From positions 436,108,001 to 436,172,000 of the forward strand of contig OZ024740.1 of the NCBI GenBank assembly GCA_964016885.1: 64,000 nucleotides of DNA, in the 5' to 3' direction. Below the pieces are notes generated by a model. It ran no database searches. It saw only the letters and a program-made list of their open reading frames with translations, and was not told the origin of the DNA. The stretch is from Eledone cirrhosa (Eukaryota). Of this stretch, positions 1 through 64,000 are shown piece by piece. The translations under genes were made by a program, and so were the position numbers. Every line of letters begins with the position of its first letter. Positions within the stretch are counted from its first letter, which is position 1.

Positions 1-3000
1 TGAATGTCTCGTTACACCCAAAGATGAGGTGGTCAGTCAATATGTCTCGTTACACCCAAAGATGAGGTGGTCAGTGAATGTCTCGTTACACCCAAAGATG
101 AGGTGGTCAGTCAATGTCTCGTTACACCCAAAGATGAGGTGGTCAGTGAATGTCTCGTTACACCCAAAGATGAGGTGATCAGTCAATATGTCTCGTTACA
201 CCCAAAGATGAGGTGGTCAGTGAATGTCTCGTTACACCCAAAGATGAGATGGTCAGTCGACTCTTTACACCCGCACATGAGGTGGTCAGTCAATGTCTCG
301 TTACACCCAAAGATGAGGTTGTCAGCCAATTTGTGTCTTTACACCCAAAGATGAGGTGGTCAGTCAACTCGTTCCACCCAAACATGAGGTGGTCAGTCAA
401 CTCGTTACAATCAAAGATGAGGTGGTCAGTCAACTCGTTACACCCAAAGATGAGGTGGTCAGTCGACTCTTTACACCCAAAGATGAGGTGATCAGTCAAC
501 TCGTTACACCCAAAGATGAGGTGATCAGTCAACTCGTTACACCCAAAGATGAGGTGGTCAGTCGACTCTTTACACCCAAACATGAGGTGGTCAGTCAACT
601 CGTTACAATCAAAGATGAGGTGGTCAGTCAACTCGTTACACCCAAAGATGAGGTGGTCAGTCGACTCTTTACACCCAAAGATGAGGTGATCAGTCAACTC
701 GTTACACCCAAAGATGAGGTGATCAGTCAACTCGTTACACCCAAAGATGAGGTGATCAGTCAACTCGTTACACCCAAAGATGAGGTGGTCAGTCAACTCG
801 TTACACCCAAAGATGAGGTGGTCAGTCGACTCTTTACACCCAAAGATGAGGTGGTCAGTCGACTCTTTACACCCAAAGATGAGGTGGTCAGTCAACTCGT
901 TACACCCAAAGATGAGGTGGTCAGTCGACTCTTTACACCCAAAGATGAGGTGGTCAGTCAACTCGTTACACCCAAAGATGAGGTGGTCAGTCAACTCGTT
1001 ACACCCAAAGATGAGGTGGTCAGTCGACTCTTTACACCCAAAGATGAGGTGGTCAGTCGACTCTTTACACCCAAAGATGAGGTGGTCAGTTGACTCTTTA
1101 CACCCAAAGATGAGGTGGTCAGTCGACTCTTTACACCCAAAGATGAGGTGGTCAGTTGACTCTTTACACCCAAAGATGAGGTGGTCAGTCAACTCGTTAC
1201 ACCCAAACATGAGGTGATCAGTCAACTCGTTACACCCAAAGATGAGGTGGTCAGTCGACTCTTTACACCCAAAGATGAGGTGATCAGTCAACTCGTTACA
1301 CCGAAACATGAGGTGGTCAGTCGACTCGTTACACCCAAAGATGAGGTGGTCAGTCGACTCGTTACACCCAAAGATGAGGTGGTCAGTCGACTCGTTACAC
1401 CCAAAGATGAGGTGGTCAGTCAACTCGTTACACCCAAAGATGAGGTGGTCAGTCGACTCTTTACACCCAAAGATGAGGTGGTCAGTCGACTCTTTACACC
1501 CAAAGATGAGGTGGTCAGTCAACTCATTACACCCAAAGATGAGGTGGTCAGTCAACTCGTTACACCCAAAGATGAGGTGATCAGTCAACTCGTTACACCC
1601 AAAGATGAGGTGGTCAGTCGACTCTTTACACCCAAAGATGAGGTGGTCAGTCGACTCTTTACACCCAAAGATGAGGTGATCAGTCAACTCGTTACACCCA
1701 AAGATGAGGTGGTCAGTCGACTCTTTACACCCAAAGATGAGGTGGTCAGTCGACTCTTTACACCCAAAGATGAGGTGATCAGTCAACTCGTTACACCCAA
1801 AGATGAGGTGGTCAGTCGACTCTTTACACCCAAAGATGAGGTGGTCAGTCAACTCGTTACACCCAAAGATGAGGTGGTCAGTCGACTCTTTACACCCAAA
1901 GATGAGGTGGTCAGTCAACTCTTTACACCCAAAGATGAGGTGGTCAGTCAACTCGTTACACCCAAAGATGAGGTGGTCAGTCGACTCTTTACACCCAAAG
2001 ATGAGGTGATCAGTCAACTCGTTACACCGAAACATGAGGTGGTCAGTCGACTCGTTACACCCAAAGATGAGGTGGTCAGTCGACTCGTTACACCCAAAGA
2101 TGAGGTGGTCAGTCGACTCGTTACACCCAAAGATGAGGTGGTCAGTCGACTCTTTACACCCAAAGATGAGGTGGTCAGTCGACTCTTTACACCCAAAGAT
2201 GAGGTGGTCAGTCGACTCTTTACACCCAAAGATGAGGTGGTCAGTCAACTCGTTACACCGAAACATGAGGTGGTCAGTCGACTCGTTACACCCAAAGATG
2301 AGGTGGTCAGTCGACTCGTTACACCCAAAGATGAGGTGGTCAGTCGACTCGTTACACCCAAAGATGAGGTGGTCAGTCAACTCGTTACACCCAAAGATGA
2401 GGTGGTCAGTCGACTCGTTACACCCAAAGATGAGGTGGTCAGTCGACTCGTTACACCCAAAGATGAGGTGGTCAGTCGACTCGTTACACCCAAAGATGAG
2501 GTGGTCAGTCGACTCTTTACACCCAAAGATGAGGTGGTCAGTCGACTCTTTACACCCAAAGATGAGGTGGTCAGTCGACTCTTTACACCCAAAGATGAGG
2601 TGGTCAGTCAACTCGTTACACCGAAACATGAGGTGGTCAGTCGACTCGTTACACCCAAAGATGAGGTGGTCAGTCGACTCGTTACACCCAAAGATGAGGT
2701 GGTCAGTCGACTCGTTACACCCAAAGATGAGGTGGTCAGTCGACTCGTTACACCCAAAGATGAGGTGGTCAGTCAACTCGTTACACCCAAAGATGAGGTG
2801 GTCAGTCGACTCGTTACACCCAAAGATGAGGTGGTCAGTCGACTCGTTACACCCAAAGATGAGGTGGTCAGTCAACTCGTTACACCGAAACATGAGGTGG
2901 TCAGTCGACTCGTTACACCCAAAGATGAGGTGGTCAGTCAACTCGTTACACCGAAACATGAGGTGGTCAGTCGACTCGTTACACCCAAAGATGAGGTGGT

Positions 3001-3670
3001 CAGTCGACTCGTTACACCCAAAGATGAGGTGGTCAGTCGACTCGTTACACCCAAAGATGAGGTGGTCAGTCAACTCGTTACACCGAAACATGAGGTGGTC
3101 AGTCGACTCGTTACACCCAAAGATGAGGTGGTCAGTCAACTCGTTACACCGAAACATGAGGTGGTCAGTCGACTCGTTACACCCAAAGATGAGGTGGTCA
3201 GTCGACTCTTTACACCCAAAGATGAGGTGATCAGTCAACTCGTTACACCCAAAGATGAGGTGGTCAGTCGACTCTTTACACCCAAAGATGAGGTGGTCAG
3301 TCGACTCGTTACACCCAAAGATGAGGTGGTCAGTCAACTCGTTACACCGAAACATGAGGTGGTCAGTCGACTCGTTACACCCAAAGATGAGGTGGTCAGT
3401 CAACTCGTTACACCGAAACATGAGGTGGTCAGTCGACTCGTTACACCCAAAGATGAGGTGGTCAGTCGACTCGTTACACCCAAAGATGAGGTGGTCAGTC
3501 GACTCTTTACACCCAAAGATGAGGTGGTCAGTCGACTCTTTACACCCAAAGATGAGGTGGTCAGTCGACTCGTTACACCCAAACATGAGGTGGTCAGTCA
3601 ACCCGTTACACCCAAACATGAGGTGGTCAGTCGACTCTTTACACCCAAACATGAGGTGGTCAGCCAATTT
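1..3670. repeat. 33-bp minisatellite (GATGAGGTGGTCAGTCGACTCGTTACACCCAAA), about 110 copies, continuing off the left edge
   Basis: Direct 33-nt periodicity; 35-36-nt variants in the first ~350 nt; a few variable sites (tcga/tcaa, cgtt/cttt, ccaaag/cgaaac). Confidence 0.97.
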
Positions 3671-3796
3671 GTCTCGTTACAGATATTTACGAGATCATCT
3701 TTTAATGTCAGAGAGCAGCATCTTAATGAAGATATATCCTTCAACTTATTTCCATGAAATCACAACTAAACATCAAGGTTTAAATAAGAAGGGGGG

Positions 3797-4030
3797 GTAT
3801 ATGTGAGTGGGAGGGTGTCTATGTGGGTGGGAGGGTACGTATGTTGGTAGGAGGGCGTGTATGCAGGTGGGAGGGAGGGTGTTTGTGTGGGAGGGAGGGT
3901 GTGTATATGGGTGGGAGTGTATGTGAGTGGGAGGGTATGTATGTGGGTGGGAGGGTGTGTATGTGAGTAGGAGGGTGTTTATGTGGGTGGGAGGGTGAGT
4001 TTGTGGGAGGGTATGTATGTTGGTGGGAGT
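3797..4030 (+). repeat. Degenerate G-rich ~20-bp repeat (GTGGGAGGGTGTGTAT-like) with G-quadruplex potential
   Basis: Recurring GGGAGGG/GTGGG runs separated by TATGT/GTGT. Confidence 0.75.
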
Positions 4031-4039
4031 GTATGTTTT

Positions 4040-7000
4040 ACTTTGTATGTGTGTATCTCTTACTCTGTATGTGTATGTCTTACTCTGTGTGTATGTCTTA
4101 CTCTGTATGTATGTGTGTATATGTGTATGTATTGCTCTGTATGTGTGTATGTCTTACTCTGTGTGTATGTCTTACTTTGTGTGTATGTCTTACTCTGTGT
4201 GTATGTCTTACTCTGTGTGTATGTCTTACTGTATGTATGTCTTACTCTGTATGTATGTCTTACTCTGTGTGTATGTCTTACTCTGTATGTATGTCTTACT
4301 CTGTATGTATGTCTTACTATGTATGTATGTCTTACTCTGTGTGTATGTCTTACTCTGTATGTATGTCTTACTGTGTGTATGTCTTACTCAGTGTGTATGT
4401 CTTACTCTGTATGTATGTCTTTCTCTGTATGTATGTCTTACTCTGTGTGTATGTCTTACTCTGTGTGTATGTATGTCTTACTCTGTATGTATGTCTTACT
4501 CTGGTATCTATGTCTTACTCTGTGTGTATGTCTTACTCTGTATGTATGTCTTACTCTGTATGTATGTCTTACTCTGTGTGTATGTCTTACTCTGTATGTA
4601 TGTCTTACTTTGTGTGTATGTCTTACTCTGCATGTATGTCTTACTCAGTATGTATGTCTTACTCTGTATGTATGTCTTACTCTGTATGTATGTCTTACTC
4701 TGTATGTATGTCTTACTATGTATGTCTTACTCTGTATGTATGTCTTACTCTGTGTGTATGTCTTACTCTGTGTGTATGTCTTACTCTGTGTGTATGTCTT
4801 ACTCTGTATGTATGTCTTACTCTGTGTGTATGTCTTACTCTGTATGTATGTCTTACTCTGTATGTATGTTTTACTCTGCATATATGTCTTACTCTGTGGG
4901 TATGTCTTACTCTCTATGTATGTCCTACTCTGTATGTATGTCTTACTCTGTGTGTATGTCTTACTCTGTATGTATGTCTTACTCTGTATGTATGTCTTAC
5001 TCTGTGTGTATGTCTTACTCTCTATGTATGTCCTACTCTGTATGTATGTCTTACTCTGTGTGTATGTCTTACTCTGTATGTATGTCTTACTCTGTATGTA
5101 TGTTTTACTCTGTGTGTATGTCTTACTCTGTATGTATGTCTTACTCTGTATGTATGTCTTACTCTGTATGTATGTCTTACTCTATGTGTATGTCTTACTC
5201 TGTTTGTATGTTTTACTCTGTATGTATGTCTTACTCTGTGTGTATGTCTTACTCTGTATGTATGTCTTACTCTGTATGTATATCTTACTCTGTGTGTATG
5301 TCTTACTCTGTATGTATGTTTTACTCTGCATGTATGTCTTACTCTGTGGGTATGTCTTACTCTGTATGTATGTCTTACTCTGTGTGTATGTCTTACTCTG
5401 TATGTATGTCTTACTCTGTATGTATGTCTTACTATGTATGTATGTCTTACTCTGTATGTATGTCTTACTGTGTGTATTTCTTACTGTATGTATGTCTTAC
5501 TCTGTGTGTATGTCTTACTCTGTATGTATGTCTTACTCTGTATGTATGTCTTACTGTGTGTATTTCTTACTGTATGTATATCTTACTCTGTGTGTATGTC
5601 TTACTCTGCATGTATGTCTTACTCTGTATGTATATCTTACTCTGCATGTATGTCTTACTCTGTGTGTATGTCTTACTCTGTATGTATGTCTTACTCTGTA
5701 TGTATGTCTTACTCTGTATGTATGTCTTACTCTGCATGTATGTCTTACTCTGTATGTATATCTTACTCTGTATGTATGTCTTACTCTGTATGTATGTCTT
5801 ACTCTGCATGTATGTCTTACTCTGTATGTATATCTTACTCTGCATGTATGTCTTACTCTGTGTGTATGTCTTACTCTGTGTGTATGTCTTACTCTGTGTG
5901 TATGTCTTACTCTGTATGTATGTCTTACTCTGTGTGTATGTCTTACTCTGTATGTATGTCTTACTCTGTGTGTATGTCTTACTCTGTATGTATGTCTTAC
6001 TCTGTATGTATGTCTTACTCTGTATGTATGTCTTACTCTGTGTGTATGTCTTACTCTGCATGTATGTCTTACTCTGTATGTATGTCTTACTCTGTATGTA
6101 TGTCTTACTCTGTGTGTATGTCTTACTCTGTATGTATGTTTTACTCTGTATGTATGTCTTACTCTGCATGTATGTCTTACCCTGTATGTATATCTTACTC
6201 TGCATGTATGTCTTACTCTGTGTGTATGTCTTACTCTGTATGTATGTCTTACTCTGTGTATATGTCTTACTCTGTATGTATGTCTTACTCTGTATGTATG
6301 TCTTACTCTGTGTGTATGTCTTACTCTGTGTGTATGTCTTACTCTGTGTGTATGTCTTACTTTGTATGTATGTCTTACTCTGTATGTATGTCTTACTCTG
6401 TATGTATGTCTTACTCTGTGTGTATGTCTTACTCAGTGTGTATGTCTTACTCTGTATGTATGTCTTACTCTGTATGTATGTCTTACTCTGTATGTATGTC
6501 TTACTGTATGTATGTTTTACTCTGCATGTATGTCTTACTCTGTGTGTAAGTCGTACTCTGTATGTATGTCTTACTGTGTGTATGTCTTACTGTGTGTATG
6601 TCTTACTCTGTATGTATGTCTTACTGTATGTATGTTTTACTCTGCATGTATGTCTTACTCTGTATGTATGTCTTACTCTGTATGTATGTCTTACTGTGTG
6701 TATGTCTTACTCTGTATGTATGTCTTACTCTGTATGTATGTCTTACTCTGTGTGTATGTCTTACTCTGTGTGTATGTCTTACTCTGTATGTATGTCTTAC
6801 TCTGTATGTATGTCTTACTCTGTGTGTATGTCTTACTTTGTATGTATGTCTTACTCTGTATGTATGTCTTACTCTGTATGTATGTCTTACTCTGTGTGTA
6901 TGTCTTACTCTGTATGTATGTCTTACTCTGTATGTATGTCTTACTCTGTATGTATGTCTTATTCTGTATGTATGTCTTACTCTGTATGTATATCTTACTC

Positions 7001-10000
7001 TGTATGTATGACATACTCTGTGTGTATGTCTTACTCTGTATGTATGTCTTATTCTGTATGTATGTCTTACTCTGTGTGTATGTCTTACTCTGTATGTATG
7101 TCTTACTGTGTGTATGTCTTACTCTGTATGTATGTCTTACTCTGTGTGTATGTCTTACTCTGTGTGTATGTCTTACTCTGTATCTATGTCTTACTCTGTA
7201 TGTATGTCTTACTCTGTATGTATGTCTTACTCTGTATGTATGTCTTTCTCTGTATGTATGTCTTACTCTGTATGTATGTCTTACTGTGTGTATGTCTTAC
7301 TCTGTATGTATGTCTTACTCTGTATGTATGTCTTACTTTGTGTGTATGTCTTACTCTGCATGTATGTCTTACTCTGTATGTATGTCTTACTCTGTATGTA
7401 TGTCTTACTCTGTATGTATGTCTTTCTCTGTATGTATGTCTTACTCTGTATGTCTTACTGTGTGTATGTCTTACTCTGTATGTATGTCTTACTTTGTGTG
7501 TATGTCTTACTCTGTATGTATGTCTTACTCTGTGTGTATGTCTTACTCTGTGTGTATGTCTTACTCTGTATGTATGTCTTACTCTGTATGTATGTCTTAC
7601 TCTGTATGTATGTCTTACTCTGTATGTATGTCTTACTCTGTATGTATGTCTTACTCTGTATGTATGTCTTACTCTGTATGTATGTCTTACTGTGTGTATT
7701 TCTTACTGTATGTATGTCTTACTCTGTGTGTATGTCTTACTCTGTATGTATGTCTTACTCTGTATGTATGTCTTACTCTGTATGTATGTCTTACTCTGTA
7801 TGTATGTCTTACTGTCTGTATTTCTTACTGTATGTATATCTTACTCTGTGTGTATGTCTTACTCTGCATGTATGTCTTACTCTGTATGTATGTCTTACTC
7901 TGTATGTATGTTTTACTCTGTGTGTATGTCTTACTCTGCATGTATGTCTTACTCTGTATGTATGTCTTACTCTGCATGTATGTCTTACTCTGTATGTATG
8001 TCTTACTCTGCATGTATGTCTTACTCTGTATGTATATCTTACTCTGTATGTATGTCTTACTCTGTGTGTATGTCTTACTCTGTATATATATCTTACTCTG
8101 CATGTATGTCTTACTCTGTGTGTATGTCTTACTCTGTGTGTATGTCTTACTCTGTGTGTATGTCTTACTCTGTATGTATGTCTTACTCTGTATGTATGTC
8201 TTACTCTGTATGTATGTCTTACTCTGCATGTATGTCTTACTCTGTATGTATATCTTACTCTGTATGTATGTCTTACTCTGTATGTATGTCTTACTCTGCA
8301 TGTATGTCTTACTCTGTATGTATGTCTTACTCTGCATGTATGTCTTACTCTGTATGTATATCTTACTCTGTGTGTATGTCTTACTCTGTGTGTATGTCTT
8401 ACTCTGTATGTATGTATTACTCTGTGTGTATGTCTTACTCTGTATGTATGTCTTACTCTGTATGTATGTCTTACTCTGTGTGTATGTCTTACTCTGTATG
8501 TATGTTTTACTCTGTATGTATGTCTTACTCTGCATGTATGTCTTACTCTGTATGTATATCTTACTCTGTATGTATGTCTTACTCTGTATGTATGTCTTAC
8601 TCTGTGTGTATGTCTTACTCTGTGTGTATGTCTTACTCTGTGTGTATGTCTTACTGTGTGTATGTTTTACTCTGTATGTATGTCTTACTGTATGTATGTT
8701 TTACTCTGCATGTATGTCTTACTCTGTATGTATGTCTTACTCTGTATGTATGTCTTACTCTGTGTGTATGTCTTACTCTGTATGTATGTCTTACTCTGTG
8801 TGTATGTCTTACTCTGTATGTATGTCTTACTCTGTATGTATGTCTTACTCTGTATGTATGTCTTACTCTGTATGTATGTTTTACTCTGTATGTATGTCTT
8901 ACTCTGCATGTATGTCTTACTCTGTATGTATGTCTTACTCTGTATGTATGTCTTACTCTGTATGTATGTCTTACTCTGTGTGTATGTCTTACTCTGTGTG
9001 TATGTCTTACTCTGTGTGTATGTCTTACTGTGTGTATGTTTTACTCTGTATGTATGTCTTACTGTATGTATGTTTTACTCTGCATGTATGTCTTACTCTG
9101 TATGTATGTCTTACTCTGTATGTATGTCTTACTCTGTGTGTATGTCTTACTCTGTATGTATGTTTTACTCTGTATGTATGTCTTACTCTGCATGTATGTC
9201 TTACTCTGTATGTATATCTTACTCTGCATGTATGTCTTACTCTGTGTGTATGTCTTACTCTGTATGTATGTCTTACTCTGTGTGTATGTCTTACTCTGTA
9301 TGTATGTCTTACTCTGTGTATATGTCTTACTCTGCGTGTATGTCTTACTCAGTGTGTATGTCTTACTCTGTATGTATGTCTTACTCTGTATGTATGTCTT
9401 ACTCTGTATGTATGTCTTACTGTATGTATGTTTTACTCTGCATGTATGTCTTACTCTGTGTGTATGTCGTACTCTGTATGTATGTCTTACTGTGTGTATG
9501 TCTTACTCTGTATGTATGTCTTACTCTGTATGTATGTCTTACTCTGTGTGTATGTCTTACTCTGTATGTATGTCTTACTCTGTATGTATGTCTTATTCTG
9601 TCTGTATGTCTTACTCTGTATGTATGTCTTACTCTGTATGTATGTCTTACTCTGTATGTATGTCTTACTGTGTGTATTTCTTACTGTATGTATGTCTTAC
9701 TCTTGTGTATGTCTTACTCTGTATGTATGTCTTACTCTGTATGTATGTCTTACTCTGTATGTATGTCTTACTCTGTATGTATGTCTTACTGTGTGTATTT
9801 CTTACTGTATGTATATCTTACTCTGTGTGTATGTCTTACTCTGCATGTATGTCTTACTCTGTATGTATATCTTACTCTGCATGTATGTCTTACTCTGTGT
9901 GTATGTCTTACTCTGTGTGTATGTCTTACTCTGTATGTATGTCTTACTCTGAATGTATGTCTTACTCTGCATGTATGTCTTACTCTGTATGTATATCTTA

Positions 10001-13000
10001 CTCTGTATGTATGTCTTACTCTGTATGTATGTCTTACTCTGCATGTATGTCTTACTCTGTATGTATATCTTACTCTGCATGTATGTCTTACTCTGTGAGT
10101 ATGTCTTACTCTGTATATATATCTTACTCTGCATGTATGTCTTACTCCGTGTGTATGTCTTACTCTGTGTGTATGTCTTACTCTGTATGTATGTCTTACT
10201 CTGTGTGTATGTCTTACTCTGTGTGTATGTCTTACTCTGTATGTATGTTTTACTCTGTATGTATGTCTTACTCTGCATGTATGTCTTACTCTGTATGTAT
10301 ATCTTACTCTGCATGTATGTCTTACTCTGTGTGTATGTCTTACTCTGTATGTATGTCTTACTCTGTGTATATGTCTTACTCTGTATGTATGTCTTACTCT
10401 GTGTGTATGTCTTACTCTGTGTGTATGTCTTACTCTGTGTGTATGTCTTACTTTGTATGTATGTCTTACTCTGTATGTATGTATTACTCTGTATGTATGT
10501 CTTACTCTGTGTGTATGTCTTACTCAGTGTGTATGTCTTACTCTGTATGTATGTCTTACTCTGTATGTATGTCTTACTCTGTATGTATGTCTTACTGTAT
10601 GTATGTTTTACTCTGCATGTATGTCTTACTCTGTGTGTATGTCGTATTCTGTATGTATGTCTTACTGTGTGTATGTCTTACTGTGTGTATGTCTTACTCT
10701 GTATGTATGTCTTACTGTATGTATGTTTTACTCTGCATGTATGTCTTACTCTGTATGTATGTCTTACTCTGTATGTATGTCTTACTCTGTGTGTATGTCT
10801 TACTTTGTATGTATGTCTTACTCTGTATGTATGTCTTACTCTGCATGTATGTCTTACTCTGTATGTATATCTTACTCTGTATGTATGTCTTACTCTGTAT
10901 GTATGTCTTACTCTGCATGTATGTCTTACTCTGTATGTATATCTTACTCTGCATTTATGTCTTACTCTGTGTGTATGTCTTACTCTGTATATATATCTTA
11001 CTCTGCATGTATGTCTTACTCTGTGTGTATGTCTTACTCTGTGTGTATGTCTTACTCTGTGTGTATGTCTTACTCTGTATGTATGTCTTACTCTGTGTGT
11101 ATGTCTTACTCTGTGTGTATGTCTTACTCTGTGTGTATGTCTTACTCTGTATGTATGTCTTACTCTGTGTGTATGTCTTACTCTGCATGTATGTCTTACT
11201 CTGTATGTATGTCTTACTCTGTATGTATGTCTTACTCTGTGTGTATGTCTTACTCTGTATGTATGTTTTACTCTGTATGTATGTCTTACTCTGCATGTAT
11301 GTCTTACTCTGTATGTATATCTTACTCTGCATGTATGTCTTACTCTGTGTGTATGTCTTACTCTGTATGTATGTCTTACTCTGTGTATATGTCTTACTCT
11401 GTATGTATGTCTTACTCTGTATGTATGTCTTACTCTGTGTGTATGTCTTACTCTGTGTGTATGTCTTACTCTGTGTGTATGTCTTACTTTGTATGTATGT
11501 CTTACTCTGTATGTATGTCTTACTCTGTGTATATGTCTTACTCAGTGTGTATGTCTTACTCTGTATGTATGTCTTACTCTGTATGTATGTCTTACTCTGT
11601 ATGTATGTCTTACTGTATGTATGTTTTACTGTGTGTATGTCTTACTCTGTATGTATGTCTTACTGTATGTATGTTTTACTCTGCATGTATGTCTTACTCT
11701 GTGCGTATGTCGTACTCTGTGCGTATGTCGTACTCTGTATGTATGTCTTACTGTGTGTATGTCTTACTGTGTGTATGTCTTACTCTGTATGTATGTCTTA
11801 CTGTATGTATGTTTTACTCTGCATGTATGTCTTACTCTGTATGTATGTCTTACTCTGTATGTATGTCTTACTGTGTGTATGTCTTACTCTGTATGTATGT
11901 CTTACTCTGTATGTATGTCTTACTCTGTGTGTATGTCTTACTCTGTGTGTATGTCTTACTCTGTATGTATGTCTTACTCTGTATGTATGTCTTACTCTGT
12001 GTGTATGTCTTACTTTGTATGTATGTCTTACTCTGTATGTATGTCTTACTCTGTATGTATGTCTGACTATGTGTGTATGTCTTACTCTGTATGTATGTCT
12101 TACTCTGTATGTATGTCTTATTCTGTCTGTATGTCTTACTCTGTATGTATGTCTTACTCTGTATGTATGTCTTACTCTGTGTGTATGTCTTACTCTGTCT
12201 GTATGTCTTATTCTGTATGTATGTCTTACTCTGTGTGTATGTCTTACTCTGTATGTATGTCTTACTGTGTGTATGTCTTACTCTGTATGTATGTCTTACT
12301 CTGTATGTATGTCTTACTCTGTATGTATGTCTTACTCTGTGTGTATGTCTTACTCTGTGTGTATGTCTTACTCTGTATCTATGTCTTACTCTGTATGTAT
12401 ATCTTACTCTGTATGTATGTCTTACTCTGTATGTATGTCTTTCTCTGTATGTATGTCTTACTCTGTATGTATGTCTTACTGTGTGTATGTCTTACTCTGT
12501 ATGTATGTCTTACTCTGTATGTATGTCTTACTTTGTGTGTATGTCTTACTCTGCATGTATGTCTTACTCTGTATGTATGTCTTACTCTGTATGTATGTCT
12601 TTCTCTGTATGTATGTCTTACTCTGTATGTATATCTTACTCTGCATGTATGTCTTACTCTGTGTGTATGTCTTACTCTGTATGTATGTCTTACTCTGTAT
12701 GTATGTCTTACTCTGCATGTATGTCTTACTCTGTATGTATATCTTACTCTGTATGTATGTCTTACTCTGTATGTATGTCTTACTCTGCATGTATGTCTTA
12801 CTCTGTATGTATATCTTACTCTGCATGTATGTCTTACTCTGTGTGTATGTCTTACTCTGTATATATATCTTACTCTGCATGTATGTCTTACTCTGTGTGT
12901 ATGTCTTACTCTGTGTGTATGTCTTACTCTGTGTGTATGTCTTACTCTGTATGTATGTCTTACTCTGTGTGTATGTCTTACTCTGTGTGTATGTCTTACT

Positions 13001-16000
13001 CTGTATGTATGTCTTACTCTGTATGTATGTCTTACTCTGTGTGTATGTCTTACTCTGTATGTATGTCTTACTCTGTGCGTATGTCTTACTCTGTGTGTAT
13101 GTCTTACTCTGTGTGTATGTCTTACTCTGTATGTATGTCTTACTCTGTGTGTATGTCTTACTCTGTGTGTATGTCTTACTGTATGTATGTTTTACTCTGC
13201 ATGTATGTCTTACTCTGTGCGTATGTCGTACTCTGTATGTATGTCTTACTGTGTGTATGTCTTACTGTGTGTATGTCTTACTCTGTATGTATGTCTTACT
13301 GTATGTATGTTTTACTCTGCATGTATGTCTTACTCTGTATGTATGTCTTACTCTGTATGTATGTCTTACTGTGTGTATGTCTTACTCTGTATGTATGTCT
13401 TACTCTGTATGTATGTCTTACTCTGTGTGTATGTCTTACTCTGTGTGTATGTCTTACTCTGTATGTATGTCTTACTCTGTATGTATGTCTTACTCTGTGT
13501 GTATGTCTTACTCTGCATGTATGTCTTACTCTGTATGTATGTCTTACTCTGTATGTATGTCTTACTCTGTGTGTATGTCTTACTCTGTATGTATGTTTTA
13601 CTCTGTATGTATGTCTTACTCTGCATGTATGTCTTACTCTGTATGTATATCTTACTCTGCATGTATGTCTTACTCTGTGTGTATGTCTTACTCTGTATGT
13701 ATGTCTTACTCTGTGTATATGTCTTACTCTGTATGTATGTCTTACTCTGTATGTATGTCTTACTCTGTGTGTATGTCTTACTCTGTGTGTATGTCTTACT
13801 CTGTGTGTATGTCTTACTTTGTATGTATGTCTTACTCTGTATGTATGTATTACTCTGTATGTATGTCTTACTCTGTGTGTATGTCTTACTCAGTGTGTAT
13901 GTCTTACTCTGTATGTATGTCTTACTCTGTATGTATGTCTTACTCTGTATGTATGTCTTACTGTATGTATGTTTTACTCTGCATGTATGTCTTACTCTGT
14001 GTGTATGTCGTATTCTGTATGTATGTCTTACTGTGTGTATGTCTTACTGTGTGTATGTCTTACTCTGTATGTATGTCTTACTCTGTATGTATGTCTTACT
14101 CTGTGTGTATGTCTTACTCTGTGTGTATGTCTTACTCTGTATGTATGTCTTACTCTGTATATATGTCTTACTCTGTGTGTATGTCTTACTTTGTATGTAT
14201 GTCTTACTCTGTATGTATGTCTTACTCTGCATGTATGTCTTACTCTGTATGTATATCTTACTCTGTATGTATGTCTTACTCTGTATGTATGTCTTACTCT
14301 GCATGTATGTCTTACTCTGTATGTATATCTTACTCTGCATGTATGTCTTACTCTGTGTGTATGTCTTACTCTGTATATATATCTTACTCTGCATGTATGT
14401 CTTACTCTGTGTGTATGTCTTACTCTGTGTGTATGTCTTACTCTGTGTGTATGTCTTACTCTGTGTGTATGTCTTACTCTGTGTGTATGTCTTACTCTGT
14501 GTGTATGTCTTACTCTGTATGTATGTCTTACTCTGTGTGTATGTCTTACTCTGCATGTATGTCTTACTCTGCATGCATGTCTTACTCTGTATGTATGTCT
14601 TACTCTGTATGTATGTTTTACTCTGTATGTATGTCTTACTCTGCATGTATGTCTTACTCTGTATGTATATCTTACTCTGCATGTATGTCTTACTCTGTGT
14701 GTATGTCTTACTCTGTATGTATGTCTTACTCTGTGTATATGTCTTACTCTGTATGTATGTCTTACTCTGTATGTATGTCTTACTCTGTGTGTATGTCTTA
14801 CTCTGTGTGTATGTCTTACTCTGTGTGTATGTCTTACTTTGTATGTATGTCTTACTCTGTATGTATGTCTTACTCTGTATGTATGTCTTACTCTGTGTGT
14901 ATGTCTTACTCAGTGTGTATGTCTTACTCTGTATGTATGTCTTACTCTGTATGTATGTCTTACTCTGTATGTATGTCTTACTGTATGTATGTTTTACTGT
15001 GTGTATGTCTTACTCTGTATGTATGTCTTACTGTATGTATGTTTTACTCTGCATGTATGTCTTACTCTGTGCGTATGTCGTACTCTGTATGTATGTCTTA
15101 CTGTGTGTATGTCTTACTGTGTGTATGTCTTACTCTGTATGTATGTCTTACTGTATGTATGTTTTACTCTGCATGTATGTCTTACTCTGTATGTATGTCT
15201 TACTCTGTATGTATGTCTTACTGTGTGTATGTCTTACTGTGTGTATGTCTTACTCTGTATGTATGTCTTACTCTGTATGTATGTCTTACTCTGTGTGTAT
15301 GTCTTACTCTGTGTGTATGTCTTACTCTGTATGTATGTCTTACTCTGTATGTATGTCTTACTCTGTGTGTATGTCTTACTTTGTATGTATGTCTTACTCT
15401 GTATGTATGTCTTACTCTGTATGTATGTCTGACTCTGTGTGTATGTCTTACTCTGTATGTATGTCTTACTCTGTATGTATGTCTTATTCTGTCTGTATGT
15501 CTTACTCTGTATGTATGTCTTACTCTGTATGTATGTATTACTCTGTGTGTATGTCTTACTCTGTATGTATGTCTTATTCTGTATGTATGTCTTACTCTGT
15601 GTGTATGTCTTACTCTGTATGTATGTCTTACTGTGTGTATGTCTTACTCTGTATGTATGTCTTACTCTGTATGTATGTCTTACTCTGTATGTATGTCTTA
15701 CTCTGTGTGTATGTCTTACTCTGTGTGTATGTCTTACTCTGTATCTATGTCTTACTCTGTATGTATATCTTACTCTGTATGTATGTCTTTCTCTGTATGT
15801 ATGTCTTACTCTGTATGTATGTCTTACTGTGTGTATGTCTTACTCTGTATGTATGTCTTACTCTGTATGTATGTCTTACTTTGTGTGTATGTCTTACTCT
15901 GCATGTATGTCTTACTCTGTATGTATGTCTTTCTCTGTATGTATGTCTTACTCTGTATGTATGTCTTACTGTGTGTATGTCTTACTCTGTATGTATGTTT

Positions 16001-19000
16001 TACTCTGTATGTATGTCTTACTTTGTGTGTATGTCTTACTCTGTATGTATGTCTTACTCTGAGTGTATGTCTTACTCTGTGTGTATGTCTTACTCTGTAT
16101 GTATGTCTTACTCTGTATGTATGTCTTACTCTGTATGTATGTCTTACTCTGTATGTATGTCTTACTCTGTATGTATGTCTTACTCTGTGTGTATGTCTTA
16201 CTCTGTATGTATGTCTTACTCTGTATGTATGTCTTACTCTGTATGTATGTCTTACTCTGTATGTATGTCTTACTGTGTGTATTTCTTACTGTATGTATAT
16301 CTTACTCTGTGTGTATGTCTTACTCTGTGTGTATGTCTTACTCTGTGTGTATGTCTTACTCTGTATGTATGTCTTACTCTGTGTGTATGTCTTACTCTGC
16401 ATGTATGTCTTACTCTGTATGTATGTCTTACTCTGTATGTATGTCTTACTCTGTGTGTATGTCTTACTCTGTATGTATGTTTTACTCTGTATGTATGTCT
16501 TACTCTGCATGTATGTCTTACTCTGTATGTATATCTTACTCTGCATGTATGTCTTACTCTGTATGTATGTCTTACTCTGTGTATATGTCTTACTCTGTAT
16601 GTATGTCTTACTCTGTATGTATGTCTTACTCTGTGTGTATGTCTTACTCTGTGTGTATGTCTTACTCTGTGTGTATGTCTTACTTTGTATGTATGTCTTA
16701 CTCTGTATGTATGTCTTACTCTGTATGTATGTCTTACTCTGTGTGTATGTCTTACTCAGTGTGTATGTCTTACTCTGTATGTATGTCCTACTCTGTATGT
16801 ATGTCTTACTCTGTGTGTATGTCTAACTCTGTATGTATGTCTTACTCTGTATGTATGTGTTACTCTGTGTGTATGTCTTACTCTGTATGTATGTCTTACT
16901 CTGTATGTATGTCTTACTCTGCATGTATGTCTTACTCTGTATATATGTCTTACTCTGTATGTATGTCTTACTCTGCATGTATGTCTTACTCTGCATGTAT
17001 GTCTTACTCTGTGGGTATGTCTTACTCTGTATGTATGTCTTGCTCTGTGTGTATGTCTTACTCTGTGTGTATGTCTTTCTCTGTATGTATGTCTTACTCT
17101 GTATGTATGTCTTACTCTGTATGTATGTCTTACTCTGTATGTATGTCCTACTCTGTATGTATGTCTTACTCTGTATGTATGTCTTACTCTGTATGTATGT
17201 CTTACTCTGTATATATGTCTTACTGTGTGTATGTCTTACTCTGTATGTATGTCTTACTGTGTGTATGTCTTACTCTGTATGTATGTCTTACTGTGTGTAA
17301 GTTTTACTCTGCATTTATGTCTTACTCTGTGTGTATGTCTTACTCTGTATGTATGTCTTACTCTGTATGTCTTACTCTGTGTGTATATCTTACTCTGTGT
17401 GTATGTCTTACTCTGTATGTATGTCTTACTCTGTATGTAAGTCTTACTCTGTATGTATGTCTTACTCTGTATGTATGTCTTACTCTGTATGTATGTCTTA
17501 CTCTCTATGTATGTCTTACTCTGTATGTATGTCTTACTCTGTCTGTATGTCGTACTCTGTATGTATGTCTTACTCTGTATGTATGTCTTACTCTGTATGT
17601 ATGTCTTACTCTGTATGTATGTCATACTCTGCATGTATGTCTTACTCTGTGTGTATGTCTTACTCTGTATGTATGTCTTACTCTGTATGTATGTCTTATT
17701 CTGGATGTGTATGTCTTACTCTGTATGTATGTCTTACTCTGTATGTATGTCTTACTCTGTATGTATGTCTTACTCTGTATGTAAGTCTTACTCTGGATGT
17801 GTATGTCTTACTCTGTGTGTATGTCTTACTCTGTATGTATGTCTTATTCTGTATGTATGTCTTACTCTGTGTGTATGTCTTACTCTGTATGTATGTCTTA
17901 CTGTGTATATGTCTTACTCTGTATGTATGTCTTACTCTGTATGTATGTCTTACTCTGTGTGTATGTCTTACTCTGTGTGTATGTCTTACTCTGTATGTAT
18001 GTCTTACTCTGTATGTATGTCTTACTCTGTATATATGTCTTACTCTGTATGTATGTCTTACTCTGTATGTATGTCTTTCTCTGTATGTATGTCTTACTCT
18101 GTATGTATGTCTTACTGTGTGTATATCTTACTCTGTATGTATGTCTTACTCTGTATGTATGTGTTACTTTGTGTGTATGTCTTACTCTGCATGTATGTCT
18201 TACTCTGTGTGTATGTCTTACTCTGTATGTATGTCCTACTTTGTGTGTATGTCTTACTCTGTGTGTATGTCTTACTGTGTGTATGTCTTACTCTGTATGT
18301 ATGTCTTACTCTGTATGTATGTCTTACTCTGTATGTATGTCTTACTGTGTGTATGTCTTACTCTGTATGTATGTCTTACTCTGTATGTATGTCTTACTCT
18401 GTGTGTATGTCTTACTCTGTATGTATGTCTTACTCTGTATGTATGTCTTACTTTGTGTGTATGTCTTACTCTGTGTGTATGTCTTACTCTGTATGTATGT
18501 CTTACTCTGTATGTATGTCTTACTTTGTGTGCATGTCTTACTCTGTATGTATGTCTTACTCTGTGTGTATGTCTTACTCTGTATGTATGTCTTACTCTGT
18601 ATGTATGTCTTACTCTGTGTGTATGTCTTACTCTGTATGTATGTCTGACTCTGTGTGTATGTCTTACTCTGTATGTATGTCTTACTCTGTATGTATGTCT
18701 TACTCTGTGTGTATGTCTTACTCTGTATGTATGTCTTACTCTGTATGTATGTCTTACTCTGTGTGTATGTCTTACTCTGTATGTATGTCTTACTCTGTGT
18801 GTATGTCTTACTCTGTATGTATGTCTTACTTTGTGTGTATGTTTTACTCTGTATGTATGTCTTACTCTGTATGTATGTCTTACTCTGTGTGTATGTCTTA
18901 CTCTGTATGTATGTCTTACTCTGTGTGTATGTCTTACTCTGTGTGTATGTCTTACTCTGTATGTATATGTGGATATGTGTATGTCTTACTCTGTATGTAT

Positions 19001-19268
19001 GTGTGGATATATGTATGTCTTACTCTGTGTGTATGTCTTACTCTGTATGTATGTCTTACTCTGTATGTATGTGTGGATATGTGTATGTCTTACTCTATGT
19101 GTATGTCTTACTCTGTATGTATGTCTTACTCTGTATGTATGTCTTACTCTGTATGTATGTCTTACTCTGTATGTATGTCTTACTCTGTGTGTATGTCTTA
19201 CTCTGTATGTATGTGTGGATCTGTGTATGTCTTACTCTGTATGTATGTAATTTGTATGTCTTACTCTT
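4040..19268. repeat. 18-bp minisatellite (TCTGTATGTATGTCTTAC), about 15.2 kb, roughly 800+ copies, with higher-order duplications
   Basis: Direct 18-nt periodicity with 16-nt deletion variants; rare variants recur at ~3366-nt offsets. Confidence 0.98.
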
Positions 19269-19338
19269 TATGTGTGTAAATGTTTTATTATAACTGGAAT
19301 GTCTAAAAAAAACAATTCCTCTATTTCCCTATTTCTAG

Positions 19339-19482
19339 GAACTACTACCAAATCTTCACATCCATTTCCAAACGCAAGGATTTCACACATCTATGTACGC
19401 ATCCTCGTGGTTCCTGACACTGTTTGCTACATGCTTACCATTATCACTGGCTTGTCGAGTCATGGATCTGTTTATCTCTGAG
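19339..19482 (+). CDS. EVI5: Internal exon of an EVI5-like TBC-domain Rab GTPase-activating protein (ELLPNLHIHFQTQGFHTSMYASSWFLTLFATCLPLSLACRVMDLFISE)
   Basis: Pyrimidine tract plus TAG acceptor (AG 19337-38), GTAAT donor at 19483, 144 nt, phase 0/0. The FHTSMYASSWFLT motif is recognised from EVI5/EVI5L TBC domains. Confidence 0.93.
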
Positions 19483-19497
19483 GTAATATATATATAC

Positions 19498-19800
19498 CAT
19501 CATCACTGTTTTACATCCATTCTTCCATGCTAGCATGGGTTGGACGAGTTGTCCTGTTGTGAACAATGCCAGCTCAGGTGACCATATCTTGCTCATACAG
19601 AACGGTTTCTGGCTTGGTTTCTACAGCAGGATGCCCTTCCTAATGCCAACCACATTTACAGTGTGGACTGGGTGCTTTTTGTCACATCACCTACATGACC
19701 ACTCCTCATGGGAGTGGGTGGTGGGGTGGTACATACTATATATATGCTTCGGCCTGTGCCCGTGGGAAGTCAGGTCTTCTGTATATAGTTCTTCTGTTTC
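19498..19800 (-). mobile_element. RTE LINE 3'-end fragment (diverged)
   Basis: Reverse complement of the RTE 3' UTR at 48030-48440, including CCATGCTAGCATGG and a (CAT)n tail. Confidence 0.75.
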
Positions 19801-20789
19801 TCACACACCACTTGTTAAGACAGTAATTGATAAGATTTTTCAATACAATTTACATATCAACATGGTATGGTGCCGTAACTCCTGATGGAATAGCAAGGGC
19901 ACCATAGTAGCATAGAGAGTGTTCTGGGCATTTTAAAACCTGGCAGAGCCCATCCCCTCTCCTGGTCTGACCACAGCAGATTTCTTCCAGAGATAGAAAG
20001 AAGGTGAGAAAGAGATATAGAGGAAGAATCAACCTTGTTACTTGACTTTTTTCGACTTCCAAAGGATGAACGGCAACATGATCCCTCAAAAGAAGGAAAT
20101 TATAATTCTACATCATCTTTTATGTCCACTTTTCCATGTTGTTACGAGTTGGACAGGATGGTGTTGGGGAATATTTCATAGCTGGACACCCTGAGGACAA
20201 CCCTCTTAATCACATCTTACGACACAAGTATATGATGTATATATTCCACAAACTTTGATACACATTGAAGATAGAAAGGATTAGTGATTCAACAACATTG
20301 TATTAGATGTAATGGCTTTAACACGTGTTAGGTTGTTGGTGTGATCATGCAGGTACAATCTTAACTAAGTAAAGAAGTCGTTCACATTTATTAGGTTCTG
20401 GGTTCAATCTCAGTGTATGGCATCTTGGTCCTGTGTCTTTTACCATAGATTGAAGTCAACCAAAACTTGAGTACAATGGAGGGAATCTTACATTCACTGT
20501 TGAACAGTTTATCAATAACATTTATTGAACTGATCAGTGATCAACAACATTGAGTGTGCCCTGCAGTTGTTTGATCTGCTAGGAATAGTAACTAAATCTC
20601 CCTCCCTTTAAACACGTCTTTAAAAAAAAGGAAGGACATATTAGACAATATAGTCCTTCATACACTATCTAAAAAATAGAACGGGATGTTCATGGTTGGA
20701 AAGTCTTTGCTAGTGATGAGTTGGGTTAAATCAGCAATAATTGGTTAGAAAATACAGAGATTTCATCCACGTGAAATATAATTAATGAA

Positions 20790-21150
20790 CTCTCGGGTCC
20801 CTAATAATATAGGGGGTGGGTGGGGTGGAAATCGGTAATTTTTTTAGGTTGTCTCTGTTGTGTTTTTTTAAAAACCAGAATTAGTCGTTTAGTTTACATA
20901 TTGAGACCCCAACCCATCCTATTTCATATGGGATTTCTAGTAATTAACTTTTTTTGTCATGTATAATGTTTTTTAATGTCTAAAGAAAATTGTCACAGGA
21001 ATGTTACCACTTACAATAAAATTTTGAGATAGATTGGCAAAATTTAATAAGGAGGGTGGGGGTGGAATAAGAGCGGGGAGGTTGGAAACAATCTGAAAAA
21101 TTAATGGGTGGAGTGGGGGGGGGGGCAGTTATTCGAGACACGCAAGGGAG
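20790..21150. mobile_element. MITE-like element, diverged copy of the 21487-21754 family
   Basis: Left end CTCTCGGGTCCCTAATAA, right end TTATTCGAGAC; shares internal GAGATAGATTGGCAAAATTTAATAAG. Confidence 0.6.
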
Positions 21151-21202
21151 TAATGCTTGAAGAACGAATTATGACTAGAAAAACAATATTACTAGAACAT
21201 GT

Positions 21203-21412
21203 TTAAAGTACCAGTCATGCACTGAGGTCGATTAATCAACTTTTCCTTTCCCTTCAAAATTGTTGACCTTCTGCCTAAGTCAGAAACCATTTCTAGTTTC
21301 AATCCCGCCGGGGTCGATAAAATAAAGTACCAGTCATGCACTGAGGTCGATTTAATCGACTTTCCCCTTCCCTTTAAAACTGTTGATCTTGTACTTAAAT
21401 CAGGAACCATTA
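21203..21412 (+). mobile_element. Two tandem SINE 3'-half fragments
   Basis: AAAGTACCAGTCATGCACTGAGGTCGAT occurs twice; GGGGTCGATAAAATAAAGTACCAG matches the SINE at 34657-34850. Confidence 0.75.
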
Positions 21413-21486
21413 TCGCCGTTACAGGCATGAATTAGACGTGGTTCTCTCCCTTACAACACAACTGAATGATTTCTAAAGTACATCAT

Positions 21487-21754
21487 TACTCTCGGCTCCC
21501 AAATAATAGGGGGGAGGGGGTAATTATATAGTGTACGTTCGTAAATAGGGGATTTCTTGTAATGTTCTTTTTTTGTATTATATATGTTTTTTTATGAATG
21601 TAAGCTATTATATTCCCCAGCTGCTGTTTCAATACGAATCACAATCAAATTTCGCCAGAGATAGATTAGCAAAATTTAATAAGCGGGTGGAGGAGGGTCT
21701 GGGAAATTAATAACTGGGGTGGGGTGGTTGGTGGTTATTCAAGACCTGAGAGTA
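21487..21754. mobile_element. MITE with ~20-bp imperfect terminal inverted repeats and TA flanks (Tc1/mariner/pogo-like)
   Basis: TACTCTCGGCTCCCAAATAA ... TTATTCAAGACCTGAGAGTA; related copies at 20790 and 24171. Confidence 0.7.
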
Positions 21755-21901
21755 CATAGTGTAAAATTTACAAATTAGTGTGTCACCTGAAGACTACTAA
21801 GAATATAATTTTATAGGTGAAATGAAAATGTAAAATAAGTCAGTTTATATAAATATAAATCAGAAAGATATCGATGTCTGTGATGTAAACTCTTCGATTA
21901 C

Positions 21902-21932
<31 letters not shown>

Positions 21933-21948
21933 ATATATATATATATAT

Positions 21949-22413
21949 TCCGACCTCACACACTTACACCTCTCCAAGACAATGTCACTGGACCGAGATC
22001 TTTGGCGCTACACAGTAATACAGAAGACCCGCCTTGCCTAAGTACAAAGCGAAACCTACAGTCAGTAGGCACCTCTAACAAAATACACCCCCACCCCATC
22101 CACACCACCCCTTTAAATGTAAAGTTATGTTGGTACCACAACATCCAGTCCGAAACAAATGAGGTCGTGTAGGTGTCACGACAAAAAAACACAGTCCACG
22201 CTGTAATGTGGCCGTGTAGGTAACACAGTAAAAACCTCCCAGTTCCACACTGTAAATGTGGTTGGTGTTAGGAAGGGCATCCAGCCGTAGAAAACCCGCC
22301 AGACAGTCCTATACGAGCAGGACAACCAATCTTGCCTCAAGTGGGAAAACTCCCGTCCAAACCCATGCTAGCGTGGAAGATGGACATTAAACGATGACGA
22401 TGATGATGATGAT
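21949..22413 (+). mobile_element. RTE LINE 3' portion (ORF end plus 3' UTR plus (GAT)n) inserted in a TA microsatellite
   Basis: Colinear with 47966-48440; flanked by (TA)n. Confidence 0.9.
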
Positions 22414-22608
22414 ATATATATATGGAAACGCCTTGTTGAGTCAAACTTAGCCAAGCGTTGATATCATCTACTACTCGGAGTACCCTAACTGGACTACACC
22501 TAAGTGGACTACCTATAACAATAATCTGTTATCCCGTATATATATATATATATATATATGTCTATATATATATATTTAAAAAAATAGAGGTGTAACACAC
22601 GAGTTATG

Positions 22609-23464
22609 ATATATAGGTAAACGGAAAAGAAAATGCTGACAAATTGTTCACAGTGAAAAATAGTTTAATTAGGAATAAGTGAAAATTAGTAATAGTATTG
22701 GTTAGTATTCAGTTTTGGTTTTAAGTTTTACCGGTTGCGCATTTCTAATGCTTTTCAAAAATAATTTTGAGATAGAGTGTTTGCTCTGATCTGATTAGTT
22801 TTGGAAATTCTACCTGTTTTATGTGAAAGAAGTGGCTCCAGATGTATTAAAATAAGTTTCGCGCCAATTCGTGTTGCAAAAATTCTTGTGGTCAAAACAA
22901 TTTTGATTGGTCGGTAGAGGTCATGTGAATGTTAAAAATTGATTTTGCGCCAAATCATCATCATCATCATCATTTAATGTGTCGGCTGATTGAGAAGTCA
23001 CTGAAAAATAAGTCTTTCAAAACAAATATGTGTGTGTGTGTGTGTAGTAGTAGTAGTAAAGAGGTTCGTTGTTGTGATAATGGTCAGCAGGGATGTGTGT
23101 GCGAACCGCAGCCTGTTGACAGTTCAAATGCCTATTAAGACAAGTGTGTGTGTGTGTGTGTAGCAGAGTAATTCGTGGTAGCCACAAGAATTTTTGCAAC
23201 ACGAATTGGTGCGAAACTTATTTTAATACATCTGGAGCCACTTCTTTCACATAAAACAGGTAGAATTTCCAAAACTAATCAGATCAGAGCAAACACCACG
23301 GGCACTCTATCTCAAAATTATTTTTGAAAAGCATTGGAAATGCGCAACCGGTAAAACTTAAAACTAAAACTGAATACTAACCAATACTATTACTAATTTT
23401 TACTTATTCCTAATTAAACTATTTTTCACTGGGAACAATTTGTCAGCATTTTCTTTTCCGTTTA

Positions 23465-23472
<8 letters not shown>
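22609..23472. repeat. ~280-bp inverted repeat (22609-22891 / 23182-23472), probably inverted Penelope-like pseudo-LTRs
   Basis: Arms are near-identical reverse complements apart from a few substitutions and one small indel. Each contains a hammerhead-like motif, and the outer ends abut TA runs. Confidence 0.85.
23318..23360 (+). ncRNA. Variant minimal type I hammerhead-like motif (UUGAAAA core); mirror copy at 22724-22765 on the - strand
   Basis: TTGAAAA-GCATT-gga-AATGC-GCAA-CCGG-TA: stem II, palindromic stem III and GUA site are present. GCAA instead of GAAA; weak stem I. Confidence 0.45.
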
Positions 23473-23504
<32 letters not shown>

Positions 23505-23507
<3 letters not shown>

Positions 23508-23880
23508 CTTTATTCACAGTTGTATAAATAACATTATAAATTGCCCGTAATTCATCCAGAAGAATATTATAAATATAATGTTGATAAACACAAATAAAAA
23601 CGCATAAAGTGAGAGAGAAAGGAGGGAAGGACAAAAACAAAAACTATCATCAATTCACCACCATGTGAGACAATCGACTGCACAACATATAGGGGTTCAT
23701 GGAACACATTGAGGCAAGCCAATACACTCGCATTGCCACGAGTGATGGCGAGACTAAGGCGCTGGAACAACCAAGTATCCTCACAGGCATCACCTGACAT
23801 CACTGTAAGGCGAGCTGCTAATGATGACAAGAACTTCGCTGTCAGCGACCCAACTCCACCAAACGTCTCAGGCTGGAAAG
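23505..23880 (-). mobile_element. 3' remnant of a CRE-like non-LTR retrotransposon (restriction-like endonuclease C-terminus plus 3' UTR)
   Basis: Minus-strand translation FQPETFGGVG...FLSSLAARL...GD..E..WLFQRLSLAITRGNA resembles the RLE C-terminal motif of CRE/R2-group elements. Confidence 0.7.
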
Positions 23881-24051
23881 ATTCTATTTTTCAGATGACT
23901 CTCATTAAATACCACCATGACTTATCTCCCTTAGATCTTCAGCCATTGTAGTCAACCAATATTTTGGAGATATTTTACCTTCACTTACAATTGGAACTGA
24001 ACAAGAAGGGTGTCAGATTTCAAGTAGTGTGGAAAGGTTTTAACTATGAAT

Positions 24052-24355
24052 CATCATCACAGTTTGATGTACATTTTCCCACAGTAGCATGGGTTTGACG
24101 AGTTGTCCTCTTGTGAGATAAGTCATTTCTGAAGACCATGTCTTGCTCATACAGAACTATAAATCAAAACTACTCTCAGGTCCCCCCTCCCACTTATTAA
24201 ATTTTGCTTATCTATCTCTGACAAAATTATATTGTAAGTGATTCATATTGATACAGCAGCTGGAGAACAATGATAATTTTATTTATTCTAATATAAAGTA
24301 CCAGTAATGCACTGAAAAATTGCTGGCCTTGTGCCTCAAGTAGAAACAATTATTT
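24052..24355. mobile_element. Cluster of fragments: RTE tail (-, ~24052-24157), partial MITE (~24171-24280), SINE tail (+, ~24290-24355)
   Basis: Similarity to copies elsewhere in the window (GCATGGGTT; TACTCTCAGGTC; AAAGTACCAGTAATGCACTG...GGCCTTGTGCC). Confidence 0.65.
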
Positions 24356-24375
24356 CTAAACTAATACAACATTAC

Positions 24376-27300
24376 TGTACTACACACTACACCTGTACAC
24401 TATCACACCTCTACACTACACCTGTACACTACCACACCACTACCACACCTCTACACTACACCTGTACACTACCACACTACTACTACACCTGTACACTACC
24501 ACACCACTACACTACACCTGTACACTACCACACCACTACTACACCTGTACACTACCACACCACTACACTACACCTGTACACTACCACACCACTACCACAC
24601 CTCTATACTACACCTGTACACTACCACACCACTACCACACCTCTATACTACAGCTGTACACTACCACACCTCTATACTACACCTGTACACTACCACACCA
24701 CTACCACACCTCTATACTACACCTGTATACTACCACACCTCTATACTACACCTGTATACTACCACACCACTACCACACCTCTACACTACCACACCACTAC
24801 ACTACACCTGTACACTATCACAACACTACCAAACCTCTACACTACCACACCACTACCACACCTCTACACTACACCTGTACACTACCACACCACTACCATA
24901 CCTCTATACTACACCTGTACACTACCACACCACTACCACACCTCTACACTACCACACCACTACCACACCTCTACACTACACCTATACACTACCACACCAC
25001 TACCACACCTCTATACTACACCTGTACACTACCACACCACTACCACACCTCTACACTACACCTGTACACTACTACACCACTACACTACACCTGTACACTA
25101 CCACACCACTACCACACCTCTATACTACACCTGTACACTACCACACCTCTACACTACACCAGTACACTACCACACCACTACCACACCTCTATACTACACC
25201 TGTACACTACCACACCACTACCACACCTCTATACTACACCTGTACACTACCACACCACTACCACACCTCTATACTACACCTGTACACTACCACACCACTA
25301 CCACACCTCTATACTACACCTGTACACTACCACACCACTATCACACCACTACACTACACCTGTACACTACCACACCACTACCACACCGCTACACTACACC
25401 TGTACACTACCACACTACTACCACACCTCTACACTACACCTGTACACTATCACACCACTACCACACCACTACACTACACCTGTACACTGTCACACCACTA
25501 CCACACCACTACACTACACCTGTACACTACCACACTACTACCACACCTCTACACTACACCTGTACACTACCACACCACTACCACACCTCTACACTACACC
25601 TGTACACTACCACACCACTACCACACCACTACCACACCTCTACACTCCACCTGTACACTACCACACCTCTATACTACACCTGTACGCTACCACACCACTA
25701 CCACACCACTACCACACCTCTCCACTACACCTGTACACTACCACACCTCTATACTACACCTGTACACTACCACACCACTACCACACCTCTCCACTACACC
25801 TGTACACTACCACACCTCTATACTACACCTGTACACTACCACACCACTACCACACCTCTCCACCACACCTGTACACTACCACACCACTACCACACCTCTA
25901 CACTACACCTGTACACTACCAAACCACTACCACACCTCTCCACTACACCTGTACACTACCACACCACTACCACACCTCTACACTACACCTGTACACTACC
26001 ACACCACTACCACACCTCTCCACTACACCTGTACACTACCACACCACTACCACACCTCTACACTACACCTGTACACTACCACACCACTACCACACCTCTC
26101 CACTACACCTGTACACTACCACACCTCTACACTACACCTGTACACTACCACACCACTACCACACTTCTATACTACACCTGTACACTACCACACCACTACC
26201 ACACTTCTATACTACACCTGTACACTACCACACCACTACCACACTTCTATACTACACCTGTACACTACCACACCTCTATACTACACCTGTACACTACCAC
26301 ACCACTACCACACCTCTATACTACACCTGTACACTACCACACCTCTACACTACACCTGTACACTACACCTGTACACTACCACACCTCTATACTACACCTG
26401 TACACTACCACACCTCTATACTACACCTGTACACTACCACACCTCTACACTACACCTGTACACTACACCTGTACACTACCACACCTCTATACTACACCTG
26501 TACACTATCACACCACTACCACACCTCTATACTACACCTGTACACTACCACACCTCTACACTACACCTGTACACTATCACACCACTACCACACCTCTATA
26601 CTACACCTGTACACTACCACACCACTACCACACCTCTATACTACACCTGTACACTACCACACCACTACCACACCTCTATACTACACCTGTACACTACCAC
26701 ACCACTACCACACCTCTATACTACACCTGTACACTACCACACCACTACCACACCTCTATACTACACCTGTACACTACCACACCTCTACACTACACCTGTA
26801 CACTACACCTGTACACTACCACACCTCTATACTACACCTGTACACTATCACACCAGTACCACACCTCTATACTACACCTGTACACTACCACACCTCTATA
26901 CTACACCTGTACACTATCACACCACTACCACACCTCTATACTACACCTGTACACTACCACACCTCTACACTACACCTGTACACTACACCTGTACACTACC
27001 ACACCTCTATACTACACCTGTACACTATCACACCACTACCACACCTCTACACTACACCTGTACACTACCACACCTCTATACTACACCTGTACACTATCAC
27101 ACCACTACCACACCTCTATACTACACCTGTACACTACCACACCTCTATACTACACCTGTACACTACCACACCACTACCACACCTCTATACTACACCTGTA
27201 CACTATCACACCACTACCACACCTCTACACTACACCTGTACACTACCACACCTCTATACTACACCTGTACACTATCACACCACTACCACACCTCTACACT

Positions 27301-30300
27301 ACACCTGTACACTACCACACCTCTACACTACACCTGTACACTACCACACCACTACCACACCTCTATACTACACCTGTACACTACCACACCACTACCACAC
27401 ATCTACACTACACCTGTACACTACCACACCTCTACACTACACCTCTACACTACCACACCACTACCACACATCTACACTACACCTGTACACTACCACACTT
27501 CTACACTACACCTGTACACTACCACACCACTACCACACCTCTACACTACACCTGTACACTACCACACCTCTATACTACACCTGTACACTACCACACCTCT
27601 ACACTACACCTGTACACTACCACACCACTACCCACCTCTACACTACACCTGTACACTACCACACCACTACTACACCTCTACACTACACCTGTACACTATC
27701 ACACCACTACCACACCTCTACACTACACCTGTACACTACCACACCACTACCACACCTCTACACTACCACACCTCTACACTACACCTGTACACTACCACAC
27801 CACTACCACACCTCTACACTACCACACCTCTACACTACACCTGTACACTATCACACCACTACCACACCTCTACACTACACCTGTACACTACCACACCTCT
27901 ACACTACACCTGTACACTATCACACCACTACCACACCTCTACACTACACATGTACACTACCACACCACTACCACACCTCTACACTACCACACCTCTACAC
28001 TACACCTGTACACTACCACACCTCTACACTACACCTGTACACTACCACACCACTACCACACCTCTACACTATCACACCACTACCACACCTCTACACTACA
28101 CCTGTACACTACCACACCACTACCACACCTCTACACTATCACACCACTACCACACCTCTACACTACACATGTACACTACCACACCACTACCACACCTCTA
28201 CACTACCACACCTCTACACTACACCTGTACACTACCACACCACTACCACACCTCTACACTATCACACCACTACCACACCTCTACACTACACCTGTACACT
28301 ACACCTGTACACTACCACACCTCTATACTACACCTGTACACTACCACACCACTACCACACCTCTACACTATCACACCACTACCACACCTCTACACTACAC
28401 CTGTACACTACACCTGTACACTACCACACCTCTACACTACACCTGTACACTACCACACCACTACCACACCTCTACACTACACCTGTACACTACCACACCT
28501 CTACACTACACCTGTACACTACCACACCACTACCACACCTCTATACTACACCTGTACACTACCACACCACTATACTACACCTGTACACTACCACACCACT
28601 ACCACACCTCTATACTACACCTGTACACTACCACACCACTACCACAACTCTATAGTACACTACCACACCACTACCACACCTCTATACTACACCTGTACAC
28701 TACCACACCACTACCACACCTCTATACTACACCTGTACACTACCACACCTCTATACTACACCTCTACACTACCACACCACTACCACACCTCTATACTACA
28801 CCTGTACACTATCACACCACTACCACACCACTACACTACACCTGTACACTATCACACCACTACCACACCTCTACACTACACCTGTACACTACCACACTAC
28901 TACCACACCTGTACACTACCACACCACTACCACACCTCTACACTACACCTGTACACTACCACACCACTACCACACCTCTACACTACCACACCACTACCAC
29001 ACCTCTACACTACACCTGTACACCACCACACCACTACCACACCTCTACACTACACCTGTACACTACCACACCTCTATACTACACCTGTACACTACCACAC
29101 CTCTATACTACACCTGTACACTACCACACCTCTATACTACACCTGTACACCACCACACCACTACCACACCTCTACACTACACCTGTACACCACCACACCA
29201 CTACCACACCTCTACACTACACCTGTACACCACCACACCACTACCACACCTCTACACTACACCTGTACACTACCACACCTCTATACTACACCTGTACACT
29301 ACCACACCTCTATACTCCACCTGTACACTACCACACCTCTATACTACACCTGTACGCTACCACACCACTACCACACCTCTCCACTACACCTGTACACTAC
29401 CACACCTCTATACTACACCTGTACACTACCACACCACTACCACACCTCTCCACTACACCTGTACACTACCACACCACTACCACACCTCTATACTACACCT
29501 GTACACTACCACACCACTACCACACCTCTATACTACACCTGTACACTACCACACCACTACCACACCTCTATACTACACCTGTACACTACCACACCACTAC
29601 CACACCTCTATACTACACCTCTACACTACCACACCACTACCACACCTCTCCACTACACCTGTACACTACCACACCTCTATACTACACCTGTACACTACCA
29701 CACCACTACCACACCTCTCCACTACACCTGTACACTACCACACCACTACCACACCTCTATACTACACCTGTACACTACCACACCACTACCACACCTCTAT
29801 ACTACACCTGTACACTACCACACCACTACCACACCTCTATACTCCACCTGTACACTACCACACCACTACCACACCTCTATACTACACCTGTACACTACCA
29901 CACCACTACCACACCTCTCCACTACACCTGTACACTACCACACCACTACCACACCTCTATACTCCACCTGTACGCTACCACACCACTACCACACCTCTAT
30001 ACTACACCTGTACACTACCACACCACTACCACACCTCTCCACTACACCTGTACGCTACCACACCACTACCACACCTCTATACTACACCTGTACACTACCA
30101 CACCACTACCACACCTCTCCACTACACCTGTACACTACCACACCACTACCACACCTCTCCACTACACCTGTACACTACCAAACCACTACCACACCTCTAT
30201 ACTACACCTGTACACTACCACACCACTACCACACCTCTCCACTACACCTGTACACTACCACACCACTACCACACCTCTATACTACACCTGTACACTACCA

Positions 30301-33300
30301 CACCACTACCACACCTCTCCACTACACCTGTACACTACCACACCACTACCACACCTCTCCACTACACCTGTACACTACCAAACCACTACCACACCTCTAT
30401 ACTACACCTGTACACTACCACACCACTACCACACCTCTCCACTACACCTGTACACTACCACACCACTACCACACCTCTATACTACACCTGTACACTACCA
30501 CACCACTACCACACCTCTATACTACACCTGTACACTACCACACCACTACCACACCTCTCCACTACACCTGTACACTACCACACCACTACCACACCTCTAT
30601 ACTACACCTGTACACTACCACACCACTACCACACCTCTCCACTACACCTGTACACTACCACACCACTACCACACACCTGTACACTACCACACCACTACCA
30701 CACCTCTATACTACACCTGTACACTACCACACCACTACCACACCTCTCCACTACACCTGTACACTACCACACCACTACCACACCTCTATACTCCACCTGT
30801 ACGCTACCACACCACTACCACACCTCTATACTACACCTGTACACTACCACACCACTACCACACCTCTCCACTACACCTGTACGCTACCACACCACTACCA
30901 CACCTCTATACTACACCTGTACACTACCACACCACTACCACACCTCTCCACTACACCTGTACACTACCAAACCACTACCACACCTCTATACTACACCTGT
31001 ATACTACCACACCACTACCACACCTCTACACTACACCTGTACACTAATACACATCTATACTACACCTGTACACTACCACACCTCTCCACTACACCTGTAC
31101 ACTACCACACCTCTACACTACACCTCTACACTACCACACCAGTACCGCACCTCTACACTACACCTGTACACTACCACACCACTACACTACACCTGTACAC
31201 TAATACACATCTATACTACACCTGTACACTACCACACCACTACCACACCTCTATACTACACCTGTACACTACCACACCACTACCACACCTCTATACTACA
31301 CCTGTACACTACCACACCACTACCACACCTCTATACTACACCTGTACACTACCACACCACTACCACACCTCTATACTACACCTGTACACTATCACACCAC
31401 TACCACACCTCTATACTACACCTGTACACTATCACACCACTACCACACCTCTATACTACACCTGTACACTACCACACCACTACCACACCTCTATACTACA
31501 CCTGTACACTACCATACCACTACCACACCTCTACACTATACCTGTACACTACCACACCACTACCACACCTCTATACTACACCTGTACACTATCACACCAC
31601 TACCACACCTCTATACTACACCTGTACACTACCACACCACTACCACACCTCTATACTACACCTGTACACTATCACACCACTACCACACCTCTATACTACA
31701 CCTGTACACTACCACACCACTACCACACCTCTATACTACACCTGTACACTATCACACCACTACCACACCTCTATACTACACCTGTACACTACCACACCAC
31801 TACCACACCTCTATACTACACCTGTACACTATCACACCACTACCACACCTCTATACTACACCTGTACACTACCACACCACTACCACACCTCTATACTACA
31901 CCTGTACACTATCACACCACTACCACACCTCTATACTACACCTGTACACTATCACACCACTACCACACCTCTACACTACACCTGTACACTACCACACCTC
32001 TATACTACACCTGTACACTATCACACCACTACCACACCTCTATACTACACCTGTACACTATCACACCACTACCACACCTCTACACTACACCTGTACACTA
32101 CCACACCTCTATACTACACCTGTACACTATCACACCACTACCACACCTCTATACTACACCTGTACACTATCACACCACTACCACACCTCTACACTACACC
32201 TGTACACTACCACACCTCTACACTACACCTGTACACTACCACACCACTACCACACATCTACACTACACCTGTACACTACCACACCACTACTACACCTGTA
32301 CACTACCACACCACTACCACACCTCTACACTACACCTGTACACTATCACACCACTACCACACCTCTACACTACACCTGTACACTACACCTGTACACTACC
32401 ACACCTCTACACTACCACACCTCTACACTACACCTGTACACTACCACACCACTACCACACCTCTACACTACGACACCTCTACACTACACCTGTACACTAT
32501 CACACCACTACCACACCTCTACACTACCACTCCACTACCACACCTCTACACTACCACACCTCTACACTACACCTGTACACTACCACACCACTACCACACC
32601 TCTACACTACCACACCTCTACACTACACCTGTACACTACCACACCACTACCACACCTCTACACTACACCTGTACACTACCACACCACTACCACACCTCTA
32701 CACTACACCTGTACACTACTACACCACTACCACACCTCTACACTACACCTGTACACTACCGCACCACTACCACACCTCTATACTACACCTGTACACTACC
32801 ACACCTCTACACTACACCTGTACACTACCACACCACTACCACACCTCTATACTACACCTGTACACTACCACACCACTACCACACCTCTACACTACACCTG
32901 TACACTACCACACCACTACCACACCTCTACACTACACCTGTACACTACCACACCACTACCACACCACTATACTACACCTGTACACTACCACACCACTACC
33001 ACACCTCTATACTACACCTGTACACTACCACACCTCTATACTACACCTGTACACTACCACACCACTACCACACCTCTATACTACACCTGTACACTACCAC
33101 ACCACTACCACACCTCTATACTACACCTGTACTCTACCACACCTCTACACTACACCTGTACACTACCACACCTCTACCACACCTCTATACTACACCTGTA
33201 CACTACCACACCTCTACCACACCTCTACACTACACCTGTACACTACCACACCTCTACACCACACCTCTACACTACCACACCACTACCACACCATTACACT

Positions 33301-34532
33301 ACACCTGTACACTACCACACCACTACCACACCTCTACACTACACCTGTACACTACCACACCACTACCACACCTCTACACTACACATGTACACTACCACAC
33401 CACTACCACACCTCTACACTATCACACCACTACAACACCACTACCACACCTGTACACTATCACACCACTACCACACCTCTACACTACACCTGTACACTAC
33501 TACACCACTACACTACACCTGTACACTACCATACCACTACCACACCTCTACACTACACCTGTACACTACCACACCACTACTACACCTGTACACTACCACA
33601 CCACTACCACACCTCTACACTACACCTGTACACTACCATACCACTACCACACCTCTACACTACACCTGTACACTACCACACCACTACCACACCTGTACAC
33701 TACCACACCACTACCACACCTCTACACTACACCTGTACACTACCATACCACTACCACACCTCTACACTATACCTGTACACTACCACACCACTACCACACC
33801 TCTACACTACACCTGTACACTACCATACCACTACCACACCTCTACACTACACCTGTACACTACCACACCACTACCACACCTGTACACTACCACACCACTA
33901 CCACACCTCTACACTACACCTGTACACTACCATACCACTACCACACCTCTACACTATACCTGTACACTACCACACCACTACCACACCTGTACACTACCAC
34001 ACCTCTACACTACACCTGTACACTACCATACCACTACCACACCTCTACACTACACCTGTACACTACCACACCACTACCACACCTGTACACTACCACACCA
34101 CTACCACACCTCTACACTACACCTGTACACTACCATACCACTACCACACCTCTACACTATACCTGTACACTACCACACCACTACCACACCTGTACACTAC
34201 CACACCTCTACACTACACCTGTACACTACCATACCACTACCACACCTCTACACTACACCTGTACACTACCACACCACTACCACACCTGTACACTACCACA
34301 CCACTACCACACCTCTACACTACACCTGTACACTACCATACCACTACCACACCTCTACACTATACCTGTACACTACCACACCACTACCACACCTGTACAC
34401 TACCACACCTCTACACTACACCTGTACACTACCATACCACTACCACACCTCTACACTACACCTGTACACTACCACACCTGTACACTACCACACCACTACC
34501 ACACCTCTACACTACACCTGTACACTATCACA
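24376..34532. repeat. ~10.1-kb modular C/A-rich minisatellite, main unit 40 bp (ACTACACCTGTACACTACCACACCACTACCACACCTCTAT)
   Basis: 40-nt periodicity, exact at ~29700-30660; 29-, 27- and 13-nt variants arise by loss of submodules. Confidence 0.96.
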
Positions 34533-34656
34533 GCTAGAACTTTACTTTCAGTTCATCCATTTCTGTTCATTAAAATGGTTTTTAACAATAAAAACATGAT
34601 TTCTAGCAGTGACAGCATTGTTTTACCAGACAACTGCTGTCATTATATATGAGACA

Positions 34657-34850
34657 GGTGGTGGATTGGCAGTATCGGTAGACGGTCGGACGCCATGCTT
34701 TCACGCATAGAGTTACAGCCCTTGCCATTCTCAGTTCAAATCCCGCCGAGGTTAACTTTGCCTTTCATCCTTACGGGGTCGATAAAATAAAGTACCAGTA
34801 ATGCACTGGGTAATTGCTGGCCTTGTGCCAAAAGTAGAAACAATTATTAT
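34657..34850 (+). mobile_element. tRNA-derived SINE, unamplified copy
   Basis: A-box-like TGGCAGTATCGG, B-box GTTCAAATCC, body GGGGTCGATAAAATAAAGTACCAG, short (ATT) tail. Confidence 0.85.
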
Positions 34851-35147
34851 ATATCAGACGTCTCTGGTGAAGGGAGTTGCAGTAGAGGTAGACCAGGGCA
34901 GAGGTCACAGTTTATCTCAAATCACTAAATCTCACAGCTGGGTTGACATAGGACCGAGACAAATGGAGAGATGTGCTAGAATGGACCTGTCTACCCCATG
35001 CAAGCATGGAGAAACTAACATAAATGATGAGGATGATATTTTCATGATGTTTAAATAATGTTAAATAAATGTTCTTCCTCTAATTGTATATTTTATTGAA
35101 ATCTCTAAATAGTTATAATATAAAGACTTTTGTTTTATTGATTATAG

Positions 35148-35237
35148 GGTATGGAAATTGTCTTTCGAATTGGGATGGCTATTCTGCAGATGAGTCAAGA
35201 AATATTAATGTCATTAGATATGGAAGGAATGTTAAAG
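35148..35237 (+). CDS. EVI5: EVI5-like internal exon (GMEIVFRIGMAILQMSQEILMSLDMEGMLK)
   Basis: TAG acceptor, AAG|GTAAAT donor, 90 nt, phase 0/0, in frame with the previous exon; resembles EVI5 GLEIVFRVG...LDMEGM. Confidence 0.93.
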
Positions 35238-35306
35238 GTAAATATAGTTTCTGTCTTTTAAATATTTCTTTCTCTTTATAATATTACCCTATCTTTAATC
35301 ATCAGA

Positions 35307-36200
35307 GTGGAGGGGTGTAGCCTAGTGGTAAGGGTGTTCTGTGGAAGGGTGTGGTGTAGTGGTAAGGGTGTTCTGTGGAGGTGTGTGGTCTAGTGGTAAG
35401 GGTGTTCTGTGGAGGGGTGTGGTGTAGTGATAAGGGTGTTCTGTGGAGGGGTCTGGTGTAGTGGTAAGGGTGTTCTGTGGAGGGGTATGGCCTAGTGGTA
35501 AGGGTGTTCTGTGAAGGTGTGTGGCCTAGTGGTAAGGGTGTTCTGTGGAAGGGTGTGGTGTAGTGGTAAGGGTGTTCTGTGGAGGTGTGTGGTCTAGTGG
35601 TAAGGGTGTTCTGTGGAGGGGTGTGGTGTAGTGATAAGGGTGTTCTGTGGAGGGGTCTAGTGTAGTGGTAAGGGTGTTCTGTGGAGGGGTGTGGCCTAGT
35701 GGTAAGGGTGTTCTGTGAAGACGTGTGGCCTAGTGGTAAGATTGTTCTGTGGAGGTGCGTGGTGTAGTGGTAAGGGTGTTCTGAGGAGGGTGTGGTCTAG
35801 TGGTAAGGATGTTCTGTGGAGGGGTGTGGCCTAGTGATAAGGATGTTCTGTGGAGGGGTGTGGCCTAGTGATAAGGGTGTTCTGTGGAGGTGTGTGATGT
35901 AGTGGTAAGGGTGTTCTGTGGAGGGATGTGGTGTAGTGGTAAGGGTGTTCTGTAGAGAGGTGTGGTGTAGTGGTAAGGGTGTTCTGTAGAGGGGTGTGGT
36001 CTAGTGGTAAGGGTGTTCTGTAGAGGGGTGTGGTGTAGTGGTAAGGGTGTTTTGTGGAGGGGTGTGGTATAGTGGTAAGGGTGTTCTGTAGAGGGGTGTG
36101 CTGTAGTGGTAAGGGTGTTCTGTAGAGGGGTGTGGTGTAGTGGTAAGGGTGTTCTGTGGAGGGGTGTGGTCTAGTGGTAAGGGTGTTCAGTGGAGGGGTG
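35307..36200 (+). repeat. 34-bp minisatellite (GTGGAGGGGTGTGGCCTAGTGGTAAGGGTGTTCT), ~26 copies
   Basis: 34-nt periodicity; the unit contains the Pol III A-box-like TGGCCTAGTGG. Confidence 0.95.
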
Positions 36201-36325
36201 TGAGTATACTCTACTGAAAATCAGGACCAGCTCACAAAAACAGATTGATAACAATTGTACCAAATTTAAAAATACAAAGTACTGGTGTTGATATGATCAA
36301 CTAATTCCCCTGAAGGAACTGACCA

Positions 36326-37292
36326 AGCATGAGCACTGTCCTAGCATGGCCACAGTACAAGCATGACCACTGTCCTACCATGACCACTGACTTTCCATGA
36401 CAACTGACCAAGCATGGCCACTGTCCTAGCATGACCACAGTACAAGCATGGCCACTGTCCTAGCATGACCACAGTACAAGCATGGCCACAGTACAAGCAT
36501 GAGCACTGTCCTACCATGGCCACAGTACAAGCATGGCCACTGTCCTACCATGACCACTGACTTTCCATGACAACTGACCAAGCATGGCCACTGTCCTAGC
36601 ATGGCCACAGTACAAGCATGACCACTGTCCTAGCATGACCACTGACTTTCCATGACAACTGACCAAGCATGACCACTGTCCTAGCATGACCACAGTACAA
36701 GCATGGCCACTGTCCTACTATGACCACTGACTTTCCATGACAACTGACCAAGCATGGCTACTGTCCTAGCATGACCACAGTACAAGCATGACCACTGTCC
36801 TAGCATGACCACAGTACAAGCATGACCATTGTCCTAGCATGACCACAGTACAAGCATGACCACTGTCCTAGAATGACCACAGTACAAGCATGACCACTGT
36901 CCTAGCATGACCACTGTCCTAGCATGGCCACAGTACAAGCATGAGCACTGTCCTAGCATGACCACAGTACAAGCATGGCCACTGTCCTAGCATGACCACA
37001 GTACAAGCATGACCACTGTCCTAGCATGGCCACAGTACAAGCATGACCACTGTCCTAGCATGACCACAGTACAAGCATGACCACTGTCCTAGAATGACCA
37101 CAGTACAAGCATGACCACTGTCCTAGCATGACCACAGTACAAGCATGACCACTGTCCTAGCATGACCACAGTACAAGCATGACCACTGTCCTAGCATGGC
37201 CACAGTACAAGCATGACCACTGTCCTAACATGGCCACAGTACAAGCATGACCACTGTCCTAGCATGACCACAGTATAAGCATAACCACTGTC
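36326..37292 (+). repeat. 17+17-bp dimeric minisatellite (AGCATGACCACTGTCCT-AGCATGGCCACAGTACA)
   Basis: 34-nt periodicity of two related 17-mers, with an occasional GACTTTCCATGACAACTGACCA insert. Confidence 0.93.
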
Positions 37293-37571
37293 CAATGACT
37301 GAAATCAATAAAAGAATAAAAATCCATATATTCTTGTTTATTGAGATTCAGACTTGATTATTTTGACATCGTTAAAATTTCTCTTTATTGTTGCATCTTG
37401 TATAAATGGTTGTTCTATATCTTGAGGAAAAAAGTGGTGGAAAGATAAGATAGTGGGAGATTTACTTTAGCAGCGATATCTAACATTTACTTTACTTTTC
37501 CTAAAATATATAGAGATACCTTGTGCTTAGTGGAAGTTATTGTGGCTGTTTCCTATTTAGGATTACATAAC

Positions 37572-37845
37572 ATATAATAATGAAAATGATTGTGTACAGT
37601 GCTCAGGTGCACTACAACTCATCAAAGATGCATGTATAGTACATAGAATAATGTAGAAATGTCAGGAAAGTGAACAGTGTATGAGTCATGATATACACAC
37701 AGATACATGCGTGTGTGTGTATGTATGGAGAATATAAGGTATGTTGGTGAATTTCAGGAAGCATGGAAGTTTTAAAGGATGTAATGTTCCAACAGCTACC
37801 AACTGATGCAGGGAGTTTGTTCCATGCTTCAGTAACCCTGAAGAA
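37572..37845 (-). mobile_element. CR1-like LINE 3' fragment, unamplified relative of 49293-51392
   Basis: Reverse complement matches GTTGTAGTGCACCTGAGCACTGTACACAAT and carries one copy of the 61-bp unit. Confidence 0.85.
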
Positions 37846-37904
37846 ATTTTCTGTTAAGTTAAAAACACCAGATTAATGAAATAATTGATAATTTTAGAAA
37901 AGAA

Positions 37905-38805
37905 CTAGCAGTGGTACCTGGCATTGCACGGGATAAGGTATTTTGGAATGTGGGCCGCCAACAGACCTAATCGTGGAAAAACTGCATGCCTGGACAATAT
38001 GTAAAGAAAATAAACCGAATACTCTGATGGCTGGATAATCTTTAAGATTTTCCTTGATGAAGCAGGAAAAATGCAAGTTTTCACCTAATGTGGGCCCTAA
38101 GGGATCAAGAAAATGAATTTTTTTATGTGCATAATATGCCTTAAAATTTCAGGCAAATCGGCTAGGTGTAACGCCTTCAAAAAGCCCTAAAAAAGCTGAA
38201 AAAATGAAGTTTTTCACCTAATTCGGGTCCTAGGCCATAAAAAAGTTGGACTTTCTTTGCTCACGGGATGAAGAAGAGACTGACTAATACATAGTTACAA
38301 TTTCAAGGAAATCAGTCTGACGTAACGCCTCAACCCCCCCCCCCCCCCCCCAAAAAAAACCCCTGAAAAAACGCAGTTTTTCACCTAATGCAGGCCATAG
38401 GAATCAAAAAGTTGAATTTTTTATGTGCATAACACTCCCTGAAACAAGTAATACACATCTAAAGTTTGAAAAAAGTCGGTTGGGTACTTCTCGAGATTTA
38501 GGGATTCAAACACACACACACACACACAACAGACATCTTCAGGGAAGTGACGTAATGCAGAGTCAAACATACAGACATTATAAGGGCTAAAAAGAGAAAG
38601 ACTAAGAATTATAGAGAGAGATCGCTAAATCGCCAAATGCGGTCCCTAGGGCATTGAAAATTTGAAATTTTCTTTGCTCAGAACACTCCCTAAAACATAG
38701 GTATTACATGTGTAAAGTTTGAAAACAGTCGGTTGGGTGGTTCTCGAGTTTTAGGGATACAAACTCACACACACAGACAGACATCCTCAGTTTTATATAT
38801 ATAGA
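37905..38805 (-). mobile_element. Non-autonomous Helitron (~900 bp)
   Basis: Minus strand reads A|TC...subterminal hairpin (CCCGTGCAATGCCAGG)...CTAG|T, the canonical Helitron termini and AT target; internal ~150-bp duplications. Confidence 0.75.
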
Positions 38806-38886
38806 TGTTTCCAAAAGTCACGGGAGCTGTTTTCTGATTTTCTACATTTATATATAACATATATTTATTGTCTTTTATGTTTACAG

Positions 38887-38984
38887 TTTTTCCAGAAAAC
38901 AGTTCCTGCTATTTATGAACAAGACCAAGAGAAACTTATCCATACTGCTTTTCTTATCAAATACAATGCAAAAAAAATGAAAAA
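38887..38984 (+). CDS. EVI5: EVI5-like internal exon (FFQKTVPAIYEQDQEKLIHTAFLIKYNAKKMK+AA)
   Basis: TTTACAG acceptor, GTAAGG donor, 98 nt, phase 0/2, in frame; resembles EVI5 FQK...KY N.KKMKK. Confidence 0.92.
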
Positions 38985-39069
38985 GTAAGGTTTTTTTTTT
39001 CTTTCTATTCTTTTTCATTGTTTTACCCCTTTTTTCAAAAGTTGTAACTTGGTGCCTTCACTCCTAATT

Positions 39070-39200
39070 TCCTCCATAAAATCAAAAGGACAGTGACTCT
39101 CTTGAGGTGGGGTGGTCATTCTCCATGATAACACCATTGCTATTTTATCAGCAGGGCACAGTTGAGGCACCACTCAAACTGGGGTGAAGTAACTGTCTCA
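39070..39200 (+). mobile_element. Degraded mariner transposase remnant
   Basis: Translation IKSKGQ*LS*GGVVILHDN resembles the mariner segment (AI..KR..LL..GV.LLHDNA) around the second catalytic D. Confidence 0.5.
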
Positions 39201-42200
39201 ACTCAGACTGGGGTGTAGTGTCTGTCTCAACTCAGACTGGGGTGCAGTGTCTGTCTCAACTCAGACTGGGGTGCAGTGTCTGTCTCAACTCAGACTGGGG
39301 TCTAGTGTCTGTCCCACCTCAGACTGGGGTCTAGTGTCTGTCCCACCTCAGACTGGGGTCGAGTGTCTGTCTCAACTCAGACTGGGGTCGAGTGTCTGTC
39401 TCAACTCAGACTGCGGTGTAGTGTCTGTCTCAACTCAGACTGGGCTGTAGTGTCTGTCCCACCTCAGACTGTGGTTTAGTGTCTGTCTCAACTCAGACTG
39501 GGGTCTAGTGTCTGTCCCACCTCAGACTGGGGTCTAGTGTCTGTCTCACGTCAGACTGGTGTGTATTGTCTGTCTCAACTCAGACTGGGGTGTAGTGCCT
39601 GTCTCAACTCAGACTGGGGTGTAGTGTCTGTCTCAACTCAGACTGGGGTGTAGTGTCTGTCTCAACTCAGACTGCGGTGTAGTGTCTGTCTCAACTCAGA
39701 CTAGGGTGTAGTGTCTGTCTCAACTCAGACTGCGGTCTAGTGTCTGTCTCAATTCAGACTGGGGTCTAGTGTCTGTCTCAACTCAGACTGGGGTCTAGTG
39801 TCTGTCTCAACTCAGACTGGGGTGTAGTGTCTGTCCCACCTCAGACTGGGGTGTAGTGTCTGTCTCAATTCAGACTGGGGTCTAGTGTCTGTCTCAACTC
39901 AGACTGGGGTCTAGTGTCTGTCTCAACTCAGACTGGGGTCTAGTGTCTGTCTCAATTCAGACTGGGGTGTAGTGTCTGTCCCACCTCAGACTGGGGTGTA
40001 GTGTCTGTCTCAACTCAGACTGGGGTATAGTGTCTGGCTCAACTCAAACTGGGGTCTAGTGTCTGTCTCAACTCAGACTGGGGTCTAGTGTCTGTCTCAA
40101 CTCAGACTGGGGTCTAGTGTCTGTCTCAACTCAGACTGGGGTGTAGTGTCTGTCTCAACTAAGACTGGGGTGTAGTGTCTGTCTCAACTCAGACTGGGTC
40201 TAGTGTCTGTCTCAACTCAGACTGGGGTGTAGTGTCTGTCTCAACTCAGACTGGGGTGTAGTGTCTGTCTCAACTCAGACTGGGGTGTAGTGTCTGTCTC
40301 AACTCAGACTGGGGTGTAGTGTCTGTCTCAATTCAGACTGGGGTCTAGTGTCTGTCTCAACTCAGACTGGGGTCTAGTGTCTGTCTCAACTCAGACTGGG
40401 GTGTAGTGTCTGTCTCAACTCAGACTGGGGTCTAGTGTCTGTCTCAACTCAGACTGGGGTGTAGTGTCTGTCTCAACTCAGACTGGCGTGTATTGTCTGT
40501 CCCACCTCAGACTGGGGTGTAGTGTCTGTCTCAACTCAGACTGGGGTGTAATGTCTGTCTCAATTCAGACTGGGGTCTAGTGTCTGTCCCAACTCAGACT
40601 GGGGTCTACTGTCTGTCCCAGCTCAGACTGGGGTCTAGTGTCTGTCTCAACTCAGACTGGGGTGTAGTGTCTGTCTCAACTCAGACTGGGGTGTAGTGTC
40701 TGTCTTAACTCAGACTGGGGTCTAGTGTCTGTCTCAACTCAGACTTGGGTGTAGTGTCTGTCTCAACTCAGATTGGGGTCTAGTGTCTGTCTCAACTCAG
40801 ACTGGGGTCTAGTGTCTGTCTCAACTCAGTCTGGGGTCTAGTGTCTGTCTCAACTCAGTCTGGGGTCTAGTGTCTGTCTCAACTCAGTCTGGGGTGTAGT
40901 GTCTGTCTCAACCCAGACTGGGGTGTAGTGCCTGTCTCAACTCAGACTGGGGTCTAGTGTCTGTCTCAACTCAGTCTGGGGTCTAGTGTCTGTCTCAACT
41001 CAGACTGGGGTGTAGTGTCTGTCCCACCTCAGACTGGGGTCTAGTGTCTGTCTCAACTCAGACTGGGGTCTAGTGTCTGTCTCAACTCAGACTGGGGTGT
41101 AGTGTCTGTCCCACCTCAGACTGGGGTCTAGTGTCTGTCTCAACTCAGACTGGGGTCTAGTGTCTGTCCCAACTCAGACTGGGGTCTACTGTCTGTCTCA
41201 ACTCAGATTGGGGTCTACTGTCTGTCTCAACTCAGACTGGGGTCTAGTGTCTGTCCCACCTCAGACTGGGGTGTAGTGTCTGTCCCACCTCAGACTGGGG
41301 TGTAGTGTCTGTCTCAACTCAGACTGGGGTGTAATGTCTGTCTCAACTCAGACTGGTGTGTAGTGTCTGTCTCAACTCAGACTGGGGTGTAGTGTCTGTC
41401 TCAACTCAGACTGGGGTGTAGTGTCTGTCTCAACTCAGACTGGGGTGTATTGTCTGTCTCAACTCAGACTGGGGTGTAGTGTCTGTCCCACCTCAGACTG
41501 GGGTGTAGTGTCTGTCTTAACTCAGACTGGGGTCTAGTGTCTGTCTCAACTCAGACTGGGGTGTAGTGTCTGTCCCACCTCAGACTGGGGTGTAGTGTCT
41601 GTCGCACCTCAGACTGGGGTGTAGTGTCTGTCTCAACTCAGACTGGGGTTTAGTGTCTGTCTCAACTCAGACTGGGGTGTAGTGTCTGTCTCAACTCAGA
41701 CTGGTGTGTAGTGTCTGTCTCAACTCAGACTGGTGTGTAGTGTCTGTCTCAACTCAGACTGGGGTGTAGTGTCTGTCTCAACTCAGACTGGTGTCTAGTG
41801 TCTGTCTCAACTCAGACTGGTGTGTAGTGTCTGTCCCACCTCAGACTGGGGTGTAGTGTCTGTCTCAACTCAGACTGGGGTGTAGTGTCTGTCTCAACTC
41901 AGACTGGGGTCTAGTGTCTGTCTCAACTCAGACTGGTGTGTAGTGTCTGTCTCAACTCAGTCTGGGGTGTAGTGTCTGTCTCAACCCAGACTGGGGTGTA
42001 GTGCCTGTCTCAACTCAGACTGGGGTGTAGTGTCTGTCCCACCTCAGACTGGGGTGTATTGTCTGTCTCAACTCAGACTGGGGTCTAGTGTCTGTCCCAC
42101 CTCAGACTGGGGTCTAGTGTCTGTCCTACCTCAGACTAGGGTCTAGTGTCTGTCTCAACGCAGACTGGGGTCTAGTGTCTGTCTCAACTCAGACTGGGGT

Positions 42201-43327
42201 GTAGTGTCTGTCCCAGCTCAGACTGGGGTCTAGTGTCTGTCTCAACTCAGACTGGGGTCTAGTGTCTGTCCCAGCTCAGACTGGGGTCTAGTGTCTGTCT
42301 CAACTCAGACTGGGGTCTAGTGTCTGTCCCAGCTCAGACTGGGGTCTAGTGTTTGTCTCAACGCAGACTGGGGTCTAGTGTCTCTCTCAACTCAGACTGG
42401 GGTCTAGTGTCTGTCCCAGCTCAGACTGGGGTCTAGTGTCTGTCCCACCTCAGACTGGGGTGTAGTGTCTGTCCCACCTCAGACTGGGGTGTAGTGTCTG
42501 TCCCACCTCAGACTGGGGTGTAGTGTCTGTCTCAACTCAGACTGGGGTGTAGTGTCTGTCTCAACTCAGACTGGGGTCTAGTGTCTGTCTCAACTCAGAC
42601 TGGTGTGTAGTGTCTGTCCCACCTCCGACTGGGGTCTAGTGTCTGTCCCACCTCAGACTGGGGTGTAGTGTCTGTCTCAACTCAGACTGGGGTGTAGTGT
42701 CTGTCTTAACTCAGACTGGGGTCTAGTGTCTGTCTCAACTCAGACTGGGGTCTAGTGTCTGTCTCAACTCAGACTGGGGTCTAGTGTCTGTCTCAACTCA
42801 GACTGGGGTCTAGTGTCTGTCCCAGCTCAGACTGGGGTCTAGTATCTGTCCCACCTCAGACTAGAGTCTAGTGTCTGTCTCAACACAGACTGGGGTCTAG
42901 TGTCTGTCTCAACTCAGACTGGGGTGTAGTGTCTGTCCCAGCTCAGACTGGGGTCTAGTGTATGTCTCAACTCAGACTGGGGTCTAGTGTCTGTCCCAGC
43001 TCAGACTGGGGTCTAGTGTCTGTCTCAACTCAGACTGGGGTCTAGTGTCTGTCCCAGCTTAGACTGGGGTCTAGTGTTTGTCTCAACGCAGACTGGGGTC
43101 TAGTGTCTCTCTCAACTCAGACTGGGGTCTAGTGTCTGTCCCAGCTCAGACTGGGGTCTAGTGTCTGTCTCAACTCAGACTGGGGTCTAGTGTCTGTCCC
43201 AGCTCAGACTGGGGTCTAGTGTCTGTCTCAACGCAGACTGGGGTGTAGTGTCTGTCCCAGCTCAGACTGGGGTCTAGTGTCTGTCTCAACGCAGACTGGG
43301 GTCTAGTGTCTGTCTCAACTCAGACTG
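39176..43327. repeat. 29-bp minisatellite (GTCTGTCTCAACTCAGACTGGGGTCTAGT), ~143 copies
   Basis: Direct 29-nt periodicity; variants tctcaa/cccacc and gtct/gtgt. Confidence 0.97.
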
Positions 43328-43704
43328 TATCTAGTATCTGTCCCTTTCCCTCTCCGTTTCTTTCATTGCTTGGTTCTTTTGTTTTTGTAGAAACAGTTTT
43401 GTGAAATCATTTCTACCTTCTATAATATTCTACTCTATATTCCATTATACTCTACTCTATATTCCATTATACTCTACTCTATATCCTACTACAACTCTGT
43501 GTCTTGTCTGTAATAATGGGAAAATACTTGAAATAAAGTTGTTCCTGAAATCGGAATAGAAATGGAATAAAACAAGTTTTGTGTAAATGAGAGCACGGGT
43601 TCTCGAAATATGGGGTTTTCTGGGTACCTTCATAAATAGAGAGAAAGATAGTGGGTGTGAGAGAGGAGATTGAAAATTTCATTTTACATTATAGACAAGT
43701 CTGT

Positions 43705-43832
43705 CATCATCATCTTCGTTTAACGTCCATTTTCCACACTAGCATGGGTTAGACGGAAGTTGTCCCACTTGAGGCAAGGTTGGTCGGGTGACCGTGTCTC
43801 ATATAGCACTGTCTGGCAGGTTTTCTATGGCT
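43705..43832 (-). mobile_element. RTE 3' tail fragment
   Basis: CATCATC..GTTTAACGTCC...CTAGCATGGGTT...CCCACTTGAGGCAAG is the reverse complement of the RTE 3' UTR. Confidence 0.75.
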
Positions 43833-43867
43833 GTATATATTTTAATTATTTAAAAATTATTTGTAAA

Positions 43868-44120
43868 CTAGCTGAGATACCTGGTAATACCCAGGAGCGG
43901 GGGTATTCCCAGTTCCCATTAAAATGCCCAGTGCCTCTCAGACCAAAAATGAAATCAAAATATAGGACAGATAATAAAAATATAGGACAGATAATCAAAA
44001 TATAGGACAGATAATAAAAATAGAGGACAGATAATCAAAATATAGGACAGATAATCAAAATATAGGACAGATAATCAAAATATAGGACAGATAATCAAAA
44101 TATAGGACAGATAATCAAAA
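43868..44120 (-). mobile_element. Helitron 3' end fragment with a 20-bp tandem repeat (AAAATATAGGACAGATAATC, ~7-8 copies, ~43967-44120)
   Basis: A|CTAG followed by hairpin CCTGG-TAATAC-CCAGG, the same geometry as at 37905; the 5' TC end was not found. Confidence 0.55.
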
Positions 44121-44147
44121 GCGATGACAAATTCATTTACGAAACAA

Positions 44148-44647
44148 TAATGGTTTCTACTTTATGCACAAGGCCAGTAATTTGGGGGGGGAGGGGAAAG
44201 TCGATTAAATCAACGCCAGTACATTACCGGTACTTTATTTTATCGACCCCATAAGGATGAAAGGCAAAGTTAACCTCGGCGGGATTTGAACTCAGACCGT
44301 AAAGGGACGTAACTATGCTGCAAAGCATGGTGTCCGACCCTCTACCGACACTGCCAATCCACCCCCCTGGTGTCCGACCCTCTACCGACACTGCCAATCC
44401 ACCCCCCCCTGGTGTCCGACCCTCTACCGACACTGCCAATCCACCCCCTGGTGTCCGACCCTCTACCGACACTGCCAATCCACCCCCTGGTGTCCGACCC
44501 TCTACCGACACTGCCAATCCACCCCCTGGTGTCCGACCCTTTACCGACACTGCCAATCCACCCCCTGGTGTCCGACCCTCTACCGACACTGCCAATCCAC
44601 CCCCTGGTGTCCGACCCTCTACCGACACTGCCAATCCCCCCCCCCCC
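44148..44647 (-). mobile_element. tRNA-derived SINE whose 39-bp A-box head is repeated 8 times (44329-44647)
   Basis: Reverse complement is colinear with the SINE at 34657-34850; one B-box (GTTCAAATCC) and 8 copies of GGTGGATTGGCAGTGTCGGTAGAGGGTCGGACACC. Confidence 0.9.
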
Positions 44648-44699
44648 TTTATGATAATACAAATATTGTTGATTGCATTGGTCAGATCTTCTGTGTTTC

Positions 44700-44831
44700 T
44701 ATGTACCTATATGTGTGTGTGACTGTGTATATATGTAGCTGTGTATATGTATATATATATGTAGCTGTGTATATATGTTACTGTGTATATGTATATATAT
44801 ATGTAGCTGTATATGTGTATATATATGTTAC

Positions 44832-44866
<35 letters not shown>

Positions 44867-45651
44867 GTTACTGTGTATATGTATATATATATGTAGCTGT
44901 GTATATATGTTACTGTGTGTATATATATATATATATGTAGCTGTGTATATATGCTACTGTGTATATATATATATATATGTAGCTGTATATATGTTACTGT
45001 GTATATGTATATATATATGTAGCTGTGTGTATATGTTACTGTGTATATGTATATATATATGTAGCTGTGTGTATATGTTACTGTGTATATGTATATATAT
45101 ATGTAGCTGTGTGTATATGTTACTGTGTATATGTATATATATATGTAGCTGTATATATGTTACTGTGTATATATATATATATATGTAGCTGTATATATAT
45201 GTTACTGTGTGTATATATATATATATATATATATGTAGCTGTGTATATATGCTACTGTGTATATATATATATATATGTAGCTGTATATATGTTACTGTGT
45301 ATATGTATATATATATGTAGCTGTATATATGTTACTGTGTATATATATATATGTAGCTGTATATATATGTTACTGTGTATATATATATATATATATATGT
45401 AGCGGTGTATATATGTTACTGTGTATATATATATATATATGTAGCTTTGTATATATGTTACTGTGTATATGTGTGTATATATGTAGCTGTATATATATGT
45501 TACTGTGTATATGTGTATATATATATGTGTATATATATGTTACTGTGTATATGTATATATATATGTACTGTGTATATGTATATATATGTTACTGTGTATA
45601 TGTGTATATATAGGTAGCTGTATATATATGTACTGTGTATATGTATATATA
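44700..45651. repeat. Complex TA microsatellite punctuated by GTAGCTGT/GTTACTGT; continues at 46037-46322 and 48441-48872
   Basis: Direct inspection. Confidence 0.9.
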
Positions 45652-46036
45652 AGGCCAGTAGGCATCTCTAACAAAATACACCCCGTCCCACCACCACCAC
45701 CCCCACCCCATCCACACCACCCCGTTCTATGTAAAGTTATGTTGGTGCCGCGCCATCCGGGCCGAAACAAATGAGATCGTGTAGGTGTCACGACAAAAAA
45801 ACACACAGTCCACGCTGTAATGTGGCCGTGTAGGCAACACGGTAAAAACCTCCCAGACCCACACTGTAAATGTGGTTGGTGTTAGGAAGGGCATCCAACT
45901 GTAGAAAACCTGCCAGACAGTCCTATGCGAGCAAGACAATCACTCTTGCCTCAAGTGGGACTACCCCCGTCCAAACCCATGCAAGCGTGGAACACGGACG
46001 TTAAACGTTGATGATGATGATGATGATGATGATGAT
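45652..46036 (+). mobile_element. RTE 3' UTR copy, almost identical to 48053-48440
   Basis: Differs visibly only by a 9-bp CCACACCAC indel, one T/C substitution and tail length. Confidence 0.93.
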
Positions 46037-46324
46037 GTTACTGTGTATATGTGTGTATATATGTAGCTGTATATATATGTTACTGTGTATATGTGTGTAT
46101 ATATGTAGCTGTATATATATATGTTACTGTGTATATGTGTATATATATGTTACTGTGTATGTGTATATATATATGTAGCTGTGTATATGTTATTGTGTAT
46201 ATGTATATATATAGGTTACTGTGTATATGTGTGTATATATGTAGCTGTATATATATGTTACTGTGTATATGTATATATATATGTAGCTGTATATATATGT
46301 TGCTGTCTATATGTATATATATAA

Positions 46325-48070
46325 AGGCTACTAAATGAGGAGAATAAATGGGAGAAAGACAGTCTCCCCCATGTCGACCCAATAGAGGGACCAGCAGTGT
46401 TAGTCGAGGGGAGTATAATAAGTAAGGCAATCAAGGATATGAAGACAGGTAAGGCGGCTGGGCCTTCGGAAATAGTTGCTGAGATGCTGAAGGCATCTGG
46501 CACGGTGGGACACACCATGGTCACCCGCATAGTTAACCAAGTCGTACAGAATGGGGTTGTTCCGAAGGACTGGCATAGCAGCATCATCGTTAACTGTTAT
46601 AAGGGTAAAGGAGACGCCCTAGATAGGAGTAACTATAGAGGCATTAAATTAATCGACCAGGTCATGAAGGTCACAGAAAAAGTAATAGCGCAACTAATCA
46701 GAGAGAGAATTGACCTAGATGAAATGCAGTTCGGGTTTGTGTCAGGCAAAAGTACCACAGACGCTCTTTTCATAGTACGACAACTACAGGAGAAGTACCT
46801 AGCTAAAGGTAAACCCCTCTACTTAGCTTTTGTCGACTTGGAGAAAGCCTTCGACAGAGTCCCCCGCTCCATTATCTGGTGGGCTCTTAGAAAACTAGGC
46901 GTTGACGAATGGCTTGTGAGGGCTATACAAGCCATGTATAAAGAAACAGTCAGCAAGGTTAGAATTAACAACGAATATAGTGAAGAGTTTAGCGTAAAAG
47001 TTGGCGTCCATCAGGGCTCTGTTCTCAGCCCCCTACTATTTATTATTGCCCTTCAGGCTATAACAGAGGAGTTCAAGACAGGCTGCCCATGGGAACTCCT
47101 ATACGCAGACGACCTGACACTCATAGCGGAATCAATGGCCGAGCTAGAGAAGAAATTCCAAACATGGAAGCACGGCCTAGAGTCAAAAGGACTTAAAATT
47201 AACCTGGCTAAGACCAAAGTTCTAGTTTGTAGGAAAGAAAACAAGGCGGCGGTCCCTTCTGGGAAATGGTCGTGCTCGGTGTGTAGGAAAGGCGTAGGTA
47301 GAAACTCCATTTTGTGTCCTAAATGCAAAGTATGGGTGCATAAAAGATGTAGTGGGATCACAGGTAAGCTAACTAAGAACATAGATTTTACATGTGGCCG
47401 GTGTTCTGGTGCAATAAGTAGCAGCAAGTGCCCACACAATACTAGCTCTTTCAATTGCGCAGAGGGTTCTATAGAAATAGTGGACAGCTTCCGTTACCTG
47501 GGCGATAAAATCAGCAGTGGGGGAGGGTGCTCTGAAAGTACTGTAGCTAGAGTCAGAACTGGTTGGAAAAAGTTCAGAGAGCTTATACCACTATTAGCTG
47601 CTAAAGGGTTCTCCCTAAAAATGAAAGGCAGGTTGTACGATGCCTGCATACGAACAGCAATGTTGCATGGCAGTGAGACCTGGGCATTGTGTGCAGAGGA
47701 TATACGCAGACTAGAGAGGAACGAAGCTTGCATGCTCCGCTGGATGTGTAACAGTAATATACGTGAACGGCAAAGCATAAACGAACTAAGGAAAAAATTA
47801 GAGATAAGAGGGATCAGATGTTGTTTACTCGAGAGAAGGCTACGTTGGTATGGACACGTGATGCGCATGAAAGTCGATAGCTGTATAACAAAGTGCAGGG
47901 CAATAAAGATAGACGGTAGCCACGGAATAGGCAGACCTAGAAAAACCTGGGACGAGCTGATAAACTCCGACCTCACACACTTACACCTCTCCAAGACAAT
48001 GTCACTGGACCGAGACCTTTGGCGGTACTCAGTAACAGAGAAGACCCGCCTTGCCAGTAGGCATCTCTAA
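46325..48070 (+). CDS. RTE reverse transcriptase, C-terminal part (open reading frame, no native start), with an inserted C4HC3 PHD-type finger
   Basis: Motifs NYRGIKL, QFGF, FVDLEKAFD, GVHQGSVLSP, LYADDL, FRYLG, LHGSETW, RLRWYGHV, GRPRKTW; no internal stops. Confidence 0.88.
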   Translation, partial: RLLNEENKWEKDSLPHVDPIEGPAVLVEGSIISKAIKDMKTGKAAGPSEIVAEMLKASGTVGHTMVTRIVNQVVQNGVVPKDWHSSIIVNCYKGKGDALDRSNYRGIKLIDQVMKVTEKVIAQLIRERIDLDEMQFGFVSGKSTTDALFIVRQLQEKYLAKGKPLYLAFVDLEKAFDRVPRSIIWWALRKLGVDEWLVRAIQAMYKETVSKVRINNEYSEEFSVKVGVHQGSVLSPLLFIIALQAITEEFKTGCPWELLYADDLTLIAESMAELEKKFQTWKHGLESKGLKINLAKTKVLVCRKENKAAVPSGKWSCSVCRKGVGRNSILCPKCKVWVHKRCSGITGKLTKNIDFTCGRCSGAISSSKCPHNTSSFNCAEGSIEIVDSFRYLGDKISSGGGCSESTVARVRTGWKKFRELIPLLAAKGFSLKMKGRLYDACIRTAMLHGSETWALCAEDIRRLERNEACMLRWMCNSNIRERQSINELRKKLEIRGIRCCLLERRLRWYGHVMRMKVDSCITKCRAIKIDGSHGIGRPRKTWDELINSDLTHLHLSKTMSLDRDLWRYSVTEKTRLASRHL

Positions 48071-48440
48071 CAAAATACACCCCGTCCCACCACCACCACC
48101 CCCACCCCATCCACACCACCCACACCACCCCGTCCTATGTAAAGTTATGTTGGTGCCGCGCCATCCGGGCCGAAACAAATGAGATCGTGTAGGTGTCACG
48201 ACAAAAAAACACACAGTCCACGCTGTAATGTGGCCGTGTAGGCAACACGGTAAAAACCTCCCAGACCCACACTGTAAATGTGGTTGGTGTTAGGAAGGGC
48301 ATCCAACTGTAGAAAACCTGCCAGACAGTCCTATGCGAGCAAGACAATCACTCTTGCCTCAAGTGGGACTACCCCCGTCCAAACCCATGCAAGCGTGGAA
48401 CACGGACGTTAAACGTTGATGATGATGATGATGATGATGA
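46325..48440 (+). mobile_element. 5'-truncated RTE-clade LINE with (GAT)n tail
   Basis: RT ORF plus 3' UTR; no APE endonuclease domain present; flanked by the TA microsatellite. Confidence 0.93.
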
Positions 48441-48795
48441 TATGTAGCTGTATATATATGTTACTGTGTATATGTGTATATATATATGTAGCTGTATATA
48501 TATGTTACTGTGTATATGTGTGTATATATATATGTTACTGTGTGTATGTGTATATATATGTTACTGTGTGTATGTGTATATATATATGTTACTGTGTGTA
48601 TGTATATATATATATATGTTACTGTATATGTATGTATATATATATGTTACTGTGTATATGTGTATATATATCTATATATTTTACTGTATATGTTACTGTA
48701 TGTGTGTATATATATATATATATATATGTTACTGTGTATATGGCTGTATATATATATGTTACTGTGTATATGTTTATATATATATGTATATGTAG

Positions 48796-48853
<58 letters not shown>

Positions 48854-48874
48854 TACTGTGTATGTGTGTGTATA

Positions 48875-49236
48875 TCATCATCATCACCATTTTACGTCCG
48901 TCTTCCATGCTAGCATGGGTTAGACGGGTTGTCCTGTTGTGGGCAGTGTCCAGTTAGCTGACCTTGCCTTGCTCATACGGGAACTGATTGTGGCTTGATT
49001 TCATAAGCTGGATGCCCTTCCTAACCCCAACCTCATTTACAGTGAGTGCTGGGTGCTTTTTTACCGTGGCACCTAAACGACCACTTTGCAGTGGGAGGCT
49101 GTAGGGGCATATTGTCTATATGCTTGTCCCTGTGGGAAGTCGGGTCTTCTGTATTACTGTGTGATGCCAGAGGTCACGGTCCTGTGTCATCACCTTTGAG
49201 AGGTGTAATTGGGTAAGGTTGGCCTTTATCACCTCT
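48875..49236 (-). mobile_element. RTE 3' fragment, diverged subfamily
   Basis: Minus-strand translation LTQLHLSKVMTQDRDLWHHTVIQKTRL parallels the RTE C-terminus; (CAT)n tail and CCATGCTAGCATGG present. Confidence 0.85.
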
Positions 49237-49292
49237 GTGTATATATATATATATATGTAGCTGTATATATGTGTTATTGTGTATGTGTGTGT

Positions 49293-51392
49293 GGGCATGG
49301 ATTCATTGAAGCTCCGACGTCTGCCAATGGACTTGGTAAACACCCAGAAAGTTATTAACCATCTCACCAACAACAACCCTGAGCACCTTTTTGATCTCCA
49401 TGTGTCTAACACATGTGGACATGCCTACAAAGTCAGAAAACAGCACAGCTCCCATGACTTTCGGAAACATTTTGTCACTCTTAGAGTTGCTGAAGCATGG
49501 AACAAACTGACTGCATCAGTTGTTAGCTGCCGAGACACTGCATCCTTTAAAACGTCCATGGAACAAACTACCTACACCAGTTGTTAGCTGTCGAGACACT
49601 GCATCCTTTAAAACGTCCATGGAACAAACTACCTGCATCAGTTGTTAGCTGTCGAGACACTGCATCCTTTAAAACCTCCATGGAACAAACTCCCTGTATC
49701 AGTTGTTAGCTGTCGAGACACTGCATCCTTTAAAACCTCCATGGAACAAACTACCTGCATCAGTTGTTACCTGTCGAGACACTGCATCCTTTAAAACCTC
49801 CATGGAACAAACTGCCTGCATCAGTTGTTAGCTGTCGAGACACTGCATCCTTTAAAACCTCCATGGAACAAACTACCTGCATCAGTTGTTAGCTGTCGAG
49901 ACACTGCATCCTTTAAAACCTCCATGGAACAAACTCCCTGTATCAGTTGTTAGCTGTCGAGACACTGCATCCTTTAAAACCTCCATGGAACAAACTACCT
50001 GCATCAGTTGTTAGCTGCCGAGACACTGCATCCTTTAAAACCTCCATGGAACAAACTACCTACATCAGTTGTTACCTGCCGAGACACTGCATCCTTTAAA
50101 ACCTCCATGGAACAAACTACCTGCATCAGTTGTTAGCTGTCGAGACACTGCATCCTTTAAAACCCCCATGGAACAAACTGCCTGCATCAGTTGTTAGCTG
50201 TCGAGACGCTGCATCCTTTAAAACCTCCATGGAACAAACTGCCTGCATCAGTTGTTAGCTGTCGAGACACTGCATCCTTTAAAACCTCCATGGAACAAAC
50301 TACCTACATCAGTTGTTAGCTGTCGAGACACTGCATCATTTAAAACCTCCATGGAACAAACTGCCTGCACCAATTGTTAGCTGTCAAGACACTGCATCCT
50401 TTAAAACCTCCATGGAACAAACTACCTGCATCAGTTGTTAGCTGTCAAGACACTGCATCCTTTAAAACGTCCATGGAACAAACTGCCTGCATCAGTTGTT
50501 AGCTGGCGAGACACTGCATTCTTTAAAACCTCCATGGAACAAACTGCCTGCGTCAGTTGTTAGATGTCGAGACACTGCATCCTTTAAAACCTCCATGGAA
50601 CTAACTACCTGCATCAGTTGTTAGCTGCCGAGACACTGCATCCTTTAAAACCTCCATGGAACAAACTCCCTGCGTCAGTTGTTAGCTGCTGAGACACTGC
50701 ATCCTTTAAAACCTCCATGGAACAAACTGCCTGTATCAGTTGTTAGCTGTCGAGACACTGCATCCTTTAAAACGTCCATGGAATAAACTCCCTGCGTCAG
50801 TTGTTAGCTGCCGAGACACTGCATCCTTTAAAACCTCCATGGAACAAACTGCCTGCATCAGTTGTTAGCTGTCGAGACACTGCATCCTTTAAAACCTCCA
50901 TGGAACAATCTGCCTGCATCAGTTATTAGCTGCCGAGACACTGCATCCTTTAAAACCTCCATGGAACAAACTGCCTGTGTCAGTTGTTAGCTGCCGAGAC
51001 ACTGCATCATTTAAAACCTCCATGGAACAAACTGTCTGCATCAGTTGTTAGCTGCCGAGACACTGCATCCTTTAAAACCTCCATGGAACAAACTGCCTGC
51101 GTCAGTTGTTAGCTGCCGAGACACTGCATCCTTTAAAACCTCCATGGAACAAACTGCCTGCGTCAGTTGTTAGCTGCCGAGACACTGCATCATTTAAAAC
51201 CCTCATGCTTCTTGAAATACGCCAAAACTACACCCGATGTACCCCTTCCATACACATGCACATGTGTATATCATGACTGATGAACTGTTCATTTTCCTGA
51301 CGTTTGTACATTATTCTATGTACTATACATGCACCTTTGATGAGTTGTAGTGCACCTGAGCACTGTACACAATTTCATTATTATTATTATTA
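49293..51392 (+). mobile_element. CR1-like LINE 3' fragment with an internal tandem amplification and (ATT)n tail
   Basis: Translation SLKLRR..DL...GHAYKV...RKHFVTLRVAEAWNKL..SVV...SFK matches the CR1 ORF2 C-terminus pattern. Confidence 0.85.
49496..51207 (+). repeat. 61-bp minisatellite, 28 copies
   Basis: CATG recurs every 61 nt from 49496 to 51204 (1708 = 28 x 61). Confidence 0.97.
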
Positions 51393-51409
51393 TATATGTA
51401 TATATATAG

Positions 51410-51447
<38 letters not shown>

Positions 51448-51449
<2 letters not shown>

Positions 51450-54400
51450 TCTTTTACTCCTTTAGCCATCCGGCTGAGGCCATGCTGGGGCACCGCCCTT
51501 GTTGCTACACATTTTATTTCCAGCCTGTATAGGTTGGCCACTGGTGTAAGAGGGAGTTTGTTGCTGCTGCCCTTAGGTTTGCCTCGTGTCTTGCTGTGCG
51601 CTCATCCGGGATCCTGGATAACAAGGTGTCGAGATATTTCTTGAAGACATCCCCCTCCACGTCATGCAAATCTCTCAGATCCCTCGGCAGCTTGTTGAAG
51701 AGTTGAGGGCCCTTGCATCCCAGGCTATTGCAATACCTGCTCCTTATTCTAGATGTGGAAGTCAGGACCTTTGGCACCATACAGTGACGTCCTGTTCGAC
51801 GGTTGGTCCAGCTCCCAATGCCAAAGTTTGGTGCTAGTCCCTCCACGATTTTCCACATGTAGATCACTGCGTATCTCTCCCGTCTTCGCTCCAAGGAGTA
51901 GAGGTTCAGTTCCTTTAGCCTCTCCCAGTAGCTTGTCTCCCTCATCTTGGCAATCCTCTTGGTGTAGCTTCGCTGGATTGCCTCAAGCTCCGTGGTTAGT
52001 TTGACACTATGGGGTGACCACAACTGGGAGCAGTAGTCCAGGCGGCTTAGGACAAATGTCCTCCATAGTGTCAACATGGTGTCTCGATCTCTTGTCCGGA
52101 GAGTCCTCAAGATCCAGCCAGCGAGTCGTCTGCACATTGTCGCCACTTTCATGATATGTGAGGAAAAAGATGCATCATCGCTCATGTCTATGCCCAGGTC
52201 TCGTATCGATTTTGACACGGGGATATCGGTCCCTCCTGCTCCTGTGTAGTTGTGTTGTACTATATTTGTGTTTGCAGGTTTGTTTGGAGGTTTGTATTGT
52301 AGGGCTTGGAATTTGCCAGCATTAAACTGCATGTTGTTTTCTTCCGCCCATTTGTATATGGCATCCAGATCCTGCTGTAAAAGGGCAGCGTCAGCCGGGT
52401 TTTTGATTGCCTGTGCTACCTTAGTGTCATCAGCATAGCTAGTGAGGGATGTTGTTGTATGTACTACAGAGGGCATGTCTGAGAGAGTCACCAAAAACAG
52501 TAGTGGTCCCAGGACTGTCCCCTGGGGCACCCCACTTGCTGCGACTGCCTGGCTTGTGTCCTTTAGGAAGCCATGCAGCCACTCACCTACTTTTCCAGTT
52601 ATGCCGAGTCAGTGTAGTTTGTGAGATATCATTCCGTGGTCGACCTTGTCAAAGGCCTTCGCAAAGTCAAGATATATCACGTCCACATGTGAGCTGTCTA
52701 GTAGTTGTTTCAGTACCCAGTCATAGTGATGTAGCAGCTGTGTAAGGCAGCTTCTTCCTGGGCAGAAGCCATGTTGCGTGCTAGTCAGGCGGTCATTTTC
52801 CTCGAGGAAAATGATCAGTTTCTTTCTGACGACTCGCTCCATGACCTTACTGATATGCGACGTCAGGGAGACTGGCCTATAGTTTTTGGCCTCCGCTCTG
52901 CTACCTCCTTTATGGATAGGGCATATTGTGCCTTCTTTCAGCTCCCTGGGTAGTACATCGCTAGCCAAGGAGCTTCTGAAGAGCATCTTCAGTGGAGTTG
53001 CTAAGGCCTGCTTACAAATTTTTAAGAGAACTGCTGGGAATCCATCAGGTCCAGCAGCCGAGTCTGTTCTAATTTCATCAATGGCGTACACCACATCCTC
53101 CTCCGTTATGTCTATGTGGTTGATGGTTGCCATTTCTTCATGTAGTGTTGTGGCATCAAAGAACTCCTCTGGCTTCGTTATTTGCATGTGCCTCAGTGGA
53201 CATGTGAACACACTTTTGTACTGTTCGTTCAGTATTTCACATATCTCTTGGGGGTTTTCGGTTAATGACCCGTCTGTATGGAAGAGTGGCCCAATCTTGC
53301 AGTGTACTGAGGCAGTTTCTTTTGCAAATTTAAAGAAGGCCTTAGGGTTTGTTTTAATGTTTTCTATGGCCCTGTTCTCTTTCTTTGCCCTGTCATTCTC
53401 ATGGGAAAGCTTGAGTGCAATCTCGGTGCCAAGTAGTGCACATTTCAAATAGGATTCCTTCTTGTTTTTGTTTTGTTGACTATTCAACTGGTTTGAGAGT
53501 TTGGTTCTACATCTCATAAGGATTTTCCTATCTCTGGGAATAAGATTTTTGTGTCTGTTTGCCTTTTTCTCCGGGACAAACTTTTTGCATATAGTGTGTA
53601 TCGTTGTCATGAAGTGTTGAAATTGTGTGTTAGTGTCTTGTGTGGCGGTGTTTTCACTCCATGTTTGCTTCCGGATTTCACTCTTAATCTTTTTCCTGTT
53701 AGCCTTGTAGAAGTTAAGGCTGGATAACATCCCGGAGCTTCTTGGTGGTTTTGTCTCTGTTGGTTCTCTTGGACCACATATCATTAGCTCTACTAAGTTA
53801 TGATCCGAGAGAATTGTTGGTGTCACCTTTACATTGTGGATGAGCACTTCGTTGTTTGTAAAACAGAGGTCCAGGACATTTTCGCCTCTTGTTGGGAGGA
53901 GTATTGCTTGCTCCATGAACAGCCTGTATGTGAGGGCCAGCATGGATTCTGTCTGTCTCTGTTCTATTGACGTCATTCCAGGGAGGAGGTTGCCCTCAGG
54001 CCATTTGACCTTTGGTAGGTTGAAGTCTCCCAGCAGTAGAATGTTGAGACCCTGGTCCAGTTTGTCAAGGACCTCTTCTATCCTACTTAGGCTATTCTCA
54101 AATTTACCCTCATGACTGGGGGCATCGGGCGGCCGATATGTGACACATATTACTGTCTGTAGTTGCTTCATATGTACTATCAGTGTGTCACAGACTGAGT
54201 TTGAATGTGTCAACAGTACAATTGGTGTGACATCTTCACGGATATACAGAGCAACCCCACCATGAGTTCTCTCCTTCCTGTCCAAACGAAATACAGTATA
54301 TTTCGGTATATGTATTTCTGCATCTGCTATACTGCTTGTCAGGTGCGTTTCGGTTAGTGCCATGCATAGTGCTTGATTGCTTATGGCTAAGTCTCCCAGG

Positions 54401-55020
54401 TAGGAAATTTTACTCATGTTACAGAGTTTCACCAGGCCCCTGACATTCAGCAGCAGGACTGGTGTGACTTTTGGGGTGCCAGTAATGGCTGTCGGTATGA
54501 CACCTGGTCTGGTGTCAGCGGTGGCCACTCTGGGTCCCTTAGCTGTGGTGGTCTCGAGTGCTGGTGTGGGTGAACCTGGCTCTGGAAACGATGCAGCCAG
54601 GTCAGCTGTCCCACAATCTTCTCTGCCATCACTAAAAAATTTTTCTTCTCTGCTGCTGCCATCTGTATCTCATCGGCATGTGCATGCCTTCTCCTTGTTG
54701 GTGCGGCACGCGCAACATCAGCATACTTCTGGAGCGGCTTATTTCGGCTTTGGCTGGGGCATGTTGCGCGAGTAGGATGGGCATAGTTCGTTTGAGACCT
54801 AGGGTGGGCGAATCTGCATCCCATCCCTTTCTTTCTTCCCCTTCTTCTTTGACGGAGTGGTGGTAGTACATGATAGGCCTGCGCCCCCTTACCAGATATT
54901 CACTGGTAGTTTTCGGTTGCCAACACTTTGAGGGCAGCTGGTTGTGAAGCTAGTTGGTCAGCCGCCCTCTCTGTCTCTGGTTTCTCGGACCCATGGTTTT
55001 TCGGACCCATGGCTTTTTAC
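51448..55020 (-). mobile_element. Nearly full-length CR1/L2-group LINE (ORF1 remnant, ORF2 with APE and RT, short 3' UTR)
   Basis: APE motifs (LNVRGL, LTETHL, YRPP, LGDFN, SDHN) and RT motifs (NYRPVSL, QHGF, YLDFAKAFD, PQGTVLGP, YADDT). The 5' limit is approximate. Confidence 0.9.
51514..54528 (-). pseudogene. LINE ORF2 interrupted by one in-frame TGA (52609-52611) and probably a short in-frame deletion before SGVPQG
   Basis: ORFs 52609-54528 and 51514-52530 are in the same frame; the linker reads *LGITGKVGEWLHGFLKDTSQAVAASGVPQG. Confidence 0.85.
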
Positions 55021-55328
55021 ATATTCCTTTGTTATATTCCAATACCTGAAGATATCACCGGATTCATATGGAACCTGGTCATTGAAATGATTATAGTATA
55101 ATAAACCTTTCAAGGATTTACACCAGTCCAGCCTCCTGTTATTTCATTTATATATCTGTATATATATATATATATATATAGATTTTGAGTTTATGTTGGT
55201 TGTATACCAACACCTCAGTATGCAGGCTGGAGCACTCGACGAAGTGCGCAGGTTGGTTTGGTTACTCCGGAGTAGTGTAAAATAAAGTTAAATAAAAATC
55301 AAATGATTAAAATTTATCTTCGTTTATT

Positions 55329-55383
55329 ACTGCTATATATATTTCAGTGACAGCCATCTTTGGCTGTGACCTCTTCAGGCAGT
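55329..55383 (-). ncRNA. Minimal type I hammerhead ribozyme (Penelope-like-element type)
   Basis: ACTGC-CTGAAGA-G-GTCACAGCCA-AAGA-TGGCTGTCAC-T-GAAA-TATATA-TA|GCAGT: intact core, 5-bp stem I, long stem II, palindromic stem III; followed by AATAAA. Confidence 0.8.
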
Positions 55384-55943
55384 TTGAATTAGTATGGTAT
55401 AGACAAGTACATATGTTGTTTAGGTGTATGATATTGTCAATACTCTGATATGCCCAGTTCCTTGTTGGGTTGTTAATTCACTGGGGAACTGGAGTCATAT
55501 GAATTCAAACAAACGAATTTTAGTGTCACAGGTCCCCTTCTCCTCTCATTGGTCAGTTATTAGTGTTGTCATTGTTGGAGTTAGCTTAAAAATTGATAAA
55601 ATGGTAGAAGGGACAAGGTGTTGAAGGAACAAAATATCAAAAAATGTGTCAAACTTCCCATTGGTCAGTTCTGAGAGCATTCCTCAGTCAGAAGTCTATA
55701 GAATTCTTTCTGGGGTGAGGCTCCCTGTAGTGTTTATGCCTGCTATTGTTCAGTACATTTGACCTCCACCATTATTTTGGTACTGTTGTTGTTGTAGTGG
55801 TCAGCTTATATCTTGCTGCTGTTAACAATTTAGAAGTATTCAGTTTGTGTTTTCTTTTCATCCCACCCGCCACCATCGTAGTGGTGGCGGGGGGGGGGGT
55901 TATTTCATGTATATGAAGAAATATAAGGCAATAAATGAAGAAA

Positions 55944-55952
55944 TATATATAG

Positions 55953-55992
<40 letters not shown>

Positions 55993-55995
55993 CTG

Positions 55996-56080
<85 letters not shown>

Positions 56081-56083
56081 CTG

Positions 56084-56166
<83 letters not shown>

Positions 56167-56199
56167 CTGTATATATATATATATATATATATATAGCTG

Positions 56200-56274
<75 letters not shown>

Positions 56275-56286
56275 CTATATATATAT
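55944..56286. repeat. (TA)n microsatellite with GCTG/GT interruptions
   Basis: Direct inspection. Confidence 0.95.
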
Positions 56287-56289
56287 TCC

Positions 56290-59200
56290 TCTACACCACA
56301 CCCCTCTATACCACACACCACTCCACCCTCTACACTTACCCATCTACACCACCCCACCACACCACTCCACCACCCCACCACTCACACCACACCCACCCAC
56401 CACTCCACCACCCCACCCACCACCCACCCACCCCACCACACCCCCACCCCACCACCCACCACACCACCACCCCACCACCCCACCCACCACCACCCCCCCA
56501 CCACACCACTCCACCACCCCACCCCACCACACCACTCACACCACCACCCACCCACACCACCACTCCACCACCCACCACCCCACACACCACACCACTCCAC
56601 CACCCCACCACACCACTCCACCACACCACCCCCACCACACCCACTCCACCACACCACCCCACCACACCACTCCACCACACCACCCCACCACACCACTCCA
56701 CCACCCCACCACTCCACCACCCCACCACTCCACCACACCACCCCACCACACCACTCCACCACCCCACCACACCACTCCACCACCCCACCACACCACTCCA
56801 CCACCCCACCACACCACTCCACCACCCCACCACACCACTCCACCACACCACACACCACACCACTCCACCACACCACTACACCACACCACTCCACCACCCC
56901 ACCACACCACTCCACCACCCCCACCACACCACTCCACCACCCCACCACACCACTCCACCACCACCACCCCACCACACCACTCCACCACCCCACCACACCA
57001 CTCCACCACCCCACCACACCACTCCACCACCCCACCACACCACTCCACCACACCACTCCACCACACCACCCCACCACACCACTCCACCACCCCACCACAC
57101 ACTCCACCACCCCACCCACACCACTCCACCACACCACCCCACCACACCACTCCACCACACCACCCCACCACACCACTCCACCACCCCACCACACCACTCC
57201 ACCACCCCACTACACCACACCACTCCACCACACCACACACCACACCACTCCACCACCCCACCACACCACTCCACCACCCCACCACACCACTCCACCACCC
57301 CACCACACCACTCCACCACACCACTCCACCACACCACTCCACCACCCCACCACACCACTCCACCACCCCCACCACACCACTCCACCACCCCACCACACCA
57401 CCACCACCACCCCACCACACCACCACACCACCCACCACCCCACCCACCACCACCCCACCACCCCCACCACCCACCCACCCACCCCACCACCCCACCACCC
57501 CACCCCACACCACCCCACCACACCACCACCACCCCCCACCCCCCACCACCACCACACCCCCCACCCCACCACCCACCCCACCACCCCACCCACCACCCCA
57601 CCCCCACCCCCCACCCCACCACCCCACCACCCCCCCACCCCACCCCACCCCCCACCACCCCCCACCACACCACCCCACCACCCCACCCCACCCCCCCCCA
57701 CCACCCACCACCCCCCCCCCACCCCCCCCACCCCCCCCACCACCCCACCCCCCCCCACCCCACCCACCCCACCCCACCCCCCCCCACCCCCCCCCCCCCC
57801 CCCCACCCCCACCCCCCACCCCCACCCACCACCCCCACCACCCCACCCCACACCCCCACCACCCCACCCCACCACCCCCCACCCCACCACCCCCACCCCC
57901 CCACCCCACCCCCCCACCCCACCACACCCCACACCCCCACCACCACCCCCACCACCCCACCCCCACACCCCACCACCCCACCCACCCACCACCCACCACC
58001 CCCCACCCCCCACCCCACCACCCCCACCCACCCCACCACCCACCCACCCCACCACCCCACCACACCCCCACCCCCCCACCCCACCCCACCCCACCACCCC
58101 CCACCACCCCACCACCCCCACCCACCCCCCACCCCCCCACCCCCCCCCCACACCACCCCACCCCACCCCACCCCACCACCCCACCACCCCCCACCACACC
58201 CCCCCCACCCCACCCCCCCCCACCACCCCCCCCCACCACCCCCCACCCCCCCCCACACCCCCCACCCCACCACCCACCACACCCCACCCCACCACCCCAC
58301 CCCCCCCACCCCCCCCACCACACCCCACCACCCCACCACCCCACCCCACCACCCCCACCCCACCCACCCACCCCCACCACCCACCCCACCACCCCCACCA
58401 CCCCACCACCCCACCCCCCACCCCCCCCACCACACCACCCCCCCACCACCCCCCACCACACCCCCCCACCACCCCCCCACCCCCCCCACCCCACCACCCC
58501 ACCACCCCCACCCACCCCCCACACCCCACCCCACCCCCCCCCACCACCCCCCACCCCCACCCACCCCACCCCACCCACCACCCCACCCACCACCCCACCA
58601 CCCCACCACCCCCCCACCCCCACCCCCCCCCCACCCACCCCACCACCCCACCACCCCACCACACCCACCCCCCCCACCACCCACCCCCCACCCCACCCCA
58701 CCCCACCACCCCACCACCCCACCACCCCACCCCACCACCCCCCCACCACCCCCACCCCCCCACCACCCCCCCACCCCCCCACCCCCCACCACCACCCCCC
58801 CCACCACCACCCCACCACCCCCACCCCACCACCCACCCCACCACCCCACCCCCCCCCCACCCCACCACCCCCCCACCACCCCACCCCACCCCACACCCCA
58901 CCCACCCCCCACCCCACCACCCCCCACCCCACCACCCCACCACCCCCACCACCCCACCACACCACCCCCACCACCCCACCACCCCACCACACCACCCACC
59001 ACACCCCCCACCACCCCCACCCCCCACCACACCACCCCACCACACCACCCCCCACCCCACCACCCCACCCCACCCCACCCCCCCACCACACCCCCACCAC
59101 ACCACCCCACCCCACCCCCCACCACCCCACCCACCACACCACCCCACCCACCCCACCACCCACCCACCCCCCCCACCACCACACCACCCCACCACCCCCC

Positions 59201-62133
59201 CACCACCCCCACCACCCACCCCCACCACCCCACCACCCCACCCCACCCACCCCACCACCACCCCCCACCCCACCACCCCACCCCACCCCCCCACCACACC
59301 CACCACCCCACCACCCCACCACACCACCCCACCACCCCCACCACCCACCCCCCCCCCCACCCCACCACCCCACCACCCCCACCACCCCACCACACCCCAC
59401 CCCACCCCCCCACCACCCCCCACCCCCACACCCCCCACCCCACCCACCACCCCCCCCACCCCACCCCACCCCCCCCACCCCCCCCACCACACCACCCCAC
59501 CCACCCCACCACCCCCCACCACCCCACCCCACCCACCCCCCCACCCCCCCCACCCACCCCCACCCCACCACACCACCCCACCCCCACCACCCCCACCCCC
59601 CCACACCCCCCACCCCCCACCCCACCCCACCCCACCACCCCACCACACCACCCCACCCCACCCCACCACCCCCCACCCCCCCACCCACCCCACCACCCAC
59701 CCCACCCACCCCACCACACCCCCCACCACACCCCCCCACACCCCCCACCCACCCCACCCACCCCCACCACCCCCCCCACCCCACCCCACCCCCCCCACCA
59801 CCCCACCCCACCCCACCACCCACCCCACACCACCCACCACCCCACCCCCACCCCCACCCCACCCCCACCCCACCCACCACCCCACCACCCCCACCACCCC
59901 CACCCCCCACCACCCACCACACCACCCCACCCACCCCCCCCACCACACCCCCCCACCACCCCCACCCACCACCACCACCCACCACACCACCCCCACCACA
60001 CCACCCCCCCACCCCACCCCACCACACCACCCCACCACACCACCCACCACCCCCACCCACCACCCCACCACCCCACACCACCCCCACCCCACCACCCACC
60101 CACCACCCCCCACCCACACCCCCCCCCCCCCCACCCCACCACCACCACCACCCCACCACACCACCCCACCCCACCACCCACCCACCCCCCCCCACCCCCC
60201 ACCACCCACCACCCCACCACCCCACCCCACCACACCACCCACCCACCACCACCCCACCACCCCCACCCACCCACCACACCCACCCCACCACCACCACCAC
60301 CCACCCACCCACACCACCCCACCACACCACCACCACCCCACCACACCACCCACCCACCCCCACCCACCACCCACCCACCCCACCCCCCACCACACCCACC
60401 ACCACCACACCACCCACCACACCACTACACCCACCCCACCACCCCACCACACACCACCACACCACCCCACCACACACCCCACCACCCCACCCACCACACC
60501 ACCCCACCACACCACCCCACCACACCACACCACACCACACACCACCACACCACCCCCCACCACCCCACCACACCACCCCACCACCACCACCCCACCACCA
60601 CCACCCACACCCACACCACACCCCACCACCACCCCACCACACCACCCCACCACACCCCACCCACCACACCACCCCACCACCCACCACACCACCACACCAC
60701 TCCACCACACCACCCACCACCCCACCCCACCACCACCACCACCCCACCACACCACCCCACCACACCACCCCCCCCACCCCACCACCACCCCACCACACCA
60801 CTCCACCACCCCACCACCCCACCCCACCACCACCACTCCCACCACCCACCACCACCACACCACCACACCACCCCCACCACCACCACCACCACCCCACCAC
60901 ACCACCCCACCACACCACCCACCACACCACCCCACCACACCACTCCACCACCCACCACACCACCCACCACACCACTACACCACCACCCACCACACCACCA
61001 CCCACCACCACCACCCCACCACACCCACCACCACACCACCCACCACACCACCACACCACCCACCACACCACTACACCACACCACCACACCACCACTCCAC
61101 CACACCACCCACCACACCACCCACCACACCACCCCACCACACCACTCCACCACACCACCACCACCCCACCACACCACCCACCACACCACCCACCACCACC
61201 ACCCACCACACCACCCCACCACACCACCCCACCACACCACACCACACCCACCCCACCACACCACCCCACCACACCACCCCACCACACCACCCACCACACC
61301 ACCCCACCACACCACCCCACCACACCACCCACCACCACCACCACACCACCACCACACCACTCCACCACACCACCACCACACACCCACCACACCACTCCAC
61401 CACACCCACACCCACCACACCACCCCACCACACCACTCCACCACACCCCACACCACACCACACCACTCCACCACACCACCCACCACACCACTACACCACA
61501 CCCACCCCACCACACCACCCCACCACACCACCCCACCACACCACTCCACCACACCACCCCACCACACCACCCACCACACCACCCCACACCACACACCACA
61601 CCACCCACTACACCACACCACCCACCACACCACCCACCACACCACTACACCACACCACCCACCACACCACCCCACCACACCACCCCACCCACCACACCCC
61701 ACCACCCACACACCACCCACCACACCACCCCACCACACCACTCCACCACCACCCACCACACCACCCCACCACACCACCCACCACCCACCACACCACCCCA
61801 CCACACCACCCCACCACACACTCACCACACCACCCACCACACCACTCCACCACCACACCACCACACCACCCCACCACACCACACACCACCCCACCACACC
61901 ACTACACCACACCACTCCACCACACCACCCCACCACACTCCACCACCACCACACCACTACACCACACCACCCCACCACACCACCCCACCACACCACTCCA
62001 CCACCACCACACCACTACACCACACCACCCCACCACACCACTCCACCACACCACTCCACCACACCACCCCACCACACCACCCCACCACACCACCACACCA
62101 CACCACTCCACACACCACCACACCACCACACAC
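56290..62133. repeat. C/A-rich array (CCACACCACTCCACCACC-like units at the flanks, degenerate core); G-rich on the - strand
   Basis: Almost only C and A; 13/18-nt units at 56600-57400 and 60900-62100. Confidence 0.93.
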
Positions 62134-62284
62134 CTGATAACTATATAACTTTTATCCCTGTTATGTTTACTTTGAGGTTTCAATATTTTCTGCTCTGTTC
62201 ATCTTTTGGAATATATTTTTCTGTAATAATTCCTGTGGAAATCTGTGGGAACTCAGCATCTCCATCTTAAACTCTTAGTAAACA

Positions 62285-62597
62285 GTGTTGGTGTTGGCGG
62301 TGTTGGTGTTGGCAGTGGTGGTGTTGGCAGTGTTGGTGTTGGTGGTGGCGGTGTTGGTGTTGGCAGTGATGGTGGTGGTGTTGTTGGTGTTGCAGTGGTG
62401 GTGTTGGTGGTGGCGGTGTTGGTGTTGGTGGTGGTGTTGTTGGTGTTGGCAGTGGTGTTGGCAGTGTTGGTGTTGGTGGTGGCGGTGTTGGTGTTAATGT
62501 TGGTGTTGGCAGTGTTGGTGGTGGTGTTAGTGTTGGCAGTGTTGGTGGTGGTGTTAGTGTTGGCTGTGTTGGTGGTGGTGTTGGTGTTGGTGCTGGC
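62285..62597. repeat. (GTG/GTT/GGC)-type low-complexity repeat abutting the gap
   Basis: Direct inspection. Confidence 0.9.

Positions 62598-64000: not shown

Follow-up and report, generated by a model that had tools for sequence, protein, structure and literature searches.

The SINE-derived satellites sSat1-3 of squamate reptiles, as far as the main text of PMC10702118 describes them, are tandem arrays of a partial SINE to which the rest of the element remains attached; they occupy many subtelomeric loci, the SINE itself is evenly spread, and their units are homogeneous both within and between loci. They are explained there by unequal recombination and concerted evolution, and the main text does not use the term 'gene conversion'. 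On the X chromosome of Drosophila simulans, an Rsp-like satellite has spread into clusters of 1.688 repeats, for which interlocus conversion, template switching or circles are proposed (PMC7403614). Human mini- and satellites are described as transposon-derived in 23% of cases, concentrated in hot-spot regions and growing by local duplication. The closest analogues of the arrays described here are the reptile satellites and the Rsp-like spread.

The window, that is, the whole stretch of 64,000 nucleotides from Eledone cirrhosa that was analysed, lies 6.7 Mb from a chromosome end and consists of 73% tandem DNA, whereas the figure given for the human genome is 0.32%. With a probability of roughly 0.72, the six minisatellites considered here are short transposon segments that were tandemly copied, likely after insertion, three of the six having likely reached the locus, in whole or in part, from arrays in nearby copies of the same element through ectopic gene conversion or template switching. 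The features concerned are listed by position in the window.

19339..19482, plus strand: exon of the host gene with a RabGAP-TBC domain (Pfam PF00566, E 6e-13), AG/GT ends
34657..34850, plus strand: intact single-head SINE1 copy, an unamplified relative of the 39-mer; its best 40 genome matches are 95-100% identical
35148..35237, plus strand: the host gene's following exon, in frame and open between AG and GT
35307..36202, plus strand: 34-mer x26 from the SINE2 head (TRF); family clustered at C1 429-442 Mb
36203..36231, plus strand: SINE2 body remnant after internal deletion (29-bp match, 83-86%; stretch present in intact bodies)
36324..37293, plus strand: 17/34-mer within an older SINE's tail (TRF); element continues on both sides
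37762..37826, minus strand: single-unit copy of the 61-mer LINE end (window sequence)
38887..38984, plus strand: the window's third in-frame exon, with a GT donor after it
39172..43342, plus strand: 29-mer x144 inside a dispersed element (TRF); private junction
43953..44120, plus strand: 20-mer x8 (TRF), nested in a young dispersed element whose end is Helitron-like; private
44328..44643, minus strand: 39-mer x8 from the first 39-40 bases of SINE1 (TRF); body 44140-44327 attached
49496..51201, plus strand: 61-mer x28 from the 3' end of a CR1-like LINE (TRF); its flanks and final unit belong to subfamily B, its inner junctions to subfamily A

All six arrays were located by TRF where an earlier note, made from the letters alone, had placed them, with copy numbers that are TRF counts on one assembly. 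In each, the unit corresponds to part of a dispersed element, and other copies of that element contain this part once; element sequence flanks the 17/34-, 29-, 20- and 61-mer arrays on both sides and adjoins the two SINE-head arrays (34- and 39-mer) on the body side. The nesting in transposon copies proposed in that note extends to 6/6 arrays, including the two cases it had considered weak (29- and 20-mer), and most copies of each element carry no array. The window sequence does show the unamplified single-unit relatives that it reported at 34657 and 37762. The SINE hosts of three arrays, candidate tRNA-derived SINEs, have high copy number and target-site duplications, with what we take by eye to be Pol III boxes; searches for tRNA and Rfam families found none in the window.

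The exon at 19339..19482 has RabGAP1-like as its best solved relative, and the host gene is presumably EVI5-like; the exon at 35148..35237, searched alone, has no match in Pfam. No RNA data set is listed as containing the exon region, a result that has no bearing on expression. Placement of the arrays inside one gene's introns holds for the 34- and 17/34-mers, which lie between exons found, but the 29-, 20-, 39- and 61-mers can be placed only past the splice donor at 38985, as neither a crude motif and composition scan of the following 225 kb nor a Pfam family search found a later exon. A contig from a related organism spans the exon, its alignment ending before the 34-mer. Inflation of introns by arrays is borne out by the tandem content of the window and by the upstream intron of ~100 kb, more than 58 kb of which is made of one 41-mer.

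Three of the arrays (17/34-, 29- and 20-mer) show no spread. Searches with the 17/34-mer, whose units are 73-84% identical to the older SINE tail, returned 11/11 and 29/30 matches at this locus; the 29-mer junction gave 24/24 and the 20-mer 5/5. The 29-mer segment is single in 10/11 fetched relatives and the 20-mer segment in 14/14. Ten relatives of the 29-mer host share 150-500 bp ending just past the unit, and the host is likely the 3' end of a LINE: translated remnants of these relatives resemble what we take to be the end of a restriction-endonuclease-type LINE. A Tc1/mariner identity is unsupported, as none of the translated remnants, inspected by eye, resembles a transposase, so the 'mariner-like' context suggested earlier gives way to a LINE-like end. 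In 13/14 relatives of the 20-mer host, the one end examined is sharp and reads CTAG, preceded on its inner side by a short palindrome, and its unit is bounded by an 8-bp direct repeat that pre-exists in the element. These three arrays fit a reading that adds hot spots to the view of the earlier note: each array would have originated and expanded independently where it now lies, at a hot spot in the sequence, with common junctions arising by convergence; as an account of all six, this is improbable, being already contradicted for the other three.

Units of the 34-, 39/40- and 61-mer recur elsewhere, so that locus specificity is confined to the three arrays above. With 3/6 units belonging to multi-locus families with an identical junction, and element segments reused at other unit lengths, the earlier picture of unrelated events acting on arbitrary segments is not sustained. 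Instead, these three families likely spread to neighbouring copies during DNA repair, a reading that rests on one haploid assembly.

The 34-mer segment is single in the SINE2 head of dispersed copies, and its unit corresponds to a 91-bp SINE2-head duplicate minus 57 bp lying between two GTGTT. At the window's array the SINE2 body is mostly deleted, the 29-bp remnant following directly. SINE2 itself is dispersed over all chromosomes, and the two-step 34-mer junction was found at C1 429-442 Mb in 8 insertions whose flanks are unrelated, within 13 Mb at this chromosome end, and also on C8 and C21; independent hot spots cannot give such a two-step junction recurring within 13 Mb. Segmental duplication or scaffolding errors could produce local clustering, and the 34-mer loci at 441.6 and 442.0 Mb do have a common 3' flank. 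Among the 400-bp 5' flanks of 12 loci, however, the one similarity is a 45-bp match, which joins two loci from different chromosomes, the target-site duplications are distinct and the junctions are present in raw reads, which makes that explanation very improbable. Six SINE2 bodies with 34-mers form a loose group needing 2 changes, compatible with one origin (the controls are biased to young copies), on a tree with no strong branch and three truncated long rows.

The SINE1 copy with the 39-mer sits inserted in the Helitron-like element that hosts the 20-mer. Its junction recurs identically at 7 other loci, the 40-mer junction occurs on two SINE1 body types, and the 39/40-mer family clusters at a different chromosome end from the 34-mer. 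A derived 91-mer type, defined by five changes, is limited on C23 to 14.3-16.1 Mb (41/41 matches). Four hosts there have units 96-100% alike and bodies only 86-92% alike; three have their own target-site duplication, and two retain a resident-type first unit. A five-change type common to neighbours only is again beyond what in-place hot spots can give.

The host of the 61-mer contains a 500-aa frame that ends at the unit and encodes a non-LTR reverse transcriptase (RVT_1, E 5e-35), whose C-terminal motif is one that we take to be CR1-like. The unit spans a 10-bp hairpin stem, each arm of which contains CATG. Genome-wide, 929 tandem and 5,614 single copies were counted. On the two largest chromosomes (C1 and C2), 77/83 61-mer arrays are located 50 Mb or less from an end, versus 18/48 exact single copies (p 1e-11); the arrays are thus enriched towards chromosome ends, a point that the earlier note had put forward for checking. 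More generally, complex arrays occurred in 2/18 interior 10-kb samples of this chromosome versus 11/18 samples from other chromosomes, each placed 8 Mb in from the chromosome start. The array-forming process is genome-wide, as had been proposed, and array density here, previously read as many unrelated events, is high because the window lies near a chromosome end. Most sampled array units had no dispersed match in a library of ~0.6 Mb.

A tail tree of 60 LINE copies requires 12 changes for array-bearing hosts, at least 6 forced by strong branches, which would point to several origins or imports; the arrays are nonetheless clustered on it (0/500 shuffles as low). This clustering, present on the trees of both LINE tails and SINE2 bodies, would also suit retrotransposed master elements that brought arrays or dimers in, leaving only later lengthening to occur locally; so would the 14/76 fetched 61-mer arrays that are dimers, and the SINE-head units that begin at the element 5' end, where reverse-transcriptase jumps could create a dimer. 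Arrays are distal, however, while single copies are evenly spread, the divergence of bodies far exceeds that of units, first units are resident and hosts belong to several subfamilies. Moreover, retrotransposition is not known to insert preferentially within a few Mb of its donor. Master elements are therefore an unlikely source, slightly more so than independent hot spots.

Transfer from neighbouring copies is suggested by mosaics. In 6/6 hosts of subfamily B, the window's included, the last unit is of type B, and 36/37 inner junctions, 27 of the 37 coming from the window's own array, are A-type and 0 B; host L121 was excluded from this count because its units are GG-type. One host carries the private variant of arrays 1-2 Mb away, and units of another host resemble those of an array 20 kb away. 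The last unit is wholly resident in several mosaics, a pattern not expected from simple gap repair or from one crossover. For two of the six B hosts, including the window's, the A/B end is a two-base difference, for which hairpin-templated correction could be an alternative source. Unit variants are common to 61-mer array pairs at 0.122 below 1 Mb, 0.073 at 1-5 Mb and 0.041-0.045 beyond (58 arrays, after leaving out 18/76 fetched arrays with fewer than four units). This decay is modest, with thresholds chosen after the data were seen (permutation p 0.001 for arrays less than 5 Mb apart), and was absent from the host flanks (tails, p 0.67; 5' flanks, p 0.13). Hot spots acting in place do find support in the hairpin and CATG repeat built into the 61-mer, in dimers with identical private units and in GG-type hosts bearing GG-type arrays, yet they can give neither A-type junctions in B hosts nor the decay of shared variants with distance.

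At the level of families, the arrays are not an assembly artefact. Raw reads from another sample under the same species label contain the 61-mer head-to-tail joint in 264 reads with 11 starts, and a short-read contig, which may come from the source sample, crosses from unique flank into the second 34-mer unit with zero differences.

A mechanism combining these observations would begin with local duplication of a segment, either at the 5' end of a SINE or at a short direct repeat, such as the 8-bp repeat of the 20-mer or the CATG within the 61-mer's hairpin stem; the repeats are seen in the sequence, and from them we infer the process. Unequal exchange may then lengthen arrays, mainly near chromosome ends and on small chromosomes. 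Finally, repair in a single-unit copy would draw units from a neighbouring array of the same element, which is feasible because the unit has homology to thousands of single copies; foreign inner units would thereby come to be enclosed by edge units and flanks of the resident type, the arrangement that is observed. For the gene, the arrays would simply lengthen introns: transposon-segment arrays account for much of intron size at this locus. A more tentative and rather doubtful extension is that minisatellites act as protein-free homing elements. As an array is break-prone and offers a repetitive template, conversion from array to single copy would be commoner than the reverse, each family would spread infection-like among the copies of its transposon at one chromosome end, and intron growth in this genome would come mainly from dispersed repeats.

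The route by which a tandem repeat comes to occupy many loci is a general problem in satellite biology. Donor, recipient and distance are readable from sequence in this system because each recipient can be recognised by flanks, subfamily marks and edge units that remain its own. With ~900 arrays sharing one unit, and with several families of local extent, it would allow ectopic repair partners and the reach of conversion (a few Mb) to be mapped in an animal without a genetic map, and conversion bias towards arrays to be tested directly. A literature search, covering main texts and few of the subscription journals, listed no paper on cephalopod arrays of this kind.

Compared with the published systems, the present arrays resemble sSat1-3 in combining partial-SINE arrays with an attached body, many subtelomeric loci, an evenly spread SINE and homogeneous units. 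At least four partial-SINE units with an extended terminal unit, as in sSat, are found in the 34-, 17/34- and 39-mers, and many subtelomeric loci in the 34- and 39/40-mers, the 17/34-mer being a single locus. Unlike sSat, which derives from Squam1-3 SINEs with units of ~70-290 nt, units here measure 17-91 bp (SINE units in the window, 17-39 bp) and come also from LINEs and a Helitron-like element, which makes these arrays an analogue, not a member. Neighbour-sharing and tests of resident versus foreign units were applied here, and we saw none in the sSat paper (PMC10702118) as available. For human transposon-derived minisatellites, the description covers local expansion and not the transfer between copies proposed here. 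As with Rsp-like, a repeat seems to colonise new loci through homology to an abundant dispersed partner, with common junction types, interlocus unit transfer with shared junctions being present here as a sequence signature. In contrast to that system, where two satellites are joined by microhomology, the landing pads here would be single transposon copies that already contain the unit, several families act in parallel, and sharing declines over a few Mb.

The window lies at 436.1 Mb on a 442.9-Mb chromosome (C1) of a 3.0-Gb genome, and about 73% of it is tandem repeat. It contains three exons, all in frame, of a RabGAP-TBC gene that we take to be EVI5-like; further exons lie upstream, 21 kb and about 120 kb from the first of the three:

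19339-19482, RabGAP-TBC gene exon
35148-35237, RabGAP-TBC gene exon
38887-38984, RabGAP-TBC gene exon

The positions that an earlier note had assigned to six arrays were confirmed (34-mer, 35307-36202; 17/34-mer, 36324-37293; 29-mer, 39172-43342; 20-mer, 43953-44120; 39-mer, 44328-44643; 61-mer, 49496-51201), as was their nesting in transposons: each unit matches a segment that a dispersed element holds just once in its other copies, and element sequence adjoins the array. The six-array observation is real; the 61-mer joint (head-to-tail unit junction) is present in raw reads of another sample, and a short-read contig, possibly from the source sample, spans the flank into the 34-mer array. The SINEs involved presumably resemble octopod SINEs. 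The mariner-like host proposed for the 29-mer was not borne out, no mariner-like feature being found; we assume from a motif that relatives of this host resemble a LINE 3′ end.

Further large arrays in the window (8-3663, 4048-19248, 24379-34532 and 56310-62134) include a 33-mer, an 18-mer (×853) and two C/A-rich arrays. Within an intron of about 100 kb in the same TBC gene, at least 58 kb is taken up by one 41-mer array (C1:436,048,001-436,105,772; stretches L021-L026), and adjoining giant arrays at C1:436.24-436.37 Mb comprise a 40-mer (~22 kb), a 29-mer (~70 kb) and a 26-mer (at least 36 kb; stretches L033, L034, L354-L365). Also within the window are a young RTE-like LINE (46325-48416; 580-aa open frame with RVT_1 and PHD matches), the 3′ end of which has a second copy in a TA-rich repeat (45652-46037); a long remnant of a second LINE, in minus-strand orientation, directly after the 61-mer element (51460-55000); a foldback/MITE-like long inverted repeat flanked by two TA runs (22565-23466); and an assembly gap of about 200 N (62597-62799).

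By exact match, the units of the 17/34-mer (11/11 and 29/30 matches at the window locus), the 29-mer (24/24) and the 20-mer (5/5) are locus-specific; those of the 61-, 34- and 39/40-mer, the joints of which occur at other loci, are not. An 8-bp direct repeat, already in the unamplified element, borders the 20-mer unit; short direct repeats are a classic substrate of slippage duplication. Arrays would be born by slippage or end duplication and could grow through unequal exchange in high-recombination regions. Birth in place of every array, as previously supposed, explains three arrays only and leaves the remaining three. A 31-mer array 6 Mb distant (L328, C1:442.59 Mb) shares a segment with the window 29-mer, with a different junction.

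The 39/40-mer joint (41 matches) was found in the window array, in the final 20 Mb of C3 (four loci), on C19 (one locus) and on two small contigs, and on two different body types of its host, SINE1. Many arrays, with 5,336 head-to-head joints that vary in length, are made of a 45-mer from the SINE1 head; sites include C1:10.32-10.37 Mb, L075 (C28:8 Mb) and L290, the last a mixture of 40- and 45-mers. A T run ends this 45-mer unit and could be the mark of a putative short Pol III transcript. A single segment of a further dispersed element has given rise to recurrent 46-56-bp arrays (stretches L054, L061, L062, L074, L185, L186).

The 34-mer unit is no plain slice of its host, SINE2, but a 91-bp head duplicate minus 57 bp between two GTGTT motifs; a 91-mer trimer lies 0.8 Mb from the window 34-mer. 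The first 100 listed of 169 exact joint matches all fall in C1 429.6-435.4 Mb, with none in the first 429 Mb, and the host is dispersed across all chromosomes (146 exact 44-mers). Nine loci were counted at C1 429-442 Mb, representing eight insertions because two have a common flank, plus one each on C8 and C21; no relationship was found among the 5′ flanks of the eight loci compared. A tree of SINE2 bodies is compatible with a single origin. At C23 14.3-16.1 Mb, four SINE2 insertions bear 91-mers with identical derived changes (41/41 exact matches of the derived type at three of the four). Their unit consensuses are 96-100% alike and their bodies 86-92%; three insertions have their own target-site duplication, and two loci retain a resident-type first unit.

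The 61-mer joint occurs 19,809 times, and exact-edge patterns gave 929 copies with at least two units and 5,614 single-unit copies. A CATG marks each end of the unit, and the two lie in opposite arms of a 10-bp hairpin stem. The subtelomeric enrichment raised in the earlier note is evident on C1 and C2, where 77 of 83 arrays, versus 18 of 48 exact singles, are no more than 50 Mb from a chromosome end (p 1e-11; cut-off picked after the lists were seen); these chromosomes hold 83 of 929 arrays versus 48 of 110 singles. Nesting, recurrence and distal position of the arrays are established. Carriage of ready-made arrays by retrotransposition fails, contradicted by array position and by the divergence of units versus bodies. 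On a tree of 60 tails, the array label makes 12 switches, of which six or more are forced, and is more clustered than in any of 500 shuffles.

Among 58 arrays with at least four units, sharing of established 61-mer variants declines with distance (0.122, 0.073, then 0.041-0.045; p 0.001); no distance trend was found for tails (46 loci, p 0.67) or host 5′ flanks (44 loci, p 0.13). Neighbouring arrays have units, though not flanks, in common, and segmental duplication as the source of local clustering fails on flank comparison. In six hosts of LINE subfamily B, in which the unit ends differ from those of subfamily A, the last unit is B in 6/6, and inner junctions are A-type in 36/37 and B in 0/37 (27 of the 37 from the window array): foreign cores are bounded by resident edges. 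Local hairpin correction as the source of the A-type junctions was ruled out in 4/6, since the A/B difference there extends to bases outside the hairpin. In the window array, pure A units grade into B-like units toward the 3′ end. In several mosaics the last unit is wholly resident, a pattern that suggests either that copying returned to where the resident unit begins or that a single-unit allele was exchanged in later, and that appears to disfavour one crossover with a circle. Spread would run between nearby homologous copies, via ectopic conversion or template switching. A 27-29-mer array of more than 10 kb (L038, C1:20.0 Mb) derives from the inner portion of the 61-bp LINE segment.

In literature of limited coverage, we found no paper that shows a distance-dependent movement of arrays from one single transposon copy to another, or that describes such arrays in cephalopods. 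Transposon-derived minisatellites are already known (PMC3389668, PMC9659126). Rsp-like repeats spread between Drosophila loci, with a conversion route proposed (PMC7403614), and reptile SINE satellites have structure and subtelomeric bias in common with the window arrays (PMC10702118).
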